From positions 1 to 64,000 of IMG/VR virus record IMGVR_UViG_3300021400_000136: DNA of 64,000 bases, one strand, 5' to 3'. This document shows, piece after piece, positions 1 to 64,000 of this stretch; position 1 is the first letter of the stretch, and each line of letters begins with the position of its first letter. The translations under genes were made by a program, and so were the position numbers. The notes beneath the pieces were generated by a model, which saw only the letters and a list, made by a program, of their open reading frames with translations, was not told where the DNA came from and did not search any database. The stretch comes from a virus. Lineage: Duplodnaviria; Caudoviricetes.

Positions 1-46
1 GGCATTAATCTTGCGCTGAAGTATGCGCAGCAAATTGACGAAAGAT
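1..46 (+). CDS. Major capsid protein, exon 1 (5'-partial; GINLALKYAQQIDER + T)
   Basis: Frame 1 reads GINLALKYAQQIDER, like the N-terminus of Firmicutes phage capsids (INYAxKYxxxVDERF). It is cut at T46, the group I 5' splice-site U. The start codon lies outside the window. Confidence 0.85.
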
Positions 47-1014
47 AAACAAACTGTCTGCTGTAGCAGTAATGCTACAGGCAAAATCGACCGAAAACGG
101 TAAAAGCTAAACTACTAAGGAGTATTAATGCCTAAAAAAACTTACACCGTTTATAAGCATTTGTTTCCAAATGGGAAAGTGTATATAGGGATTACTTGTC
201 AGCGGATATCATCGCGATGGGGCAGAAAAGGTCGCGGATATCGGACTCAGCCCTATATATGGCGCGCTATTCAGAAGTATGGCTGGGACAACATCGAGCA
301 CATAGTTATTGCCGAAGGTCTGTCCGAAGAAGACGCGTCGATAGCGGAGAAGAAACTTATTAAGCGCTATGACTCTAGAAATCCGGAGAAGGGCTATAAC
401 ATTGACTGCGGTGGGTCGACTATCAGCGGCGGATGGCATCAGCCGGATTCCGCGAAGGAACATCTTCGTGAGATACATTTAGGGGAAAATAACCACATGT
501 ACGGGAAACACTGGTCCGATGAGCAAAAAGAGCTTCGCAGGAAGGCTAGTAGCTTTAAGAGGTCCGAAGAGACGAAGGCTAAAATGTCCTTGGCGCAGAG
601 TCATCGATCAGAGGAGTATAAGAAGATTCTGTATGAAGCACAGCCGAGAACAGCAATTATTTGTCTAGACACCGGATTCGTTTACCGGGGCGTGTATGAA
701 GCTGGCAGGATCCTTAAAATTCAAGGCGCGAATATAAGTAAATGCTTACGGGGAGAAAGGAAAAAGGCTGGGGGCTTACGCTTTGCGTATGCTCCTTTAC
801 TTTTAGAAGCAAGCTAATACCGTGGTAAGTACAGGAACTAAAGAGCCTGTGCCACCGTAACGCGTACCGATTGAACCTCGAAAGAGAATAAATTATCGGC
901 ATGAGCGGTTGACACCCGAACCAAGTCTCCTTTCTTGGAGGGTGAAAATGTACGCTGAACTTATGGGAAACCATAAGAGCTATCGGATAAAAAGCCGATA
1001 GGGTAACAGAATTG
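47..1014 (+). mobile_element. Group I self-splicing intron (IA-like, with P7.1 extension) in the major capsid gene
   Basis: P1: AGAU(43-46)/GUCU(56-59) with U.G. P2: CTGTAGCA-GTAA-TGCTACAG (61-80). P3: TCGACC(87-92)/GGTTGA(907-912). P4: ACGGTA(97-102)/TACCGT(818-823). P7: GCGTAC(862-867)/GTACGC(950-955). P8: CACCC/GGGTG. P9: CTTATGG-GAAA-CCATAAG (960-977). Terminal G1014. Splicing restores the frame as ...DER-W-YTESQ... Confidence 0.92.
128..817 (+). CDS. Intron-encoded GIY-YIG homing endonuclease (NUMOD3 / NUMOD1-type DNA-binding modules)
   Basis: N-terminal VYKHLFPNGKVYIGIT..RW motif, GYN motif, NHMYGKHWSDEQK (NUMOD3-like) and C-terminal helix-turn-helix (NISKCLRGERKKAGG). AAGGAG RBS at 117-122. 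Confidence 0.9.
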   Translation: MPKKTYTVYKHLFPNGKVYIGITCQRISSRWGRKGRGYRTQPYIWRAIQKYGWDNIEHIVIAEGLSEEDASIAEKKLIKRYDSRNPEKGYNIDCGGSTISGGWHQPDSAKEHLREIHLGENNHMYGKHWSDEQKELRRKASSFKRSEETKAKMSLAQSHRSEEYKKILYEAQPRTAIICLDTGFVYRGVYEAGRILKIQGANISKCLRGERKKAGGLRFAYAPLLLEAS

Positions 1015-2111
1015 GGTATACCGAGTCCCAGGCTCAACTGGCGCTCGGAGCAAAGTTCGACATTACGGGCGTTAAAACAGTCCGTATTTATAGCATTCCT
1101 GTAGCTGTTATGCACGATTACACCAGAAGTGGTGTGAATCGTTATGGTACTCCTGAAGACCTTGCGCGTAACATCCAGGAAGAGAGCATGAAGATGGACC
1201 GTGGTTTCACCTTCATCATTGATGCTGGCGATAAAACACAAAGCCAGAACGTGTCCGACGCAGGTGCAGCCCTGGCACGCCAGATTAAGGAAGTTATCGT
1301 TCCTGAATTTGATACTTACTGCTTCAAGACCATGGCAGAAGCTGCAAAGAAAGCGGGCGGTTATGCAACTACTGCTATTACTAAGTCTAATGCTTATGAA
1401 GCTTTCCTGAATGCACAGGAGTATCTGGGCGACCATAATGTTCCCGCAGGTGGCAGAGTTTGCTTTGCAAGCTATCGCTACTGCAACCTGGTCATGCAGG
1501 ACCCGGCTTTCATGAAGACCGGTGATCGCAGCCAGGAAATGGTAACCAAGGGCGTCATCGGTGAAATCGACGGTGTTCAGATTTGCAAGGTCGCTTCCAA
1601 TAAGCTACCCGCGGGTTGTGCATTTATCCTTGCTAATAAGGAATGCGCGGCTGGTCCTGAGCAATTGCAGGAGTTCAAAATCCACGACAATCCTCCGGGA
1701 ATTTCCGGTTGGCTCGTGGAAGGCAGAACCATTTATGACTGCTTTGTTCTTAACGAAAAGCGTCATGGTATTTTCTATCATGGTGGCCAGACTGTGTTCA
1801 AGGTGATGGACGCTATGACCGCAGCTACCAACATTGGTAAGACCACTCTTATTGTTAACGGCCAGCTGAATGCTGCTGGTAACAAGTGGTACTACATGAC
1901 TGCTACTGATGCATCTGGTCTGACTGCCATTACCTATGGCACTGCCATTTCTACTGACGACTGGACCGAGATGAAGGATGCTTCCGACAATCCGGTTAAC
2001 TTCATGGAGATCACTCCGACCGCTGGTCACACTGTTGGCCGTATCGTCGAAGTCGATGCCGAGGACAAGCCGGTTGGTTTTGCAGATGTTATTCTGAACA
2101 TCGGCGAGTAA
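1015..2111 (+). CDS. Major capsid protein, exon 2 (HK97 fold, P22-coat/N4-gp56-like) with C-terminal extension
   Basis: The ORF is open upstream of ATG1110 back to 1015 (YTESQAQLALGAKFDITGVKTVRIYSIP-MHDYTRSGVNRYGTP). GVIGEIDGVQI and GWLVEGRTIYDCFVL are capsid-type motifs. Spliced length 46+1097=1143 nt stays in frame. Confidence 0.88.
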
Positions 2112-2120
2112 TCAAACTTA

Positions 2121-2160
2121 TAGCGGGAATGTCTTTAGCGGCATTCCCGCTAATCTTTTA
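2121..2160 (+). terminator. Intrinsic terminator after capsid gene
   Basis: TAGCGGGAATGTC (2121-2133) / GGCATTCCCGCTA (2140-2152) stem followed by ATCTTTT. Confidence 0.75.
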
Positions 2161-2179
2161 GAAGGAGAAGAATTGATAA

Positions 2180-2818
2180 ATGACTTACGGACAATTTAAA
2201 AATAGAGTACTCCAGCTGATCTTCTCCTACAGCATAGCCGGAGATGAGATTGAGTTATCATACAATAACCAGGAAGACTATGTAAAACAGATACCAGGTC
2301 TTCTTAGTTCTTGTCAATCTTACATTTATCAAATAAAGAAGATAGAAGATAGCATTCTTCTGAAGGACCTAGATTCCGAGGAACTGGAGAATGGCCTGAT
2401 GCTGTACCACTTACCGGATGACTGTCTGAAGATGAAACCTGGTCTTATTATTCCGCATACCCGTCGTGGCATGCCGGTGTTTGAAAGATATACAGGCTAC
2501 CGGCTGTATGGCGGAAATAAGATCCTGTGTAAGAAAGGTCTGCCGGAAGATACTATTTTAGAATATCAGAAGCGCGGGTTACCGTTACCGGAGAACCCGC
2601 CTGATTCTTACGTGCTGAGGAATCCGGACGAAGTAAATGATATCATGCCGTTCTACGTGGCGGCGTTTGTTGTCATGTACGATGATGCATTCCGGTACTC
2701 CGCACTTTACAACGAGTTCGAGACACGCCTCCAGAGGCTGATGCCGACTCCGACATATACCGAGGTGAACGATGTGTTTGACGTATATGGCGGGTTTGAT
2801 ACAGGGGTGTGGTGGTAA
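2180..2818 (+). CDS. Head-tail adaptor / tail tubular protein A-like
   Basis: 212 aa directly after the capsid gene, AAGGAG RBS, YxLPxDCLK motif typical of podovirus adaptors. Assignment rests mainly on synteny. Confidence 0.6.
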   Translation: MTYGQFKNRVLQLIFSYSIAGDEIELSYNNQEDYVKQIPGLLSSCQSYIYQIKKIEDSILLKDLDSEELENGLMLYHLPDDCLKMKPGLIIPHTRRGMPVFERYTGYRLYGGNKILCKKGLPEDTILEYQKRGLPLPENPPDSYVLRNPDEVNDIMPFYVAAFVVMYDDAFRYSALYNEFETRLQRLMPTPTYTEVNDVFDVYGGFDTGVWW

Positions 2819-5124
2819 TGGCGTATGTAAATCTTGGAAAGATGCCAAGTCATGCGCGGGAGTACGTTGTTGACTTTCCTCAGCTTGACGGCGGTCTAAA
2901 TTTACAGGAGCTTGACTACAGAATAAAAAACGATGAAACGCCGGAGATGAAGAACCTCTGGTGGAAAGACGGCCTACTGTGCTGCAGAGATGGCCAGGTG
3001 TGGATAAGTGAAGATCCGATTGGTGTTTATCATGCATCCTACAGTCGATTGTGGAATGGAAAGATGCTTCTCCATGCCGGGAATAAACTGTGCGCAGTTG
3101 ATCCGCTGGATGGTGCTGAGACTGTACTATTTACAGGCAATTCCAATTTCAATGTTGGTGGTACGTTCTTTCCCTATAACGAGAAGATGTACTACAAGAC
3201 CAAGGGGTACTATATCGAGGTTGTGTATGACGGCGGTACGGATACTTTTTCCGCTTCAGAGGTGGAGGGGTATATTCCGGTAACATACATCAGCTGTTCT
3301 TATACGAACGGGGCTGGGACGATATACCAGCCGGAGAACAGAATCAGTTCGAAGAAGACCCTTTGGTATAACTCGGCCTACACTTTAACGGTAACGCCTT
3401 CCGGTACGCTCACGGCCATAATAGAAGCAGCCGCGTTTCGTATGAAGATCAATACTCCGGGGACGTACACCTTTACATATAGCTCTGGCTGGAAGCTCAA
3501 TGGAGAGGCGGCAGATCCTCTGGACTATGGGATCTCTGTAAGTGGAACTCCAGCGAGTGGCAACACCCTTGTTGTTAAGTATGGCTTTGTTACTGAATAT
3601 TATCTGCCGGAAAAGAATCTTGACGTCACAAAAGTAGAGGTCGAGGGAGTAAACAAAGCTATCGAGTCGAAGACAGTAACTGTAAGCAAGTCAAGTATGA
3701 AGGTCACTATTGATGACTATGCTTGGAGGGCGAAGGTTACTACCTCCGGTACGTACATGTTTGTTTACGATGGGGAGGCAACACCCTCACCCGGTTGGCG
3801 TTTAAACGGAACGCTGATTACTGCTTCTGAGTACGGTTTGTCCGTTACGGCATCCCAACTCCTTACCGGTGACACGATCACTATTAAGTATACGAGAGGC
3901 GAGTGCTGGTACGATCCGGAGAACGGTATTGTAGGTTTCTACACAGCACCGAATGTTTATTATCCGGAGATCACGAACACAGTCCATATCACATACAGCA
4001 AAGAGAATGCTCTGGCTGAGAAGAACGTGATGGACTGCACTATTGCAGAAGTTTACGGCGGTACCGGGGCATTGTGTATAGTAATGGCCGGATCTGAGGA
4101 TCAGCCGAACGCGTACTTCTGGAATGGGCAGAACTCGATATCGATGGATCCGTCCTATTTCCCGATGATACAGTACCAGCTTGCGGGTGATGCAGTTGAT
4201 CCGATTACGGCGTTTGGCAAGCAGCAGGGTTTTCTTATCATCTTTAAGAAAGGCAGCATAGGCAGAACTTCTCTCGGAACGGAGACTGTAAACGAGAGAA
4301 TGACCATCGATCTTCCTTATGTGAATATCAACGCGAAGATTGGTTGTGATTTGCCTAAGTCGATCCAGCTGATAGAGAACAATCTCACATGGTGCAACAC
4401 TTCACAGGGAGTTCATTTCCTGGCGAATACATCATCCGCGTATGAAAACAACGTTGTTTGTATTTCTCAGAAGGTTAACACATCCAACAGTTCGTGGACG
4501 ATGGGATTACTAAACGATGTGCAGAGATGCGATCCGATACTTGTCACGTCTCATGATGACGAGTACCGCTACTGGCTTGTGGCTGACGGGCATGTGTGGC
4601 TTTGGGACTACAACGTAAGCAACTATAAGAATCCGGCGTGGTTCTATTTTGAAAATGTTAAGGCCAGAGGTATTGTCCAGGAGGAGAATAACGTCTGGCA
4701 TTTTGATACTCTGAGCAGGCTAACTAAATTCGGAAGTACCTATTCTGACTATGACGGTGCGATAGACAAGGTGTACAGATTCACCACTCAGTACTTTGGC
4801 ACGTATGACAGAAAGAAGAATGTTAACTCGGTAATTATCAATTTGAGGTCTTCAACGGACTCTGTTGTGAAGGTCCGGTATTTGACTGACTACGAGGAAA
4901 GAGACGATCTTACCGATCTGAGGTCTCTATCCTGGTCGCTTGTACCGAGAGATCTGTCGTTCAGAAATCTGGAAGGAACCGGATTCTCAAAGACATTCAG
5001 ACGAAAGCCACATTGCAGAAGGGTACAGTATTTCACAATGCGTCTTGAGAACAACACACCTCGTATGGACCTGGCTGTTGTCTCGGCGCAAATTTATTAT
5101 ATTTATCAAGGGGGTCAGAGATAA
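2809..5124 (+). CDS. Tail nozzle / tail tubular protein B-like (P22 gp10-like beta-propeller) with inserted repeat domains
   Basis: 771 aa, beta-rich; GGLN..E motif at the N-terminus; AITAFGKQ..LIIFK blade motifs; C-terminal YFTMRLENN..DLAVVS. Follows the adaptor. Confidence 0.65.
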   Translation: MVVMAYVNLGKMPSHAREYVVDFPQLDGGLNLQELDYRIKNDETPEMKNLWWKDGLLCCRDGQVWISEDPIGVYHASYSRLWNGKMLLHAGNKLCAVDPLDGAETVLFTGNSNFNVGGTFFPYNEKMYYKTKGYYIEVVYDGGTDTFSASEVEGYIPVTYISCSYTNGAGTIYQPENRISSKKTLWYNSAYTLTVTPSGTLTAIIEAAAFRMKINTPGTYTFTYSSGWKLNGEAADPLDYGISVSGTPASGNTLVVKYGFVTEYYLPEKNLDVTKVEVEGVNKAIESKTVTVSKSSMKVTIDDYAWRAKVTTSGTYMFVYDGEATPSPGWRLNGTLITASEYGLSVTASQLLTGDTITIKYTRGECWYDPENGIVGFYTAPNVYYPEITNTVHITYSKENALAEKNVMDCTIAEVYGGTGALCIVMAGSEDQPNAYFWNGQNSISMDPSYFPMIQYQLAGDAVDPITAFGKQQGFLIIFKKGSIGRTSLGTETVNERMTIDLPYVNINAKIGCDLPKSIQLIENNLTWCNTSQGVHFLANTSSAYENNVVCISQKVNTSNSSWTMGLLNDVQRCDPILVTSHDDEYRYWLVADGHVWLWDYNVSNYKNPAWFYFENVKARGIVQEENNVWHFDTLSRLTKFGSTYSDYDGAIDKVYRFTTQYFGTYDRKKNVNSVIINLRSSTDSVVKVRYLTDYEERDDLTDLRSLSWSLVPRDLSFRNLEGTGFSKTFRRKPHCRRVQYFTMRLENNTPRMDLAVVSAQIYYIYQGGQR

Positions 5125-6791
5125 TGGCAGCAACGCTAATGACTTTTGATAAGAGCTGGACTAATATTGCTGACTTTCCTACTCACGAGTCGCAGGAAGC
5201 AAAAGTCCGTGCTGATATGCAGTATCTGTTTGACAGTATCAGAGACCAGTATAACAACTTCCTGACTAACGAACTGAACGCGGATAACATTCCGTATGCA
5301 GCAAGTGGTGGTCTGCAGGTGGACAACGTACAGCAGGCTATTGATGCGATCCAGGCAGAAATAGATGATATCTCCCAGGGATCTGTTGCTGACGGTTCTA
5401 TTACGACCATTAAGCTTGATCAGACAGCAGGGAGTCAGGCAGTAACGGCATCCACTATTCGTGACGGCGCTATTATAAATGCAAAGATAGCAAATGCAGC
5501 TATTACTACCGCAAAGCTTGCAGATGGTATTGTCACAGATGCCAAGCTTGCGAGCGGCAGTGTTACAGCGGCAAAGTTGGCGAAGTTATCGGTTGGTACG
5601 GATGCGCTTATTGACGCGGCAGTTACATCCGCGAAGATCAAAGACGGCAACGTAACAGCGGACAAGCTGTCGAGCAATTCTGTCTCTAATGTCAAGATCG
5701 TCGATGGAGCAGTCACGGCTGCTAAGATCGGGTCCTCTGCTGTCACCGAGGCAAAGATCGGGTCGAGTGCGGTAACAACGGCCAAGATCAAGGATGCTAA
5801 TGTTACGTCCGCAAAGATCGCGGACGGCTCTATTACAACGGCAAAGCTGGATCAGACGAGTGGAGCGCAGGCAGTTACGACAGCAACGATCAGAGATGCG
5901 AACGTGACCGCAGCGAAACTTGCATCTTCCGCTGTTACTGAGGCAAAGATAGGATCGAACGCTGTTACGACAGCAAAGATCAAGGACGCGAATGTTACGA
6001 CTGCGAAAATAGCTGATGGCTCTATTACTACGGCAAAGCTGGATACGACCACAGATGCTCAGGCGGTTACGACAGCTACTATAAGAAACTTAGCTATTAC
6101 GGCTGACAAGATTGCTTCTTCTGCTGTTACTGAGGCAAAGATCGCGTCGAACGCGGTTACAACAGCGAAGATCAAGGACGCTAATGTTACTGCGGCAAAG
6201 ATTGCAAGTGGGGCAATCACTACGGCTAAACTCGATCAGACAGATAAAGCTCAGGCAGTAACTACTGCCACGATCAGGGATGCGAATGTGACTGCGGCAA
6301 AGTTGGCATCTAACTCGGTGACTACAGAGAAGATCGCCGATGCGAACGTAACGAATGCGAAGATTGCTGACGGCGCTATTACTGCAGGGAAGTTGGGCGC
6401 AAGTGCTGTTGAGACGGCTAAGATTAAGGATGCTAATGTCACAGCGGCTAAACTCGCATCATCTGCTGTTACCGAGGCAAAGATTGCATCGAGTGCTGTA
6501 ACTACGGCGAAGATAGCGGATAGTGCAGTAACGTATGCAAAGACGAGTGGTGTACAGCAGGAGCACACGGCAACGACAGCATCCCTGACGGCAAATGCAA
6601 AATCCTGGACGGTGTCGGTGTCCGGCGTAACAGCATCGAACTCGGTGGTCTGTACTCCTTCTCCGGCGTCCTATGCACAGTGGGTTGATAATCGAGTGAG
6701 ATGCACAGCTCAGGCAGCAGGTAAGCTTACATTCACTGCTGATACAAATATCACGGCTGCGATCACTGTAAATGTTCTCATCCTGAACTAA
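5124..6791 (+). CDS. Tail fibre-like protein with AVTxAKIxD repeats
   Basis: 555 aa, dozens of 10-aa-periodic AVT(T/E/A)AKI repeats, and a C-terminal ~75-aa beta domain. Confidence 0.7.
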   Translation: MAATLMTFDKSWTNIADFPTHESQEAKVRADMQYLFDSIRDQYNNFLTNELNADNIPYAASGGLQVDNVQQAIDAIQAEIDDISQGSVADGSITTIKLDQTAGSQAVTASTIRDGAIINAKIANAAITTAKLADGIVTDAKLASGSVTAAKLAKLSVGTDALIDAAVTSAKIKDGNVTADKLSSNSVSNVKIVDGAVTAAKIGSSAVTEAKIGSSAVTTAKIKDANVTSAKIADGSITTAKLDQTSGAQAVTTATIRDANVTAAKLASSAVTEAKIGSNAVTTAKIKDANVTTAKIADGSITTAKLDTTTDAQAVTTATIRNLAITADKIASSAVTEAKIASNAVTTAKIKDANVTAAKIASGAITTAKLDQTDKAQAVTTATIRDANVTAAKLASNSVTTEKIADANVTNAKIADGAITAGKLGASAVETAKIKDANVTAAKLASSAVTEAKIASSAVTTAKIADSAVTYAKTSGVQQEHTATTASLTANAKSWTVSVSGVTASNSVVCTPSPASYAQWVDNRVRCTAQAAGKLTFTADTNITAAITVNVLILN

Positions 6792-6802
6792 GGAGGGGAA
6801 GT

Positions 6803-9622
6803 ATGGCACAGTTTCGATTTGCTGTATTTAAAGAACGACTTGAGCTACTGACTCCGACGAGGGGTATATCCGATAACTATAATACGTATTCTGCAACATT
6901 TGACTTCCGTTCACCAGACTGGGACAGCACTTCCAAATGGGTGCACTTTACGAATTATGATTATGACGGCGGTGTTCAGTATGACTTCAATCTTATAAAC
7001 GACAGTATCCCGGAGTCGGATGGACTGAATCTCTATCCCGGCATTTGGGATATTTATTTACATGGTGAGGTACTCGAGGAAGAAGAGGTTGTAAAGAGGA
7101 TTGTAACGAATCCCGTATCTATATACGTGGAGCAGTCCGAGAACTTCGACGGAGACTACCTCCCGCCGATTGGCCCTTCTGTCGCGGAGCAGATAGATGC
7201 GAAAGCAACAGCAGCATGGAACGCGAAGATCATCGGGGCAACTGCTGAGATCGATGAGCATGTCGGCGATCCTTCAGTAGATGTAGAGATAACAGAGGCC
7301 GACGGGAATAAGAAGATAAACTTTTCTTTCCATAATTTAAAAGGTCAAGACGGCGTTGCAGGCGCACAGGGGCCGAAGGGAGAGAAAGGTGAAAAAGGCG
7401 ATACCGGTGAGAGAGGCGAACAGGGTCCACAGGGTCTTCAAGGAGATCCTGGCTTACCGGGTGCTGCATTCGCCTACGATGACTTTACGGAAGAGCAGCT
7501 GGAAGCATTGACCGGTCCCCCCGGTCCTCAGGGCGAAAAAGGCGATACCGGTCCTCAGGGACCGAGAGGTTATGCCTTTACTTACGAGGACTTTACGACA
7601 GAGCAATTGGAAGCGCTGACTGGTCCGCAAGGCCCGAAGGGTGATGCGTTCGAGTACAGTGATTTCACTCCTGCTCAACTGGAAGCTTTGCGCGGTCCGC
7701 AGGGTATTCAAGGCGCGACCGGCCCAACTGGCCCTCAAGGCGAACAAGGCCCAAAAGGTGATGCGTTTGAGTATAGCGACTTTACTCCCGCGCAATTAGA
7801 AGCTTTGCGTGGTCCACAGGGTATCCAAGGTCCACAGGGCGACCAAGGCGTCCAGGGAGTAAGTATTACCTCGGTGACAAAAACGTCAGGTACTGGGGGG
7901 CCCGGTTCTACGGATGTCTATACGGTGAATAAGTCCGATGGAACTTCCGCCGGAACTTTTAATGTATATAATGGAAGAGACAGCACGAGTCTTCCTAGTA
8001 CGAACCCACCGCTTATGGACGGCACGGCGTCTGCAGGTACTTCAGATAATTATTCAAGAGAAGATCATGTGCACCCAAGCGATGATACAAAGGTGGACAA
8101 GGTAAGCGGTAAGGGCCTGTCAACAGAGGACTATACAACCGAAGAGAAGACCAAGCTGGCCGGAATTGCTACTGGTGCTCAGGTGAACCAGAATGCATTC
8201 AGTAACGTAGCCGTAGGAAGTACGACCATCGCAGCGGATAGTAAAACCGACACCCTGACGTTGGTTGCCGGTAGCAATGTTACGCTCACTCCTGACGCTA
8301 CTAATGACAAGATTACAATAGCGGCAAAAAACACGACGTATACAGCAGCATCGGCCGCGCCTCTGGACCATAGCGGGTCCGGAGAGGTTGGTACTTCAGC
8401 AAAGTATGCGAGGGAGGACCACAAGCATCCGATAACGAGTGACGCAGCGAATGCCTATCTTAATGCTCTTTCCACCGGTACTTCAACACCGCAGGCTAAT
8501 GACTATTATATCGCCCAATATGCTGGTGGTGGTACTACAACAACGACGTACCATAGGCGGCCTGTTTCTGCGCTTGCTACTTATGTCAAGTCAACCATTC
8601 CGACAGCAACAACTTCCGATGCCGGTTATATGGCCGCAGCAGACAAAACCGCGCTGAACAACACGGTAAGACTCACCGGCAATCAGACAGTGGCGGGAGT
8701 AAAGACACTTACATCAGCACCAGTAGTCGATATCTCTGGTACAAAACTTACTGCTGATACAGCATACAACATCCTTTCCTTTAAATACCAGAACCCGCAT
8801 GCTCAGGTGAAGACGGTAAATGTCATTCGTACATATGGCGACTCAGAAACAACCGCGAATAACGGTATTGCTATCGTCGGGTCCAACTCCGGTACCACGG
8901 TAATCAGTGCTGGAGAGTCGGCTCCAACAGTAGTGAAGAATAAATCACTGAGCAATACAGAGAACATATATCTAATTGCTGATGACACCATCGGTTTTAT
9001 GACTAACGCTGGTACCGCTGCGAATGTTGTTACGGCATTAAGTCTTGCAGCGGATGGTACACCCTCCTTTGCGAAGCCGGTTCCTATAGGTAGCGGCGGT
9101 ACAGGTCTTACAGCTTCTCCGTCAATGCTTACGAACCTAGGTAGCACGACTGCTGCTAATGTACTTGCGGCGTCCCCACGCCCCGGCATTACCGGCACAC
9201 TGGCTATTGGTCATGGTGGTACAGGTCTCACAGCTTCTCCGTCCATGCTTACGAATCTGGGCAGCACGACTGCTGCTAATGTACTTGCGGAATCCCCACG
9301 CCCCGGCATTACTGGCACACTAGCTATTGCTCATGGCGGTACTGGGAAGACTACAGCAGCTACTGCGTTGGAGGCCTTAGGCGGACAGGCAAAGCACAAA
9401 ACCGCAACCGCAACTCTCGCTAAGAGCACGAAGTCATGGGCAATAAGCGTCACGGGAGTTACTGCGAGTAATACGGTCATCTGTACACCAGATCCTGCGT
9501 CCTATGCGCAGTGGGTTGATAACAGGGTTAGATGCTCAAAACAAGAAGCTGGTAAGCTTACGTTCACTGCCGATACGAACACTTCTGCGGCAATAACTGT
9601 CAATATATTAATTCTCGATTAA
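6803..9622 (+). CDS. Tail fibre protein (collagen-like GxY repeats, mosaic distal region)
   Basis: 939 aa; GPQGxxG repeats interleaved with AFxYxDFTxxQLEAL; 40-aa tandem repeat; C-terminal domain shared with 5124..6791. Confidence 0.75.
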   Translation: MAQFRFAVFKERLELLTPTRGISDNYNTYSATFDFRSPDWDSTSKWVHFTNYDYDGGVQYDFNLINDSIPESDGLNLYPGIWDIYLHGEVLEEEEVVKRIVTNPVSIYVEQSENFDGDYLPPIGPSVAEQIDAKATAAWNAKIIGATAEIDEHVGDPSVDVEITEADGNKKINFSFHNLKGQDGVAGAQGPKGEKGEKGDTGERGEQGPQGLQGDPGLPGAAFAYDDFTEEQLEALTGPPGPQGEKGDTGPQGPRGYAFTYEDFTTEQLEALTGPQGPKGDAFEYSDFTPAQLEALRGPQGIQGATGPTGPQGEQGPKGDAFEYSDFTPAQLEALRGPQGIQGPQGDQGVQGVSITSVTKTSGTGGPGSTDVYTVNKSDGTSAGTFNVYNGRDSTSLPSTNPPLMDGTASAGTSDNYSREDHVHPSDDTKVDKVSGKGLSTEDYTTEEKTKLAGIATGAQVNQNAFSNVAVGSTTIAADSKTDTLTLVAGSNVTLTPDATNDKITIAAKNTTYTAASAAPLDHSGSGEVGTSAKYAREDHKHPITSDAANAYLNALSTGTSTPQANDYYIAQYAGGGTTTTTYHRRPVSALATYVKSTIPTATTSDAGYMAAADKTALNNTVRLTGNQTVAGVKTLTSAPVVDISGTKLTADTAYNILSFKYQNPHAQVKTVNVIRTYGDSETTANNGIAIVGSNSGTTVISAGESAPTVVKNKSLSNTENIYLIADDTIGFMTNAGTAANVVTALSLAADGTPSFAKPVPIGSGGTGLTASPSMLTNLGSTTAANVLAASPRPGITGTLAIGHGGTGLTASPSMLTNLGSTTAANVLAESPRPGITGTLAIAHGGTGKTTAATALEALGGQAKHKTATATLAKSTKSWAISVTGVTASNTVICTPDPASYAQWVDNRVRCSKQEAGKLTFTADTNTSAAITVNILILD
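9091..9345 (+). repeat. In-frame 120-nt tandem repeat (about 2 copies) in tail fibre gene
   Basis: GGTGLTASPSMLTNLGSTTAANVLAxSPRPGITGTLAI occurs twice with near-identical DNA. Confidence 0.85.
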
Positions 9623-9637
9623 TGGAGGAAAAAGAAA

Positions 9638-9910
9638 ATGGAAAAATATTTTCTCGTACAGATCAAGCACACTAACGGCACCTGGGAGAAGGGTGTAGTA
9701 GTAAAGGACACACTCGATGAAGTGCGTCAGGCATATCACGCATATCTTGGAGCATACGGTTATGGCAAGGACAATAACACAGACTATGTAGCTTGTCATA
9801 TTCTGGATCTGGTTGGTACAACTTTTGACATGACAGTGGATGACAGACTTCCTGATCCTGAGCCTGATCCTGAGCCTGAACCCGAACTGGAGGAAGAAGA
9901 GAATGCTTGA
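9638..9910 (+). CDS. Hypothetical tail-associated protein
   Basis: GGAGG RBS; 90 aa with acidic DPEP-repeat tail; lies in the structural operon. Confidence 0.7.
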   Translation: MEKYFLVQIKHTNGTWEKGVVVKDTLDEVRQAYHAYLGAYGYGKDNNTDYVACHILDLVGTTFDMTVDDRLPDPEPDPEPEPELEEEENA

Positions 9911-9972
9911 TAGAGATGAACTGGAGCAGATCATCACAGCACAGATCGACAATAAATGGAAGTGAGTAGGGC

Positions 9973-10611
9973 ATGATATTTAATCTAGTCCAGGGTAAGG
10001 CGAAGGTAGCGACGATAACAGTTACCGCTCCGGCGGGAACTACGGTTAAATGCACTCAGTCTCCATACTCTTTGTCCGGGACGGTGGCCTCTACATCTGT
10101 GTCCTTTACTGTTCCAAAGGCCGGGACGTGGTCGATTTCTGCGACTAAAGGCGGTACTACTAAAACGTCATCTGTCTCGGTAGCAGCGTATGGCGGTTCC
10201 TATTCTGCGTCCTTTACGTTCGAGTCGTGGCTCTTTAAAGAAGGAAGCGGCGCACAGGTTTCGCTCTATGATAAGGGTAGAGTTACGTTTTCGGATGCTT
10301 CCTTCGTATGCGGTTCAGGTCCCGAGACATACACGATCAATAAAGTAGATCTTACAAATTACAGCAAGATATGCATAGAATATGTATCCAAATATGGAAA
10401 CTCGTTTTCAATTGGTATTACACAGAACGCAGACTATAGAGCTATTCCGATTTACTGGACTGCGTCGAAAGCACTTTCTAAAGTAACCTCTCGATCGACA
10501 ACAACTCTGGATATCTCCGCTTATACGGGTTCGTATTATATATGTCTTGAAGGAAGCGTAATGGGCGATAGTAATAGTCTTACCGGTTATAACTGGTATT
10601 TAAGTGCATAA
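9973..10611 (+). CDS. Putative receptor-binding / fibre-tip protein (beta-sandwich domains)
   Basis: 212 aa, T/S-rich. N-terminal ITVTAPAGTTVKC..FTVPKAGTWSISAT module followed by an aromatic-rich lectin-like domain. Confidence 0.55.
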   Translation: MIFNLVQGKAKVATITVTAPAGTTVKCTQSPYSLSGTVASTSVSFTVPKAGTWSISATKGGTTKTSSVSVAAYGGSYSASFTFESWLFKEGSGAQVSLYDKGRVTFSDASFVCGSGPETYTINKVDLTNYSKICIEYVSKYGNSFSIGITQNADYRAIPIYWTASKALSKVTSRSTTTLDISAYTGSYYICLEGSVMGDSNSLTGYNWYLSA

Positions 10612-10623
10612 GGAACAAACATT

Positions 10624-11718
10624 ATGAATATTATATTAAACGCTCCCGCAGAACAGCTTACATGCAAGTACTGCGGGAATACTTATACATCTCGCGGAAA
10701 GAAAGATCCCGGTTATTGCAAGGACTGTGAGCGCAAGATGAAGGGCGATGCAGCTCCTATATCCGGTGGTGATGAAGGATTCGATAAGGTAGAGAATTAT
10801 GTGCAGATGGCAGAGAATATAGCCTACGATAATTCCCATGGCTATTCTCAGGCCAGACGTAACGGCGATCCGGACTACGATTGCTCCAGCCTAGTATGTA
10901 ACGTCGTACAGAGAGCAGGTATTCCGGTCATGGAAAACGGAGCTTCCTATACCGGTAACATGCGGGCAGCCTTCATCAAATCCGGTTTCGTCCCTGTCTC
11001 TGTTAACCTCGCTAACTGCGATGGCATGGAACGTGGGGATATCCTTCTGAACGATCAGTCTCATACTGCTATTTACATTGGTAATGGACGGATCGTGCAG
11101 GCTGGTGGATCAGATGGCCATCCCGAGCCTGGTGATCAAACTGGCCGAGAGATACAGGTCATGCGGTATTACAACTTCCCTTGGAGTATCGTTCTCCGGT
11201 ATCCGCATAATACCCAGACGACAGAACACAATATTCCTGCTCCGGACCTTCTTCCTTATGAAGATCCTACGCACATCAACCATGATGACTATCCTTATAT
11301 TATAAGGTATGGCGACTGGGGTAAAGAGGTGCTGGATATTCAGGAGAAACTGAAAGCACTCGGCTACTACAAAGGCGATCTGGACGGGAAGTTTGGTGAT
11401 CAGACTATGGCTGCGGTAATGCAGTTCCAGGAGAGGAACAGACTTCTCATGGATGGTGAGGTTGGTCCGGATACGATGGGCAAGCTGAACGAACGGTATA
11501 AAGAGATAGGGAACAAGGAACTGAAGCTTGGCCAGATCGTGTACTTCACGGGTGGCAAGGCGCGGATATCCTCGAATGTAGATATGGGCAGGAGCTATGA
11601 ACCGGGTAAGGCGAAGATCACATCCATAAAACTCGGAGCAAAGTTCCCGTACCATCTGGCCCCGAATGAATCTGATGTATACGGTTGGGTAAAGCCCGAC
11701 CAGATTAAAGGAGAATAA
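10624..11718 (+). CDS. Endolysin: NlpC/P60-type peptidase + peptidoglycan-binding domain
   Basis: YDCSSLV (catalytic Cys), HTAIYIG (catalytic His), PG-binding repeat (LQEKLKALGYY.G.LDGKFG..T..AV..FQ...L..DG.VG..T). N-terminal CxxC..CxxC. Confidence 0.85.
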   Translation: MNIILNAPAEQLTCKYCGNTYTSRGKKDPGYCKDCERKMKGDAAPISGGDEGFDKVENYVQMAENIAYDNSHGYSQARRNGDPDYDCSSLVCNVVQRAGIPVMENGASYTGNMRAAFIKSGFVPVSVNLANCDGMERGDILLNDQSHTAIYIGNGRIVQAGGSDGHPEPGDQTGREIQVMRYYNFPWSIVLRYPHNTQTTEHNIPAPDLLPYEDPTHINHDDYPYIIRYGDWGKEVLDIQEKLKALGYYKGDLDGKFGDQTMAAVMQFQERNRLLMDGEVGPDTMGKLNERYKEIGNKELKLGQIVYFTGGKARISSNVDMGRSYEPGKAKITSIKLGAKFPYHLAPNESDVYGWVKPDQIKGE

Positions 11719-11719
11719 A

Positions 11720-11893
11720 ATGATCTCTATTTTACTATTATCTCTCGCAATTGTATTTTTAATATTTACGGATGCGATGCTTTTCAAGAAAGTAGTCGAT
11801 CTTGAGGAAATCGTTGACTCCCACTGGGCAGCAACACAGACGGAATGCAACGCTATCTGGGGGCAGCTACATGACAGAGAAGACGGAGAATGA
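11720..11893 (+). CDS. Small membrane protein in lysis cassette (57 aa; missed by ORF track)
   Basis: AAGGAG RBS; MISILLLSLAIVFLIFTDAMLFKKVVDLEEIVDSHW... with an N-terminal hydrophobic helix. Confidence 0.6.
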   Translation: MISILLLSLAIVFLIFTDAMLFKKVVDLEEIVDSHWAATQTECNAIWGQLHDREDGE

Positions 11894-12044
11894 TCTGCCT
11901 AAGTGCAGAAAATGCGGACAGACGGTACCAGCAGGGAAGGATCTCTGCTGGTGCTGTGAACATGAGCCGAAGCTAGGGCGCAATAAAGGTAATCACACCT
12001 GCGGGGTTGACAGCTGTGAGATAGATTTTACTCAGAAAGGGTGA
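11871..12044 (+). CDS. Small Cys-rich (zinc-finger-like) protein
   Basis: MTEKTENDLPKCRKCG..CWCCE..CGVDSC; weak RBS. Confidence 0.45.
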   Translation: MTEKTENDLPKCRKCGQTVPAGKDLCWCCEHEPKLGRNKGNHTCGVDSCEIDFTQKG

Positions 12045-12478
12045 TTCCAATGTCTAATTTAATCGCCTTCATCCAAGTGTTGGCTCCGATCATCGTGGCC
12101 CTCGTCGGTATTATTCCTACTATTATAGCTAATAGGAAGAAAACGGAAGCGAGTCTTGCGGCACTTGGCGAAAAGGTGGACGGCCTCGATAAGAAGCTGG
12201 ACAAGCACATTCAGGAAAACGAATTTGACAATGCTAAACAGGTACGAGTTAGGATATTGAGATTCTATGACGAGCTATGCCGAGCAATGTCACGAGGAGA
12301 GATGCCATGCTCGGAGAGTCACTTCGAGGACATCTTAGACGACGTTAGTTATTACAAGCGGTTCGTTATAAATCATCCGGATTTTAAAAACAGCCGTGGG
12401 GAAGTAGCTATGGAATATATTGAGAAGACGTATCATGAAATGAAAACAACCGGCGGATTTCTGGTGCATACGCCATGA
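12041..12478 (+). CDS. Membrane-anchored lysis-cassette protein (holin/XhlA-like)
   Basis: N-terminal TM helix followed by a coiled coil (LGEKVDGLDKKLDKHI) and a RVRILRFYDEL motif common next to Firmicutes phage holins. Confidence 0.6.
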   Translation: MIPMSNLIAFIQVLAPIIVALVGIIPTIIANRKKTEASLAALGEKVDGLDKKLDKHIQENEFDNAKQVRVRILRFYDELCRAMSRGEMPCSESHFEDILDDVSYYKRFVINHPDFKNSRGEVAMEYIEKTYHEMKTTGGFLVHTP

Positions 12479-12567
12479 TGGAAAACACATCGGCATTTAT
12501 TGTATTTGTTCTCTTCGTTACTTATGCGTGTATTGTGAGTGACGAGGACCATCACAGGAAGCCGTAA
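12475..12567 (+). CDS. 30-aa hydrophobic peptide (missed by ORF track)
   Basis: ATGA overlap with the upstream stop; MMENTSAFIVFVLFVTYACIVSDEDHHRKP. Confidence 0.4.
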   Translation: MMENTSAFIVFVLFVTYACIVSDEDHHRKP

Positions 12568-12582
12568 AGGAGAGTGGAAACT

Positions 12583-12870
12583 ATGAGTGAAGAAACGAAA
12601 AAGAACCTTGCAAGAAAATTTACCTCCCGTAAATTCTGGATGGCAGTGGCCGGTTTTATCGCAAATATCCTTGTACTTGCCGGTGGCAGTTCCGGTACAA
12701 CCGAGCGAATCACCGCTATGATAATGGCGGGTGGTATGATTATCGCCTATATTATCGGCGAAGGTTTCGCAGACGGATCTCCGAAAGAATATAACTACTA
12801 CTATCAGGGTAACGGAGAAGTGCAGTATGGAGATGCTACAGGGTATGAGGATGATAGAATTATACAGTAA
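12583..12870 (+). CDS. Holin
   Basis: RKFTSRKFWMAVAGF motif, two TM helices, IIAYIIGEGFAD motif. AAGGAG RBS; alternative GTG start at 12574. Confidence 0.8.
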   Translation: MSEETKKNLARKFTSRKFWMAVAGFIANILVLAGGSSGTTERITAMIMAGGMIIAYIIGEGFADGSPKEYNYYYQGNGEVQYGDATGYEDDRIIQ

Positions 12871-12881
12871 TAAACAACATA

Positions 12882-12911
12882 AGCCCATTCGTTTCAATGT
12901 ACGAATGGGCT
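12882..12911 (+). terminator. Stem-loop after lysis cassette
   Basis: AGCCCATTCGT (12882-12892) / ACGAATGGGCT (12901-12911), 11-bp perfect stem; weak U tract. Confidence 0.55.
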
Positions 12912-12939
12912 CTATTCGTATATAAGGAGATGATGTGAT

Positions 12940-14922
12940 ATGGCAGATACACAGCAAAGTGCTGTCAATAAAGCCTACGGTGGGTCAGTTGGTGGCGGTT
13001 CCGGGAGTGATGGAAGTACCTCCGGGTCAGCGCATGCTTATGCCGGGCCAATTTCTACCTATAGGGCTCCGTCTCCGGGGACTGGTGTAGCAGATCAACA
13101 AGCCCAGCAACCTGCTGCTCAACAGGATCAGCCTAAAAGCACTTACCATCCTTATGTAGGTAGCCACCCATATGATGACGGATATGTTCGTCCTTCTCAG
13201 GCTGATTTGGATGCGGAGAATGCCAGACGTTCCGGTGGTTACGGCGATGCTGCAGCTTTGACAGATGCATTAGCTGAGGAGAATATAGTTCCCGAAGATA
13301 CATCCTATGTTAAGACCGATCTGCTTAACGGCGAGGAGAACGGGAAGACAGCAGCTGGTCTTTTAAAGTCGGCTGGTTATGATACGGAGAATGCGCCAGC
13401 AAAGTTGGATGTTCCGGGGCAGGTGGCTCTTCCGAACAGAGTAGATCTTCCAAATGTGGATCTTCCTAATAGGGTAGAGAATCCGAACGTAACTCTCCCG
13501 GACCAGGTCGCGCTGCCGGATGATGTGAATCTCCCCAGAGAATTGGCTCTGCCGGATGAGGTGGCACTCCCAGATGAGATCAAGTTCGAGGATGCATTGG
13601 CCAGAGCAGGCGTAGATGTTGGTCAGGTGGATCGTATCGATACCGCCAGAGAGGAAGCTATCCTTTCGCAGATGACTGAGGCGCAGAGACAGCAGGCTAT
13701 CCTGGCTGCTAATAGAGCTGTAGAACAGGGTACTACCAATCTCCAGCGTAGCCTGCAGGACGCACAGGGTCAGTTTGTCTCCCAGCGTAACCAGATCGAT
13801 ATTGACACTCAGAGAGCTTTGGACAACCAAGCACTGTATGCCGAAGCTCGTGGTGACAGAGGTGGCATAGGACAGGCGCAGTACAACGATATCCAGAACA
13901 CTGCTGCTACCAATCGACTGATGGTTCAGCAGGAGCAGACGAAACTGGCGACAGATACTGCGAGACAGATTGCGGATCTTCGTTCTCAGGGTGAATTTGA
14001 GAAAGCGAATCAGCTTCTTACTATCTCACAGAATTACCTGTCTCAACTGATGGATCTGTATACCTGGGCGAAGGAAACCAATGTCAGCATAGATGAGTTC
14101 AATCTCCAGGTGGCTCAGTGGGAAGAGAACTACAAGCTCAACCTTATTGACGCAGAACTTGGTGCGCAGGCATCCAACCTCAATCTTGCACAGATGCGGA
14201 TGCAGCAGGGAATGAACCGGTACAATGCCGCATATCAGCAGGAGAATAGTCTGTACAACGCCAGATGGAACCAGGCACAGCAGTTGTATGAGGACGCTTA
14301 CAACCAAGCAAACAGCCAGTACAACGCTCGTTGGAACCAGGCACAGCAGCTTTGGCAGAACGAGTACAACCAGGAGAACAGTCTGTACAATGCCAGATGG
14401 AACCAGGCTACCGATCTGTTCAATGCTGCGTATAACCAGGAGAACAGCCAGTTCGAGGCAAGACGTAATGCTGCGAACGATTACTTCAACAACCAGCTCA
14501 ATGCAGCGAACTATGGGCTCAATGCAAGTAAGGCAGCTCTGGAGGCACAGATCAATGCAGCTAATGCTACTGGTGCATTCAGCAATGGAACTCCTACGTA
14601 TGTTGCCCAGCAGAACGCGAGAGAGATTCTGGCGGCATCCGGTCAAGCACTACTGGAGCAGGGTATTATCCCGACTGCAGAACAGCTTGCGGCGATGGGT
14701 ATGACAGCATCTCAGGCAGCTGAGTATACTGGTGGAGACTTAGCAGGGCTTACTAATGGAACTGGAGTTACAGGTACAGCTACAAAAGATAACGCTGCAG
14801 GCACACTGGTAACCAGAGGGAATATCCAATATCTTAACCAGGCGCAGGTGAACCGGCTGTTTCGGAATGCGCAACCTGGTGGATACATAGAACAAAACGG
14901 TGAGAAAACAAGGATAGTTTAA
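12940..14922 (+). CDS. Internal virion / ejection protein (coiled-coil, Q/N/A-rich)
   Basis: 660 aa, helical and low complexity, directly upstream of the giant gene. Carries VxLP hexapeptide repeats and 22-aa YNARWNQA repeats. Function from position and composition. Confidence 0.55.
   Translation: MADTQQSAVNKAYGGSVGGGSGSDGSTSGSAHAYAGPISTYRAPSPGTGVADQQAQQPAAQQDQPKSTYHPYVGSHPYDDGYVRPSQADLDAENARRSGGYGDAAALTDALAEENIVPEDTSYVKTDLLNGEENGKTAAGLLKSAGYDTENAPAKLDVPGQVALPNRVDLPNVDLPNRVENPNVTLPDQVALPDDVNLPRELALPDEVALPDEIKFEDALARAGVDVGQVDRIDTAREEAILSQMTEAQRQQAILAANRAVEQGTTNLQRSLQDAQGQFVSQRNQIDIDTQRALDNQALYAEARGDRGGIGQAQYNDIQNTAATNRLMVQQEQTKLATDTARQIADLRSQGEFEKANQLLTISQNYLSQLMDLYTWAKETNVSIDEFNLQVAQWEENYKLNLIDAELGAQASNLNLAQMRMQQGMNRYNAAYQQENSLYNARWNQAQQLYEDAYNQANSQYNARWNQAQQLWQNEYNQENSLYNARWNQATDLFNAAYNQENSQFEARRNAANDYFNNQLNAANYGLNASKAALEAQINAANATGAFSNGTPTYVAQQNAREILAASGQALLEQGIIPTAEQLAAMGMTASQAAEYTGGDLAGLTNGTGVTGTATKDNAAGTLVTRGNIQYLNQAQVNRLFRNAQPGGYIEQNGEKTRIV
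14221..14500 (+). repeat. In-frame 66-nt repeat (about 4 copies, YNxxNSxYNARWNQA)
   Basis: AACGCCAGATGGAACCAGGC-like blocks recur at 66-nt spacing. Confidence 0.75.
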
Positions 14923-14941
14923 TTAATGGAGGCTTTAATAT

Positions 14942-17900
14942 ATGCCTGATTTAATAAAGAAGAGACAAGAGATGACTGACTCCGGTACGGGCGATGTTAC
15001 CCCGGTTAACGTACCGGCTCCAACTCCTATTCCTCCGGCCAGTTCGCAGGCGGCTGGAAGAGCAGCGGCTCAGGCAGCGGCATCCGACCCTAATAAGCAC
15101 GCCACCCAAGCCGGTAAAGAGACTAGCGATGAGACTAATAAAAAAATGGGCTGGGGCGACTACGCAGAACCTACACCCACTCCTGAGTCCACACCCGACT
15201 ATTCCGGTTATTCCGAACCTACACCCTCTGCTGAGGATCTTGCAGCAGAGAATGCAGATAGCTATGAGTACAATCAAGCTGGAGAGACTCCGACCGTCAA
15301 GGCTGATGTAGCTGATGATACTGTCGAGGTTGCTGTCGAACCCGAGAAGCAGGAGGAGACCAGTAGCCAGGTGTCTAAAGGCAAGGAAGATGCTACGGCA
15401 ATGGGCGGTGTCGATGCCACTAAGATGGCGGAAGACGCTGTTATGCAAGGCCGTAGGGATGCAAGATACTATCCAGACTATACTGACTTCTATGGCGGGC
15501 TTGAAATTGATGGTACATCTCCGGATCGTAATGAACTGGATGAAAACGGCATGCACATATTCAAAGGCTATGAGGACGATGAGGGCAATTATGTCTCTGG
15601 CTTTGATGAGTGGTACAGTTCTAACAAGGCCGGTCTTACAGAAATAATTGACTTCGCTACCGATGGACAATTCCATACAGGTGATGAAGTGTATGCCCAC
15701 CAGAAGCTTGCTGCTAACCTTGCCTATGACTACCAGACGATGGCAGATTACTGGCAAGGTCGTATTGACGAAGCTAAGGAGTTTGTTGACTCCGCTCATG
15801 CTGATTTCGATGCGTTCAATTTTGACCAGTATGGTGAAGCGGGAGAGGAAGCAAAAGCAACCTGGCAGCAGGAACTGGATACGTTGGATGCCCAGTATGC
15901 TTCCATGGTCGAGGGTCTTGGTATCATCCAGGAGCATGGGGAAGCGGCAAAAGAATGCTATGATCTCATGGTGGAGAATAACAAGGCTTTTGCTCAGTAC
16001 GATGACGATAAGCTTCTTACTCAGGAACAGATAGATCAGCAGGTGTTGGATGCGGCGAAGAGCGCGAATGTGGCAACTGCATTCACTGATGAGGAGATAG
16101 CAGATTTCACTAAGCTCACCGACGAGCAGTGGGACGCGCTAATCGAAAGCGGTGAAGAGAGCTATGATAAGCGCCAGTTTAAAGCGCCTCCGATACCTAT
16201 CTTCAGCACTGAAGCAACCAGAGAGGAGCAGAGACTGGCTGACCTGCAGATCATGCGACAGGCCATCCAAGGGGCTCGTGATGCGGCTCAGTACAAGAAC
16301 GATGAGATTATGTTTGGCCGTAAGTATATCGGGCAGGATAATACTATCGCAGCTTGGGATGCAGCGGAAGCAGCACTCGAAGCTAATGCCCCGACAGCAG
16401 ATTCTACTCCGGAAGAGAAGGCTGCATACAACCATGAGCGCCGGTATATTCAGGAGAGAATTGATGCCTGCGAGTATAAGGCTTTCGTTGACGAGTATGC
16501 CGATGTAAGTGATTCAGATATTCGTCAAGAGCTTTTTGAAATGCGGTTTGGTAATGGCGAAACTACGACAGAAGATAGCGCGGATACTAATGACACAGCG
16601 CATAATTTGTTGACGGCAAAATCTGCTTACGATGCAGCAGAAGAGGCCTTTAATGAAATCGCCGAAACTGCCCGTCCTACATCGGCTGAGTACCTTGATG
16701 CATACCAGGCAATGAAAGAAGCGGAAGCTGCATACGCCGAAGCACTTCAGCTCGCGAAGGATGAGTCAAAACTCGATGTCGGTGAGATCTTCGACTTTTC
16801 AGCCTTTGCAGATATCTTATCTGGGGCGCCAGAAGAAAATGAACTCAGCGCCGAAGAGCAGAAAAGAGCTGAGTATCTCCAAAGATTGCTTCAGGATCGA
16901 GAGATATCGGCTATACAAGAAGAAATTAAGAGCTACGAAAAGGACTACCCAGATGGGACTGCTATGCGGCATTGGGCAGAAGATATCGAGCTCGACGTAG
17001 AAAAGAAAGAAGCAGCACTTCTGGACGCGCAGACAGAAGCAGGTAAGCTGGATGCAGAGGCTTATCAATATGCTACTGTAGACGCGCATAGTACAGAAAA
17101 TCATACGCCGGAAGAGGCGGCACAGAAGGCCCAAGAAGCAAAAGACGCGCACAATAGAGCACTGATCGCGGAGCAGGAGCTTGCTGAGGCGAAAGGAAAA
17201 CTCGCTCTTGTGCAGGCGCTGAACCAGACCAGTATCCGATCCGAAGCAGACTATGCCGAGCAGGTTGCCAAAGGTAAAGAAATGGCTGGAGATATAGCCC
17301 AGTATAAAGAGGCTATCGATACGGCGATGGATGTTGGGCTCGATAGGAAGCCTGCGGTTGATGCTCTCGTCACTCAGTTCGGCCTTACCCAAGAGGACGC
17401 CGAGAAGTACGTGGATATGTACTTCACACTGGACGAAAAGGAGAGGGCAGTACTTTTCCCAAATGTAGATGGAGTTGAGGAAGAGGAACAAGGCTGGCTC
17501 GGAAAATGGTGGGACAAAGTTACAAGGTCTCCGTACCTTGGTGAAAAAGAAGTAGGCAAATTTACTGACGAAGAACTGAATGACTTTTACTACCATCTTG
17601 CTAAGGAAGGTGCATCAGCTGCAGCTCAATATGCGATGGGTGTAAATAATGCCTATCGTAACGAGTACAACGATCTGGCGAAAGAGCGTTTCATGCAGTT
17701 GCAGAACTACAGGGCAGGTCATAATGGCAAGTTCCAGACTGCTGTAGAAGCGGCGATGATGCCTGTAGGTAACTTTGCGCTGAATCTCACAGCCCTTCCG
17801 GAAGCTATCAGTAATTTTATCCAGGCAGAAAAACTTGGAATGTCTGTAGCTCCTACCGATCCGACAAACAGCCAGTTGGCTGAATGGGCGCAGGAAAGTT

Positions 17901-20900
17901 CCAGTAGACAAGTTACGGCTATGCTGCCGAACTTCAAACCGGCAGAGTTCCTTTATAATACTTATAACAGTATCGTTAACAGTGCTCTGTCACTGGCAAC
18001 ATTCTCAGCTCTTGGTAGCGCACTTGGCTTAACAGATGATATCGTTATCGGTGGTAAAGGTGCTTTACAGGCATTCGTATCAGCAGCTACAGATCTTGAA
18101 TTCTTCGGTTCAGCAGCAGCCAGTAGGTACAGAGAGTTGCTTGAGCAGGGAGTCGATCCGCAGAAAGCAGGATGGGCGTCAGTGTACTCCGGTCTTGCCG
18201 AGGCTATGTTCGAGCACTTCTCCATTGAGAACTTGTACCACGCAAAAGGTGTTGCTGATTGGCATAATGCACTGGATTGGGCGTGGCACACAGCGTGTTC
18301 TGCCGGTGTCGAAGGCTCTGAAGAATTGTTCACCAACTGGGCTAACCGACTTGGTGATGCCTTATACTTAAAAGAAGATAATCCTTTCAACGATAGTGTT
18401 GATGCCTATATAGCGCAGGGTTTTGAAGAAGATCAGGCTCTGCGTTTTGCTATGCACGATCTGCTGAAAGAGGATGCTCTGTCCTTCCTTGGTGGTGCTA
18501 TCTCCGGTGGTGTTAATGCCGGTAGTTCCAGCATGATGGAGTGGCAGATAGACAAAAATAAACTTGCAGATTTCCGCGCATCCCAAGGTAAGAACTTCAA
18601 CATTGATCTTCCAAACGGAAAGAAAGCCTCACAGGAACTGGGTACTTATCTGTGGAATCATGAGTTCATCAGACCCGGTGACGAACATCTCTTCAACGAG
18701 GGACAGCGCAATACTGTTGAAGAAATAAAAGATCTGGCGTGGAAAGCTAGTGAGGGTAAAGCTTCTGACGAAGAGATTGGCCGTTTGCAGTATCTCACGG
18801 CACAATTCGACAGTAAAGTACTTGATGATTTTGCTCTCGCTAACAAAGATTGGTATGGCCGTGTAGAACCGATGCGTCTGGTACAGGTATCCCAGGAAGC
18901 ACTTAATAAGCTCCTTGGTCCTGAGAACGCGCAGAAATATCTTGAGGCAGTAAGAGCTAATCCGCATGCAAAAGTGGAGAACGACTTCTCCTTAGGACTT
19001 CAGCAGGCCGTTCCAAATATGGGCAGTAATGAAGCATCGGAAGTTGCTGGATTCCTCGAAAGAATATTCACAGGCTCTGACAGAACAACACCTGAAGATA
19101 TAGCAAAGGTATTAGACTCCGAATTGCTCAGTTCTCCAGAGGCTCAGATGTATCTTTGGAATTATCTGAAGGATAAGGTACCGACAGATACTCCCGCTAT
19201 TGAAGTGGCTGCCCCGGCAGAACCGAGTGGGCTGACTCCTTCTGCTGAATGGGCTGGCCAGAATGTAAAGAGAGAACCTTCTCCGATTAAACCTGCCAGC
19301 CAGATGGAAACTGACTCTGGAACAGAGGCCGCAGATAGAGAGCCTACTCCTATTCCCTCTGCGGAACAGGCAGCGGAGAATGAGAAGAGTAGAGAAGAAG
19401 CTGAAGCCAAAGCACGGGAAGAAATACAGAATCCGTTTATTCCAATCATGCAGTCGATTGGCATGGATCCGAATATTACATCGGAGAATGTAGGCGAAGC
19501 CTTGAAGAACCTGCTCACAACAACCTGGGAGAGAGCAAAGGAAGCGGCATATCAGAATCAGATACTGAAGAACGGCTTATCTGATACTAATCGTAAGTTG
19601 AACGATATGCAGCATGAAGCAGCTGAACAGCAGACGAGAGACAGGCTTAACCGCGCCCCGAAAGGTATAAAGACCGATGCGTTGGCCCAGTACAGAGATG
19701 ACTCCGACTCCATTACTTTTGGTAATAATACCACTACCCGTAAGGAGTTCGTTGAAGCCTATATGAAGGGCTATGACCCGTTCAACGATAAGGAGATAAA
19801 GGGGCCGAAAGACGAGAAGGCAGCAAACCGTGCCTTTGACCGTATCCTATTGAACAGCACCACAAAGGATGGACTTCCTCTTGAAGGTGTTAAAGCCTCC
19901 ATGAAGAACTACGATCTTTCTTTGCGGAAGGCTATTGTTTCTGATACCAAAAAAGGAACTGGAGAGCCTAAAGACCTGGAACGCAATGGCGAACCAAAAG
20001 CGCAAGAGCCAGCATCCGGTAAGCTTAATGTTCAGACTCCAACAGATAATAGTGCTGATATGAAGGAAGGCACGGCCACCGGTACGGAAGTTACCAGAAA
20101 TGGTGAGCCTGACCAGACAGAGCCTACTGATAGTAAGCTTAATGTTCAGAATCCAACAGATGATAGTGCTGACATGAAGGACGGCACAGGTACTGGTACA
20201 GAAGTTACCAGAAAGGGTGAGCCCGAGCAGACAGAACCTACTGGCGGCAAGCTTAATGTCCAGACTCCGGCAGATACTAGCAGTGATACCACAACGGGCC
20301 AGACTTCTGTCGATGGCAGTGAGTTGTCCAGAACTGAAAAGCCTGCTGAAGAAACTCCGGTAGAAGATCAGACCACTGAAGAGGTAGCTCCAGATAAAGC
20401 GCAGCAGTTCCTTGACTATCTCCAAGTCATGATGCAGCAGACTGGCGAGATGACCGATGAGGAATTCAATGCCCTGTTTGGTGGTGCTACTGACACAATA
20501 CTCGACGCATTGGTTGGAAGAGAACCTGCTAATGATTTCGAGCGTAGAGTTATTGATGCTGCTACGCGGGAGATGGACAGGCGCACATCCGAAGACCAGA
20601 CTATGGCTCAACAGGACGAAGCTCCGGCATCAGCAGAAACTTCGGATTTCAAAACAGATGATAACCTCTTCGCAACTAATGGAAAAGAGGATAAGAGCTG
20701 GCGCAGCTGGGATGACACAATAAATAACCCCGACAGCAACGATGACGAGATTATAACCAGAGCAGAGTTTGTTGAACGCGCTATGAATGGCGTTGGCAAG
20801 ATTAAGCCGATGACTTTCGCCGAGGCAAATGACTTGTTCGATGACTTGGCTTATATCGACGAACATGATAGCGATACCAACACGGACTACGGTAAAAAAG

Positions 20901-23900
20901 GTAGCAACCCAATGTACTCTGCAGGTGGCGCATCCACTGGAGCATCTGTAGCTACTGGTAGTGAACTCAATATGAAGCCGGTTACGTACTCTGCTTCGGA
21001 TGTTCCCGGCCTTGTCGAGCTTGGCAGGACGAGCTATTCCCCCTCTAACCGTACTATTAGTTCCTCTGACCGTAGCTGGGGTGATGCAATCAGCAATGAG
21101 TACGGCAAGACCATTACTCGTGCAGAGTTCGTTGCAGCTGCTATGTCTGGACAGAATCTGTACTCCGGTACCAGGATGCCTACAATTTCCGGTGTTGCAG
21201 CTAACGATCTGTTCGATGATATTGTCGATAATAAGATTGCTTATGGCGGATATGCCGACAGAACCAATAACGGTTACAGTATAACAGACGCTACAGTTAC
21301 AGCGGATATGCTGAACGCTCCTGGTTTTGTCGGAGCTATGGCTAACACACTGGCTATCCTCGAAGCGGAAATGAGGTCGGCATCTGATACGAGCAATCAA
21401 AAACTCGCTCCGTTCATGAAGCGAGTAGATTTAGCACGTAAGCAACTTGAGGGCCTGCTTGGACGGAGTGTATCCGACGCGGCAACCGAAGTTACTGACG
21501 TACGAAATCAGATCAACACAAGACTTGCGGAGATTAATAACAGGCTTGAAGTACTGATGAGCCGGTCGGATCAGAACAAGATCGGCTATCTGGTAGACCT
21601 TAAAGAAATGTCCCAGCTCAGAGCAGAGCGTCAGAAGCTAATGACTCAGACGTTCAGACTTGGGCAGGCAGAAGCAAAGTACACGAAAGCTCTTGACCGT
21701 TTGAACTCGGCAAGAAACAGAATGTACTCTAATGATTATTATTCTTATATTGGAGGAAAATTATATGGCGGACCAGCGGGTACTCGTGGACTCACCGGCA
21801 GGAACAACGATGTGGCTCAGTCCAGAAGCGGCGGATCGGTTACAGGATCTGCCGGAGGATCAGCTCAGTCGGTACAAGGAAATGCAGGAACAGTCTCAGA
21901 GCAGACTTTTAAAACTGTTGAAGAAATACTATCCGCAGGAGGGCTGACACTCCGAGGCAAAGTACTATTCGATTCTGCCGGGATGTCCCCGCAGGAGATA
22001 GCAAATGCCAAGATCCCGTTGTCCCTTCGTAACAGCATACTCCACGCTATGCGTAATGGTGTTGGCCGTGTTGTACTTACTGACGGTGATCTGCTGAATG
22101 GTAAATCCTATATTAATGAAAAGGGTAAAGAAGTTGAGCAGACAGTCGGTGGATTCTATGACACTCTCATGGACGGTGGTACGGAAAGATCTGTTATTGT
22201 TCTGCACAAAGACAGCTTCACCGAAAAGAACATCCAACACGAATACATGCACCATATGCTCCGAAAGATGTCTGAGCGTCAGAAGCGCGGATTTCTTACC
22301 AGCGCTATCCGGACAATGTTTGGATCACGCCAGGATCTCTTCGAAGAACTGTTTGACTCCTACAAGATCGACTATGCAATTGCTCATGGCAGAGTGATCG
22401 ATGAGAACGGCAGAGTGGATGAAGATCTCGCATATATTATATATGAAGAGATGGTCGCCGACTTCTATGCAGGACTCAATCGATTCAAGACCCCCGAGAT
22501 GGCAGAAGCGATGGGGCCGCTCGTCAGGGAGATGCGTGTAAGCCTGTACAATTACTGTGAGAGACTTGGACTTGAGGACTACGCCAGATCAAAATGGATT
22601 AACAGAGAGTATACTCCTAAAGAAGGAACTCTGGACATCCGGAGAACCGGTAGAGCCACTGCGCCGTATGAGCAGCAGTTCAAAGAAAGAACTGAATCAG
22701 ACAACGAACTGGCAAAGGGCGAACACCGATTCAATCCAGAGCGAAATGCTTATGAGGCGCGATTTAGTTTGGCCAATACTATGGGTGGAATCTACGACAC
22801 ATATGGTGTGGACATTAATACTGCCGAGGATAGCAGACTTGACGAACTGGCGAGGCAAATCGACGAGGAGTACGAGGCAGCGCAAAAAGAGCAGGCTGAC
22901 ATTCGAAGCACATGGACGGATAAGGACTACGCAGATCTCACTCCCGATGAATATTGGGCCCGATATCATGAGTGGAATGAGCAGTCTGGCATTGACGCCG
23001 TAAAACGTCGCGTCGATACACTTGGGTCGTACAGTCGTGCAATCAGCAAAGAGAAAGCTTGGAGAGCGATAGACCCAGAGGCCCTTATTCAAAAGGCAAA
23101 AGATATCTACGGAACCACTGATGACTTCCGGAAATCTGGGTACATCCTGCCGGATGGAACGATGTTGGATATGTCCCAGGGTGCCAACAAGCGGACTCTG
23201 TTCCACCATGAGACCGCTCAAGAAGTTCTGTTCGCCTTGAAGTATCCGGCTTCAGACGCAATTGAAAAATTCGTAGGTCGTGGCGGGGCCATCAGAATCG
23301 ATGTAGACTCCGATGGTATTGATATCCCGCAAAGTGGCATGACCCCGGCTCAGTACGAAACCCTGCGCGACTTTCTTTCTGACTTCATAGCTACTGAAGA
23401 CTACGATAGAGCAGCATTCTATGTATCTACTTTTGGTAAGAACCTGGGAACGTCGGAGAGATTTAATCCTTCCAATACCACACAGATCTTAAACGCAATT
23501 CGCCAGTACTACGATACAGGTTCCTTCCCGAAACAGTCAACCACACAGCAGTTCTACGGTAGATATAGCCTGGCCAACACAGAAGCTGTATCTCTTGACG
23601 AACTTCAGACAGCTCGTGATGAGATGCTTGATCTGCGTCAGCAGCTCAGAGATCGTAAGGCTGATGTCGATGAGTGGAGCCGTAGAATTATGGCTGGTGA
23701 AGCTGAGATCGACGACTACAATAAGTGGCTGTCCGATAGCGGTTACAACAGACTCTACATGCAGGAACGTGAGGCAAGCAAACGGTATAACGACCTCAAC
23801 CGCGCTTATGACGAGCAGCAGGAGAGCGCGAATGCCGAAGCCGAGCAGAACGCAATAGAACAGTCCGGCTTATCCGAAGCAGATTACTTTGGCAAAGAAG

Positions 23901-26900
23901 CCGTAAAGGTATTTGGTTATACACCGTACTTCTATGACGCTGGGTACATTACTCCGAACGGACGGATGCTGAACTTCTCCGGTGAGAAAGGTAAGCACTA
24001 TGGCTCTCGAGGCCAGGATCACCGGAGCATAGGCCAGATCTTTGCGGTAACTTCCGGCACAGAAGCCATGAACAGGTTTATCAGCTATGGTAATATCCGC
24101 ATTATGGCAGAGGCTCCAGGCCTGGATATCAGCGCGAATATCGAACCGACAGCAGAGCAGTACTCTAGGATCCGTGACTTCGCAAGGAGCGCACGGGATG
24201 AGGACTACTTCAGTATCGATATCACGGGCGAAGATGGTAGGGTCATTGATACAATCGAGTACGAAAGCGTCAACCCAGCGAAGATAGTAAACGATCTGAA
24301 GAACTACTACCGTACTGGTGAAGTACCGCAGCAGTCTGTTACTGCGCAGTTCCATGCTAGCTTTAGCCTTGTTGGCGTTTCAGATGATGGTATGGAGGTA
24401 TACGAAACCTCTCAAGCCGTAAAAGATATGACCAGGGAAGAACGTATGGACGCTTTCGAAGCACGAATGGCTAACGAGTTCAGAGGCCGTACCGCTAGAT
24501 TCGAAAGAAACGGTCATATCTACTATGCTAAGTTCGATAGTACTGGCGTTTCTAAAAATATCTATGGGGACGACAAGTCTGATCAGTCCGGATGGAGAGC
24601 CAAGATAAGAGCCGGAGCAGATGGCGATATCTTTGATCTGATAGAGAATTCTACTTATAATGGCAGCAGCGCAGAAAAGAGTGGAAAAAAAGGTAAGGCC
24701 CATAACAAGACCCAACGCTGGGACTACTTCATAAAGAAGGTCCAGATCGATGGTATTGTGTATGACCTCACTGCAAATGTAAGACGTAAAAACGATGACT
24801 TCGTTTATAATATCCAGCTTAACCGGGATATTAATACAAAACCGGCGACGTCTTACAGCCCACTCCCGAAGGCGGGTTTTAACCAAGACATCGCCGGTAC
24901 AGATAATGTATCACAAAACGGCTCAACTGTCAAGTACAGTAAGCAGGAACATCCGAATGCTAGGTACAGCCTGTGCGCATTTGAAGACGGCACAAAGTTC
25001 GTAAACGTCGAAACAGATCAAGAACAGTTTGATGGACTAACGGATAAAGAAAAGCGCGACTTAGCAGAAAAAATAATAAAAGAGCGGTTCTCCGGGAGAA
25101 TAATCGGTGAGACGAACAAAGCCTTCGTCAATAGCCAGACTGCAAGAGAGTATGCTTATCCGTCAAAACGCCTTACAGATAGTGGGGTACTTGACGCTAA
25201 GATGAGGGCGTCAACCGAACTAGATAATCTACTGGAGGCCGGTAGTAATTTTAGGACGGCACCTGATGGGGCTGACGGGCATACACACCCAGACGCCGTA
25301 GGAGGATTCACTTATTTTGACACGCTGTTTAAAGTAGGTGAGGAATTCTATAAAGGTCTTGTCAATATTAAGAATAATGCCAAGGGCGCTCTTCTAGTAG
25401 ATATTACAAAAATAGAAAACGTCACTAAGGACACATACAACTCATACGGAAAAAATCCGAAGTTCGTATTCCTTAATGACGTTTCTAATGATATTAAATC
25501 ACAGAATAACCCGAATGTCAAGAACCAAAATGAATCTGAGCCGAGCTACTCCATCGCTGTCTCCGATCCCGATACGTTGGACTTCCTTAACGACCAACTC
25601 GAGAACGGGGATGTAGTTTACACCTACAAATCCTTCCTTGAGTACGAAGACGAGAATGGAGATCCGTATCTAATTGCTCCTATGGCTGGTGTGCAGAAAG
25701 ACGAGACGGGCAAGAAGAGCCAGTCGCATGCCCTTCGTCCAGGTGTGTGGGAAGAGTCTGTTGGTAATCCCAACTCTAAGAGCCTCGGTAAGAAAGTCAA
25801 TGACAAGACCGGTGAAGTATCCTGGACTTATGGACTTGAGAAGAGTGACGTAGATGGTTCTGTTGTACCGGCTGCATATAACCCGTATCAGCACTCCAGT
25901 GATGTAGTTCTCAATGACCAGTTCTCCATTGCGTACAAACGTCCAAACCTGGTAACGTATATGTGCGCTATTCCTAAGAGTGAACTGACCAGTGGCTATC
26001 ACTTTGGTGTAACCGATCCTGAGAAGGCAACTCGTTCTGACGGCGATATTGTTACCGCAAAAGACGCGGTTGGTATGCACGACTGGAAGAGCGGTTCCCT
26101 AGCAAGCCAGTTAGAAAACACACAAAGACATGTGTATCTTTCTCGGTGGCTCATGCCGGTACGTAAGCTGTCCAACATAGAAGTTGCTCAGCAGTACAAG
26201 GAGATCCTCGATAGGGAAGCACCCGGTCTTGGTGTGCCATTCAATGTTGTACCTTCCGGTTTGCTCTCAGCTCTTCAGGAAGTTGGCGTTCCAATTGACC
26301 TTACTGGTACAGGACTATCTGAAGCCAACTACAGAAAATATCTTTCTGAAGTAAACGCTGCTCGTGAAGAGGCAGGTCTTGAACCGTTCCCGTACTCTTA
26401 TCAGACTAAAGCCGAAAGAGATGCCGCAAAGAAAGAACGGAAGAACGCTTCCAAACGGTTCTCGATCTCTGGAGACAACCTTGATAATCTTGACGATCTT
26501 CTGATGGATTATGATCTTTCGGATCTCGGAAGAATAGTTTCTGACACATTTGGTTCTACCTTTGAAACAGAAGAGGACGAAATGCCTCCTGAACTTCCGT
26601 ACGAACAACAGCGTCCTAGAAGATCTGTAGAGAACCCGACTCACAATCCAACTGCTTATCTGAAACCAGAAACACTAAATGCATGGCTGTCCGGAAGGGG
26701 CTTTGCCGATACAGGTAACCCGAACTATGCGCAGGCTTACATCGGATGGATGAATCCAGAGGACTTCCTATACTTGACAACCTCTACCTATGATTACGAG
26801 GACAATAGAGTAAGGGCGGAAGGATACTACGGTGATCTGGAAGATATCTCTAGCAGGGCGCAACGTGGAAGAGAAGCCGATACAATTCATCTTTCAATTG

Positions 26901-29900
26901 ATTCTGAAACAGGAAGAGTATACGGGCATGAAGGGCGCCATCGTATGGCCTACCTGCAAAGCCTTGGTGTGGAGAGAGTCCCTGTTCTTTTCTTTGACAG
27001 CGGAAATAAGTATGATAAGGAAATAATGGAGGACTATACTCTATCTGGAGAGCAGAGGCCAGGGAAGAAAGTTACTCTCGATAATCCTCTGATCCCTCTC
27101 AGCAATGGGTACAGAGGGCTTGTCGAGAACGAGTTCGTTAAAGGCGAAGAGCAAGACAACGATCTTCAGACAGCGCGATTTTCCATCACGGACGATTCGA
27201 ATGCCGATGGCTATACTCTGTCAGATATTGATTCCACAGGAAGAGAATTGACGGACGAGCAGTATTACTACTTCCGCAATTCGAAAGTAGTGGACGAAGA
27301 TGGGCATTTAATTCCGCTTTACCATGGAACGAATGCATTCGGCTTTACCGAGATAGACTTCGATAAAGCAGACGATGGAATATCCTTCTTCCTCACGGAT
27401 AGTCCAGAAGTGGCCGGGTCCTATACAAGGAACAATACTGTCCGATCCTTATTTGATAAGCAAAGACAGCGGCGGGCGATTGATGTATCAAAGCTTTCGG
27501 ATGAAGATCTAGCTTCGCTGTTTTCCCAAGTTAGTATACCGTACTTCGAATCAGCTACCGTATCGAAATTTGAGGATGTACTCAGAACCTTCACAGGCCC
27601 ATTGAACGCCGCAAAAATGCGATACGCCAGTTTCTTTGAAGAAGAACTGTTACCGTCCAGAGAAGATCTTGGCCTTACTGAAACGGACTTAGCCTTCTAC
27701 GACGCGCTGAAAGGCAACAGCACTAGTGTCGAAAGCATCATAGATTTGCTTGATAGAGCAGATAAATTCTATTATAGCCTTCGCAAAAAGATATGGGATA
27801 CCGACGAAAGCTATATTTGGGACGAAATGCGATCGCTGCAACCGCAATTACAAACCGCAGCTTCTCAGGCACAAAGATTTCTGGCTGACCATAATTCTGC
27901 TGGAGTATCTTTGGAGGATAATGTTTTTATTACGGATCCAGGTAGCAAGAATTTCTACACGAGAGAGCAAATCGAGAGACTTACTGGCAGAAGACAAGAG
28001 GAAGAAGAGCTCGGAAGGAACTCTGCCGGTATTTACAAGGGGTACGCAAATCTAACAAATCCATTTATTGTTGATGCAAATGGAGCTGAATGGAATCAGA
28101 TTCCGGTCGATCAAGAAGTAGTAGACTATCTAAAAGCACTTAATTCGCCAGAGTTCTACGTCTCAGAATGGGCAGAAGACGGAGAGGTTAAAACAAGGGG
28201 AATAGCTAAGTACGCAAAGGATCACGGATATGACGGCGCTATAATTAGAAACTGTGTTGACATCGGAGAGTATAAGCGTTCCTACGACTACGAAGCGTAT
28301 TCTACTCCGGCAACTCTGGTGCTATGCTTTGAACAGAATCAGTTCAAAGACTATAGAAATACAGAACCTACTGATGGCATTGATTTAAGATTTTCTATTG
28401 CCGATACCTATGACGCCTTTGGAGATGAAATCGATGTCCAAGATGGAACAGTTCTGAATGCAACCAAGTCCACACTTTCTGATCAGCTTTTCTATTCTGA
28501 AGACGGTAATACCGCCTACTACCAGCTCGACTCTGGTGAGACGGTGGTTATGGAGAACGTAGGGGAAGACTCTCCCGAAGCACGATACATTAATTTCTTG
28601 GAGGCAACGAACAATGCCAACAGTACTGACACAACCACAGCAAAACCTTATACGATACCTCCTGCAACTCGGTATGAATCTGATGGATATAATATCGGTG
28701 AATCGAATGATGGCCTACGACGAGGAGCGGAAGAAGTTCCTTCGGCGAATCAAGAAGGAACACTTCGACGTGCAGGAAGTAATGGAGAACGCAATGAACA
28801 GAGTCAACCGCAGAGTGAAGAGGCGGAAGGTGTAAGGTTCTCTGCCACTATCCCGACAGCTGACGACCCGAACCATCCGACAGCCTTCGTCAACCAGAAC
28901 GGCGATGTGGTTACCACTGCTGAAGCTTACCCGTACGGATCTATGGAGCGCATGATCATCGAGGCATGGAACACTGGTGACTTCAGATCTATTGAGGACC
29001 AGATTAACGAAATGCTCGATATCGGCCACGCCAGAGATGAAGTCTTCGATATGATGGAAGAGATCGCTGCACAGCCTCTGGGGCTTACTCCTCAGGAGCG
29101 CGACGCAGTCTACAGACAGATCGAAGAGATGCGTGTACGGTATGGAACGATGCCGTCGGCGAATGTTACGAAGCGGGATGTACATTTCCCAGTAGCTACA
29201 GACGACGACACCAAACTGATGAAGGGCGCACAGACCCATGCACAGGAGGCCGAGACCGAGTGGCTGTCTGAAGAGATCATGGCAGAAGCACTCCGTAACG
29301 AGATTCTCTCCTATGTCCCTGCATCTAATAAGTCCTCCATCGAAAAAGCGGAAGACTATATCAAAGCGAAGAAAGGTAATTACGAAGAGATCGCAAGAGA
29401 TGTCCACGCTTGGCTGGCATCCGGAGAGCGTGTCAAACCGTGGCAGGTAGCAGTCGGCGAACTCCTTCTTAAAGAGGTAGAAACCGAAGGCAGAGCAGAC
29501 CTCGCTATGTCTCTCGTAATAGACCTTACTCTTATGGCCCATGAAACCGGACAGGCTCTGCAAGCTTTCGCTATTCTCCGGAAGGCGACTCCGCGTGGAC
29601 AGCTCTACTATCTGCAAGGTGTTGTTAACCAACTGAATAAAAAGTATGAGAAACAGATCCGAGAAGGGAAGATGGGCAAGATCGAACTTCCGCAGGATGC
29701 TGCGCAGAGAATGCTCGCATGCGAAACACGGCAGGAACTGAATGACGTAGTCGAGGAAATAAAGGACGAGATCGCGAAAAAGATTCCTGTATCATGGGCT
29801 GATCGCTGGAACGCATGGAGATACCTGGCTATGTTGGGTAACCCCAGAACACACGTTCGTAACATGCTTGGTAACGGCCTGTTCCGTCCCGCCGTATTTA

Positions 29901-32900
29901 TCAAAGACGTTATCTCCAGAAGACTGGAGGATATAGCAAGTAGGCACGGCAAGCTGGAAGGTAGGTCTCGTATAGCAGGAGCGAATCTGAAATCCGATAC
30001 GGAATGGATGCGCTATGCCAACGAAGACTATGAGGAAATGTACAAGATCCTTGTAGGCGAGGCAACCGGTAATAAGTATGCTGATGCCAACGACATCCTC
30101 TCCAGACGAGATCTCTGGGGTAAAGACAAGTGGCTCGGTGGTAAGTTCCTTGCATGGGCAGACCGTAAGAACAGCGACTTACTTACTAAGGAAGATGCTA
30201 CATTCCTAAAGAAGTACTACACCAGAGCGTTTGCAGAATTCCTGCAGGCGAGGGGTGTAACGGAAGAAGATCTCCGTGATAAGAAGTTTGGCGCTACCAA
30301 GGCAAATAAGAAGCTCATCAACGAAGCAAGAGCATGGGCAACAATCGAGGCTCAGAGGAATACCTACCGTGATGCCAATGCAGTAGCTTCCTGGCTTAAC
30401 TCCATGAAGCGTCAGGGTACTGTTCCTTACACAATCCTCGAAGGTGTTGTTCCGTTCACCAAGACCCCGATGAACATCCTTGCCCGTGGTATTGAGTACT
30501 CTCCGATTGGACTGATTCAGAGCGTACGGCAACTGGCTAAAGATCTTCGTAGTCCGAGCGAGATGACCACCAGCCAAGCGCTGGATAGACTCGCTGCCGG
30601 TATGACCGGTACGATGATCGTTGGCCTCGGCCTGTTCCTCACTGCTATGGGCTGGCTCCGTGGAAGTGGTGGAGATGATGATAAGAAGAAAGAGTTCGAA
30701 GAGCTCATGGGTCATCAGGCATGGTCTCTTGAACTGTTTGGCTACAGCTACACCATCGACTGGATGGCACCGGCTGCACTGCCACTCTTCATTGGCTCCG
30801 CTATCTACGATATGCTGGCGACAGAAAGGGAAGAGGAGCTCGGCTTCGAAGATATCGTCAAGGCACTGCTTGGTATAGCGGATCCTCTCAGCCAGTTGTC
30901 CATGCTGGATGGTATCTCTACTATGCTCTCCAACCTGGCGGATGCACAGGGGACGGAACAATTCTCCGTATTACTCTGGACTGCACTGACAAGCTATGTT
31001 GGACAGGGTATGCCTACACTCCTTGGGCAGGTAGCTAGAACATTCGATCCGGATAGACGGTCAACGTATATCCAGCCGGGTAGCAAAAACCCGATGCTGC
31101 AGCGGTTTATCCAGTCCTCCATACAGGCTAAGATCCCGGGTTGGGAGAACCAGAAGATGCGGTATGTGGATAACTGGGGTAGAACAGACTCAGCCAATAC
31201 ACCTTGGGAGAAATTCCTAAAGGGCGTTGAGAACTTCCTTTCACCGGGTTATCTGAACAAGATCGAGACCTCCGCTGTTGAGGACGAGCTGATGAGGCTG
31301 TACGAAGCAACCGGAGATAAGAACATTCTGCCAGACAGAATGGGTAAGTACTTCCAGGTTGACGGAGAACGGAAGAACCTCACAGCAGATGAGTACGAGC
31401 AATTGCTCACGGAAAAAGGACAGATGCACTATAACCTTCTGAACGAGGTTATGTCCTCTGAGTATTACGCTTCTCTGACTGATGAACAAAAGGCAAAGCT
31501 GCTCCTCAACGCTGGAGAATTCTCAAAGAACTACGGCAAGCAGATGGTAGATCCAGAGTTCGATATGGACAGCCACTGGATGGATGTAGCAAGGGCAATA
31601 GGCCCCGCCGATTATCTGATGATCCAGGATGATCTTTCCCACAACAGGACTCATGACCAGCTGTTCACCTACCTTGTATCCAATCCGAATCTCAGCTACG
31701 ATCAGATCGCATATCTCATCGCTGATGAATATGCCGCTCCGGACAAGATTCCCAGTGTCGGTAACAACGGCTACAACTATGAGATCACTGAGGAAGATGA
31801 GGCAGCGATGCAGGAGATCTTCAAAGATCTGGTACATACGCGCCTTGCTGAATTAGAGACTGATCCCAGGTATGTTGCAGGCGATGAGTACAAGAAGGGC
31901 GATATGATGGACAACCTCTATAATGAAATTAAAGAGGATGTCAAAACAATATACGCCGAACAGCTCGATGCATCCGACCGTCCGATGGTACTTGGAAAGG
32001 CATCTTCTGTAGGAACCGAGTCCTTTAATATGGTACTCGATCTTACACGTAACGAGATCGAAGGAGAGTACAGGGATGACATCGCAGCACAGGCTGGATG
32101 GTTAAGCCAGAAGTACCGGGCTGACTCCCAGATCAGTAACCCCGATAGAGACGGCTGGGATATCAAGCTCAGTGCTGATGACAAGGACGAGCTGTATGAT
32201 GAATTCCAGAAAGCTTGGGAGCCTGCATACAGAAAGATGCTTACTGAAGATCCTGAGTTCCGCAACGCCACAAGCCGAGCATATCAGGATAAGATGATAG
32301 CATCCTTGTTCAATGAAGTTTCCCAGCAGGTAGAAGATGCATACGCTTCTAAACTGTACAAGTCCGGTAAGGCTGATGAAGTCATCGGCGATCCGAAGGG
32401 GACGGCAAAGAAAGACTGGCTGAAGAACTATGAGATTGCCAACGAAGCCTACACCAATCCTAAGGATCAGGCAGCGTGGTTAGCAAAGAGATTTACCGGT
32501 GCTACCACTTTGGACAACCCCGACAGACCTGGGTACAATATCAAGACGAGCGATGCACAGCAGGCTCAACTTGCTCAGATCGAACAGGATAGATTCACTG
32601 CCGAATATGAAGCAATGAAGAAAGATCCGAAGTTCAAGAGCATGACACCGGAAGAGCAGGCTATCCAGACATACCAGCTGGCGCAGAACATCATGGATGT
32701 CGAAGAGGCCAAATACTCCAGATATCTGCTGGATAGAGGCGCAAAGATCGAACAGGCAATCGATACTCAGTGCACGAATTCTGAATACTTCAATATGGTA
32801 TTCTCAGAAGATCTCACTGATAGCGAACGGTACGACCTGATCGAACAACGCTATGACAGATATGTTGGTAAGAGTATTCTCAATAACTCCCTCGACTACC

Positions 32901-33328
32901 TCCAGCAGCACCAACGTGTCGGGTACTACATGGACTACGTACGTGAGAACATGTATAAAGTCGCTGGACTTACCGGAGCAGAGGAAGCAGAAGCTTATAT
33001 CAAGAAGATCCATGAACCGGCGATGAAGGCATCCGGAAATGCGATCAAGGCAGACTATAATTTAGCCAAGACCACGGCGGAGGCAGATGACGCGGCAAAG
33101 ATAGCAGCCGGATATAACTACGGTATGCATCTCGGAACGGATCTGAATACTGTGGCGCCTAACACTACACCGGCGGAGGCTTCGGTAAGACCGAGGAACG
33201 GATATGTTATACCTCCTGCGGCTACAGAGAATACGCCAGAAACAAAACAAAGAACCAACTCTGGACTCGTGATCCCGACAGCTAACGAAGCTGTACAGGA
33301 CGCATTCAAGTACAGAAGGTTCTGGTAA
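14942..33328 (+). CDS. Giant polyvalent (virion-injected) protein, 6128 aa: zincin peptidase, duplicated unknown domain, two LPD3/BECR-like domains, ParB-like, ART-PolyVal-like, C-terminal LPD38-like
   Basis: GGAGG RBS and an uninterrupted 18.4-kb ORF. HEYMH (22238-22252) with downstream EEMVAD; H..F/W.YF..I/V.G..Y..NI/V motifs (24360-25550); GHEGRHR (about 26924); YHGT (27320)..FFLTDS..GYDG; C-terminal WLRGSG..WSLELFG.SYTIDW.AP. Confidence 0.85.
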   Translation: MPDLIKKRQEMTDSGTGDVTPVNVPAPTPIPPASSQAAGRAAAQAAASDPNKHATQAGKETSDETNKKMGWGDYAEPTPTPESTPDYSGYSEPTPSAEDLAAENADSYEYNQAGETPTVKADVADDTVEVAVEPEKQEETSSQVSKGKEDATAMGGVDATKMAEDAVMQGRRDARYYPDYTDFYGGLEIDGTSPDRNELDENGMHIFKGYEDDEGNYVSGFDEWYSSNKAGLTEIIDFATDGQFHTGDEVYAHQKLAANLAYDYQTMADYWQGRIDEAKEFVDSAHADFDAFNFDQYGEAGEEAKATWQQELDTLDAQYASMVEGLGIIQEHGEAAKECYDLMVENNKAFAQYDDDKLLTQEQIDQQVLDAAKSANVATAFTDEEIADFTKLTDEQWDALIESGEESYDKRQFKAPPIPIFSTEATREEQRLADLQIMRQAIQGARDAAQYKNDEIMFGRKYIGQDNTIAAWDAAEAALEANAPTADSTPEEKAAYNHERRYIQERIDACEYKAFVDEYADVSDSDIRQELFEMRFGNGETTTEDSADTNDTAHNLLTAKSAYDAAEEAFNEIAETARPTSAEYLDAYQAMKEAEAAYAEALQLAKDESKLDVGEIFDFSAFADILSGAPEENELSAEEQKRAEYLQRLLQDREISAIQEEIKSYEKDYPDGTAMRHWAEDIELDVEKKEAALLDAQTEAGKLDAEAYQYATVDAHSTENHTPEEAAQKAQEAKDAHNRALIAEQELAEAKGKLALVQALNQTSIRSEADYAEQVAKGKEMAGDIAQYKEAIDTAMDVGLDRKPAVDALVTQFGLTQEDAEKYVDMYFTLDEKERAVLFPNVDGVEEEEQGWLGKWWDKVTRSPYLGEKEVGKFTDEELNDFYYHLAKEGASAAAQYAMGVNNAYRNEYNDLAKERFMQLQNYRAGHNGKFQTAVEAAMMPVGNFALNLTALPEAISNFIQAEKLGMSVAPTDPTNSQLAEWAQESSSRQVTAMLPNFKPAEFLYNTYNSIVNSALSLATFSALGSALGLTDDIVIGGKGALQAFVSAATDLEFFGSAAASRYRELLEQGVDPQKAGWASVYSGLAEAMFEHFSIENLYHAKGVADWHNALDWAWHTACSAGVEGSEELFTNWANRLGDALYLKEDNPFNDSVDAYIAQGFEEDQALRFAMHDLLKEDALSFLGGAISGGVNAGSSSMMEWQIDKNKLADFRASQGKNFNIDLPNGKKASQELGTYLWNHEFIRPGDEHLFNEGQRNTVEEIKDLAWKASEGKASDEEIGRLQYLTAQFDSKVLDDFALANKDWYGRVEPMRLVQVSQEALNKLLGPENAQKYLEAVRANPHAKVENDFSLGLQQAVPNMGSNEASEVAGFLERIFTGSDRTTPEDIAKVLDSELLSSPEAQMYLWNYLKDKVPTDTPAIEVAAPAEPSGLTPSAEWAGQNVKREPSPIKPASQMETDSGTEAADREPTPIPSAEQAAENEKSREEAEAKAREEIQNPFIPIMQSIGMDPNITSENVGEALKNLLTTTWERAKEAAYQNQILKNGLSDTNRKLNDMQHEAAEQQTRDRLNRAPKGIKTDALAQYRDDSDSITFGNNTTTRKEFVEAYMKGYDPFNDKEIKGPKDEKAANRAFDRILLNSTTKDGLPLEGVKASMKNYDLSLRKAIVSDTKKGTGEPKDLERNGEPKAQEPASGKLNVQTPTDNSADMKEGTATGTEVTRNGEPDQTEPTDSKLNVQNPTDDSADMKDGTGTGTEVTRKGEPEQTEPTGGKLNVQTPADTSSDTTTGQTSVDGSELSRTEKPAEETPVEDQTTEEVAPDKAQQFLDYLQVMMQQTGEMTDEEFNALFGGATDTILDALVGREPANDFERRVIDAATREMDRRTSEDQTMAQQDEAPASAETSDFKTDDNLFATNGKEDKSWRSWDDTINNPDSNDDEIITRAEFVERAMNGVGKIKPMTFAEANDLFDDLAYIDEHDSDTNTDYGKKGSNPMYSAGGASTGASVATGSELNMKPVTYSASDVPGLVELGRTSYSPSNRTISSSDRSWGDAISNEYGKTITRAEFVAAAMSGQNLYSGTRMPTISGVAANDLFDDIVDNKIAYGGYADRTNNGYSITDATVTADMLNAPGFVGAMANTLAILEAEMRSASDTSNQKLAPFMKRVDLARKQLEGLLGRSVSDAATEVTDVRNQINTRLAEINNRLEVLMSRSDQNKIGYLVDLKEMSQLRAERQKLMTQTFRLGQAEAKYTKALDRLNSARNRMYSNDYYSYIGGKLYGGPAGTRGLTGRNNDVAQSRSGGSVTGSAGGSAQSVQGNAGTVSEQTFKTVEEILSAGGLTLRGKVLFDSAGMSPQEIANAKIPLSLRNSILHAMRNGVGRVVLTDGDLLNGKSYINEKGKEVEQTVGGFYDTLMDGGTERSVIVLHKDSFTEKNIQHEYMHHMLRKMSERQKRGFLTSAIRTMFGSRQDLFEELFDSYKIDYAIAHGRVIDENGRVDEDLAYIIYEEMVADFYAGLNRFKTPEMAEAMGPLVREMRVSLYNYCERLGLEDYARSKWINREYTPKEGTLDIRRTGRATAPYEQQFKERTESDNELAKGEHRFNPERNAYEARFSLANTMGGIYDTYGVDINTAEDSRLDELARQIDEEYEAAQKEQADIRSTWTDKDYADLTPDEYWARYHEWNEQSGIDAVKRRVDTLGSYSRAISKEKAWRAIDPEALIQKAKDIYGTTDDFRKSGYILPDGTMLDMSQGANKRTLFHHETAQEVLFALKYPASDAIEKFVGRGGAIRIDVDSDGIDIPQSGMTPAQYETLRDFLSDFIATEDYDRAAFYVSTFGKNLGTSERFNPSNTTQILNAIRQYYDTGSFPKQSTTQQFYGRYSLANTEAVSLDELQTARDEMLDLRQQLRDRKADVDEWSRRIMAGEAEIDDYNKWLSDSGYNRLYMQEREASKRYNDLNRAYDEQQESANAEAEQNAIEQSGLSEADYFGKEAVKVFGYTPYFYDAGYITPNGRMLNFSGEKGKHYGSRGQDHRSIGQIFAVTSGTEAMNRFISYGNIRIMAEAPGLDISANIEPTAEQYSRIRDFARSARDEDYFSIDITGEDGRVIDTIEYESVNPAKIVNDLKNYYRTGEVPQQSVTAQFHASFSLVGVSDDGMEVYETSQAVKDMTREERMDAFEARMANEFRGRTARFERNGHIYYAKFDSTGVSKNIYGDDKSDQSGWRAKIRAGADGDIFDLIENSTYNGSSAEKSGKKGKAHNKTQRWDYFIKKVQIDGIVYDLTANVRRKNDDFVYNIQLNRDINTKPATSYSPLPKAGFNQDIAGTDNVSQNGSTVKYSKQEHPNARYSLCAFEDGTKFVNVETDQEQFDGLTDKEKRDLAEKIIKERFSGRIIGETNKAFVNSQTAREYAYPSKRLTDSGVLDAKMRASTELDNLLEAGSNFRTAPDGADGHTHPDAVGGFTYFDTLFKVGEEFYKGLVNIKNNAKGALLVDITKIENVTKDTYNSYGKNPKFVFLNDVSNDIKSQNNPNVKNQNESEPSYSIAVSDPDTLDFLNDQLENGDVVYTYKSFLEYEDENGDPYLIAPMAGVQKDETGKKSQSHALRPGVWEESVGNPNSKSLGKKVNDKTGEVSWTYGLEKSDVDGSVVPAAYNPYQHSSDVVLNDQFSIAYKRPNLVTYMCAIPKSELTSGYHFGVTDPEKATRSDGDIVTAKDAVGMHDWKSGSLASQLENTQRHVYLSRWLMPVRKLSNIEVAQQYKEILDREAPGLGVPFNVVPSGLLSALQEVGVPIDLTGTGLSEANYRKYLSEVNAAREEAGLEPFPYSYQTKAERDAAKKERKNASKRFSISGDNLDNLDDLLMDYDLSDLGRIVSDTFGSTFETEEDEMPPELPYEQQRPRRSVENPTHNPTAYLKPETLNAWLSGRGFADTGNPNYAQAYIGWMNPEDFLYLTTSTYDYEDNRVRAEGYYGDLEDISSRAQRGREADTIHLSIDSETGRVYGHEGRHRMAYLQSLGVERVPVLFFDSGNKYDKEIMEDYTLSGEQRPGKKVTLDNPLIPLSNGYRGLVENEFVKGEEQDNDLQTARFSITDDSNADGYTLSDIDSTGRELTDEQYYYFRNSKVVDEDGHLIPLYHGTNAFGFTEIDFDKADDGISFFLTDSPEVAGSYTRNNTVRSLFDKQRQRRAIDVSKLSDEDLASLFSQVSIPYFESATVSKFEDVLRTFTGPLNAAKMRYASFFEEELLPSREDLGLTETDLAFYDALKGNSTSVESIIDLLDRADKFYYSLRKKIWDTDESYIWDEMRSLQPQLQTAASQAQRFLADHNSAGVSLEDNVFITDPGSKNFYTREQIERLTGRRQEEEELGRNSAGIYKGYANLTNPFIVDANGAEWNQIPVDQEVVDYLKALNSPEFYVSEWAEDGEVKTRGIAKYAKDHGYDGAIIRNCVDIGEYKRSYDYEAYSTPATLVLCFEQNQFKDYRNTEPTDGIDLRFSIADTYDAFGDEIDVQDGTVLNATKSTLSDQLFYSEDGNTAYYQLDSGETVVMENVGEDSPEARYINFLEATNNANSTDTTTAKPYTIPPATRYESDGYNIGESNDGLRRGAEEVPSANQEGTLRRAGSNGERNEQSQPQSEEAEGVRFSATIPTADDPNHPTAFVNQNGDVVTTAEAYPYGSMERMIIEAWNTGDFRSIEDQINEMLDIGHARDEVFDMMEEIAAQPLGLTPQERDAVYRQIEEMRVRYGTMPSANVTKRDVHFPVATDDDTKLMKGAQTHAQEAETEWLSEEIMAEALRNEILSYVPASNKSSIEKAEDYIKAKKGNYEEIARDVHAWLASGERVKPWQVAVGELLLKEVETEGRADLAMSLVIDLTLMAHETGQALQAFAILRKATPRGQLYYLQGVVNQLNKKYEKQIREGKMGKIELPQDAAQRMLACETRQELNDVVEEIKDEIAKKIPVSWADRWNAWRYLAMLGNPRTHVRNMLGNGLFRPAVFIKDVISRRLEDIASRHGKLEGRSRIAGANLKSDTEWMRYANEDYEEMYKILVGEATGNKYADANDILSRRDLWGKDKWLGGKFLAWADRKNSDLLTKEDATFLKKYYTRAFAEFLQARGVTEEDLRDKKFGATKANKKLINEARAWATIEAQRNTYRDANAVASWLNSMKRQGTVPYTILEGVVPFTKTPMNILARGIEYSPIGLIQSVRQLAKDLRSPSEMTTSQALDRLAAGMTGTMIVGLGLFLTAMGWLRGSGGDDDKKKEFEELMGHQAWSLELFGYSYTIDWMAPAALPLFIGSAIYDMLATEREEELGFEDIVKALLGIADPLSQLSMLDGISTMLSNLADAQGTEQFSVLLWTALTSYVGQGMPTLLGQVARTFDPDRRSTYIQPGSKNPMLQRFIQSSIQAKIPGWENQKMRYVDNWGRTDSANTPWEKFLKGVENFLSPGYLNKIETSAVEDELMRLYEATGDKNILPDRMGKYFQVDGERKNLTADEYEQLLTEKGQMHYNLLNEVMSSEYYASLTDEQKAKLLLNAGEFSKNYGKQMVDPEFDMDSHWMDVARAIGPADYLMIQDDLSHNRTHDQLFTYLVSNPNLSYDQIAYLIADEYAAPDKIPSVGNNGYNYEITEEDEAAMQEIFKDLVHTRLAELETDPRYVAGDEYKKGDMMDNLYNEIKEDVKTIYAEQLDASDRPMVLGKASSVGTESFNMVLDLTRNEIEGEYRDDIAAQAGWLSQKYRADSQISNPDRDGWDIKLSADDKDELYDEFQKAWEPAYRKMLTEDPEFRNATSRAYQDKMIASLFNEVSQQVEDAYASKLYKSGKADEVIGDPKGTAKKDWLKNYEIANEAYTNPKDQAAWLAKRFTGATTLDNPDRPGYNIKTSDAQQAQLAQIEQDRFTAEYEAMKKDPKFKSMTPEEQAIQTYQLAQNIMDVEEAKYSRYLLDRGAKIEQAIDTQCTNSEYFNMVFSEDLTDSERYDLIEQRYDRYVGKSILNNSLDYLQQHQRVGYYMDYVRENMYKVAGLTGAEEAEAYIKKIHEPAMKASGNAIKADYNLAKTTAEADDAAKIAAGYNYGMHLGTDLNTVAPNTTPAEASVRPRNGYVIPPAATENTPETKQRTNSGLVIPTANEAVQDAFKYRRFW
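19966..20285 (+). repeat. In-frame 120-nt tandem repeat (about 3 copies) in giant gene
   Basis: GEPxxxEPxxxKLNVQxPxDxSADMKxGTxTGTEVTR repeated; AAGCTTAATGT recurs at 120-nt spacing. Confidence 0.85.
21765..21947 (+). CDS. Nested +1-frame small protein (60 aa) inside the giant gene
   Basis: GGAGG (21752-21756), 8-nt spacer, ATG; MADQRVLVDSPAGTTMWLSPEAADRL...KKYYPQEG. The host frame turns into G/S/R/A-rich filler over exactly this span. Confidence 0.65.
   Translation: MADQRVLVDSPAGTTMWLSPEAADRLQDLPEDQLSRYKEMQEQSQSRLLKLLKKYYPQEG
24838..24898 (-). ncRNA. Candidate antisense small RNA 1 (closed 14-bp stem, inner C(UUCG)G hairpin)
   Basis: ACCGGCGAUGUCUU / AAGACGUCGCCGGU pairs fully on the - strand (U.G) but has a C-A mismatch on +. 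It starts 7 nt after a -10 box and ends in UUUU. Confidence 0.6.
24905..24933 (-). promoter_or_regulatory. Antisense sigma70/sigmaA promoter inside giant gene (TTGACA-N17-TACATT, extended TG)
   Basis: -35 at 24928-24933, -10 at 24905-24910, TGn present. Confidence 0.7.
25408..25486 (-). ncRNA. Candidate antisense small RNA 2 (closed 16-bp stem)
   Basis: GAAACGUCAUUAAGGA / UCCUUAGUGACGUUUU pairs fully on - (wobbles become mismatches on +). It starts 7 nt after the -10 box, is followed by UUUUU and contains CUUCGG. Confidence 0.6.
25493..25521 (-). promoter_or_regulatory. Antisense sigma70/sigmaA promoter inside giant gene (TTGACA-N17-TTTAAT, extended TG)
   Basis: -35 at 25516-25521, -10 at 25493-25498, TGn present. 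Confidence 0.7.
28614..28835 (+). CDS. Nested +1-frame small helical protein (73 aa) inside the giant gene
   Basis: GGAGG (28600-28604), 9-nt spacer, ATG; MPTVLTQPQQNLIRYLLQLGMNLMDIISVNRMM... The stop coincides with the next RFS linker motif, and the host frame is G/R/S/E filler here. Confidence 0.65.
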   Translation: MPTVLTQPQQNLIRYLLQLGMNLMDIISVNRMMAYDEERKKFLRRIKKEHFDVQEVMENAMNRVNRRVKRRKV

Positions 33329-33334
33329 AACGAC

Positions 33335-33379
33335 AAAACCCCCTACTACCGTAATAAGTAGTAGGGGGTATCTTTTTTT
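33335..33379. terminator. Bidirectional intrinsic terminator between the convergent halves of the genome
   Basis: CCCCCTACTAC (33339-33349) / GTAGTAGGGGG (33358-33368), with AAAA 5' and a T tract 3'. Confidence 0.85.
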
Positions 33380-33393
33380 AGGATAATCGCGCC

Positions 33394-33564
33394 TTAATGC
33401 CACTCCGCTCGGAGGAAGTTTCGCTGTGCAGAACGTATGTCTTCGACAAGGCATTCCAGCTCAGCTTTCTCATTGTAATCGGTTAACTTATTTCGAAGCG
33501 CATCTAATTTCTTTTCAGCTTTTTCCAAGGTTCTAAACAAAGTTAGTATATCAAGAGTTGTCAT
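33394..33564 (-). CDS. Hypothetical protein
   Basis: GGAGAGG RBS before MTTLDIL; coiled coil. Confidence 0.6.
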   Translation of the reverse strand: MTTLDILTLFRTLEKAEKKLDALRNKLTDYNEKAELECLVEDIRSAQRNFLRAEWH

Positions 33565-33776
33565 GTTTCCTCTCCTTGTTTCCACTCGCAATTCAGAAAC
33601 TTATGTAATGCCTCAGCAGCGGCATCACTTCTATCTTGCGCGTCATATACTTGAAATTTATTTTCTGTTATGGGGTTCTCTCTGTATCTTTTGAAAGCCA
33701 ATATAGCCTGACGGTCACTTATCTCTAACTCCTTATACAAGTGTTGCCATTTTCTTACTATATCTTTTGTCTTCAT
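33561..33776 (-). CDS. Hypothetical protein
   Basis: Tightly packed operon gene with RBS. Confidence 0.6.
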   Translation of the reverse strand: MKTKDIVRKWQHLYKELEISDRQAILAFKRYRENPITENKFQVYDAQDRSDAAAEALHKFLNCEWKQGEET

Positions 33777-33779
33777 TCT

Positions 33780-34400
33780 TTACTCCGTGATCAATTCAGA
33801 GGAGGGAAGTGTCTCTAATTTTGCACAGAACTTATGCCAATCACCGAGTTTGTGGTCCTTCCTTGCGTGGTAGATATGCCGTAGTACCTGGTAGTTTCCA
33901 CTCCATGTACGGAGCTGCATAAAGGACTGGGGGAGAAACTCATTAGCTTCGGCAAAGATATCAGCCTTCTTATCCGGATCTTTCTCTGCTAAGTACTGGC
34001 CCCTTAATGTGTTCAGATGTGCCAGTATATTGTCCTGCACATACATAGGGGTGTGGTCGAAAGAGAAATCATCCACGGTAAACGGATCAGCAAGGAGTCT
34101 GTGCATGGTCGAAGTGGAGTCTGTTACCGTTCCTACCTTGTATTGGTCCATTTGTTTCCACCAGTAGAGAGGCGCGGTTATATCCATGATAACCGGTAAC
34201 ATACGCATGAACTTGCCATGATCATCGCCAGCATGTGCTAGGCGTTTCATCAGTGTGTAATCTTGTTCACCTATGTAGTATTCGCTTTCTCCCCATTTGC
34301 TGTCGGACTTATGCCAGCTGTTGAACGGGTTTCTGCAGCCAGCAACAACTGTCGCCCATTGATACTGGCTCGGTGTTATTATGTTCTCAACTATTATCAT
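33780..34400 (-). CDS. ThyX-like (flavin-dependent thymidylate synthase-like) protein
   Basis: AGxDHGKFMR, ITAPLYWWKQMDQYKVG, STSTMH, LPQSFMQxRT, NYQVLRHIYHARKDHKLxDW motifs of the phage ThyX-like family. Confidence 0.7.
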   Translation of the reverse strand: MIIVENIITPSQYQWATVVAGCRNPFNSWHKSDSKWGESEYYIGEQDYTLMKRLAHAGDDHGKFMRMLPVIMDITAPLYWWKQMDQYKVGTVTDSTSTMHRLLADPFTVDDFSFDHTPMYVQDNILAHLNTLRGQYLAEKDPDKKADIFAEANEFLPQSFMQLRTWSGNYQVLRHIYHARKDHKLGDWHKFCAKLETLPSSELITE

Positions 34401-34412
34401 TTTTCTTTTACC

Positions 34413-34595
34413 TCAACCCCAATTCCCGCAATTATAGGCCTCGTCCTCTTTCTGCTGCAAATATACAATATGAAGGGTTTGGAGCGCCTTAACGAGACCT
34501 TCGTAATTCCACATAGATTCTTCTGGCTCCAATTCCATCTCTGCCAGATGATCCACTACTCTCTCAATTTGTGTGTAAATCTTATCACTCAGCAT
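34413..34595 (-). CDS. Hypothetical protein
   Basis: Operon packing; 60 aa. Confidence 0.55.
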   Translation of the reverse strand: MLSDKIYTQIERVVDHLAEMELEPEESMWNYEGLVKALQTLHIVYLQQKEDEAYNCGNWG

Positions 34596-34764
34596 TTTCT
34601 TTTACCTCTATCATTGAATTAGGATGCCTAGGGAAAAACATTTCTGTTTCTACCCGTGGAATCTCATATATACGGACTTGGCATTCGCTCCACGGGTAGA
34701 ACATCTCGTCTATTTCCGGATGGTCTTCCAGGATTTCTAAAAACTTCTCGTATAAATTCTCCAT
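34585..34764 (-). CDS. Hypothetical protein (59 aa; missed by ORF track)
   Basis: MENLYEKFLEILEDHPEIDEMFYPW...; fills the gap between its neighbours. Confidence 0.5.
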   Translation of the reverse strand: MENLYEKFLEILEDHPEIDEMFYPWSECQVRIYEIPRVETEMFFPRHPNSMIEVKENAE

Positions 34765-34766
34765 AT

Positions 34767-34952
34767 CTACCTTGTGCCTAAATAGATTGCGATGCTAACC
34801 AGGATCAGAAGCAGGAGCGCAATCCAGATAGGGGAGAGCACCCAGACCCATGACCAAGTGATTACGTTCATAAGTTTTAATGCAATAAATAAGAGGGTTA
34901 GTAGTCCAGCGAAGCCAACGCTGCCCCCAGTGTTTGAATTGTTATTGTTCAT
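34767..34952 (-). CDS. Small two-TM membrane protein
   Basis: GFAGLLTLLFIALKL..VITWSWVWVLSPIWI, a widespread phage membrane family motif. Confidence 0.7.
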   Translation of the reverse strand: MNNNNSNTGGSVGFAGLLTLLFIALKLMNVITWSWVWVLSPIWIALLLLILVSIAIYLGTR

Positions 34953-35136
34953 TTTCGTTCTCCTCTTCATTATCGATCCAACTCCATTCGCTTGAGTTAT
35001 CACCTGTCCATATTGACATTTGTTGTTTCCTTTCAGATGAATTGCTCCAGTTAATCTGAAAGGAAATGTGCCAACAGCATAATCATTGCAGGCGATATAG
35101 CAAGCAAAATTGATTTAATGTTAATCATAACTGCTC

Positions 35137-35493
35137 CTAACAAAACCACCTATCATCAAACCGATATCCGTTCACGTTCCTTACACCCTCCCGGAAGTTG
35201 TTTTGGTTTCCCAGATTGTACGGATCGTTCTGCTTCTCATCTACCAGATCGATGAATTCATCGAGATTGACTATGTTATCGTACTCATCCATGATAACAT
35301 AATCGTTTCTTTCAACTGTGTATTTCCGTAACCAATCCTTCACTTCGTCATAGCTGTTCCATACAATGGGCGGATCATGGTATTGGTTGTCCTGTGCCTG
35401 GAACAGAAACAGCCAGCCCCATGAGGACTTACCGATATGAACAGGCTCCCCAACCGTAGGTCTGGTACGGACAGCGTAGTAATTAGTTCCCAT
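35137..35493 (-). CDS. Hypothetical protein
   Basis: MGTNYY..HIGKSSWGWLFLFQ motif seen in phage accessory proteins; AGGAG RBS. Confidence 0.7.
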   Translation of the reverse strand: MGTNYYAVRTRPTVGEPVHIGKSSWGWLFLFQAQDNQYHDPPIVWNSYDEVKDWLRKYTVERNDYVIMDEYDNIVNLDEFIDLVDEKQNDPYNLGNQNNFREGVRNVNGYRFDDRWFC

Positions 35494-35504
35494 TTTAATT
35501 CTCC

Positions 35505-35738
35505 TTAACCAAACGCCATAGAGTCTGCTTCATTATCAAAGAAGCGGCAAGCCCACCAGGTGTTCTCTTTTTCATCATAATAATTATAATACACGGCTAT
35601 ATCACCGTTGGCTAAATCCCACGCTGCTTGTTTGCATGCTTCTTGAAATGTGTCCGCTTCATACCGCCCAACGAGTTTATGCTCGCCACTTTCTCCGGTA
35701 GAGGCATAGCCTTCCATCCATACTTCATATTCTTTCAC
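35505..35738 (-). CDS. Hypothetical protein
   Basis: GTG start overlapping the upstream stop; WMEGYASTG..AxTFQEAC..WWACR. Confidence 0.6.
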   Translation of the reverse strand: MKEYEVWMEGYASTGESGEHKLVGRYEADTFQEACKQAAWDLANGDIAVYYNYYDEKENTWWACRFFDNEADSMAFG

Positions 35739-36430
35739 TCTTCTGGCTCCTTGTATGGCTTGTCCATCCAAGAGTCCGGAATGAAGATGCCGTTGTCTCC
35801 GAAAGAAAAAACGCGAGATATATCATTAGGAGAATAAGGGAATACTTCTTCAAACTTATCCCGGTTAGTAGGCGCGGATTTCTTGGATTCTTCGTAGGCC
35901 TTGATCTTCTCGATAAATTCCTCTGGAGTAAACTTCCGTAGGACATCACTGACTAGATCGAATTCTCCAAATATTTTAGCCATATCCGCAATTGTAAGCC
36001 CGCCTTCCGAAGTATCTAGATACAGCTTCTTTATTGCCCACCACAGTACATAACGTGCATCATCAGCGCCTTTGTCGTAGCCATTCTGATAGATCTGATC
36101 TTGAGCTTCTTCCAGGCCGGTTGCATAACCTTTGTCGTAACCGTTCTGGTAGGCTTCACCTAATTTCGCCTTGCCTTCCTCAACAGTCCAGCCGGAGAGT
36201 TCCTTGTAGGCTACGTCCTTACCGCTATCATAGCCATGCTGATACCCAAGGTTGTACTGCATGTTAGTATCCACTTCATACTTGTCTTTGGCTTTTCTCT
36301 CAGCAGTTTCATAACCATGGTAATATCCGTTATTCCAGATACCGCTCAGCTCGGACCGGATCGCAGGGCCAAAAGGAGTATGCCGTTCGAGATAGTCGTT
36401 AATTACTTCGTCTTGTGTTTTCATATTCAT
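35735..36430 (-). CDS. YxxGYxxG-repeat protein (paralogue 1)
   Basis: Repeated YxxGYxxG; shares blocks with 36588..37187. Confidence 0.7.
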   Translation of the reverse strand: MNMKTQDEVINDYLERHTPFGPAIRSELSGIWNNGYYHGYETAERKAKDKYEVDTNMQYNLGYQHGYDSGKDVAYKELSGWTVEEGKAKLGEAYQNGYDKGYATGLEEAQDQIYQNGYDKGADDARYVLWWAIKKLYLDTSEGGLTIADMAKIFGEFDLVSDVLRKFTPEEFIEKIKAYEESKKSAPTNRDKFEEVFPYSPNDISRVFSFGDNGIFIPDSWMDKPYKEPEE

Positions 36431-36591
36431 TCCTCCCTATTCAGTAGATCAAGGATTTCTCCAAGATCAGTCAGGACCATATAGTCAATATGCGATATCA
36501 TTGGCTGGCCCTTAATCAAGCCGACGACACCCTTTACTTTGGCTTTCACTTCTTCGATATCCTTTTGGCTAAATACCACTATTTGCTTCAT
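36427..36591 (-). CDS. Hypothetical protein
   Basis: MKQIVVFSQ...; overlaps neighbours by 4 nt. Confidence 0.5.
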   Translation of the reverse strand: MKQIVVFSQKDIEEVKAKVKGVVGLIKGQPMISHIDYMVLTDLGEILDLLNREE

Positions 36592-37187
36592 TCTTTTTGC
36601 TCCTTGTATGGCGAATCTAACCACTCGGATTGTTTCTTCCTCCAGCTCTCATCTTTTGACTGGATCGTAAAAGCGCGCCGGTCTCTATCAAGGTTAGTGT
36701 TGCACTCTATTGTCAGGCCGAACACTTCCTCAAACTTATCCCGGTTAGTAGGCGCAGATTTCTTTGGCCCTTCTTTGTAATCCTTTACCTTCTTAATAAT
36801 CTCCTCTGGAGTAAAATTCATAAATATGTCTTCAAGGAAATAAGTGTTAAATATCTTCTCAACAGCTATACCTCCAAGACCGCCACGATCAGGAGAGAGA
36901 ATAACCTTCGACACCGCCCACCACAATACATAACGTGCATCATCAGCGCCTTTGTCGTAGCCATCTTGGTAGGCTTCTACGTCCTTGCCCGCATCGTATC
37001 CGTTGGCATAGCCTTTATTGTACTGACGGTGCAACTCTTCGGTTACGTCGAGCGCACCAAAATCTCGACGACCACGGATATACCCATTCTCCCAGATGTT
37101 CTCCAGCTCAGAGCGGATCGTCTGACCTTCTGGCGTGTGCCGTTCAAGATAGCCGTTAATTACTTCGTCTTTTGTTTTCATATTCAT
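36588..37187 (-). CDS. YxxGYxxG-repeat protein (paralogue 2)
   Basis: MNMKTKDEVINGYLERHTP start near-identical to paralogue 1. Confidence 0.7.
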   Translation of the reverse strand: MNMKTKDEVINGYLERHTPEGQTIRSELENIWENGYIRGRRDFGALDVTEELHRQYNKGYANGYDAGKDVEAYQDGYDKGADDARYVLWWAVSKVILSPDRGGLGGIAVEKIFNTYFLEDIFMNFTPEEIIKKVKDYKEGPKKSAPTNRDKFEEVFGLTIECNTNLDRDRRAFTIQSKDESWRKKQSEWLDSPYKEQKE

Positions 37188-37190
37188 TCC

Positions 37191-37418
37191 TCACTTCGAA
37201 TCTTGTCCGCACGTTATTTCGGTTCCATAGTAAACCGGAATTGTGGATGGCGTCGTCTTCTGCCACAGATCGTTAGAGATCAGTGATGACCTATTCTGAA
37301 CGCTTGCTTTCCCATCCGCGACACCTTCGTTATATGCGTCTTCTACCATCTTCCGGATCTCATCCACTGTGATCAGAAGCTTTCCATCCTGGTCAGCTTT
37401 TAAAATTATAGGTCTCAT
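37191..37418 (-). CDS. Hypothetical protein
   Basis: Operon packing. Confidence 0.55.
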   Translation of the reverse strand: MRPIILKADQDGKLLITVDEIRKMVEDAYNEGVADGKASVQNRSSLISNDLWQKTTPSTIPVYYGTEITCGQDSK

Positions 37419-37723
37419 ATTTCTGCTCCTTTGTATGGTTCATCCCATTTGAGAACGGGTCCTTTTACAGCGTTTATAAAATAGTCTTTACTAAATATAA
37501 CGTCTCCGTCTGGCAAGAAACCAAACACTTCTTTGAACTTCTGAGCATTGGTGATAATAGGATGCTCTTTGTTCCACTGTTCGGTAACTCTTATTATTTC
37601 TTGTAGTCTCTCCTCAGTAGAATCAGGTATATTACATCCTGTATTTTCTAATGGGCAACCTATACAACCTGTGTGCGATTTACACATTCGCCTGTACTCT
37701 TTCAAAAATTCAATCGCTTCCAT
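37415..37723 (-). CDS. Hypothetical Cys-containing protein
   Basis: MEAIEFLKEYRRMC..CIGCPL..EQWNKEHP motif; GGAGG RBS. Confidence 0.65.
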   Translation of the reverse strand: MEAIEFLKEYRRMCKSHTGCIGCPLENTGCNIPDSTEERLQEIIRVTEQWNKEHPIITNAQKFKEVFGFLPDGDVIFSKDYFINAVKGPVLKWDEPYKGAEI

Positions 37724-37949
37724 GCTCGTCCTCCTTTTCTTTGTAATGAGAGCAGTATTTGGGTGTGATATAAAACCACTTCCAAAGCTCTCTGCATCTA
37801 CGTTTACCTTTCCAATCTTTAAAGGACATATATTTGCATTTATCGCACATGGAGTCACCTTTTATTAATTTGGGAATGACGCATAAAACGTATGCAAGCA
37901 AAGCACTAAAAAGCCCTACGGCTATGCCGATGTAGTATTCAATTGGCAT
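37710..37949 (-). CDS. Hypothetical membrane-anchored protein
   Basis: N-terminal TM helix, then CxxC and CxxY; GGAGG RBS. Confidence 0.5.
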   Translation of the reverse strand: MPIEYYIGIAVGLFSALLAYVLCVIPKLIKGDSMCDKCKYMSFKDWKGKRRCRELWKWFYITPKYCSHYKEKEDEHGSD

Positions 37950-38298
37950 TTTCTTTTACCTCCTTTTTCAGCCATTTAAGACAGCAATCAAGGCATGTAG
38001 TAGTCTGGCAGTTATCGTCGCACCAAGCAGGCCAGTATCTTTGATGAATAAGAAGAACCATCAGTTCCTCATCACTCATCTGTCGTATTTTTTCTCCGTT
38101 AGTCATGCGCTTATTATCTGTTTTTTCTCCTAACTTTCTTCCACACATTGGGCAATAATTAATTTTGCACTCACGATGTTCTTTGCCGAATCTTAGTATC
38201 AGTGCGTCCGGATAATGATAATATGCGTGTGCATTCTTATCCAACGGGCTAATATATCCGTCTCTGTCTTCGTGACAGTATTCGCAACTCATGCTCAT
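37939..38298 (-). CDS. Hypothetical zinc-ribbon protein
   Basis: CEYC..INYCPMCGRKL and MTNGEKIRQMSDEEL modules. Confidence 0.65.
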   Translation of the reverse strand: MSMSCEYCHEDRDGYISPLDKNAHAYYHYPDALILRFGKEHRECKINYCPMCGRKLGEKTDNKRMTNGEKIRQMSDEELMVLLIHQRYWPAWCDDNCQTTTCLDCCLKWLKKEVKENAN

Positions 38299-38591
38299 TC
38301 CTCCGCTTCGATGATGGTTGGTGCGCTATCAATATCATCCAAGCAAACCACTTTTCTTACATCATCTTGTTGTAATGCAGCGGAAGCATAGTACCAATTA
38401 TCTGCTAAAGCATCCGCATCAATCAATCTGCCGTGCGGTGTAGGAATATTACTGATAGGGCAATCTGGATGTCTACTTGTAGCATAGTCATCGAATCCAA
38501 TGTACAGCTCACATCCAATCTGTTTGCAGAATCCTACATGGCAAGCACCACAATACTGCGGTACTTCCACATTCTTTATTATGACACTCAT
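38295..38591 (-). CDS. Hypothetical RLIDAD-family protein
   Basis: PHGRLIDADAL..APTIIEAEE C-terminus. Confidence 0.65.
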   Translation of the reverse strand: MSVIIKNVEVPQYCGACHVGFCKQIGCELYIGFDDYATSRHPDCPISNIPTPHGRLIDADALADNWYYASAALQQDDVRKVVCLDDIDSAPTIIEAEE

Positions 38592-38593
38592 CT

Positions 38594-38794
38594 TTAGCCC
38601 TCCTGGTATATGATGTTGAGCATAAAGTGTTTTAGTTTTTCTATCATCTCATTCACTATTATGGCTTTTGGCGGAGCAAGCCTATCTACTACGACACTGT
38701 AATCTGTGCGAACCGGATCTTCGATCTTATGTGCTTCTCCATTCTCATCGATGTATTCATGGACGAGAGTAAGTCTGTATCTCTCAAAAGTCAT
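38594..38794 (-). CDS. Hypothetical protein
   Basis: GGAGG RBS; operon packing. Confidence 0.55.
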   Translation of the reverse strand: MTFERYRLTLVHEYIDENGEAHKIEDPVRTDYSVVVDRLAPPKAIIVNEMIEKLKHFMLNIIYQEG

Positions 38795-39024
38795 GTTTCC
38801 TCCTCTGCCTTGTGCAAACGCTGATTCAACTCCATAACAAGTGCTGGAACTTCAATCGCCATCATGCGTTCGCCGCCAACGGCGAATGCGATGTCTGCAC
38901 AGTTGCCAACGATGCACTTTACAAAGTCTTCCCATTCCTCGTCCCGCCAGTGAACGGCAGTGTAATAGATTGCCGCAAGCTGTTTGGCAATTTCGGCTTG
39001 CTTCTTTCTGGTGATTATTATCAT
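38791..39024 (-). CDS. Hypothetical protein
   Basis: GGAGG RBS; operon packing. Confidence 0.55.
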   Translation of the reverse strand: MIIITRKKQAEIAKQLAAIYYTAVHWRDEEWEDFVKCIVGNCADIAFAVGGERMMAIEVPALVMELNQRLHKAEEET

Positions 39025-39323
39025 GTCTCGCCCTCCTCCGCTTCGATGATTGTTGGTGCATTATCTATTGCTTCCTCTATTTCATCCAAAGAATAGCCGT
39101 ACTGCCCTCCAATAAAAGCATTTCTTATCTCAGTATCCGCATCGATCAATCTGCCGTGCTGCGGGACTTCAATGAGAGGACACCAATCTGGCCTTCGCTC
39201 TTCACAATCGTTCTCTAATTGCTTGTAAAGATGCGCTGCTTTGCAAAGATAAAACCCATCATTGGTAAAGTCACAATCGTAACAGCTTTCCGGCATCTCC
39301 ATGCCCTTAATGTAAACGCCCAT
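39021..39323 (-). CDS. Hypothetical RLIDAD-family protein
   Basis: IKGMEMPESCYDC..RPDWCPL..HGRLIDAD..APTIIEAEE. Confidence 0.65.
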   Translation of the reverse strand: MGVYIKGMEMPESCYDCDFTNDGFYLCKAAHLYKQLENDCEERRPDWCPLIEVPQHGRLIDADTEIRNAFIGGQYGYSLDEIEEAIDNAPTIIEAEEGET

Positions 39324-39532
39324 CACTCGTTCCTCGCAATCGAAGCGTTCGCCCACATCACGGCCTCTTCAAGTCTGGTAAATGCGAGGGACTTTTCCCG
39401 GCTATCCGGACAATATTCATTGATATAGGCGGCAAGCATCTTCGCCTTATAGCGGATGCGCTCATACCTCTCAGGCTGTCCCTCTTTTGGTGCATGGTAG
39501 GTGTAGTTATTTTCGATCTCGCTGTTTTTCAT
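39323..39532 (-). CDS. Acb2/Tad1-family nucleotide-signal sponge (anti-CBASS/anti-Thoeris-like)
   Basis: About 69 aa; FxYHAP..Y..IR..A..LA..I...CP.SREKSLAFTRLEEAVMWANASIARN matches the Acb2/Tad1 hairpin signature. GGAGG RBS. Confidence 0.75.
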   Translation of the reverse strand: MKNSEIENNYTYHAPKEGQPERYERIRYKAKMLAAYINEYCPDSREKSLAFTRLEEAVMWANASIARNE

Positions 39533-39534
39533 GC

Positions 39535-39873
39535 TCATTCCTCCTTCGGTGGTTCTGGGAGCGGCATCCAAAACTTCACAAGCCAACTGTATATTTGCTG
39601 GCCTTTTTCATCATACCAATTATTCCCATTTCGGAATGAAACAGGAGCCGCCATCCCATACCTAAGCATTCTTATGGGGTTGTATGACGAGTCGGTATAT
39701 ACTATGTAGAATCCTGGTTCATCCGGCAACCGCTCTGTTACGGGAATCCATTTCGGCTTGCTCAGTTTTTCAATGGCATCAGCGGCTTCATCCATGATGC
39801 AGTTTTCCATCTGGTTGATTTGCTTGAACAGACGCGCTCTCATTCTCAGCCGCTTTACCAGTTCGTCATACAT
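39535..39873 (-). CDS. DUF551-like protein
   Basis: EAADAIEKL..WIPVTERLP..W..V..WMPLPEPP. Confidence 0.7.
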   Translation of the reverse strand: MYDELVKRLRMRARLFKQINQMENCIMDEAADAIEKLSKPKWIPVTERLPDEPGFYIVYTDSSYNPIRMLRYGMAAPVSFRNGNNWYDEKGQQIYSWLVKFWMPLPEPPKEE

Positions 39874-40520
39874 CAGCTTTCCTCCTTTTCATTCAGCCAA
39901 TCACAGTATTTCTTACATTCCTCTTCGTTTAAAAACACTGCTCTGTAGCAATTAATTGATTCTAAGTTCTCCGGTAGTTCTTGATAGAAATCAGCTTGTG
40001 TTGACCAGATATCCCCATAACTGCCTTCATCAGCAAGTTCGAAGTTATAACTGTCGATCGTATTATCAATGGAAAATCTTAAGCATTTCACCTCTTTTGG
40101 TGAATAACGGATTTTTTTCTTAGCACACTCGCACTCTTCTGTCATTTGCCTGCCCATTGGGGAAACATAATGAATACGCCTGTTTGCATCACACTTATCG
40201 CACTTTGGCAATTCTTCGTAGGTAATATGTGGTCTATATCCTTTTCCTGCGATGCTTTTCAGAATATCTGCCGCTCTCTGTCTCTTGGCTTCTCTCTCTG
40301 CGTTTTCAGTTTTATAGCGCAATTCACGCATAGCACTGTCATGTTCTTTCTTGATTTGGCTCCAGTTCTTTTTGACTTCTTGAAGCTCCGCATTTTCCTC
40401 TTCCAATTTTCGAATGTGGTCTTTAATCTCTTGGCGTGTATTGTCGATAATCGTTTGCTTGAATTCAGACATCATTACGTCAAATTCTGATGGTTCATAG
40501 TAATTATCCCAGTAATCCAT
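39873..40520 (-). CDS. Hypothetical protein (coiled coil + Cys motif)
   Basis: GGAGG RBS; 215 aa; CDKC..CEC. Confidence 0.7.
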   Translation of the reverse strand: MDYWDNYYEPSEFDVMMSEFKQTIIDNTRQEIKDHIRKLEEENAELQEVKKNWSQIKKEHDSAMRELRYKTENAEREAKRQRAADILKSIAGKGYRPHITYEELPKCDKCDANRRIHYVSPMGRQMTEECECAKKKIRYSPKEVKCLRFSIDNTIDSYNFELADEGSYGDIWSTQADFYQELPENLESINCYRAVFLNEEECKKYCDWLNEKEES

Positions 40521-40814
40521 TCATGTTTCCTCCTTCAGCGGTTTATAAGGCTTTGGTTTCGGCATCCATGCCACTATGCCGTCCATATCTCCGTTATCTT
40601 CAAAATAGCAACCGTATTCTGGATCGTAATTAAAAGTATCAATTCTAACGTTCCCATATCTGTTGCAAGTCAGTACCTCTTCGCCATCATCTGGCATCTG
40701 CGATGTGAAGATTATTGCGTCTTCGTCTTCAATGTCATATCCGATTTTTGCTGACCACTCTGCGCGTTCTTCTTCATCCATTGGTCTTGATTTAATAGGA
40801 ATCCACTCGCTCAT
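40521..40814 (-). CDS. DUF551-like protein
   Basis: WIP..PDDGEEVL..IVAWMPKPKPY. Confidence 0.65.
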   Translation of the reverse strand: MSEWIPIKSRPMDEEERAEWSAKIGYDIEDEDAIIFTSQMPDDGEEVLTCNRYGNVRIDTFNYDPEYGCYFEDNGDMDGIVAWMPKPKPYKPLKEET

Positions 40815-41101
40815 GTTTCACCTCTCATGTCAGCACCGCAGTTGGGGCAGAAATCGTACTTTGTCGTGATACCGATGTAGTGGAAATCGCCATCACATAC
40901 GGAACAATGGAAACAATACGGTTTCCCATTCGGCTCATATTCCAACACCCACTTCCCCCGCACCACAGGCCGCACATCAGCGGCTGGTTGTCTGTTAATT
41001 AAAGCATACACACCCCAGTTGTCCCAACCATCTCCTGTCATTGGGCCAGATATTCTTTTCGCCTCGGCAAGCAAAGCATCTCGATCAATGTACTCAGCCA
41101 T
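40811..41101 (-). CDS. Hypothetical zinc-ribbon protein
   Basis: MAEYIDRDALL..PAADVRPVVRGKW..CSVC..CPNCGADM. Confidence 0.7.
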   Translation of the reverse strand: MAEYIDRDALLAEAKRISGPMTGDGWDNWGVYALINRQPAADVRPVVRGKWVLEYEPNGKPYCFHCSVCDGDFHYIGITTKYDFCPNCGADMRGET

Positions 41102-41402
41102 TTTCTTTCTCCCATCGTGAGCAAAAATCATTCCACATAATACAGCCAATATTTAAAAATGAGCATGGCGCACAGCCCTGGACATTATGTACTCCTTCAT
41201 AGTATTTGCATGTATTGCACGATCTCCGCTCGACAAGATTCCCTGTTTCATAAGCGTCCATGACAAGTGCCGCTTTCTGAAGAGCATATATCTCTCCTGT
41301 ATCGAAAGGCTTTTCGATGCAGTTCTCTTCCAACTTAATTCGTTTCAGAATCAGTTCTTTGGCATGTGAGATAGATTGTTTTGATGGGATATACTTATCC
41401 AT
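41094..41402 (-). CDS. Hypothetical protein
   Basis: Operon packing; C-terminal Cys cluster. Confidence 0.55.
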   Translation of the reverse strand: MDKYIPSKQSISHAKELILKRIKLEENCIEKPFDTGEIYALQKAALVMDAYETGNLVERRSCNTCKYYEGVHNVQGCAPCSFLNIGCIMWNDFCSRWEKENG

Positions 41403-41925
41403 CTTCCTCTACCTTCCTACTCTTCCAGTACTGGCCACCTGTGCAGAGTACTACACTGTTGCACATCCAGTCCTTTTCCTTACCATCCCATGCCGCATAC
41501 CGACAGGCCCAGCACTCTCCGTATCCTTCAGGCTTTGGCTTCTCCGGTTTTGGCTCTTCTTTCTTCTCAGGAAGCCACCACATCTTGCGGTCTGGCTTGA
41601 TCAGCTTCGAACCGCACTTCGGACAGAAATTATCATAGAATACAGACTCATGACATCTAGCGCATTCGCCGATCCAGTAATATTCTTCTTCCTCACAACC
41701 CGTCGGAATCCAATCAGCTTTGACTTGATTGGGTTTAGCATACTCCACGCCGTCCTGGTAGCCCTTCATGTACTGGTTACGATCATACTGAAGAGCTTTC
41801 ATTAGTTCCTCTTTGTCAACGATGACATCCACTTTAGCGAGAACCTCTGTCATGATTGCATCATCGTATCTCTGTACAGTCATCGGAGTAAATGAATTCA
41901 CTAACTCTATCGGGCTTTTATACAT
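41395..41925 (-). CDS. Hypothetical protein with zinc ribbon
   Basis: MYKSPIE..VDKEELMKALQYDRNQYxKGY; CARC..CPKCG. Confidence 0.65.
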   Translation of the reverse strand: MYKSPIELVNSFTPMTVQRYDDAIMTEVLAKVDVIVDKEELMKALQYDRNQYMKGYQDGVEYAKPNQVKADWIPTGCEEEEYYWIGECARCHESVFYDNFCPKCGSKLIKPDRKMWWLPEKKEEPKPEKPKPEGYGECWACRYAAWDGKEKDWMCNSVVLCTGGQYWKSRKVEEDG

Positions 41926-42324
41926 TTACGCAACATCCTCCACAAGTTCAAAGGTATATCCCTTCACCATTCGATTCGTTCCATCCTTACGCTTATGGTA
42001 CACAGCGGTGCAGATAGAGTTGGCATAGCAGCTGGGAAGGCCAAGTCCTTCGCAAGTCTCTCTATAGCTGTAGTATATCTCGTCCGTTTCAATAACCCGG
42101 ATCTTGGTTCGACCACGCGTCTCACTCGGATAGCCTTCGAAAGCTTTAAGGTACAAGCCATATACGCTCTTATCGACACGCGTGTCTCTACTGCCGGAGT
42201 ACAGAACCACAGTTCCTTTTCCACTTGTCTTCAATATTCTTCCGGTCTCATTGTTCCGAATTCTCAAGCCGTTACTAACAGAGTACTTCGGATACTCTTT
42301 TATTATGCGCCATTCTTCTTGCAT
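41926..42324 (-). CDS. NUMOD4-domain protein, probably a degenerate homing endonuclease
   Basis: EEWRIIKEYPKYSVSN.LRIRN (NUMOD4). The expected VHRLVA/HNH residues are replaced (VYGLYLKAF). C-terminal NUMOD1-like helix. Confidence 0.6.
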   Translation of the reverse strand: MQEEWRIIKEYPKYSVSNGLRIRNNETGRILKTSGKGTVVLYSGSRDTRVDKSVYGLYLKAFEGYPSETRGRTKIRVIETDEIYYSYRETCEGLGLPSCYANSICTAVYHKRKDGTNRMVKGYTFELVEDVA

Positions 42325-42358
42325 AGCATTAGCTCCTCATTCATTTGTTTCGAATTGA

Positions 42359-42387
42359 ATCATATCATAAGACTCAGAACGAGTCAA
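42359..42387 (-). promoter_or_regulatory. Strong leftward promoter TTGACT-N17-TATGAT (extended TG) overlapped by operator GACTC-N5-GAGTC (42371-42385)
   Basis: Consensus boxes in a short intergenic gap; same palindrome as at 61821-61835. Confidence 0.75.
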
Positions 42388-42404
42388 TAAGAAAAATAAA
42401 AAAA

Positions 42405-42650
42405 CTACTCCTCGTCCTCGTCGTCACATCGCTCGTAGAAGTTCATCTCGAAATCATCTATTGGCATGAACACAACATCGTTTCTATTTGCCTGATTTGA
42501 ATACGCTGCCCAGATGTAATTAATAATCCAGAGCTCCTCTTCCTGACTTACCATCACTACATAGTTCTCGTCGATCAATGCCTTTACAATTGGCCAGACA
42601 TTCTCCTCGTGATGTAAAGCTATCTCCTGTTTCGGTATACGATCAGCCAT
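42405..42650 (-). CDS. Hypothetical protein
   Basis: RBS; operon packing. Confidence 0.6.
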   Translation of the reverse strand: MADRIPKQEIALHHEENVWPIVKALIDENYVVMVSQEEELWIINYIWAAYSNQANRNDVVFMPIDDFEMNFYERCDDEDEE

Positions 42651-42900
42651 TCTTTTTACCTCTCTTTACTACCGGTTTCGCCTGTTCTTCCGTCGATTTT
42701 TTAGGGATGAATTCGTCGAAAAGCTCGTGAAAGAAATCTCCAATTGTTTCTTTTGAAGGAAATTCCTTATCAATCCAGGCTCTGTTTTTGCTTATCGACC
42801 CGTCGTTTGATTCAATTTTCGCAGTGGCATATGCTCCCGGAAGCCCTTCTACGTTTGAATAAACTTGCATGGAAAGTGTATACTTCTTATCCGATTCCAT
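42643..42900 (-). CDS. Hypothetical protein
   Basis: AAGGA RBS. Confidence 0.55.
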   Translation of the reverse strand: MESDKKYTLSMQVYSNVEGLPGAYATAKIESNDGSISKNRAWIDKEFPSKETIGDFFHELFDEFIPKKSTEEQAKPVVKRGKKNG

Positions 42901-42970
42901 TAGAATATTTCCTTTCTTCGAATATAAATACCGCGAGTAAAATTGAAATCAATCCTCGGCTATGCCCGCC

Positions 42971-42999
42971 TTGACAATAATTAAAAATTGTGTTAAACT
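42971..42999 (+). promoter_or_regulatory. Rightward promoter TTGACA-N17-TAAACT (extended TG) pointing into attP
   Basis: -35 at 42971-42976, -10 at 42994-42999. Confidence 0.7.
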
Positions 43000-43089
43000 T
43001 TTATTGTGGTATTTGTGTGGTAATTACAAATTGTTACAGGCCCAAACCACCAGTGATTACTGGGCAGTTGGAGGTTTAGGACAGTATTC

Positions 43090-43133
43090 CTCTGACTCCG
43101 TATGTGAGGGTTCGAATCCTTCTCCCGCTGCCA
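43090..43133 (+). other. attP core = 3' half of a tRNA-Gln(CUG) gene (anticodon loop to CCA)
   Basis: CT-CTG-AC loop, TCCGT, T-arm GAGGG-TTCGAAT-CCTTC, TCCCGCT-G-CCA. Upstream bases do not form the D arm or 5' strands. Confidence 0.8.
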
Positions 43134-43137
43134 CTTC

Positions 43138-43186
43138 AAAAAGTTCTCAGATTTGAGTAAATCGCTTGAATCTGGGAACTTTTTTT
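43138..43186. terminator. Bidirectional terminator after the tRNA 3' end / integrase
   Basis: 20-bp stem AAAAAGTTCTCAGATTTGAG / CTTGAATCTGGGAACTTTTT, with G.U pairs on +. Confidence 0.75.
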
Positions 43187-43370
43187 ATTACTTTGATTTC
43201 ACATTTGTTGCAAACATGAGTAAAAGTAATAAACAAATGTTGCGAATGTGTAGCAACTGTTGTTGTTTTTACGTGGTACTTACGGGGTACAAAGTCAAAG
43301 TCCGCATTTGTGTGGTGGTTATGTGGTAGTACTACCACATGAGTACCACATTTATGTGGTACAATTTTTA

Positions 43371-44474
43371 TTAGCCTAAAGCCAATCGGAGACTATCAGA
43401 ATTAATTTTTTCTGCGGTTTTAGGCAATTCCTGTTCAGCCATATATTCTGCATAAATAGCCATCGTGATATCCGGTGAAGAATGCCCCATCAGATACTGC
43501 GCTTCTTTAGGCTGCATCCCGCTGGCGATCCATCTCGTGCAGCAGGTGTGCCGCAGAACGTGTGGCGTAACGTGAAAGTCCAGCGTCGGCTTTAGATGAT
43601 ATCCAGTGCTCGGTCCGCCCACTGTCCGGTTCGTTACGAAACTCCACATGCTGCGGATGGATTCTGCTGTCATGAAGCTTCCAGACTTACAGGGGAACAC
43701 GTACAGGGATTTGCTTCCAGACTTCAGTGGCTTCAGAACCTGGTAGATCTCCGGTGCCATCGGGATCTTCCTGTGGGCCGCATCGGATTTCATCATGGTG
43801 TTGATCTCGCCCTGCCGATTTGACTTCGGCCACACGATAGATCTTTCCACACTGATCATCCGGTTCTCAAAATCCAGATCCTTCCACATCAAACCAGCAG
43901 CCTCGCCTTTACGCAGACCGCTGAATAGACAGGTGACGATGAACGGGTACACCCTGGTCCCTTTGGTAGCTTTCAGTAAAGCCTCGCACTGTGCATCCGT
44001 CAGCGGCCTTACCTTCTCTGGTTTATCAGCCGTAGCTTTTTTATTGAAGGCAGGGGAGCGAGGGATGATATCATTCTCTACAGCTTTGTTGAAGATCTTG
44101 TTCGTGTACGTCAGCACCTTTTCCTGTGTGCTCTTCGACAGGTGGGAGATGTTCAGCAGCATACGATCTATGTTCGCTGGCTTAATGTCCTTAACCCTTC
44201 TGTTACCGAGCTCTGGGAGAATGTACCGCTTGACAATATCTTCTGTTGATTCCTTTGTCCGTACATGGAGTTTGCGCTGGGCCTTATACTCTTCGAGCCA
44301 GAGCTCGGCAAGTTCGCCAAACGTCGTGCTGTTACCGACGTCATATCCCATAAGAAGTTTGCGCTTCGCTTCTTCTCTTTTCTGCTCAGCCTCCTTCTTT
44401 GTCTTGCCGTAAAAGTACTTCCTGCTCTTGTCCGGGAGCTGAAGAGATACTTTAACTAATTTTTTATTGGCCAT
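43371..44474 (-). CDS. int: Tyrosine integrase
   Basis: N-terminal arm-binding domain (RKYFYGKTKKEA); SGLRKGE (R), HVLRHT (HxxR), LMGHSS..ITMAIY (H/W, Y). Confidence 0.95.
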   Translation of the reverse strand: MANKKLVKVSLQLPDKSRKYFYGKTKKEAEQKREEAKRKLLMGYDVGNSTTFGELAELWLEEYKAQRKLHVRTKESTEDIVKRYILPELGNRRVKDIKPANIDRMLLNISHLSKSTQEKVLTYTNKIFNKAVENDIIPRSPAFNKKATADKPEKVRPLTDAQCEALLKATKGTRVYPFIVTCLFSGLRKGEAAGLMWKDLDFENRMISVERSIVWPKSNRQGEINTMMKSDAAHRKIPMAPEIYQVLKPLKSGSKSLYVFPCKSGSFMTAESIRSMWSFVTNRTVGGPSTGYHLKPTLDFHVTPHVLRHTCCTRWIASGMQPKEAQYLMGHSSPDITMAIYAEYMAEQELPKTAEKINSDSLRLALG

Positions 44475-44576
44475 TTGTTTTTCCTCCTGTTAGCTTGCAG
44501 GCTTAGTGGAGGATTGATTTCCTCCACATTGTAACCTACACATACGGACAAAGTCAACCAACTTTTGGTTGAAAAT

Positions 44577-46532
44577 TTATAATCGGTCTCTGGTAAAGGT
44601 GTAGTACCGACTATTCCGATCTCGGTCCTTAGTTACTTCAATCTCGTCCTTATTCAAAAAAGAATCTGCCAGACTAAAGACCCTGAGTCCTAACTTCCTT
44701 GGGGAGTCGATCCCATCTCCTGCTGTCGAATAGGCCTTTATACAACCGTCGTACAAATCCTTCGCCGATACCTGCCATACTACAGGATCTTGATCTGTTT
44801 CCGCTTCCAACAGATTCATATGGTTCTTTACGTATTTCACCACCGGCTCGCCCTGGTACAACCTATCTTCCTCTGTCTCTCTGACTTCCTTCTCAGATCC
44901 AAGGTTCTCCCAGCGATAGGAGATCTGGTTGAAGGTCATCATGTACGTCTGCTTGTTTATGTCTCGGCCTGTGAGTTCCAGCTTCGCCTCGTCATCATCC
45001 CACTTCTTCTTGGACATACCGAACGCATAGTCGATAGCACCGGACAGACCATTCGTACCACTGATGTTTCCGATCAGGTCGTTTGGATCTATGATCTTTC
45101 TCGTGTGATGGACAAGAAGAATCGAGATATCTCTCTTCAGGGCGAACTTCTGAATCTTACCTGCATCGTTGTAGTCGTTGGAGTACGCGCCCTCTGATCT
45201 TTTGGCAGGTGGCCTGACCTTCTGCAGAGTGTCGATTACGATGAACTTAATCTCCGGGTACATCTTTAGATACGCATCGATCTCATCAAAGAGTCCTTCG
45301 TCCATAGTAGGGCAGTCTTCTTTATGATAGAACCACGCAAGCTCCTTATCCTTACCGGATACCTCATCCAGACGATTCTGGATTCGACGGTCGTTATCTT
45401 CCAGGGCATAGTACAGGACCCCGGACTTAACCGTCTTCTTCCCGAAGAACTCTCGGCCTGTCGCTATAGAGATAGCCAGGTCCAGCGCAAACCACGACTT
45501 ACCAAACTTCGGAGGAGCTACCACCATACCGAGCCCCGTCGTCACCATGTCCTCCACGAGGAAGACAGCTGGCTTAATGTACCTGCTGAGAAGCTGGTTG
45601 CCGTTCTCCAGAGGAGGAGCGAGCTGCTTCTTGGACTCGCCCAGATCTTTGAAGACATCATCAGCCGTGTAAGCACTCTCCGGAATCATCTCACCTTTTT
45701 CGAATTTCTTCGCAGACGTAGCAATTGATCTCAGCTCGTCGTCCCTTAGAGGAGGATCACAATACTTATCATTGAACAGACGGATCGATTCAAGAATGAT
45801 ATCTGTATCTAGTCCAGCCCCGCGAAGCTTTGATGCGTACCGGAACACAGTGAGGTTCCGCATACCCTGTGGGATCTTCCCGTCGTCAGCAAAGGCTATC
45901 GTTGTATCCGATGAAGTTGTGGGGGAGTACTCGACAGGCTTCATCCCGCCTGGATCTATCTCGTCCAGAATTTCATCCGGATCAATAGGAGTATCCCCGC
46001 CTTCCCAGAATGCATAATGCGCATCCCATGAAACGGAAGGCCAGAACATCAGGCGCTCCGGTTGGTCGGTTGTTTCGTCTATAGTATTCGAACCGACCCA
46101 TGATGCAACCACTCCTACCAAAGCTTTGTATTCCTCCGACGTTACAGGCCGGGTAAGTGGGAACAGCCAGCGGAGTCTTGGGTTCTCTTCGGTGCTGGTA
46201 TGGGTGGAGTGACAGAAGAACATCACATGCTCGTTCAGAAACTGGAAGTCCTCTACGTCATGATTGGTTGCATCGTCCGCGTCAATGGTAAGAATGTATC
46301 TGCTCTTCAGCAGTTTCTTCTCGCGCTTGCCGCCCTCGAATTCTCCGGCCACATAGCCACCAACATCTTTTGCTTCCGTGCGATCCTCGTTAGGCATCGC
46401 CCAGTATTCATCGATAGACTCTTCCGTATAGATCGGAGTCTTCAACCGCTTAACCAGATCGGACCAGGTGGTGTTCTTTATTATGCCGTTTGGGTTTCTC
46501 CTACTCGTGAATTCAGTTATTACTATATCCAC
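44577..46532 (-). CDS. Primase-helicase (AEP/VirE-N-like primase + PriCT-1 + AAA_25 helicase)
   Basis: LTIDAD..STHTST..PRLRWLFPL..RLMFWPS; G.RN.TVF.YAS.LR (PriCT); Walker A APPKFGKS, Walker B IVIDTLQK, LLVHHTRK. Confidence 0.85.
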   Translation of the reverse strand: MDIVITEFTSRRNPNGIIKNTTWSDLVKRLKTPIYTEESIDEYWAMPNEDRTEAKDVGGYVAGEFEGGKREKKLLKSRYILTIDADDATNHDVEDFQFLNEHVMFFCHSTHTSTEENPRLRWLFPLTRPVTSEEYKALVGVVASWVGSNTIDETTDQPERLMFWPSVSWDAHYAFWEGGDTPIDPDEILDEIDPGGMKPVEYSPTTSSDTTIAFADDGKIPQGMRNLTVFRYASKLRGAGLDTDIILESIRLFNDKYCDPPLRDDELRSIATSAKKFEKGEMIPESAYTADDVFKDLGESKKQLAPPLENGNQLLSRYIKPAVFLVEDMVTTGLGMVVAPPKFGKSWFALDLAISIATGREFFGKKTVKSGVLYYALEDNDRRIQNRLDEVSGKDKELAWFYHKEDCPTMDEGLFDEIDAYLKMYPEIKFIVIDTLQKVRPPAKRSEGAYSNDYNDAGKIQKFALKRDISILLVHHTRKIIDPNDLIGNISGTNGLSGAIDYAFGMSKKKWDDDEAKLELTGRDINKQTYMMTFNQISYRWENLGSEKEVRETEEDRLYQGEPVVKYVKNHMNLLEAETDQDPVVWQVSAKDLYDGCIKAYSTAGDGIDSPRKLGLRVFSLADSFLNKDEIEVTKDRDRNSRYYTFTRDRL

Positions 46533-46542
46533 GGGGCCTCCT

Positions 46543-46737
46543 TCAGTCCGACTGCATCGTCAAATAGTTTGCAGCGTCCTTGCCGTATTTTGTAGAGATA
46601 CGGTACAGAGACACGAAAGGATTCCAACCACACTCTACACAGTCATGCTTATAACAACCAACACAGCAATTATAAATACAATCTGGAGCGTCATCGTATG
46701 GACCGACCCACACTTCATCAGAAATATTCTGGTCCAT
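46543..46737 (-). CDS. Hypothetical Cys-rich protein
   Basis: C..CCVGC...CVECGWNP; AAGGAG RBS. Confidence 0.55.
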   Translation of the reverse strand: MDQNISDEVWVGPYDDAPDCIYNCCVGCYKHDCVECGWNPFVSLYRISTKYGKDAANYLTMQSD

Positions 46738-47080
46738 GCGGTGCTCCTTTCCCGCCGGAGATCTCGATCCACTTCTGCATATTACGCAGACCTCGTTCCG
46801 CTTTCTCCGCTCGTTTTTTATATTCCATTAAGTCCTCACTTAGCATCTCTGACAGCCGCCTCAGTCTCATAGCCTCACTCATCCACGCATAAATGTTATT
46901 GAGATCCGCTTGCCTGTGCTCTTTCTCTTTATCCTGCTGGGCCTTCAGCTCTGACTCGAGAGCAGCTATCTTTACTTCTCTGTTCCTTACTTGCTCTTCC
47001 AGTTTCTCGACCATCGGTTTGTACTCTTCGACGGTCAGGAACTCTTCGATCTCATCCTGTGTACTTCGGATCTTCGGCAT
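46718..47080 (-). CDS. Hypothetical coiled-coil protein
   Basis: GGAGG RBS; heptad composition. Confidence 0.65.
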   Translation of the reverse strand: MPKIRSTQDEIEEFLTVEEYKPMVEKLEEQVRNREVKIAALESELKAQQDKEKEHRQADLNNIYAWMSEAMRLRRLSEMLSEDLMEYKKRAEKAERGLRNMQKWIEISGGKGAPHGPEYF

Positions 47081-47411
47081 CCCTCACCCTCCAGTACTCA
47101 TCCAGCAGCTCTTGAAGATAATGTGCCGCCGTACCCGGAGCATAGGTAACTATGTCAGCCAGATAACTCCCTCTGGGTATCCAGTGTATATCATCCCCGT
47201 CCTTTGAATAGATGTGCGCGCCAGCAATAAACGGATAGAACATAACCAGATCGGAGGGCTTCTCAATTTGAACAGGACGATCATCCCCACCATACGAATA
47301 AAAGATCTCTGAGCCTAAACGCTTGTAGCATTCATACGGAGTCTCACCCGGCTCACAGGCGATCATACCGAACCAATCGTATAGATCACATTTTCCGGAA
47401 AACTTACTCAT
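47052..47411 (-). CDS. Hypothetical protein
   Basis: MSKFSGKCDLYD motif seen in phage accessory proteins. Confidence 0.65.
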   Translation of the reverse strand: MSKFSGKCDLYDWFGMIACEPGETPYECYKRLGSEIFYSYGGDDRPVQIEKPSDLVMFYPFIAGAHIYSKDGDDIHWIPRGSYLADIVTYAPGTAAHYLQELLDEYWRVRDAEDPKYTG

Positions 47412-47562
47412 ACTTCTCCAGCTCCTCTGCTATTGCTTTCGGCACATCCTTCCTACGGATTCCGCGCCGTACCTCTTTACCATCAATCAGTAGGCGGAAC
47501 TTATCTCCAGGTTCTGGCAGAAGCTCCAGCTTACCGTAGCTCATGTAATGAGGCTCACTCAT
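47404..47562 (-). CDS. Hypothetical protein
   Basis: Internal ATG overlapping the upstream stop. Confidence 0.5.
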   Translation of the reverse strand: MSEPHYMSYGKLELLPEPGDKFRLLIDGKEVRRGIRRKDVPKAIAEELEKYE

Positions 47563-47866
47563 CGGCAGGAACCTCTTCTGTATTTTCCAGTGCACTGATC
47601 TCGATCTCCCCTCCGCAAGCTGCATACCCTGCGAGGTCAATCCAGTTGTCAGCTTTAGCATGGCCGGATGCGATACGGATGATCTTCAGCATGGCAAGCA
47701 TGGCAGCAACGTCTTTAGCATCCAAAAGTCTATGCCCAGTTCTTGCAATGTAGATGTTCCACATAGCAGCGATGGAAAGAAAATTTGTTTCCGGAGTACC
47801 ATAGTCTTGCTCACGATCACCGTTCACACACTGTAGTGCTCGGCCGAGTATCTCTTGTCTTGTCAT
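47555..47866 (-). CDS. DUF6378-like protein (dimeric dUTPase/MazG-like fold)
   Basis: L..A...VNGDREQDYG.PE.NF..IA.MW..LKI.R....H..DNW.DLAGYAA. Confidence 0.8.
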   Translation of the reverse strand: MTRQEILGRALQCVNGDREQDYGTPETNFLSIAAMWNIYIARTGHRLLDAKDVAAMLAMLKIIRIASGHAKADNWIDLAGYAACGGEIEISALENTEEVPADE

Positions 47867-48330
47867 TTGTTCATTACCTCTTCTTTATATTTTCCAGTTT
47901 CATTCACCCAGGTAGCACATGCTTCGAGGGCTTTGTTATGGTCGTAGAATAACTTCCGCTGGGAGAGTTCCTGCTTATCCCGCAGTATCAGAAGGATCAT
48001 ATCCCAGCTCGTACCCATGATGTATCTTCGCCAGAGGATGTCCTTATAATACAGATCGATCTCCGCGTCTCTTATGAATGACTTAATTATTTCCCGTTTC
48101 TTCTCAACGATCTCTTCCCATCTATGAAGACTGGTCTCGGCATCCCCAAGATTTGCGAGCGTCGCATTCCGATCAGATCCTCCACCACCCGGCATCCCTG
48201 TTATTGCGGTTGTGGTTTTCGTAGCAGCCTCATACATCGACAGGTATTTATTCCGCTGGTCCTCCGAAAGGGAGGAGAAGAGAAGAGCGGATTCGAGGAA
48301 GGACTTTACAGCTTCTGTATTAACTCCCAT
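47863..48330 (-). CDS. Putative late transcription activator (ArpU/RinA/DUF1492-like)
   Basis: TAITGMPGGGG..IL..RYI.G.SW..I....S.R..F..H..AL sigma-region-4-like pattern. Confidence 0.65.
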   Translation of the reverse strand: MGVNTEAVKSFLESALLFSSLSEDQRNKYLSMYEAATKTTTAITGMPGGGGSDRNATLANLGDAETSLHRWEEIVEKKREIIKSFIRDAEIDLYYKDILWRRYIMGTSWDMILLILRDKQELSQRKLFYDHNKALEACATWVNETGKYKEEVMNK

Positions 48331-48797
48331 AAATGGCGTTCTCCTTCTTCACCCCAGAAATGAAATGCGCGGTCATCAATAAACAGATGGGCAATTACCT
48401 TGCGAGGATTCTGCCCCGTATTCTGTATAGTTTCCGGGACATTATCATTGACTGCATCAAACTCAAGACCGTAGTCCTTGCACCACTCGACCGCCTCGTC
48501 AAGGTAGTGCCCCTCTCTACTTGTCCACAGGATAAGCTTGACCCCCATGGTGTGGGCCAACTTCAGCAGCTCAATTAGGTTGACATTCGGTTTCCCAATA
48601 TTCGGCCAAACCCCTCCAGTAGTAAGCGTCCCGTCGAAGTCGATCGCCCAGATCTGGGTTTTCTTCTCCACCTTTTTTTCCTTTTCTTTTTCGCGCTTTT
48701 CTTTTTGTTTCTGTGCCTGGGCCATTAGCTTTAGCCCCTGGATCACCGCTGGGTTCGTTGCATTTATCTGAATCTTCGGCTGCTTTATCTTTTGCAT
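48306..48797 (-). CDS. HAD-superfamily phosphatase
   Basis: IDFDGTL (DxD), LILWTSR, FDAVNDN, RKVIAHLFIDDR. Confidence 0.8.
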   Translation of the reverse strand: MQKIKQPKIQINATNPAVIQGLKLMAQAQKQKEKREKEKEKKVEKKTQIWAIDFDGTLTTGGVWPNIGKPNVNLIELLKLAHTMGVKLILWTSREGHYLDEAVEWCKDYGLEFDAVNDNVPETIQNTGQNPRKVIAHLFIDDRAFHFWGEEGERHLWELIQKL

Positions 48798-49002
48798 TCT
48801 GCGTCTCCTTATAGTCGTTGTGGTACCAGTCGAGGATATCCTTATCTTTCAGACTGTGGAACCAGTAAAGAACAGCTTCGTCTTCCGTATAGAACCTGGG
48901 GTAGTCGTCCATGTACATAGCCATTGCCACCCACTCGGGACCGAAGCCATACTCTACCGGATTGGAGCCATTATGTTTCTCGTACAGCTTCAGATCTATC
49001 AT
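48571..49002 (-). CDS. Hypothetical protein with long 3' overlap into the HAD gene
   Basis: First ~70 aa look coding; the rest overlaps 48306..48797 in another frame. Confidence 0.45.
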   Translation of the reverse strand: MIDLKLYEKHNGSNPVEYGFGPEWVAMAMYMDDYPRFYTEDEAVLYWFHSLKDKDILDWYHNDYKETQNAKDKAAEDSDKCNEPSGDPGAKANGPGTETKRKARKRKGKKGGEENPDLGDRLRRDAYYWRGLAEYWETECQPN

Positions 49003-49370
49003 GCGTCCACCTGCATCATCAGCTTGAGAAGATTGTCCTGCAGCTCTTGGATCTCATCACGCATGTTGATCCAGCTATCAGAACGCTCATCATATCTGAG
49101 GCAGTCCCCGGGAATAAAGTAGCCTGGTGTATCATAGCCACCTTCCCTCTGTACATATTCAAAGTACTTCTCCGCTCTATCCGGATCACTGATGAACATA
49201 TACGTCGCATGTTCAAATGCTTCGAGTCCACCCTGGTTACATTTTTCGAATGTGTAGGTGAACATATCCACACCGTCGATGCATCTCAGCTGTTCCTCAT
49301 ATTCGAGGCATTCTTCCTCGGTCTCGAACTCTTCGCCGTCGTCTGCGATATAAATGTTTTTAATCGTCAT
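48999..49370 (-). CDS. Hypothetical protein
   Basis: YIADDGEEFETEEECLEYE motif; AGAGG RBS. Confidence 0.7.
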   Translation of the reverse strand: MTIKNIYIADDGEEFETEEECLEYEEQLRCIDGVDMFTYTFEKCNQGGLEAFEHATYMFISDPDRAEKYFEYVQREGGYDTPGYFIPGDCLRYDERSDSWINMRDEIQELQDNLLKLMMQVDA

Positions 49371-50742
49371 GTTTAATGTACCTCTTTAGCGCATCTAATA
49401 ATGATTTCTGTGTTGCGTTCTTACTCTGTAGTACTTTCAGCACCTTCTCATCCAGCGTACCCTCACAGATAATGTGATGGACAATAACCGGATGCTCCTG
49501 CCCCTGCCGATGCAGACGGGCGATAGACTGCTGATAATTTTCCAATGAATAGGGGAGGCCGAACCACACCATGATATGTGATCCTTCCTGCAGGTTGATA
49601 CCATAACCTGCAGAAGCCGGATGGCAGAGTAACATTGGTATCTCTCCGTTGTTCCATCTCTGGATATCCGCGCTGTCTTTCAGCACAACTGCTTCCGGGT
49701 GTCGCGCCTTTATCCTGTCTACGTCATGCTTATAACTGTAGAACACAAGGATCGGTTGCCCCTGGGAGGACTCGACTATTTCATCGAGCGCATCCAGCTT
49801 CTGATCGTGGAGGTGAAAGACCCCTCCGTTGTCATCGTAGACTGCTCCGTTTGCCATTTGTAATAACTTCCCGGAGAGCGTTGCTGCTGTCTCCCCAACA
49901 ACTGCGGAGTCCATGGTATCAATTGATCCAAGCTTGCTTTCGAGAAGAGGCAGGACTTTATCAACTTCGAACTGCTCATATACTTTCCGTTCTTTCTTCG
50001 TCATCTTAACTCGGACTTCATTAAAGATAAGCGGTGGTATCTGCAGCCAATCTTCTTTACTCATGGATAGACAGATGTCCGAGAGTCTTCTGTCTATCTT
50101 TTCTTTTGCTCCGGTTCTCAACTTGTACTCGTATACGATGAACCCGTTGTGAGCACCGGCATAAAAGAACTCCTGCCGATACGAACCGATAAACTTACCC
50201 AGTCGCTCGCCATTATCGATCAGATAAATCTGAGCCCATAGGTCCATATATCCGTTCGATGCCGGTGTACCGGTCAGACCCCAGACGTAATCGCACTGCT
50301 TGATCACTCGCTTGAGCATCTTGAATCTCTTGGCTTGTGGGGATTTGAAACTGGACAGCTCATCTATGATAACCATATCGAATGGCCAGATCCCGTTCGT
50401 ATATTCCACAAGCCACTGGACATTCTCCCGGTTGATAACATAGATATCTGCTTCAGCCTCCAGGGCTGCTATCCTGTCTGACTTGGAACCGAGTACTTTG
50501 CTTACCCGGAGGTCATGTAGGTGATCCCATTTTTTCTGTTCAGCTGACCAAGTGGACTCGGCCACTCGCTTCGGAGCTATGACCAGAACCTTTTCAACTC
50601 TGTAGTCATCGATCAGTTCCTTCGCTACAGTTAATGAAGTGACCGTCTTCCCCAGTCCCATGTCCAGGAAGAGAGCACAGTGGGAATGGGTACGGAGGAA
50701 GTCCATTGCTATGATCTGGTATGGCTTAGGCTTGAATTCCAT
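49360..50742 (-). CDS. SNF2-family DEAD/DEAH helicase
   Basis: LFLDMGLGKT, DMVIIDELS, GLTGTP, SAGYGINLQ, Q..ARLHRQGQ. Confidence 0.92.
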   Translation of the reverse strand: MEFKPKPYQIIAMDFLRTHSHCALFLDMGLGKTVTSLTVAKELIDDYRVEKVLVIAPKRVAESTWSAEQKKWDHLHDLRVSKVLGSKSDRIAALEAEADIYVINRENVQWLVEYTNGIWPFDMVIIDELSSFKSPQAKRFKMLKRVIKQCDYVWGLTGTPASNGYMDLWAQIYLIDNGERLGKFIGSYRQEFFYAGAHNGFIVYEYKLRTGAKEKIDRRLSDICLSMSKEDWLQIPPLIFNEVRVKMTKKERKVYEQFEVDKVLPLLESKLGSIDTMDSAVVGETAATLSGKLLQMANGAVYDDNGGVFHLHDQKLDALDEIVESSQGQPILVFYSYKHDVDRIKARHPEAVVLKDSADIQRWNNGEIPMLLCHPASAGYGINLQEGSHIMVWFGLPYSLENYQQSIARLHRQGQEHPVIVHHIICEGTLDEKVLKVLQSKNATQKSLLDALKRYIKHDD

Positions 50743-51127
50743 ACAGCTTATTCATTCTTTCCTTTACCTCGGCCACAAGTTGCTCCCGGATAGGTATAGG
50801 AGTTCTCCGCAAAACAGGGAGGCCTAACCTTATTCTGGCTTGACATACTGAGTGAGGATGATATTTCGAGTGACTTGCTATGTCGTCATCGTCCTTCGAC
50901 GTAACATAGTACTGCAGTACTACATTCTCCACACCGGATAGTCCCTTCTTCGGTCTGCCTCCATGGTTCTGCCTCGTCGTCCTCTCACCGCTAGGAGTGC
51001 TGCGTTTGCCCTTGCTGTCAATGCAGTTAACACAACGGGGGAACGGACAATTCAGACACATGTTGATCATGTTCAGATCGTCTCCAACAAGTTCCTGATG
51101 AAACGCAGAACTTTTTTTCTTTTTCAT
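50726..51127 (-). CDS. Hypothetical protein (Cys cluster + possible HTH)
   Basis: CLNCPFPRCVNC; operon packing. Confidence 0.55.
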   Translation of the reverse strand: MKKKKSSAFHQELVGDDLNMINMCLNCPFPRCVNCIDSKGKRSTPSGERTTRQNHGGRPKKGLSGVENVVLQYYVTSKDDDDIASHSKYHPHSVCQARIRLGLPVLRRTPIPIREQLVAEVKERMNKLYGIQA

Positions 51128-51295
51128 TTAGTCGTCTCCTCTTACCTTATAAACATCCATCGCATACAACAGACAAAGATCAGAGCAGTAATAAACATTG
51201 TTATCCATCTCGTAGCGATCATCGTAGGACCAGATCTCCTGGCCGCATACGTCGCAATGTCCTACAAGATAGGGACCTTCTGGATCTATTGTCAT
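51128..51295 (-). CDS. Small zinc-binding protein (55 aa; missed by ORF track)
   Basis: MTIDPEGPYLVGHCDVCGQEIW..YYCSDLC; overlaps the upstream stop. Confidence 0.55.
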   Translation of the reverse strand: MTIDPEGPYLVGHCDVCGQEIWSYDDRYEMDNNVYYCSDLCLLYAMDVYKVRGDD

Positions 51296-52002
51296 GGCTC
51301 TAACCCTCTATTACATAAGCTGTTTGTTTTGTTTTTCATCTGGTCCTTTAGAGGTATCCAAGTACAATTCTCTGGGCAGTAATTTCCATAGACATTTAGG
51401 CGCTCAATTGTCAGTCCTTTACGATAACCGTTATTCAACGCCCACTCTCTGAAGGCCGGATAATCCAGCCACTCTTCGCATACCGTTATTCCTTTTGCAC
51501 CGTACCATTTATAATCGCGGCTGTTTGAGTTCAAGCACCGCTGCTTCAATGTTCTATGAACGTTGTATAAGTCCTCTCCGCAGAAGCCGTGCTTGGTTGC
51601 TTTCTCTCTATTCACATCGGCCGATAAACATCCGCAGCTCTGCGTAGTTTCTTCGCGCAGCCCTCGGTAAGGAATCCATTTCTCTTTCCCGCAATCGCAA
51701 TGACAAAAGCATCGAATGGATTTGCCCTTATATTCTTGGGATAAAACAGTAAGCCGACCTATCTTCTTCCCTACAAGGTTCTGTGCTTTAGCGTGTAGTT
51801 CGTCAATATGCAGACAGCCACAACTGCGAGTATCCCCGCTTAACAAATTTCCACTCGTAATAACTTTCTGATTTCCACAATCACACTGGCAAAGCCACCT
51901 AGCCTTTCCGGCTTTTGTGTTTTCAGCTGGAGCAATTACTACAAGCCTACCGAACCTTTGTCCCATTAAGTTCTTTCTGTTCCAAGCAGCCATATAAATC
52001 AA
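51292..52002 (-). CDS. Free-standing HNH/AP2-associated homing endonuclease-like protein
   Basis: Two NL.G.RFGRL.V..WLC.CDCG..SCGC repeats; YGAKGITVCEEW..F..WA..TIERLNVYGNYCPENC.W. Confidence 0.8.
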   Translation of the reverse strand: MIYMAAWNRKNLMGQRFGRLVVIAPAENTKAGKARWLCQCDCGNQKVITSGNLLSGDTRSCGCLHIDELHAKAQNLVGKKIGRLTVLSQEYKGKSIRCFCHCDCGKEKWIPYRGLREETTQSCGCLSADVNREKATKHGFCGEDLYNVHRTLKQRCLNSNSRDYKWYGAKGITVCEEWLDYPAFREWALNNGYRKGLTIERLNVYGNYCPENCTWIPLKDQMKNKTNSLCNRGLEP

Positions 52003-54335
52003 TCCTTTTTATAGAACATAGTTTCAAAACCATCGGCATTAAGCGGGAGGCCTTCCATCCACGGAGCGCCTTTGCACATCAACCGGATGGCTTCTTCCAA
52101 AGAGCCATGGTCAAAGGGATCTGTGATAATAACCTCATCATGTACAGTAGCCCGGACATCGTATCCGGCTTTGTCCAGATTGAAGAGTGCTTCCTTGAGG
52201 CAGTCTCTTGCGGTGGCCTGGATGAGATTTTCTGTCAGTTTCCCGCCGAATGTCTCTGTACGCTCCCACTTACGTGTCGTCTGGTTCATACTCATGTAGG
52301 TCATCGACGGACGGCCCCATCGGTCCTGGCCCATAGCCGCTCCCCAATAGGCTATCCGTCTTCCAGATGGGAGAGTCATCCACATCACCCCGTCTTCCAT
52401 GTCAAATCGGATGTGACCGACAGTGGAGATCGTAGGTCTACCTTTTTTAATACACCGGATGGCAGCGTCCTCTAAGGATTTCCATAGTGCGGTAATATGC
52501 GGTGAAGCTTCTCTCCACTTGGATACCAGATCGGACATTTCTTCTTCGGACATGCCCATGCGGTCTGCCCCAAAATTCTTCATCGCTCCTACGCCACCGC
52601 CGTATCCGCAATTGTGGACGAGCTTTCCAGATACAGTGTAACGATGGTTCGGTCCGGCATTTAAGATGTCATACACCTTTACTTTGTTCTCAAGACACCG
52701 AACTTCCGGACCACGAGCCGCTGGGTACTTACCATCTCGTAAAACCCAACCGCCTATTGCCGCCCAACCAAATGGGGCTGCCTCGTCTGTAGCAGTAAGA
52801 AATACTGGATGATCTGGCGTTGCCATTAATCCTTGATACGCAATAACGAACTTCTCGCCTTGAAACACAACCCCATCATGGCTTACAAAGGACTCACCAT
52901 CCCAGACTTTCATCTCGGTAGTAACATCTTGAATAGGAACGAGGCCATGATCGGTAAGAACAAGCTGGTCTTCAGCTATACAAGCAAGTTCAATGATCTT
53001 ACCCTTTGCTCTGAGTTCGCCGTTCACACCATGCTTCACAACGGGAACTTTAAATGCACGGCTGGCTGACGCGCAGTAGATATCCTCGCCATTGGCAAAA
53101 GCTTTGATCCGCCACTCCTCATTAGCTATCCAGGCGATAACTCTCGCTTCGATAGCACTGAAGTCCGCCACAATCAATCGGCTATTCTCTTCCGGTATTA
53201 TCATGGTACGGATCAATGCGCTCAACGCACTCTGGACTTTCGGATACATACATTCAAAGTCTTCCTCATCTCCGAGCATCGCCCACATCCGGGCATCATC
53301 CAGATCCGGAAGAGAGTCATGCGGTAGGTTCTGAAGCTGCACTAATCTTCCTGCCCACCGCCCAGTTGACGCTCCATAGAATTGGAATGTTCCGCGGACA
53401 TGATTATCTTTACAGCACGAACGGAGGAAGGCCTCATACTTTTTATTACTACTCTTGGAAAACTCTTCCCTTAATTTGAGGACTTCCTTTGTCTGGTCAT
53501 CAGACAGGGAAGCGTACACATCAGCAATGGCTTTCTTATTTAAGGAAAGAACTTCGATCCCTTCCTGCTCTTCCAACCAGGATTTAATTTGTGCGGTAGA
53601 GTTAGGATTCTCCAGTCCGGTCAGTTGTTTGCAATGTTCAATCAACTCCTCACGATACTGGTTGCCAATCTTGATAGCGTTCTCGGCTAACCTCGGTTCG
53701 ATGCGGACACCCTTGTCGTTCATCCGCTGATCGAGACACCAGAGCTTTTGTTCTGAGAAGTCCGGCCTCCATTTCAACAGACGCTGGCGGATTGTATTCT
53801 CCGTCTCGACATCTCGTCTGTTGTACTCGATGAATGTTGCCCACTTCTCTGGTGCATCCTCCGGTCGGTTCCGAGTTCTGCCACCATTAGTTTTAGTAGG
53901 ACGGCATGGCTGACAGAAGTACCGAATAAGCTCTTTGCCTTCCTTCATCTTCGCCTTGTCTTCTGGAAGCTCCAGTGCTGCACCGACTCCGGCGAGGGAG
54001 AGGGGAAGACCACAGGACGCAGAGAGGATCATGGTGCAGCTCCATTGCTCCGGTTCACAGTACCGACCGAACCACTTAGTCAGACATGTCCTCTCAAAAT
54101 TCGCATTGAACGCTGTCTTCTCGACAGCAGGATCATAAAGCCAGTCAACTATCTCAGTAGGGATCTCCTCACCCTGGGCCAGATCGATTACTTCTACCGG
54201 GCCATAGTCCAGACTGTAGGCAAAGAGCAGGATCTCGAAGTCGTCGGATTCGGTGTAGCGATATACACCGCACTTACCAATGTCCACGGAGGAGTAGGTT
54301 TCGAGGTCCGCTGAAAGAGTATGTGGCTTATTCAT
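51999..54335 (-). CDS. DNA polymerase family A (phage type) containing a mini-intein
   Basis: ADLETYS and AFNANFER (exonuclease); TGRWAGRLVQLQNLP; ADFSAIEARV; K..ELACGYGG after splicing; ATVHDEVI. Confidence 0.93.
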   Translation of the reverse strand: MNKPHTLSADLETYSSVDIGKCGVYRYTESDDFEILLFAYSLDYGPVEVIDLAQGEEIPTEIVDWLYDPAVEKTAFNANFERTCLTKWFGRYCEPEQWSCTMILSASCGLPLSLAGVGAALELPEDKAKMKEGKELIRYFCQPCRPTKTNGGRTRNRPEDAPEKWATFIEYNRRDVETENTIRQRLLKWRPDFSEQKLWCLDQRMNDKGVRIEPRLAENAIKIGNQYREELIEHCKQLTGLENPNSTAQIKSWLEEQEGIEVLSLNKKAIADVYASLSDDQTKEVLKLREEFSKSSNKKYEAFLRSCCKDNHVRGTFQFYGASTGRWAGRLVQLQNLPHDSLPDLDDARMWAMLGDEEDFECMYPKVQSALSALIRTMIIPEENSRLIVADFSAIEARVIAWIANEEWRIKAFANGEDIYCASASRAFKVPVVKHGVNGELRAKGKIIELACIAEDQLVLTDHGLVPIQDVTTEMKVWDGESFVSHDGVVFQGEKFVIAYQGLMATPDHPVFLTATDEAAPFGWAAIGGWVLRDGKYPAARGPEVRCLENKVKVYDILNAGPNHRYTVSGKLVHNCGYGGGVGAMKNFGADRMGMSEEEMSDLVSKWREASPHITALWKSLEDAAIRCIKKGRPTISTVGHIRFDMEDGVMWMTLPSGRRIAYWGAAMGQDRWGRPSMTYMSMNQTTRKWERTETFGGKLTENLIQATARDCLKEALFNLDKAGYDVRATVHDEVIITDPFDHGSLEEAIRLMCKGAPWMEGLPLNADGFETMFYKKD
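52611..52982 (-). mobile_element. Mini-intein (124 aa, no endonuclease) in DNA polymerase motif B
   Basis: Starts CIAEDQLVLT, has block B ATPDHPV, ends VYDI..GKLVHN followed by +1 Cys. Flanks rejoin as ELA-CGYGG. Confidence 0.92.
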
Positions 54336-54676
54336 ATCGCCTCTGCCTTCTTGAAGACTTCCAACATCTTCGGAAACTGGAGAGCGACCCAGTCTATCTC
54401 GGCCTCATCATGACCGTAGGAAGTGTGATACATACTCTGAGCTAAGCCACTCTCATAGAGGAAAGCGTGAATGATCTCATGCCGCTTAACCTCTTTCAAA
54501 TAGGAACTGTAGTCCTTCAGATCATCGACCTCACCGAAAGCATCATCGGGGATAAAGATCGTCTTGATAGATCTGTCAGTGTACCCATCCACCTGCTCAA
54601 ACATCGGATCGGATAGCCTGGGGACTATCTTCATCTTCCACTTGCTGCCTAAGATATTCAGATTGTAGGTCTTCAA
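54332..54676 (-). CDS. HExxH metallopeptidase-like phage protein
   Basis: RHEIIHAFLYESGL..E..DW.A.QFPK; probable TTG start with GGAGG RBS. Confidence 0.7.
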   Translation of the reverse strand: MKTYNLNILGSKWKMKIVPRLSDPMFEQVDGYTDRSIKTIFIPDDAFGEVDDLKDYSSYLKEVKRHEIIHAFLYESGLAQSMYHTSYGHDEAEIDWVALQFPKMLEVFKKAEAI

Positions 54677-54842
54677 CTTCTTCTTCCTCCACGTCAATAG
54701 AAATGTAGTACTCGATCTGCGCGCCACAGTTAGTGCAATGACAGAAATGTACGATGCCTTCTCCCTCCAGCCCGACATCCGAGAAATCAAAGTCGCTGTC
54801 CCAGATCACCGCCCTGGCCAGACAATGGAAGCACTCATACAT
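54597..54842 (-). CDS. Small zinc-finger protein
   Basis: CFHC..VIW..DFD..CHCTNCGA; GGAGG RBS. Confidence 0.65.
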   Translation of the reverse strand: MYECFHCLARAVIWDSDFDFSDVGLEGEGIVHFCHCTNCGAQIEYYISIDVEEEEVEDLQSEYLRQQVEDEDSPQAIRSDV

Positions 54843-55022
54843 CCTTGGCTGCCTCCTTGTTATTTCGGAGATACTGCATGACGGCCTGCCATTCTTCCTT
54901 CAACGTAGGCATCATGACTATGCCGTCATTGCGATACTGTTTTTGTCGCCACTCGTTTTTCCTCATGGCATCTCTGTTCCGCTGTTTCTTTTTCATGCTT
55001 ACCTACCTTTTAAATAGAGTAG

Positions 55023-55104
55023 TGCCGGAGAGGGGACTTGAACCCCTACGGATTTCTCCCTCAGATTTTAAGTCTGATACGTCTACCGATTACGCCACTC
55101 CGGC
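55023..55104 (-). tRNA. tRNA-Leu(UAA)
   Basis: GCCGGAG/CTCCGGC acceptor, TCAGA-CTTAAAA-TCTGA anticodon arm, long variable arm, GTTCAAGTC; no encoded CCA. Confidence 0.88.
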
Positions 55105-55110
55105 ATATAA

Positions 55111-55175
55111 AGCCACCGGCTGGACTCGAACCAGCGACAACCATTACGGGCTCTAGCCATCTGAGCTACGGTGGC
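55111..55175 (-). ncRNA. tRNA-like RNA lacking an anticodon arm
   Basis: Intact acceptor GCCACCG/CGGTGGC, D arm GCTC/GAGC and T arm GCTGG-TTCGAGT-CCAGC. The anticodon arm is reduced to CCGTAATGG. Confidence 0.7.
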
Positions 55176-55192
55176 ATAGTGAATTTTAATAG

Positions 55193-55279
55193 GACCAGGG
55201 GTGGGATTCGAACCCACATGGATATTCTCCAACGGTATGCACACTACCGATACGCGCCTACCAATTGCGCCGCCCTGGC
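55193..55279 (-). tRNA. Atypical class II tRNA (Leu-like body, GUG/His anticodon, C73)
   Basis: GCCAGGG/CCCTGGT; D arm GCGC/GCGC; three extra bases before CGGTA-GTGTGCA-TACCG; variable hairpin TGGA-GAATA-TCCA; canonical T arm. Confidence 0.55.
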
Positions 55280-55289
55280 TTGTGCGATC

Positions 55290-55363
55290 TGGTACTCCGG
55301 GAAAGAATTGAACTTTCGTTAAGGCCTTATAAGGACCCTACTCTGCCATTGAGTTACCGGAGC
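55290..55363 (-). tRNA. tRNA-Ile(UAU)
   Basis: GCTCCGG/CCGGAGT, ACTC/GAGT, GGGTC-CTTATAA-GGCCT, GAAAG-TTCAATT-CTTTC, encoded CCA. Confidence 0.85.
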
Positions 55364-55569
55364 GGGTGTGTGGGATTTCCACCCACGCGGCTTGGTTTCA
55401 ACCTGCGACCCTACTGGTGGGCCAGCTGCCATGAGGTAGATGAAAGGAGGTGGGTGTTCGCGACCACCGACACAGGTAGCATAGCCAGTTGCTGCATGTG
55501 CCTAAAACGCATATCAGAAATCCGTTCGTGCCATTGGACTCCGCGACAAGTCCGGCATAGATACGTAAG
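55364..55569 (-). ncRNA. Candidate structured RNA within the tRNA cluster (anti-SD motif, T-arm-like hairpin)
   Basis: Hairpins at 55530-55556 and 55370-55386; CACCUCCUUUC at 55442-55452; no credible ORF. Confidence 0.35.
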
Positions 55570-55643
55570 CAGAGCCGACAGGATTCGAACCTGTGAATAC
55601 GTGGTTCAAAGCCACGCGTGATAGACCGCTACACCACGGCTCT
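55570..55643 (-). tRNA. tRNA-Gln(UUG)
   Basis: AGAGCCG/CGGCTCT, CGTGG-CTTTGAA-CCACG, ACAGG-TTCGAAT-CCTGT; no encoded CCA. Confidence 0.88.
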
Positions 55644-55678
55644 ATATACGGATGGGGGAAGTACCCCATCCATGGAAC

Positions 55679-55924
55679 TTAGATATCGATGACTACATTC
55701 TCGAACTTCTTATATGCGTCGAGGAAAGCTATATGCTTATCTCCGCTATAGGTCAGCTCGTAGTACATACCATCGTGGAGAGTAGTACTCAGCAAGTACT
55801 TACAGTTCTGTAGGACCTTACACTTCCACACAATGAAGACATCGTAGTGCGGAGCGGGATCTGATGCATCGAGATGTTTGCCCACATACTCCCGGACGAT
55901 CAGCTTTGCTTGAACATCGTTCAT
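55679..55924 (-). CDS. DUF6275-like protein
   Basis: VFIVWKCKVLQN.KYLLSTTL.DGMYYELTY.GDK...LDAYKKFEN. Confidence 0.8.
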   Translation of the reverse strand: MNDVQAKLIVREYVGKHLDASDPAPHYDVFIVWKCKVLQNCKYLLSTTLHDGMYYELTYSGDKHIAFLDAYKKFENVVIDI

Positions 55925-56493
55925 CCAAGATCACCAAAGTCTTCGTCGGAGGATGCGCCACCACCGGAGAGTCGCTCGCCATCTCTGGTCTTGATGCAGT
56001 TGCCAAGGCTCACGGCCACACCTTTGTTCCCGTTCTTATTGAACGGATAGAACTCCAGAGTGACACCACCGTAGCACCCAGCGTAGAAATCTTCCGGTCC
56101 ATTGGCATCGTACCGGATACCTTCCTCCAGTACCTGCACCCCTGGCTTGCGTCTGTTGGATGCGTTGAGGAACATCATACCTTCATAGGCAGGATCGTCT
56201 TCACGTTCCTCGCCATCGCGAAGGGGCTTCTTCAGTGTGGCAGGGATCTTGCCGTTCCAGTACTTCTCCGCACCCAGCTTTGCCGCAGCAGCGATGCCGT
56301 TGTTGACAAGCTTCAGTGCCTCTTCGTTATCCTTCGGGATCAGAATAGATACCGAGTACTTTTCATACTCACTGCCTTCTGGCTTGTATGCTTCGAAGAC
56401 ATGCGGGAAAGAGAAGCGGACCTCGCCGATTCGAATAGCTGTACCAGATTCATTTCTTTTCATGTTAAGATTCATGTTCATTACCTCATACAA
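55921..56493 (-). CDS. Single-stranded DNA-binding protein (DUF2815 / T7 gp2.5-like)
   Basis: VRFSFPHVF, KYSVSILIPK, PLRDG, FLNAS..RKP, GVAVSLGN; acidic C-terminus. Confidence 0.88.
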   Translation of the reverse strand: MYEVMNMNLNMKRNESGTAIRIGEVRFSFPHVFEAYKPEGSEYEKYSVSILIPKDNEEALKLVNNGIAAAAKLGAEKYWNGKIPATLKKPLRDGEEREDDPAYEGMMFLNASNRRKPGVQVLEEGIRYDANGPEDFYAGCYGGVTLEFYPFNKNGNKGVAVSLGNCIKTRDGERLSGGGASSDEDFGDLG

Positions 56494-56513
56494 AATAACT
56501 GTTTTTGTTTAAA

Positions 56514-57701
56514 CTAATTGACGTTATTGTTTGACTCGCCGAGATCCGCAAAGTCAAGTTCAACTGGGCGGTACTCTTCACGCTTGTCGGACACCGGGAC
56601 AAGAGTGAGAGCACCTTTACCCTGGTAGACATAGCCCCCAACCAGAGCATCGAATGCTGAGTGCTTTAATGCCTTTTCTAATTCAGCCGGAGACTTGAGC
56701 TTTGGCTCAGTAAAGATCTGTTCCTTTGAATACCCCGCCCGCGAAAGCTGGTCGATAACTGTGGACTCATCCTTCCACACTCGACCCGGGCGTCTCCCCT
56801 CAACTAACTTGTACCCCGGAATGTGTTCACCGGCGAGAGCTCTGTTATAGACGTAAGCTCTTACATCCTTTATCCATTGCTCCGCTGATTCCAGATAGGG
56901 GAGCATCTTCTCTAGCCTCTCGTCTGGGATTACGTCAGGCGAGTCAAACATATTTTGAATGACGGACAGGGAGTTCAGAACATTCTCCCTACAGATTGCT
57001 TTTACGTTGCAGAATTGGCAATGCTCACCGCTCTTAAATTCTCCTTGTCCAGTCCATGCCAATTGTGCAGCGGGTCTGATTACCTCGTCCGCCCAGCTGA
57101 GAAGGTCTTCTATCGGAAGTATTTCCTCCGTTACCGAGTCAAGCCTCGGCTGAATTATCATTTCCTTTACGTGCTTAATATCGTAGATCTCCCGGAACGC
57201 TGCGTAAGCACCTAACGCATAGATCCTAGCCTGATAGTTTCCAACCGCAGATACGGGGACACCTTTGCCGTATTTTAGATCTTGTACGATCAGTCCACCT
57301 TCGAACACGATCACCGCGTCCGATGTGCCAAAGCATTCCGGTATCCACTCAGACATATCCAGCCGCTGCTCTACAAAAAGTTGGGCGGTCGGATCAATCT
57401 TTCGTACGGCATACAGTTCCGACATGACCACATCAACGTAGTCATCTGTCGCACGATCCATGTCGCGAGGTATATCACCAAGCGACTTGACCTGTTCAGT
57501 GTAGCTGAAGTCATTGATTTCTCCATTCTCTCTACGGAGTTTTAACTCCGCCAGACTATGGGCCAACGTACCTTCTTCCGCATATTCACTCGACTTATCA
57601 CCGAATAGTTCTCTGTACTTCTGGTTCAGCCTCCCGGATGGCGGACATGTAATCCACCGCTTCGCCGCACTCGGTGATAAAGCCGCATGCATAGTAGGCA
57701 T
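56514..57701 (-). CDS. DUF2800-family Cas4-like PD-(D/E)xK nuclease
   Basis: HAALSPSAAKRWITCPPS, EGTLAH, FGTSDAVI, DLKYGKG, IIQPR, G.HCQFC..K..C. Confidence 0.88.
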   Translation of the reverse strand: MPTMHAALSPSAAKRWITCPPSGRLNQKYRELFGDKSSEYAEEGTLAHSLAELKLRRENGEINDFSYTEQVKSLGDIPRDMDRATDDYVDVVMSELYAVRKIDPTAQLFVEQRLDMSEWIPECFGTSDAVIVFEGGLIVQDLKYGKGVPVSAVGNYQARIYALGAYAAFREIYDIKHVKEMIIQPRLDSVTEEILPIEDLLSWADEVIRPAAQLAWTGQGEFKSGEHCQFCNVKAICRENVLNSLSVIQNMFDSPDVIPDERLEKMLPYLESAEQWIKDVRAYVYNRALAGEHIPGYKLVEGRRPGRVWKDESTVIDQLSRAGYSKEQIFTEPKLKSPAELEKALKHSAFDALVGGYVYQGKGALTLVPVSDKREEYRPVELDFADLGESNNNVN

Positions 57702-58192
57702 TACAGCAGCCCCTTCAGCTTAGAGATTACTTCGCCATACTTGCTGGCAGGGATTGCTTCGAGTCCATCACATCCCGCGTTGTCGCGTATCCACTGCTTC
57801 GGACTACCGATCTTCCCGGCTGCCTTCGCTGCAGACAGAGCGGCTTTCACATCAGCGAGTTTGAACTCTTCCGCCACTTCAGTTTCCTCCGGCTCCACAG
57901 GAATGGGATCACCAACCACAGCAGGGGAGAACTTCTCTGCCTCGGACGTGGGCGGATTGAACGGGACGATATTTGCATCGGCCTCTGTCACCTGCCCAAC
58001 CTCTGGCGGCTGGGGTTTCGGGTATCCAATACGGAGAACCCAGTCAACATTGTCTATCGATGCAGCGAACCGCTCGAGGTTCTCCAGAAGAACACCATAC
58101 GCAAGGGATGTCGGATCAGTCTGCGGGATCAGTTCAACAAGTCTCTTCAGTTCGTCAGCAGAGAATTGTGTCATAGTCAATTCATTATCCAT
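57701..58192 (-). CDS. Hypothetical replication-module protein
   Basis: Usual position upstream of DUF2800; C-terminal KLADVKAAL..G...L..IPASKY motif. Confidence 0.7.
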   Translation of the reverse strand: MDNELTMTQFSADELKRLVELIPQTDPTSLAYGVLLENLERFAASIDNVDWVLRIGYPKPQPPEVGQVTEADANIVPFNPPTSEAEKFSPAVVGDPIPVEPEETEVAEEFKLADVKAALSAAKAAGKIGSPKQWIRDNAGCDGLEAIPASKYGEVISKLKGLL

Positions 58193-58208
58193 AGATACTC
58201 CTTAAAGC

Positions 58209-58400
58209 TTATTCCATATTCAGACCAAGGTAGGCCATGATAACACAGCCGAAGGTTATTACTATCTCGATAGCACACCAGGCCATACCCTCCAGCCTCT
58301 TGAATCCATCAGCAGACTTCAGTCCATTACGCAGGGAAACTACACCGGATACCATGGAGACAAGTCCTGCTGCCGTTAATATATAAGGTAGATAACTCAT
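58209..58400 (-). CDS. Small two-TM membrane protein
   Basis: Two hydrophobic segments; AGGAG RBS. Confidence 0.6.
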   Translation of the reverse strand: MSYLPYILTAAGLVSMVSGVVSLRNGLKSADGFKRLEGMAWCAIEIVITFGCVIMAYLGLNME

Positions 58401-58487
58401 ACTGTTTTCTCCTACATTCCTAACAGGGATGTAGGGAATTTCCGCATCTCTGTACGGTTATTAAATTCCCTACTCCTGTGAGTGGAC

Positions 58488-59012
58488 TTACTTCTTCAGT
58501 CTATCCATCCCGTCCTCATTCGCCTTGTCGATAAGAAAGTACTTCAGATCGACGAGAAACTCGGGCGGATCGAGCAGGATCTTCAGCGCATCGTTGTATG
58601 CCTTGACATCCTTGTCTCGGATTGGAAGCTTCTCCCTGATGGCCTGCTCGAGGGTGGCCTCGGCTGCGGAGATCTTCAGCAGGGCATCAGCTTTCTCCGG
58701 CCCATCCTTTTTAACAGACTCGAGGTATGCCTTCTTCGCACTGTCCTCGTACTCCTCCAGCTCTGCCTCTTCATCATCCTCATCTTTCTCCCCATCGTCA
58801 TCGATGGAGGTAAGGAAGTCGATGAATTCTTTGAAGTCTTTAAACTCCTTCTCTTCCAGTGGTGTGTCATCGATATCATCAATATCGATAGGGCAGGTGT
58901 CCTTACCTTCACAGGTGGACTCGTCCTCGTCGTCCGGTACGGTACGCTTGATGGTGATCTCCACATCGTCGTCGCCATTGATAACTTCATTCAACAGATC
59001 TTTGATGGTCAT
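58488..59012 (-). CDS. Acidic hypothetical protein
   Basis: GGAGG RBS; D/E-rich. Confidence 0.65.
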   Translation of the reverse strand: MTIKDLLNEVINGDDDVEITIKRTVPDDEDESTCEGKDTCPIDIDDIDDTPLEEKEFKDFKEFIDFLTSIDDDGEKDEDDEEAELEEYEDSAKKAYLESVKKDGPEKADALLKISAAEATLEQAIREKLPIRDKDVKAYNDALKILLDPPEFLVDLKYFLIDKANEDGMDRLKK

Positions 59013-59013
59013 G

Positions 59014-59235
59014 TTAATAATCCTCCAAATTTATATCTACATCAGAGCTGTTGTCCCTGTTGTAGTCGTAGTCAATCGCACAGTCACTCGGTGCTCCCCA
59101 GTGTTTGCACCAATCATGGTTGCGAATGTTGTCGATCCTGTGCCCATCACACAAACATTCTCCGGTGTACCAGTCGTCCTCACTATGCAGCATCTTGTTA
59201 CAGTTAAGGCAGTACCTTATCTTCTGCTTCTTCAT
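59014..59235 (-). CDS. Hypothetical Cys-rich protein
   Basis: CLNC..C.C..WCKHW. Confidence 0.55.
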   Translation of the reverse strand: MKKQKIRYCLNCNKMLHSEDDWYTGECLCDGHRIDNIRNHDWCKHWGAPSDCAIDYDYNRDNSSDVDINLEDY

Positions 59236-59654
59236 CCCGCCCTCCTAGGTACAAGCTCTCGGTACAGTTCTCCGATGTACTCGTATCCTTTCGGACAAGT
59301 CCGCGCCTTGGTCGTACGATACTTTACCCGCTTGCCCGTCTCTTTGTTCTTACAGAGGATGATGTAGTTCCAGACAATATCCTCTATGCCGAACCTCCTG
59401 CAGAGAGTGCAAATGGAGTTGATCGCCGTCACAGCAGCAGCAGCCTGGAGTTTGTAGTAGCCTGTGCGGATCGGCTGAACTACTTTCCTCGCATCGACAC
59501 CGTGCTCCAGCAGCAGCTTGATATGTTCCTCGATCCAGTCCAGTTGCCATTGCTCCGGCGGCTTCCTTTCCGGAACAGCCTGCGGATAGCATGTATCCCC
59601 ACGGAGACCTTTGATCTTGTTATTAAGCTTTTCGTGGTTATACTTCGTGCTCAT
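59232..59654 (-). CDS. Hypothetical protein
   Basis: AAGGAGG RBS 9 nt before the MSTKYN start. Confidence 0.55.
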   Translation of the reverse strand: MSTKYNHEKLNNKIKGLRGDTCYPQAVPERKPPEQWQLDWIEEHIKLLLEHGVDARKVVQPIRTGYYKLQAAAAVTAINSICTLCRRFGIEDIVWNYIILCKNKETGKRVKYRTTKARTCPKGYEYIGELYRELVPRRAG

Positions 59655-60234
59655 CGTCGGCATCCTCCTTAAACCATTCCTCAATCGGTACTGTCGTGCA
59701 CCGGAGAGGTAAGATGCATTGATCACACCAGGGGCTTATCCATCCTGTACTGATCCGTGTAGCAGGAGCACCACAGTTGATGCATGTCCTTTTTGACAGC
59801 TCCTCGTACTTCGGGATGATCTCCCGGAAGATCTTGTCCGTGCCACCAAAGTCGCACCATCTCAGCTCGCCGTACTTCTCTTTGATCTGCGTGACCCTGT
59901 ACTTGTCCACACAGTTGTGCTCGACCAGCTCCTGCATGATCTCCTCGCACATCTGTTCGCCGAATGCTTTACGCCATCCCTCTGGCATATCATCCAGCTT
60001 GGTGTACTCCCAGTCGTAATCGGGGTGATGGTCTGGTGATCCCGGCCAGTAGCCTTCTTCACCGTCTGGACCACAGCAATCCGTGATCCGCTTACCGCTC
60101 CACTCATTAGTAGGAATGAGGAATGGGAACCGCTTGCACAATTTTTTGTTCCGCTTCTTTACAGACTTCGGAACCTCCGGAGAAGTAGCCTCGACAATTA
60201 CGCTGTTCTCCATGTCCTGATAGCTATCACTCAT
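59638..60234 (-). CDS. Hypothetical protein
   Basis: LCKRFPFL..LDDMPEGWRKAFG..QIKEKYGELR..CINCG motif seen in phage accessory proteins. Confidence 0.7.
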   Translation of the reverse strand: MSDSYQDMENSVIVEATSPEVPKSVKKRNKKLCKRFPFLIPTNEWSGKRITDCCGPDGEEGYWPGSPDHHPDYDWEYTKLDDMPEGWRKAFGEQMCEEIMQELVEHNCVDKYRVTQIKEKYGELRWCDFGGTDKIFREIIPKYEELSKRTCINCGAPATRISTGWISPWCDQCILPLRCTTVPIEEWFKEDADDEHEV

Positions 60235-60466
60235 CGTCGGCCTCCGTGGATACAATATCGAAGGCCTCACCAAGCTGCGCCAAACAGTCGGCCAGGTGAA
60301 ACACCATGTCCTTCAGACTTCCAAGGGTGTAGCCCTCAAGACACTTCTCCTGCTCCTCGTGAGTCAGATCAGAGAAACATCTATCCTCCCACCTGCCATT
60401 CCGCAGGACTCTAAAGTAGATCCCATCCAGATCTCTCTTAACAGGGATCTCTTCCTTATTACTCAT
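60227..60466 (-). CDS. Hypothetical protein (paralogue A)
   Basis: RDLDGIYFRVLRNGRWEDRCFSDLT.EEQ. Confidence 0.7.
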   Translation of the reverse strand: MSNKEEIPVKRDLDGIYFRVLRNGRWEDRCFSDLTHEEQEKCLEGYTLGSLKDMVFHLADCLAQLGEAFDIVSTEADDE

Positions 60467-60686
60467 CGTCTTTCTCCGTTTCGTTCAAGTCATAGTCATC
60501 GCCGAGTCTCATTATCGTATCGGTCATGATGTTCAGCATGGTGTATAGCCACTCTCGATCCCGTCCATTCATCTGGATCTTCCGCTCTTCTTCAGTGAGA
60601 TCGGAGAAGCATACGTTCTGCATTCTTCCATTCCGGCCTACTCTAAATCTGACCGGATCTAAACTTCTTTGTTCTGGGTATACCAT
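60459..60686 (-). CDS. Hypothetical protein (paralogue B)
   Basis: RSLDPVRFRVGRNGRMQNVCFSDLTEEE. Confidence 0.65.
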   Translation of the reverse strand: MVYPEQRSLDPVRFRVGRNGRMQNVCFSDLTEEERKIQMNGRDREWLYTMLNIMTDTIMRLGDDYDLNETEKDDE

Positions 60687-60713
60687 ATGTTGTGTTTCCT
60701 TAATTCGCTATGC

Positions 60714-60737
60714 ATGAATAAATATGCATTTATTCAT
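60714..60737. promoter_or_regulatory. Operator-like palindrome ATGAATAAAT-ATGC-ATTTATTCAT
   Basis: Perfect 10-bp inverted repeat with a 4-nt spacer just upstream of the replication operon. Confidence 0.55.
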
Positions 60738-60817
60738 TTTAAACTTTTCCGCGCCTCATAACCTGCGCATCCCGATAGTGTATAATAGGGTATAAATTCT
60801 TTTCCACATTTTATCCT

Positions 60818-61016
60818 GGCCTCTGCCCCTTCTCGCTGCCCTTCTGCATATCAAAGTCTGTTGAGGTAGAGTCAGAAAGGAATGTATATGAAGGCAACAT
60901 ATTTAAAAAGGAAAGAAGTGATGCTCAGGAGGTAGGGTTAAATGATCGACCGGCCAAAGTCAATCTCGCTCTATTGAGCAACGAACTACGAAGGGCAGGG
61001 AGAAAAAGCAGAGGCC
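60818..61016 (-). ncRNA. Candidate ~200-nt structured RNA closed by a 27-bp long-range stem
   Basis: Arms 60818-60844 and 60990-61016: 26/27 pairs on - (three G.U) but only 23/27 on +. Confidence 0.5.
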
Positions 61017-61054
61017 TGTAGGATCAAACGTAGGAGGAAAGGAATAGAAGAAAC

Positions 61055-61549
61055 TTATTCACCGATTGGCTTTTCTATCTCGGACCAGTAGAGTACATGG
61101 CCATTGAATCGGTCATCTGTTTTCCCGCCAGCACCATCGAGGTATCGCCACTCGCCATTCACTGCGTCAAAGAACAGGGTCAAATACCGGAGTGCTGAGC
61201 TGTACTTCAGCTTGAATGCGGCAAGGTAGAAACCGTCACGCTTCGGAAGATAGAAGTTGGAGTCAACCCAAGGTGTGTCCTGTTCCACTCCGAGGATCTC
61301 AGGCACCGATGTTTTCAGCACAAGGGCTATAGCCTTAATGATCTGCATGTCACGGGGTCTGTTTCCTTTCCGCTCCAGACTTGCTATCCCGCATCTCGAC
61401 AGCCCAACCATGTTCGCCAGCTGCTGCTGTGACAGTCCTGCTTTCAATCTGTACTTCCGTATCTGGTTAGGGGGAGTGGTGTAGTCATGTGCTGGCTTGT
61501 AATTCGCGGCTGTAATTGGTCTGCCTGGTTTATTCATCGGATTATCCAT
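61055..61549 (-). CDS. XRE-family HTH protein fused to a DUF551-like domain (Cro-like position)
   Basis: IRKYRLKAGLSQQQLANMVGLSRCGIASLE; C-terminal W..LP..DG.YL..W..V..W. Confidence 0.75.
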   Translation of the reverse strand: MDNPMNKPGRPITAANYKPAHDYTTPPNQIRKYRLKAGLSQQQLANMVGLSRCGIASLERKGNRPRDMQIIKAIALVLKTSVPEILGVEQDTPWVDSNFYLPKRDGFYLAAFKLKYSSALRYLTLFFDAVNGEWRYLDGAGGKTDDRFNGHVLYWSEIEKPIGE

Positions 61550-61552
61550 ACA

Positions 61553-61774
61553 CTACCCCCATTCCACTTCACTCGGATCGATGTACTCGATCTGCGTCTT
61601 ATGGTACTTGAACAATCTCTCATCGCTCATCTCTGGTTCCGTCTTGTACCAGTCATTCCGTTCCCAGTACTTGTCATTGCTCATGTACTCATAGGTTCTT
61701 CTGTACTGACTGGCAAGAATCGCTGCGGCTGCGAAACCAAGTGCTGCAAATATGATCGCCTGTAATACTGTCAT
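61553..61774 (-). CDS. Small membrane-anchored protein
   Basis: N-terminal hydrophobic helix; AAGGA RBS; first gene after the leftward promoter. Confidence 0.6.
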   Translation of the reverse strand: MTVLQAIIFAALGFAAAAILASQYRRTYEYMSNDKYWERNDWYKTEPEMSDERLFKYHKTQIEYIDPSEVEWG

Positions 61775-61820
61775 TGTGTTGTCCTTTCTTGCTGATCGTC
61801 TCGGTTTGAAACAGCTTCTC

Positions 61821-61958
61821 GACTCGATGTGAGTCTACTATAGCACACGTCGACTCAGAATGCAACATATTTTTTGACTCGAAACGCGACTTTCTTTTTT
61901 AAATTTTTTGTAATTTGTTGTTGCTTTTTGAGTCAACGTATGCTACACTAAACGAGTC
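61821..61958. promoter_or_regulatory. Genetic switch: divergent twin promoters with GACTC/GAGTC operator half-sites
   Basis: Left: TTGCAT-TCTGAGTCGACGTGTGC-TATAGT (61865-61837). Right: TTGCTT-TTTGAGTCAACGTATGC-TACACT (61921-61949). Perfect GACTC-N5-GAGTC at 61821-61835. Confidence 0.75.
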
Positions 61959-62000
61959 AATAATGCTACGATTATATTCTAAGAAAGGGAGGAACCGGGA

Positions 62001-62345
62001 ATGTCAACCACGGAACTGTCCAGAAGATTAAATGCTTTAAGAACATACCTAGGCCTGTCACAGGAGCGAGCGGCTAAGCAGCTTGGCATCCCACGGACTA
62101 CCCTGTCGGGCTGGGAGAGGGGAGCAAGAGAGCCAGATGCTGAGTCACTGAAGAAGCTTGCCGACCTCTACCATTGTACGATTGATTACATCCTCGGCTA
62201 TGCAGAGGACGGAGTTGATGAAGAGCTGTCTCCCAACCAGAAGGTGCTGTTCAACAAACTCCGTGGCTGCACAGATGAGGAGGCTAAGCAGGTACTGGAT
62301 ATCCTTGCTGTGGTCCAGAGGAATAAGAACCCGTCGGATTACTGA
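62001..62345 (+). CDS. CI-like XRE repressor
   Basis: LRTYLGLSQERAAKQLGIPRTTLSGWERGAREPD..LADLYHCTIDYILG; GGAGG RBS. Confidence 0.88.
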   Translation: MSTTELSRRLNALRTYLGLSQERAAKQLGIPRTTLSGWERGAREPDAESLKKLADLYHCTIDYILGYAEDGVDEELSPNQKVLFNKLRGCTDEEAKQVLDILAVVQRNKNPSDY

Positions 62346-63136
62346 TGCTTCCTGTTCTGTACCTCAGTAATGATCTGGGTCATTGCATCGCACAGAGCCT
62401 TACCCAGTGCATTCGTTACTGCCGTCTTGATCAGCTCGTTGAACTCTTCCATCGTGAAGGGGATCTGTTCAACTGACACATTGTTAACAGGATAATCGCG
62501 CCTCTCAACCGGGAGCAGGTCATTACGAACTGAGGTAACGTAGCTGCGACCTGGGGTTGAGGTAACCCGGGGAAGAGCCGCATCCGGAAGAGACATAAGA
62601 TAATTGTAAACTCGTACCCGCTTGGCCTTACCTACACAGAATTTCTTATCCTTGCCCCGTTCAAATCCTGCGAGGTTATAGTAGTTAACCCCAGTCGCTT
62701 TGGATACATCTACTATCGTCAGCCCCTTTCTCTCCCGCAGCTGCCGGAGATAAGGACCGGAGATCTCTACTGCATCAGACACTGACTGCTTCACTTCATA
62801 CTTACCAGTCCGTCTGATAGCGGGGATGATCTCGTCTGCTACCTTCGCCTGGAACGCTTCTGCTGTAGCGTTCTTTGCCTTCATTGCCAAACGATAGAAG
62901 ATGTTCTCGGGGATGAACGTGTCTTTCGCAACTTCCTGCGAAAAGCCCATGTCCTTTAGATACTGCTTCACGGTATTCCAACGGACATACTCAACACCTT
63001 TGCTCTGATCTACAAACCCAAGACCACGAGCTGCTGTCTCGAGATTGAGATAAGCTACCCCATTTCTTTCATAGCAATCAACACCTTGGATCGTAGTGAT
63101 AGCGATGTCGTTGCTTGCTGCCGTTTCTTTTTTCAT
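62339..63136 (-). CDS. Antirepressor (Bro-N-like) with internal XRE HTH
   Basis: IPENIFYRLAMKAKN..AEAFQ..VADEIIPAIRRTGKY; LRQLRERKGLTI.DVS.ATG. Confidence 0.82.
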   Translation of the reverse strand: MKKETAASNDIAITTIQGVDCYERNGVAYLNLETAARGLGFVDQSKGVEYVRWNTVKQYLKDMGFSQEVAKDTFIPENIFYRLAMKAKNATAEAFQAKVADEIIPAIRRTGKYEVKQSVSDAVEISGPYLRQLRERKGLTIVDVSKATGVNYYNLAGFERGKDKKFCVGKAKRVRVYNYLMSLPDAALPRVTSTPGRSYVTSVRNDLLPVERRDYPVNNVSVEQIPFTMEEFNELIKTAVTNALGKALCDAMTQIITEVQNRKHQ

Positions 63137-63299
63137 ACTACGTTTCCTTTCTAATTGATGTTCAATACTGAACTCGGCGGTTCATATTGTGACAATACAT
63201 TACCACCGCTTTGTTCGGCATGCAACAACAATTCAGTTACAATTTGAACTTTATAGTTACAGCGTGAACATTATTGTCTGGCATAGAACAGGAGCTGCT

Positions 63300-63653
63300 A
63301 TGAACGCTGAAGATTTTGCAATAAGAATTAAGGAACTCCGCGCAAATAAACACGTCACCCAATCTGATGTCGCTGAGGCTACAGGAATACCTAGGAGCAC
63401 AATTGCGCATTACGAACTAGGAAAAAGGCTCCCAGACTACGAGTCAATCGTAGCCCTCTGTTCTTACTATTCAGTGAGCGCGGATTATCTTATCGATCCT
63501 TTCCCCAGAAGTGGGGAAAACTCTTTTGCAACTTCCTGCAAAAAAGAATCTTCTCCTGCCACCACCCGGCTGATGAACACAGTACGAGGCATGGAGGAGA
63601 AGGACATAGACACCCTGGCTGACATCGCAGAGGTACTGAAGAGACACAGATAA
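63300..63653 (+). CDS. Second XRE-family repressor
   Basis: AGGAG RBS before ATG63300; IKELRANKHVTQSDVAEATGIPRSTIAHYELGKRLPD..YYSVSADYLI. Confidence 0.85.
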   Translation: MNAEDFAIRIKELRANKHVTQSDVAEATGIPRSTIAHYELGKRLPDYESIVALCSYYSVSADYLIDPFPRSGENSFATSCKKESSPATTRLMNTVRGMEEKDIDTLADIAEVLKRHR

Positions 63654-63656
63654 ATA

Positions 63657-63685
63657 TTGACTAACTGCTTTCGCTGTGGTATATT
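63657..63685 (+). promoter_or_regulatory. Antitoxin promoter TTGACT-N17-TATATT (extended TG)
   Basis: Consensus boxes directly after the repressor stop; no ORF downstream on +. Confidence 0.75.
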
Positions 63686-63691
63686 TACCGC

Positions 63692-63766
63692 AGATAGCTT
63701 CTATGTGAACAGTATGGAGCATATGCAAAAAGAAAAGCAGCAGTGTCGAGACCACTACTGCTTTCC
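63692..63766 (+). ncRNA. Type I antitoxin RNA (Fst/par-like)
   Basis: Carries TGTGAACAGTAT-nnn-GCATATGC (63704-63726), repeated at the toxin start (63886-63908). Ends in the shared hairpin 63734-63764. Confidence 0.7.
63726..63764 (-). terminator. Terminator shared by toxin mRNA and antitoxin
   Basis: AAAGCAGUAGUG / CACUGCUGCUUU stem followed by UCUUUUU on -. Confidence 0.7.
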
Positions 63767-63805
63767 GCTATTTAAAGCATAGCTGCTGTGTGTTGCGTAC
63801 TGTGG

Positions 63806-63904
63806 TTACATCTTGTCCAACACATGGCTGAGAATGTAGAGGAGGATTCCTGCTACGACATCTACAGCAACAAGATACATGAAATTGTGAACAGTATTTT
63901 GCAT
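63806..63904 (-). CDS. Type I toxin, 32-aa membrane peptide (Fst-like; missed by ORF track)
   Basis: AAGGAGGTGA RBS (63911-63920) sequestered by ACCTCC; MQNTVHNFMYLVAVDVVAGILLYILSHVLDKM; TGG-TATACT -10 at 63956-63964. Confidence 0.78.
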   Translation of the reverse strand: MQNTVHNFMYLVAVDVVAGILLYILSHVLDKM

Positions 63905-64000
63905 ATGCTCTCACCTCCTTCTCTGGGGAGGTATGGGTTACCCACAGCATGGATCAGTATACCACACCCCCGGCCAGACAATAAACTTTTCCGCGCCTCT

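What the first reader, a model, noticed from the sequence alone, without database searches (positions are those of the whole stretch)
25408..25521. Second, sequence-unrelated copy of the same antisense promoter + stem-RNA design after LPD3-like domain 2
Seen: TTGACA-N17-TG-A-TTTAAT, the same 6-nt gap to the stem start (25486), a 16-bp stem complete only on -, an internal CUUCGG and a U tail. Geometry is identical to 24838-24933 but the sequence differs. The other TGTCAA sites I checked in the gene (25360, 29431, 31939) have no matching -10. Inference: recurrence with paralogous domains argues for selection and for domain-specific RNA partners.
Basis: partly seen in the sequence, partly recalled or inferred. 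Interest (0 to 1): 0.85.

Follow-up and report, generated by a model that had tools for sequence, protein, structure and literature searches.

The report
Antisense small-RNA gene behind LPD3 domain
A complete tiny RNA gene (promoter, hairpin RNA, terminator) is written backwards inside the end of one domain of a giant phage virion-protein gene, and nearly every relative of that domain keeps it, so domain and RNA travel together and the RNA most likely keeps the domain's expression or activity in check.

Summary
On the minus strand at 25521-25405 lie TTGACA-N17-(TG-A)-TTTAAT, a 6-nt gap, a 16-19 bp stem with G-U pairs, and a U-rich tail. The window alone does not prove function, because promoter-like sites are not enriched there. 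Comparative data do. About 40 non-redundant relatives of this cassette and of its paralogue at 24825-24933 come from phage contigs, Clostridia MAGs and stand-alone bacterial genes. All keep TTG...-N17-TAnnnT, a long hairpin and a U tract, always antisense to the LPD3-like reading frame. The stem is kept by compensatory changes (19 of 29 pairs). Folding is stronger on the minus strand in 29 of 29 units. The promoter hexamers use rare codons and persist where the protein differs or the frame shifts.

The two window units are diverged paralogues, not unrelated inventions. The shared CUUCGG comes from shared Pro-Lys codons. This copy alone, of 39, lacks the -11 A. Most likely it is a cis-antisense regulator, like lambda OOP or a type I antitoxin. 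A direct RNA-protein partnership is not excluded. It is absent from Rfam and from the literature searched. This scan has noted the same LPD3-RNA pairing before on other DNA.

The parts
14942..33328 (+). Giant 6128-aa polyvalent virion-protein gene that hosts both units
   Evidence: Single open frame. Pfam LPD3 and ART-PolyVal hits. The record is a complete 80,151-bp virus genome with terminal repeats.
24962..25543 (+). LPD3-like cassette D (domain 2). It is ordered to about residue 170; the linker 176-194 is disordered
   Evidence: It has its own orthologue family in giant phage proteins. hhalign to cassette C gives 77%, E 2e-5. AF2 model pLDDT 86. There is no direct Pfam hit.
25516..25521 (-). 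-35 hexamer TTGACA of unit 2
   Evidence: TTG is invariant in 39 of 39 homologous units.
25493..25501 (-). Extended -10: TG-A-TTTAAT. The -11 position is T here
   Evidence: Homologues have TAnnnT (38 of 39), mostly TATACT. The spacer is 17 nt in 37 of 39.
25405..25487 (-). Predicted RNA 2 of about 80 nt. The inferred start is near 25486. Outer stem 25487-25470 with 25431-25413, inner helices, and U-rich tail 25416-25405
   Evidence: Fold -32.5 kcal/mol, z -6.9. Covariation in 18 D-type units. The covariance model R1 matches 25398-25521 at 122 bits. The start and end of the transcript are inferred, not measured.
24359..24961 (+). LPD3 cassette C (domain 1), paralogue of D
   Evidence: Pfam LPD3 at 24476-24805, 31.7 bits in the whole-protein scan. 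Its own orthologue family.
24825..24933 (-). Unit 1: TTGACA (24933-24928), N17, TG-A-TACATT (24910-24905), stem arms 24898-24885 and 24854-24841, then a short U tail
   Evidence: The model built only from D-type units finds it (23.7 bits, E 0.027). C-type relatives keep the design.
25538..26466 (+). The next cassette. It is 93% identical in DNA to another phage (L001) whose flanks differ, so the cassette boundary lies 17 nt beyond the -35 of unit 2
   Evidence: blastn.

Best explanation
25405-25521 (minus strand) is a self-contained small-RNA gene overprinted on the last structured residues and the disordered linker of an LPD3-like domain cassette. A host sigma-A/sigma-70-type promoter fires antisense to the giant gene. 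Transcription starts at the base of a long hairpin and stops at its U tract, giving an RNA of about 80 nt. The unit is inherited and exchanged together with the LPD3 cassette.

The most likely action is cis-antisense. The RNA pairs with the perfectly complementary stretch of the LPD3-encoding mRNA, probably starting from its loops, and the duplex lowers or times expression of the LPD3-bearing message, for example through RNase III cleavage. Lambda OOP does this on cII, and the 3'-overlapping RNA antitoxins of Bacillus prophages do it on their toxin mRNAs.

Shown here: conservation of the promoter, structure and strand, and the link to LPD3. Inferred: that a transcript exists, its ends, its pairing target and the outcome. 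My odds: about 0.9 that it is a real selected antisense RNA gene, and about 0.4-0.45 that it acts in cis on the mRNA.
For: 1. Promoter. In 39 non-redundant units, -35 TTG is 39 of 39, the -10 has T1 39/39, A2 38/39 and T6 39/39, and the spacer is 17 nt in 37. The hexamers stay fixed while the 17-nt spacer and the encoded linker peptide vary. L003 keeps TTGACT in a shifted frame (N-S-Q instead of N-V-K). The -10 is written with rare codons: AGT is 11% of Ser and ATA is 16% of Ile. The linker is predicted to be disordered.

2. Structure. In 18 D-type units, 90.6% of cells are paired and 19 of 29 pairs have compensatory changes. The covariation score is 0.419 against 0.195 in shuffles (0 of 500 reach it) and about 0.1 when partners are slid. 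In 28 units from several LPD3 subfamilies, all 15 pairs of the outer helix covary (this alignment was fitted to the model).

3. Strand. The minus fold is more stable in 29 of 29 units, by a mean of 7.5 kcal/mol, with 117 G-U pairs on minus and 33 on plus. On the fixed structure there are 54 G-U against 12 A-C cells. In 300 other windows of the same gene there is no bias (+0.5, sd 5).

4. Terminator. A U-rich run follows the stem on minus only.

5. Orientation and linkage. A strict scan of 260 kb finds 38 units, all antisense to the giant frame and none in the sense direction. Further units sit behind other cassettes that hit Pfam LPD3. Stand-alone LPD3 genes in bacterial chromosomes carry one or three units at their 3' end.

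6. The covariance model finds exactly two hits in the 64-kb window, both behind LPD3-type cassettes.
Against: No RNA has been observed; everything rests on sequence. This copy's -10 lacks the -11 A that all 38 other units keep, so it may be weak or silent. The alternative TAATAT would need a 19-nt spacer.

In D-type units the stem overlaps conserved protein motifs (NVTKD, FLxDxS), so part of the sequence conservation is protein-driven, although the compensatory changes are not.

A very stable hairpin with its 5' end paired is not an obviously good pairing partner, so the hairpin could simply be a terminator. Why a lytic-cycle late gene would need damping is unexplained. Nothing here separates action on the mRNA from action on the protein.
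Confidence: 0.55

Rival explanations
1. RNA-protein partnership, like a type III antitoxin. The hairpin RNA binds the LPD3 domain made from the opposite strand and neutralises, loads or guides it. The RNA may stay with the virion protein until delivery.
For: The unit travels strictly with LPD3-type cassettes, including stand-alone genes and tandem RNA arrays. The best structural neighbours of the domain model, though weak (Z 4.3 or less), are mostly RelE/ParE/BrnT, CdiA-CT and colicin D/E5 RNase toxins. Structure is conserved rather than sequence, which is typical of protein-bound RNAs.
Against: No RNA sequence motif is shared across subfamilies beyond the promoter and tail. The fold match is not significant. 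The gene order and orientation differ from known type III loci. No binding test was possible with these tools.
Confidence: 0.2
2. The act of transcription matters, not the RNA. A strong antisense promoter with an immediate terminator acts as a polymerase trap, a head-on roadblock or an insulator. It blocks early read-through into the giant late gene, or it titrates host polymerase.
For: The promoters are near consensus and are followed at once by a terminator, so the RNA is little more than the terminator hairpin.
Against: This does not explain the strict link to LPD3 cassettes or the presence behind stand-alone bacterial LPD3 genes. Hairpins are far longer (15-20 bp plus inner helices, all covarying) than termination needs.
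Confidence: 0.1
3. Trans-acting RNA aimed at the host or at rival elements. It would act as a decoy or regulator made early by host polymerase, and its position inside LPD3 cassettes is only hitch-hiking.
For: Host-type consensus promoters would fire immediately on DNA entry. Polyvalent proteins are early-invasion weapons (PMC5512222).
Against: The stem sequences differ freely between relatives, which argues against a fixed trans target. No target was sought or found here.
Confidence: 0.07
4. There is no RNA gene. The hexamers are a conserved peptide motif of the linker (S-I...N-V-N, for example a processing site), and the inverted repeat is a DNA-level feature such as a recombination joint for cassette exchange, or chance.
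For: Cassette exchange boundaries lie next to the unit. Within the window alone, promoter-like sites and hairpins of this strength are not rare. The shared features of the two window copies are inherited codons.
Against: The motif persists in a different frame and with different residues (S to I/N/R, V-K to S-Q), always keeping promoter-critical bases, and it uses rare codons. The G-U asymmetry (117 against 33; 54 against 12) shows selection on one RNA strand, not on duplex DNA. The spacer length is fixed while its sequence is free.
Confidence: 0.05

Closest known systems
Phage lambda OOP RNA (short countertranscript from promoter pO, complementary to the 3' part of cII; RNase III-dependent cleavage of cII mRNA: Krinke and Wulff 1987 and 1990, as cited in PMC5869508)
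   Same: A phage-encoded short RNA with its own host-type promoter. It consists largely of a terminator hairpin and is fully complementary to the 3' part of a coding region on the other strand.
   Different: OOP is one locus in one phage group, and most of it lies outside the coding sequence. Here the whole gene, promoter included, is overprinted in frame inside a multidomain ORF. It is tied to one protein domain family, repeated per domain, and moves with that domain between genomes. No transcript or RNase III dependence has been shown.
Type I toxin-antitoxin loci with convergent, 3'-overlapping RNA antitoxins in Firmicutes prophages (txpA/RatA, bsrG/SR4, yonT/SR6; par of pAD1).
   Same: A convergent small RNA with its own promoter overlaps the 3' end of the partner's message. 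Both occur in mobile elements of Firmicutes, and the stand-alone LPD3 gene plus RNA modules look like portable two-gene cassettes.
   Different: Type I toxins are small hydrophobic peptides, whereas LPD3 is a soluble alpha/beta domain of about 170 residues. Toxicity of LPD3 has not been shown. Here the RNA gene usually lies wholly inside the coding sequence.
Type III toxin-antitoxin systems (ToxIN and relatives)
   Same: A structured RNA is genetically locked to a possibly RNase-like protein. One stand-alone locus (L182) has a tandem array of RNA units.
   Different: In ToxIN the RNA repeats lie upstream on the same strand and are cut out by the toxin. Here each unit is antisense and downstream, with its own promoter and terminator. 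The protein fold match is weak and points to RelE/BECR-like toxins, not to ToxN.
LPD3 (Pfam PF18798), a domain of unknown function in polyvalent proteins (Iyer et al. 2017, PMC5512222)
   Same: The host cassettes belong to or resemble this family, and the giant protein fits the phage-type polyvalent architecture.
   Different: The paper describes the protein domain only. It contains no mention of antisense RNA, small RNA or promoters.

Membership tests
Cis-encoded antisense small RNA with own promoter and intrinsic terminator (OOP-like countertranscript) | Functional sigma-70/sigma-A promoter on the antisense strand | tested here: inconclusive
   The sequence-level promoter is conserved in 39 units with signs of nucleotide-level selection, but activity was not measured. 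This copy has T at -11.
Cis-encoded antisense small RNA with own promoter and intrinsic terminator (OOP-like countertranscript) | Stable hairpin followed by a U tract on the RNA strand | tested here: met
   The U tract is on minus only.
Cis-encoded antisense small RNA with own promoter and intrinsic terminator (OOP-like countertranscript) | Complementary to the coding region of the gene on the other strand | tested here: met
   The unit lies wholly inside the giant ORF. All 38 units of the strict scan are antisense to the open frame.
Cis-encoded antisense small RNA with own promoter and intrinsic terminator (OOP-like countertranscript) | Transcript detected, and target mRNA reduced or cleaved | not testable with these tools
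   No expression data are available.
Type I toxin-antitoxin | Toxin is a small hydrophobic membrane peptide | tested here: not met
   The partner is an alpha/beta domain of about 170 residues, modelled at pLDDT 86.
Type I toxin-antitoxin | RNA antitoxin overlaps and pairs with the toxin mRNA | tested here: met
   The overlap exists by position. The effect is untested.
Type III toxin-antitoxin (ToxIN-like) | RNA repeats upstream of the toxin gene on the same strand, processed by the toxin | tested here: not met
   The units are antisense, at the 3' end, and each has its own promoter and terminator.
Pfam LPD3 (PF18798), for the host domains | Score above the curated cut-off of 27 bits | tested here: inconclusive
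   Cassette C scores 31.7 bits in the whole protein but 22.9 bits alone. Cassette D has no Pfam hit but matches C by hhalign at 77%, E 2e-5. Other unit-bearing cassettes score 29 and 28.6 bits.
BECR / RelE-ParE-fold RNase toxins, for the host domain | Shared fold with solved members | tested here: inconclusive
   VIA-align Z is 4.3 or less, below the tool's trust level, yet about 20 of the top 50 chains are RelE, ParE, BrnT, CdiA-CT, colicin D/E5, MqsR or YoeB. Foldseek finds nothing at E 0.001 or better.
Any Rfam family | Covariance-model match | tested here: not met
   No match at E 1 or better over 24300-26000, both strands.

The most novel reading that the evidence does not exclude
LPD3 and its hairpin RNA form a new kind of two-part module. 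The RNA partner (an antidote, loader or guide) is encoded antisense inside the coding sequence of the protein it binds. Each LPD3 cassette in an injected polyvalent protein therefore carries its own private RNA, possibly delivered with the protein into the next host.
Probability: 0.2. Interest if true: 0.9.

Novelty: new variant of a known kind. Interest (0 to 1): 0.75.

Why it matters
A recurring 'linker motif' in giant phage effector proteins (S-I/V ... N-V-N/K) turns out to be the imprint of a promoter on the other strand. A whole RNA gene is hidden in a stretch annotated only as protein.

The RNA is bound to one protein domain family of unknown function (LPD3). It moves with that domain between phages of gut Clostridia and into bacterial chromosomes. 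This gives a concrete handle on LPD3: it probably needs restraint, as a toxin-like effector would.

It also adds an RNA family absent from Rfam. And it shows that domain shuffling in polyvalent proteins can carry regulatory RNA genes along. It further warns that protein-only annotation and codon-based analyses of such genes misread nucleotide-level constraint as peptide conservation.

Tried and rejected
- Near relatives in the phage record collection by blastn: no match.
- Single-protein locus search: it found only the neighbouring cassette, which showed the mosaic boundary instead.
- Two contig look-ups returned no DNA.
- Foldseek against the PDB: nothing at E 0.001 or better.
- Profile search of solved-structure sequences: only chance-level rows.
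- PADLOC: one marginal NsnC row (E 0.003) for cassette D, which I did not take further.
- The idea that CUUCGG forms a UUCG tetraloop: rejected, because neither fold uses it that way.
- The idea that the minus-strand preference reflects base composition: rejected by the 300-window control.
- The apparent exceptions without a unit (L166, L171, L177, L022, L045): on inspection all carry one, with a 5' insertion, a weaker -35 or a different hairpin.
- A pattern scan of IMG/VR (TTGACA-N17-TATACT-N5-TAG) returned mostly ordinary promoters. Only 9 of 83 matches lie antisense in ORFs over 1000 aa, and all 9 fold at -30 kcal/mol or better.
- No complex prediction was run, because the tool takes no RNA.
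Full report
**The locus**

The window is part of a complete 80,151-bp virus record with terminal repeats. Bases 14942-33328 are one 6128-aa open frame with Pfam LPD3 and ART-PolyVal hits. This is a phage-type polyvalent protein in the sense of Iyer et al. 2017 (PMC5512222). The finding lies at the 3' end of a 194-codon cassette (D, 24962-25543). That cassette follows a paralogous cassette (C, 24359-24961) carrying the Pfam LPD3 match.

**Check of the observation**

Every element is at the stated place on the minus strand:
- TTGACA at 25521-25516, then a 17-nt spacer.
- TG-A-TTTAAT ending at 25493, then six bases.
- A stem with core arms 25484-25470 and 25431-25417. It has 15 bp with one G-U, 16 with a second G-U, and 19 with a bulge.
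- A U-rich tail down to about 25405.

The minus strand folds at -32.5 kcal/mol (z -6.9) and the plus strand at -25.6. Unit 1 (24825-24933) has the same layout.

Two details need correction. The -10 has T at its second position, so the consensus scan does not list it. CUUCGG is not used as a tetraloop in either fold.

Taken alone, the window gives no statistical case:
- Promoter-like sites are fewer than in shuffles (15 against 22.4).
- TTGACA is at its chance frequency.
- The window holds 34 inverted repeats of 12 nt or more.
- About 3% of other 92-nt windows of the gene fold at -30 kcal/mol or better.

**The two units are paralogues**

The tails of C and D align residue by residue: T-K ... 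P-K ... F ... D-I/V ... D ... S-Q-N ... V-K. Profile comparison of the two cassette families gives 77% probability, E 2e-5 over 129 columns.

The shared -35 is the reverse complement of T/N-V-K codons. The shared TG is that of S-Q codons. CUUCGG is that of P-K codons. So the 'identical geometry' inside this window is inherited, and the recurrence is not two independent events.

**Comparative evidence**

Each cassette has its own orthologues in about 90 giant phage proteins at 40-60% identity. I fetched DNA for D-type relatives, for C-type relatives and for others.

In codon alignments the plus strand keeps AGTATA or AGTGTA, then 17 bases, then TGTCAA. This holds even where the tail peptide cannot be aligned (L016-L019, 31-45% identity). 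On the minus strand this reads TTGACA-N17-TATACT or TACACT.

Over 39 non-redundant units:

| Feature | Count |
|---|---|
| -35 TTG | 39 of 39 |
| -10 position 1 is T | 39 of 39 |
| -10 position 2 is A | 38 of 39 |
| -10 position 6 is T | 39 of 39 |
| Spacer of 17 nt | 37 of 39 |

The single exception at -10 position 2 is the unit under study.

The constraint is on nucleotides, not on the peptide:
- The spacer sequence and the encoded residues vary freely.
- L003 keeps TTGACT one base out of register, read as N-S-Q instead of N-V-K.
- Substitutions of the Ser codon (to Ile, Asn, Arg) always keep the base that is the -7 T.
- The hexamer is written with rare codons. AGT is 11% of Ser codons and ATA is 16% of Ile codons in these genes.
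- The AF2 model of cassette D (pLDDT 86) is ordered to about residue 170 and disordered over 176-194, which is where the promoter lies.

**The hairpin**

All units fold into a long hairpin of -25 to -42 kcal/mol. It starts 6-8 nt after the -10 and is followed by a U-rich run.

On an alignment of 18 D-type units with a stated structure:
- 90.6% of cells pair.
- 19 of 29 pairs show changes on both sides.
- The covariation score is 0.419 against 0.195 in shuffles (0 of 500 reach it).
- The score is about 0.1, with about 45% pairing, when partners are slid.

Examples include GTC/GAC becoming ATC/GAT, AAG/CTT becoming GAG/CTC, and wholly different stems in L015-L017 and L174.

In a model-fitted alignment of 28 units from several LPD3 subfamilies, all 15 pairs of the outer helix covary at 96% pairing. 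That alignment leans towards the model.

**Which strand**

The minus strand folds better in 29 of 29 units, by a mean of 7.5 kcal/mol, with 117 G-U pairs on minus and 33 on plus. On the fixed structure there are 54 G-U cells against 12 A-C cells.

In 300 other windows of the same gene there is no such bias: the difference is +0.5 with sd 5, and G-U counts are 941 against 858. A DNA palindrome or a sense-mRNA structure would not give this asymmetry. The U tract also exists on minus only. The selected molecule is therefore an antisense RNA.

**Link to LPD3**

- A strict scan of 260 kb of fetched loci finds 38 units, all antisense to the giant frame and none in the sense direction.
- Further units in L001 and L005 sit behind other cassettes that hit Pfam LPD3 (29 bits, 28.6 bits, and E 0.004).
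- Apparent exceptions among relatives all carry the unit on inspection.
- A covariance model built only from D-type units finds exactly two places in the 64-kb window, namely units 2 and 1. It also recognises C-type and other units.
- It hits 7 of 151 genomes sampled from one order of Clostridia, a patchy distribution like that of a mobile element. Most of the new hits I inspected (6 of 8) again lie antisense to LPD3-like tails; two partial hits have no long antisense frame.
- Stand-alone LPD3 genes in bacterial chromosomes carry it too. L183, beside shikimate-pathway genes, has one unit. L182 has three in tandem.
- Titles of the matching MAG contigs point to gut Clostridia as hosts: Oscillospiraceae, Ruminococcaceae and Christensenellaceae. 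Their sigma-A consensus fits the promoter.
- Cassette exchange is real. Bases 25538-26466 are 93% identical to another phage whose flanks differ, and the boundary lies 17 nt beyond the -35.

**What the domain may be**

Foldseek finds nothing. An all-against-representatives alignment gives only Z 4.3 or less, below the trust level. However, about 20 of the top 50 chains are RelE, ParE, BrnT, CdiA-CT, colicin D/E5, MqsR or YoeB. This is a hint of a BECR-type RNase-like fold and no more.

**Mechanism**

Shown: a conserved antisense promoter-hairpin-terminator unit tied to LPD3 cassettes.

Inferred: host polymerase makes an RNA of about 80 nt that starts at the stem base.

The most likely action (about 0.4-0.45) is pairing with the complementary stretch of the LPD3-bearing mRNA to damp or time its expression. 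Lambda OOP works this way on cII (PMC5869508 and the Krinke and Wulff papers it cites), as do the 3'-overlapping RNA antitoxins of Firmicutes prophages (my own knowledge).

The excess of G-U pairs also means that the sense mRNA folds less well than the antisense RNA. That suits a reading frame which must still be translated.

Rivals are:
- A direct RNA-protein partnership, like type III (about 0.2).
- A transcription-only role (about 0.1).
- A trans target (about 0.07).
- No RNA gene at all (about 0.05).

**This copy in particular**

Its hairpin is intact and strongly strand-biased. Its -10 (TTTAAT) has lost the -11 A that every other unit keeps. L019 differs at that hexamer by one base, with ATTATA on the plus strand. 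The perfect -35 and the TG may compensate in part. Only a measurement can tell whether unit 2 still fires.

**Novelty**

There is no Rfam match. The paper that defined polyvalent proteins and LPD3 does not mention antisense RNA or promoters. No paper in the library links polyvalent proteins with an antisense RNA of this kind.

Earlier notes of this scan describe the same LPD3-RNA pairing on other genomes. I reached the reading independently before consulting them. I then used them as a lead to the stand-alone genes, which I checked.

Noticed in passing
window 25538-26466 and 28509-28836; L001 3013-3939 and 5087-5414: Two blocks of the giant gene are 93% and 84% identical in DNA to another 81-kb phage (its giant ORF is 7765 aa), while the DNA between and around them is unrelated. 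This is cassette-wise mosaicism, and the first block matches one linker-to-linker cassette.
   Followed up: partly
L182 2501-3244 (ENA contig k141_377193): A stand-alone LPD3 gene in a bacterial chromosome has a repetitive C-terminal tail that is the imprint of three tandem antisense promoter-hairpin units (-35 at 2976, 3093 and 3213).
   Followed up: partly
L183 2501-3556: A stand-alone C-type LPD3 gene lies directly behind shikimate-pathway genes (DHquinase_II, shikimate dehydrogenase/kinase). It has one antisense unit (-35 at 3345), and its open frame runs on past the unit into unrelated sequence.
   Followed up: partly
window 43138-43359: An intergenic stretch is packed with inverted repeats (29-nt, 17-nt, 16-nt and 15-nt arms). 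It lies just downstream of a plus-strand TTGACA-N17-TAAACT at 42971. It may be a regulatory region or an origin.
   Followed up: no
window 33338-33369: A perfect 12-bp GC-rich hairpin has T runs on both sides, between the plus-strand and minus-strand gene blocks. It looks like a bidirectional terminator at the end of the giant gene.
   Followed up: no
L007-L010, about 2030-2110: The linker after the D-type cassette holds two TGTCAA motifs (ENVNGDYSLEGAENVKKRYSL), as if the -35-bearing linker segment had been duplicated.
   Followed up: no
L166 about 1930-2060: This D-type unit has an extra small hairpin inserted between the -10 and the main stem, so the predicted RNA has a 5' extension.
   Followed up: partly
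window 24415-24387 (minus): TTGAGA-N17-TACCAT is followed by a fold of -31.9 kcal/mol. The covariance model does not find it, so it is probably chance.
   Followed up: partly
L189 and L191 (G010:C115, G006:C20): These are partial covariance-model hits with no long antisense open frame. They could be free-standing hairpin RNAs or false positives.
   Followed up: no

Follow-up and report, generated by a model that had tools for sequence, protein, structure and literature searches.

Small genes lying completely inside larger ones have been described from phages as well as from bacteria. In phage lambda, Rz1 is embedded in Rz on the same strand, in the +1 frame and with its own start, at a position where Rz forms a mutationally silent flexible linker, both frames avoiding heavy joint constraint; the products of the two genes form a complex (PMC5295617, PMC6139136). 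In the Firmicute Bacillus subtilis, comS, which encodes a small regulatory protein, is located inside srfAB in a distinct frame, is co-transcribed and likewise has its own start (PMC12915044). Overprinted, i.e., de novo, overlapping genes of viruses constitute a further group, in which one of the frames encodes a disordered segment (PMC8227390, PMC3494269). Polyvalent proteins, which occur in phages as well as in conjugative elements, have been described in terms of their domain architectures (Iyer et al. 2017, PMC5512222). Neither "overlapping" nor "frameshift" is present in the text of that description, placing genes nested in linkers outside the polyvalent-protein concept as described. Genes located inside a long ORF are, in turn, never called by annotation pipelines.

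The window, i.e., the whole stretch of 64,000 nt analyzed here, is from a gut phage and carries the gene of a 6128-aa protein, within which the +1-frame ORF P0001 most probably represents a genuine, independently initiated, out-of-frame nested protein-coding gene that was previously unannotated, as judged from sequence comparison (coordinates of all features are given in the table). BLASTP analysis of eight giant homologs revealed the layout of the host protein, in which two conserved blocks, one N-terminal and one C-terminal, enclose a cargo array that is shuffled (peptidase motif, LPD3, ParB-like, and ART-PolyVal). ART-PolyVal (PF18760) and LPD3 (PF18798) pass the Pfam cut-offs, and with several conflict-related effector domains in one phage polypeptide, the host gene qualifies as a polyvalent-protein gene. 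Tail fibres, an endolysin, an integrase, and a DNA polymerase make up its phage context, with late genes adjoining. By homology, the ART-PolyVal domain including its insertion extends to position ~28380, residues 4096-4497 of the query aligning with the ART regions of P0003 and P0008. For the C-terminal block, an AF2 model of its initial 650 aa reached a pLDDT of 48, which is too low for a fold search.

Table. Features of the nested gene and its host gene in the window.
Feature	Position	Strand	Remarks
Host gene, 6128-aa phage polyvalent protein	14942..33328	+	ORF list, translation
ART-PolyVal, N-terminal Pfam match	27293..27436	+	P0002 aa 4118-4165 (residues 1118-1165, second half)
Conserved C-terminal block, ~1600 aa	28382..33240	+	aa about 4481-6100; collinear in all eight giant homologs
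Main-frame R-F-S boundary motif, module opener	28388..28396	+	Translation
Main-frame module between R-F-S motifs	28397..28834	+	Translation, conservation
Leader of nested gene	28577..28613	+	Giant-frame synonymous sites nearly frozen
Shine-Dalgarno GGAGG	28600..28604	+	ATG 9 nt downstream
Nested +1-frame gene P0001 (putative)	28614..28835	+	Basic 73-aa protein, four predicted helices
Main-frame R-F-S boundary motif	28835..28843	+	First codon overlaps last base of nested stop

The nested ORF comprises 73 sense codons from its ATG to a TAA stop (28833-28835) and lies wholly within the giant ORF, on the same strand with a +1 offset. The original prediction, based on the sequence of the window alone, had postulated a hidden gene here, with 9 nt separating GGAGG from the ATG and with the +1 frame being used as in an ORF at 21765. 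Both details were found as claimed: the spacer between GGAGG and the ATG is 9 nt long (CAACGAACA), and according to the ORF list the 21732/21765 ORF shares the +1 offset relative to the giant frame. GGAGG with a 9-nt spacer precedes the giant gene's own start as well; GGAGG-type sites are widely used by the genes of this phage, and the 9-nt spacing recurs at other genes. Across the 18.4-kb giant gene, the arrangement GGAGG-N5-11-ATG occurs just twice, the second +1 ORF preceded in this way being found at 21752, and the ribosome binding site of the nested gene exceeds chance expectation. A scan of positions 28000-29300 for promoters and terminators revealed none. The nested gene would be transcribed on the late mRNA of the giant gene, and its translation would begin independently at the ATG by means of the upstream GGAGG, as at the start of the giant gene.

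It had further been claimed that the nested stop overlaps the next R-F-S motif and that the gene thereby fills one linker module exactly. The overlap was confirmed, since the TAA overlaps the main-frame codons GTA-AGG, encoding V-R of G-V-R-F-S, and the R-F-S motif follows 0-2 codons past the nested stop in the relatives. The second part did not hold, as the ORF covers only the C-terminal half of the module (aa 4558-4632). In the N-terminal half, constraint acts on the giant frame (YDAFGDE...TAYYQ...GETVV...LEA), and the C-terminal half hosting the nested gene is an acidic linker with a pI of 4.45 and hydrophobic residues at 6 of 74 positions.

For comparative analysis, five relatives (L004, L006, L003/L005, L007, and L008) were collected by a main-frame pattern upstream of the ORF and two more (L011 and L012) by a main-frame protein search, resulting in a modest lineage set of eight unbiased sequences in addition to two found with the peptide profile itself. 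All seven diverged relatives obtained by giant-frame criteria keep the ATG column, the 73 codons, and the stop column, and one further relative found with the peptide profile shows the same ATG, length, and stop column. Within this fixed column, the stop is TAA, TGA, or TAG depending on the sequence. In L004, L006, L007, and L003 the ORF is intact and 79-86% identical. No indel occurs within the 74 codons, and indels resume right after the nested stop. The +1 frame is kept in all relatives with readable DNA, loss of this frame being the outcome that would have spoken against the predicted gene. At the protein level, a compatibility test showed that the giant-frame proteins P0008, P0009, P0010, and P0016 can encode 66-71 of the 73 peptide columns, whereas control segments average 16 columns and do not exceed 31. 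Searched in all frames, more distant relatives of the C-terminal block (L013-L031, mostly contigs of Oscillospiraceae, Ruminococcaceae, and other Clostridia) gave no match to the peptide; those starting at about aa 4716 possess neither the module nor the nested gene. A tblastn search against GenBank phages yielded no relatives, and a protein search for longer proteins with the 151-aa module as query yielded no match.

The initiation region is conserved at the nucleotide level. Within the leader, GAA GCA, TAC, AAT, and TTG GAG GC are kept in eight to nine of nine sequences, and the +1 frame of this leader contains stops in relatives despite the synonymous freeze. TGGAGG is invariant in all nine, the Glu codon being GAG throughout and the Leu codon being TTG in eight of them, a codon accounting for only 9% of the Leu codons in the giant gene. 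The Asn codon creating the ATG is AAT in 9/9 sequences, AAT and AAC being equally used gene-wide.

In six sequences, the distribution of variable columns over giant-frame codon positions 1/2/3 was 40/25/13 of 74 inside the ORF, compared with 33/29/59 of 66 in the upstream and 246/191/310 of 329 in the downstream flank (Fisher p = 1e-18 for ORF vs upstream and 4e-42 vs downstream). Read in the +1 frame, the variability within the ORF follows the classic order of pos3 > pos1 > pos2. According to a sliding scan, the synonymous freeze is confined to the nested ORF together with its leader of ~37 nt and ends exactly at the stop. Calculated from the same bases, pairwise dN/dS values amounted to 0.11-0.27 in the +1 frame vs 0.87-4.5 in the giant frame; in the upstream flank the giant frame shows values of 0.13-0.27, synonymous changes being almost saturated there (pS 0.4-0.96). 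Among the +1 peptides, 20% of positions differ, and the BLOSUM62 scores average +0.46; among the giant-frame peptides over the ORF, 38% of positions differ, and the average is -0.42. Throughout the 222 nt of the ORF, it is mainly the nested frame that is under selection, the giant frame merely being kept open and free of indels. This pattern of cross-species conservation far exceeds chance. By length and openness alone, the ORF is within chance expectation, and these properties are weak evidence; it is the comparative data, i.e., the conserved start, stop, and length, the synonymous freeze, the +1 periodicity, the dN/dS values indicating purifying selection in the +1 frame, and the Shine-Dalgarno sequence, that are decisive for the reality of the nested gene, and they strongly support the hidden gene originally proposed.

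Two explanations dispensing with an independently started gene were considered. It is highly improbable that there is no second gene at all and that the region harbors a nucleotide-level element (an RNA structure or a recombination/packaging site) or a constrained giant-frame peptide, with the +1 frame open by chance. Openness as such comes cheap, given the hydrophobic-poor main-frame peptide: random synonymous recoding leaves the +1 frame open in 15-45% of cases, and the giant gene is rich in further long +1 runs, 12 runs in this frame being stop-free over at least 90 codons. The giant-frame peptide is fairly conserved, too, and a consensus fold of the start region contains a weak 7-bp hairpin that may pair the Shine-Dalgarno sequence with the ATG region. 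This hairpin, however, lacks covariation, and neither an RNA or DNA element nor coding in the giant frame would predict a 3-nt periodicity phased to +1. Likewise at odds with it are a +1 dN/dS of about 0.2 with conservative replacements, facing frequent and radical ones in the giant frame, the constancy of the stop column under changing stop codons, and the coincidence of the stop with the end of the freeze and the return of indels. A gene on the opposite strand was considered in the form of a 305-aa minus-strand ORF (28715-29632), which shares the wobble phase, and was rejected: of all frames, just the sense frames 0 and +1 are free of stops in each of the nine sequences, every antisense frame being interrupted in most of them.

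Slightly less remote, yet still very unlikely, is a programmed frameshift into the +1 frame, by which a giant protein cut short after its N-terminal block and cargo would receive a basic helical tail of 73 aa, with GGAGG acting as a stimulator instead of a ribosome binding site. In prfB and dnaX, frameshifting is stimulated by internal Shine-Dalgarno-like sequences, and the tail chaperones (G/GT) of phages rely on frameshifts. In addition to these precedents, the end of the ORF at a domain boundary and the nucleotide-level conservation of the leader 5' of the ATG would suit such an event. Stimulation of +1 shifts is known with short Shine-Dalgarno spacing, though, which the 9 nt found here do not fit; the same 9-nt spacing is found at the giant gene's own start and at other phage genes. 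No slippery motif was detected near AAC AAT GCC, and in four relatives (L006, L003, L009, and L011) a +1-frame stop two codons upstream of the ATG leaves only ~2 codons for a shift. Furthermore, the invariable choice of AAT preserves the ATG in 9/9 sequences. An independently initiated nested gene is the reading followed below.

The predicted product is basic (pI about 10.5-10.7), with 27 of 73 residues being hydrophobic. In line with the helical product originally proposed, AF2 predicted four helices (H7-18, H23-32, H36-49, and H53-72) at moderate confidence (mean pLDDT 68). The peptide gave no significant match in Pfam, PHROGs, NCBIfam, or the ESM Atlas, and no Pfam match to a helix-turn-helix, MerR-like, or ParB-like family. 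A profile search of 1.84 billion protein representatives returned three matches. P0011 is a predicted protein of 73 aa from a public metagenome, residing in the same nested context on a contig of 754 bp (L009). P0012 is encoded on a 706-bp contig, the 5' part of which is a DUF969 membrane-protein gene, the contig most likely being a chimeric assembly. The third, a Sel1-repeat protein, was dismissed as spurious. Among these representatives no stand-alone homolog was found, the kind of relative that the original prediction had proposed to look for beside ART genes; no relatives were detected outside the nested context. With the AF2 model as query, fold searches (PDB Foldseek, VIA wide, and BFVD) provided no match above background. 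The best fold matches were weak ones to MerR-family chains (Z 5.2-4.2, rmsd 7-9 A, the top value being Z 5.2 at rmsd 7 A), the E values of Foldseek were above 1, and a sequence-profile search of the PDB delivered only a weak match to P1 ParB (E 0.058 over 33 residues), to be taken as a lead and not as evidence.

With respect to function, the original prediction had seen in the product an antitoxin or regulator acting on the ART (or a neighbouring) domain. As an immunity protein or antitoxin, it would protect the producer cell from ART-PolyVal until the giant protein is packaged; the nested gene is small and would share its transcript with an enzyme domain that may be toxic. In the window the ORF begins ~80 codons past the ART domain, and L008 carries ART-PolyVal upstream as well. 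Among the six relatives/loci scanned, though, the window and L008 are the only ones with ART-PolyVal upstream of the nested ORF: the four loci L004, L006, L007, and L003 gave no ART-PolyVal match within 600-1200 aa upstream, with the ORF intact in all of them. P0006 and P0007 are devoid of any ART Pfam match, and the ART-like region of P0005 is ~2300 aa distant. The peptide is nearly invariant whereas the cargo is shuffled, and no antitoxin or immunity family fits it. The antidote role thus has hardly any probability left, and the ART-toxin story loses one supposed built-in antidote. In all eight giant homologs the segment hosting the nested ORF forms the first part of the collinear C-terminal block, with the preceding cargo being shuffled. 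The nested gene is linked to the module opening this block and not to ART or other cargo. In its weaker form, as regulation of a neighbouring domain, the original prediction may still apply to the C-terminal block.

As a tentative assignment, the product may act as a co-expressed partner of the C-terminal block, i.e., as a co-factor of assembly, packaging, or delivery, in the way Rz1 relates to Rz; it is the complex of the lambda Rz and Rz1 products that motivates this suggestion. A small nucleic-acid-binding protein is to be regarded as a similarly tentative candidate. Rather unlikely is a role apart from partner, nucleic-acid binder, and ART antidote. A more far-reaching and somewhat doubtful proposal is that gut Clostridia phages use the inter-domain linkers of their giant polyvalent-protein genes to encode independently translated small genes and that the C-terminal block depends on the 73-aa protein as an obligatory co-factor (for example a chaperone or a packaging/delivery adaptor), encoded in cis with its client as in Rz1/Rz. 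The linker itself would then perhaps be the read-through of an older small gene at a fusion of two genes. Such a fusion would account for the dominance of the nested frame over the 6128-aa frame in selection here.

With a small protein under strong selection concealed in an 18-kb phage gene, a conserved component would have been missed in the descriptions of polyvalent proteins (PMC5512222). A conserved, disordered-looking linker of a giant protein can owe its conservation to another frame, which matters for domain annotation as well as for dN/dS scans of giant proteins. The nested start codon can be knocked out by a change that is synonymous in the giant frame, providing a testable handle on the conserved C-terminal block.

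In comparison with the systems described so far, the locus resembles Rz1/Rz in that a small phage gene is contained fully inside a larger one, the host frame being a hydrophobic-poor linker and the nested frame being constrained. In contrast to Rz1, the 73-aa protein has no lipobox, signal sequence, or transmembrane segment and shows no similarity in sequence or fold, and unlike Rz, its host is no lysis gene but an 18-kb multidomain effector gene. Since these elements are lacking and the host of the phage is presumably Gram-positive, the 73-aa protein is not a spanin. The pair comS/srfAB shares with it the location of a small gene, in another frame, inside a giant multimodular gene; srfAB, however, is a bacterial NRPS gene, the function of ComS is unrelated to its host protein, and there is no similarity between ComS and the 73-aa peptide. 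ComS has 46 aa and acts on the MecA/ClpCP-ComK pathway. To polyvalent proteins, the host gene corresponds in combining ART-PolyVal and LPD3 in one giant tailed-phage polypeptide with cargo shuffled between relatives. Like overprinted genes, the nested gene encodes an orphan protein of a narrow clade in an alternative frame, but here it is the host frame that is disordered and weakly constrained, and the nested frame that is structured (as predicted) and strongly constrained. This constraint pattern is equally compatible with overprinting and with the read-through of an older small gene at a two-gene fusion.

The giant polyvalent protein P0002 is encoded by a single ORF of 6128 codons, enclosing a very probable +1-frame nested gene that spans P0002 residues 4558-4632. 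Ribosome-binding site, 9-nt spacer, start codon and length of this gene were found as described in the original prediction, likewise the overlap of its stop codon with the following RFS motif (the TAA shares bases with the V-R codons of G-V-R-F-S) and the frame, being identical in offset to the ORF at 21732/21765. The gene had also been supposed to fill exactly one linker module, i.e., the P0002 stretch between two RFS motifs; it occupies just the second half. The N-terminal half, preceding the nested gene in every case, is a small conserved domain (YDAFGDE...TAYYQ...GETVV...PEA.YIN.LEA) under normal giant-frame selection, to which no family could be assigned.

Features of the giant gene and of the nested gene's surroundings (window coordinates)
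Feature	Position	Strand	Remark
Giant gene (P0002)	14942-33328		
Second +1-frame ORF	21732-21947		headed by GGAGG 21752; 71 aa from first ATG
Cassette, P0002 aa 2603-3144	22748-24373		
Cassette, P0002 aa 3529-3844	25526-26473		
RFS motifs bounding module	28388 and 28835	+	giant-frame translation
N-terminal half of module	28397-28612		
Possible weak hairpin	28598-28623		
Shine-Dalgarno (SD) GGAGG	28600-28604	+	9 nt before ATG 28614
Nested gene	ATG 28614 to TAA 28833-28835	+	73 codons, +1 frame
Antisense ORF	28715-29632	-	305 aa
C-terminal block	28838-33240		

DNA of relatives was gathered without reference to the +1 frame, using a degenerate giant-frame pattern upstream of the ORF (TAYYQ...GETVV; three IMG/VR and two metagenome contigs) and a protein search for "shorter" proteins (P0015 and P0017, on contigs L011 and L012). 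A peptide-profile search added contigs L009 and, partially, L010, both biased by their route of discovery. The +1 ORF is intact in all relatives read, with the same ATG column, 73 codons and the same stop column (L010 being partial), the stop codon itself varying between TAA, TGA and TAG. Apart from the giant and the +1 frame, no reading frame on either strand stays open in all sequences; indels are absent across the 74 codons and reappear directly 3' of the stop. In the homolog alignment, the low-complexity-looking stretch beneath the ORF represents the best-conserved part of the neighbourhood. For four further homologs, considered at protein level only, the giant-frame protein permits 66-71 of the 73 peptide columns, compared with at most 31 in control segments. 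The 706-bp metagenome contig L010 (1-706) is most probably chimeric, its assembly having fused the 5' end of a DUF969 membrane-protein gene and AT-rich DNA of promoter-like appearance with the nested gene's last 55 codons.

Six sequences were aligned by codon, and their variable columns counted by giant-frame codon position. Inside the ORF (74 codons), 40, 25 and 13 columns vary at positions 1, 2 and 3, respectively, compared with 33, 29 and 59 in 66 upstream codons and 246, 191 and 310 in 329 downstream codons (position 3, Fisher test: p = 1e-18 versus the upstream and 4e-42 versus the downstream flank); nine sequences gave 48/31/22 inside the ORF. Read in the +1 frame, variability follows the normal coding order, pos3 > pos1 > pos2. 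A sliding scan confined the giant-frame third-position freeze to the nested ORF, beginning ~10 codons before its ATG, with 25-30 of 30 third positions being variable outside this zone. Pairwise comparisons over the same bases gave a dN/dS of 0.11-0.27 for the +1 frame versus 0.87-4.5 for the giant frame; the upstream flank shows 0.13-0.27 in the giant frame at near-saturated synonymous divergence. Replacements affect 20% of sites among the +1 peptides (mean BLOSUM62 +0.46) and 38% among the giant-frame peptides over the ORF (mean -0.42). Neither a nucleotide-level element nor an antisense gene predicts such a phase-specific pattern. An antisense ORF that overlaps the nested gene towards its 3' end, with the same wobble phase, is not conserved, since stops interrupt the antisense frames in most relatives.

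An open +1 frame of 73 codons is in itself unremarkable within the P0002 gene, where 12 stop-free +1 runs of at least 90 codons occur; because the giant-frame peptide over the nested ORF contains few hydrophobic residues (6/74), the frame stays open in 15-45% of random synonymous recodings. Less trivial than this openness is the ribosome-binding site, GGAGG-N5-11-ATG being found at only two sites of the 18.4-kb giant gene (21752 and 28600). GGAGG-type sites are widespread in this phage, and the giant gene's own start has a GGAGG with a 9-nt spacer. No similarity is visible between the second +1-frame ORF and the 73-aa peptide.

TGGAGG is invariant in 9/9 sequences, maintained by Leu TTG in eight of them (TTG accounting for just 9% of the gene's Leu codons) and by Glu GAG in all nine. 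The first two bases of the ATG come from an Asn codon that reads AAT in 9/9, at equal gene-wide usage of AAT and AAC, and a leader of ~37 nt is frozen despite +1-frame stops there. Ribosomal frameshifting as the way into the +1 frame is unlikely, since no slippery site lies near the nested start and a +1 stop is located two codons before the ATG in four relatives. Together with the conserved SD and ATG, these sequence features leave, as the best-supported route, a separate start of translation at the SD on the mRNA of the giant gene. A promoter and terminator scan around the nested gene found neither. The possible weak hairpin (-6.6 kcal/mol consensus), in which GGC(A) around the SD pairs with (T)GCC at the start codon, is invariant in all columns and thus lacks covariation support.

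The peptide is basic, with a pI of 9.7-11.2 and 14-16 Lys+Arg among relatives, all of which share residues 34-50 and the basic C-terminus unchanged. AF2 modeled four helices (mean pLDDT 68). Family and fold searches gave no assignment, and a profile search of 1.84 billion representative proteins returned no stand-alone homolog.

The window, a virus record, further carries tail-fibre, endolysin, integrase, primase/helicase and DNA-polymerase genes, and Pfam marks P0002 as a polyvalent protein (ART-PolyVal PF18760, LPD3 PF18798). Eight giant homologs (5.1-7.8 thousand aa, 38-50% identity) emerged from a region search. According to BLASTP of the whole giant protein, residues ~1400-4480 consist of cargo cassettes shuffled among homologs, followed by a single collinear block in 8/8 homologs (residue ~4443-4507 to ~6040-6100). 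Some cassettes, among them P0002 aa 3529-3844 (94% identical to P0005 aa 5406-5731) and aa 2603-3144 (89% identical in P0006/P0007), recur almost unchanged at different protein positions in giant proteins otherwise just 38-45% identical, which suggests recent cassette exchange through recombination. The giant gene does not form a single ORF in every relative: the P0016 contig has a 3849-aa ORF, then a 2633-aa ORF carrying both module and C-terminal block, and P0015 and P0017 derive from genes of 2.4-2.5 thousand aa with unrelated upstream genes. The C-terminal block is without Pfam or PHROG match; it shows an invariant WNAWRYLAMLGN.RTH.RN motif and hydrophobic helix-like segments, and its AF2 model from five sequences reached a pLDDT of just 48. 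Contigs with relatives of this block (L015-L031) come from Oscillospiraceae, Ruminococcaceae, Lachnospiraceae and other Clostridia, among them Massiliimalia timonensis, Lawsonibacter celer and Gemmiger spp., suggesting that this phage group infects gut Clostridia.

The module carrying the nested ORF is the first part of the collinear block in 8/8 homologs. An antitoxin or regulator of the ADP-ribosyltransferase (ART) domain, as originally proposed, is at odds with its distribution: ART-PolyVal lies upstream only in the window and locus L008; the 600-1200 aa that precede the ORF in L004, L006, L007 and L003 contain none. P0015, a complete 2510-aa version without the N-terminal block, keeps module, ORF and C-terminal block. 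In distant carriers, among them prophage-like loci in Massiliimalia, Lawsonibacter, Gemmiger and other Clostridia contigs, homology starts at ~residue 4716, and neither the module nor any peptide homolog was found. Judged by this distribution, the nested gene is restricted to one clade, is linked to the beginning of the C-terminal block, and is very probably no ART antidote; a co-factor of this block or a small nucleic-acid binder are the leading options for the peptide's function.

The nested gene belongs to a known kind, the nested out-of-frame gene. Like it, lambda Rz1 is a +1 embedded gene, placed where the surrounding gene Rz encodes a mutationally silent linker; the Rz1 and Rz proteins associate in a complex (PMC5295617). 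Similarly, the small regulator gene comS lies in a distinct frame inside the giant modular gene srfAB (PMC12915044). The founding paper on polyvalent proteins nowhere mentions overlapping genes or frameshifts (PMC5512222). New here are the orphan protein family and the class of host gene.
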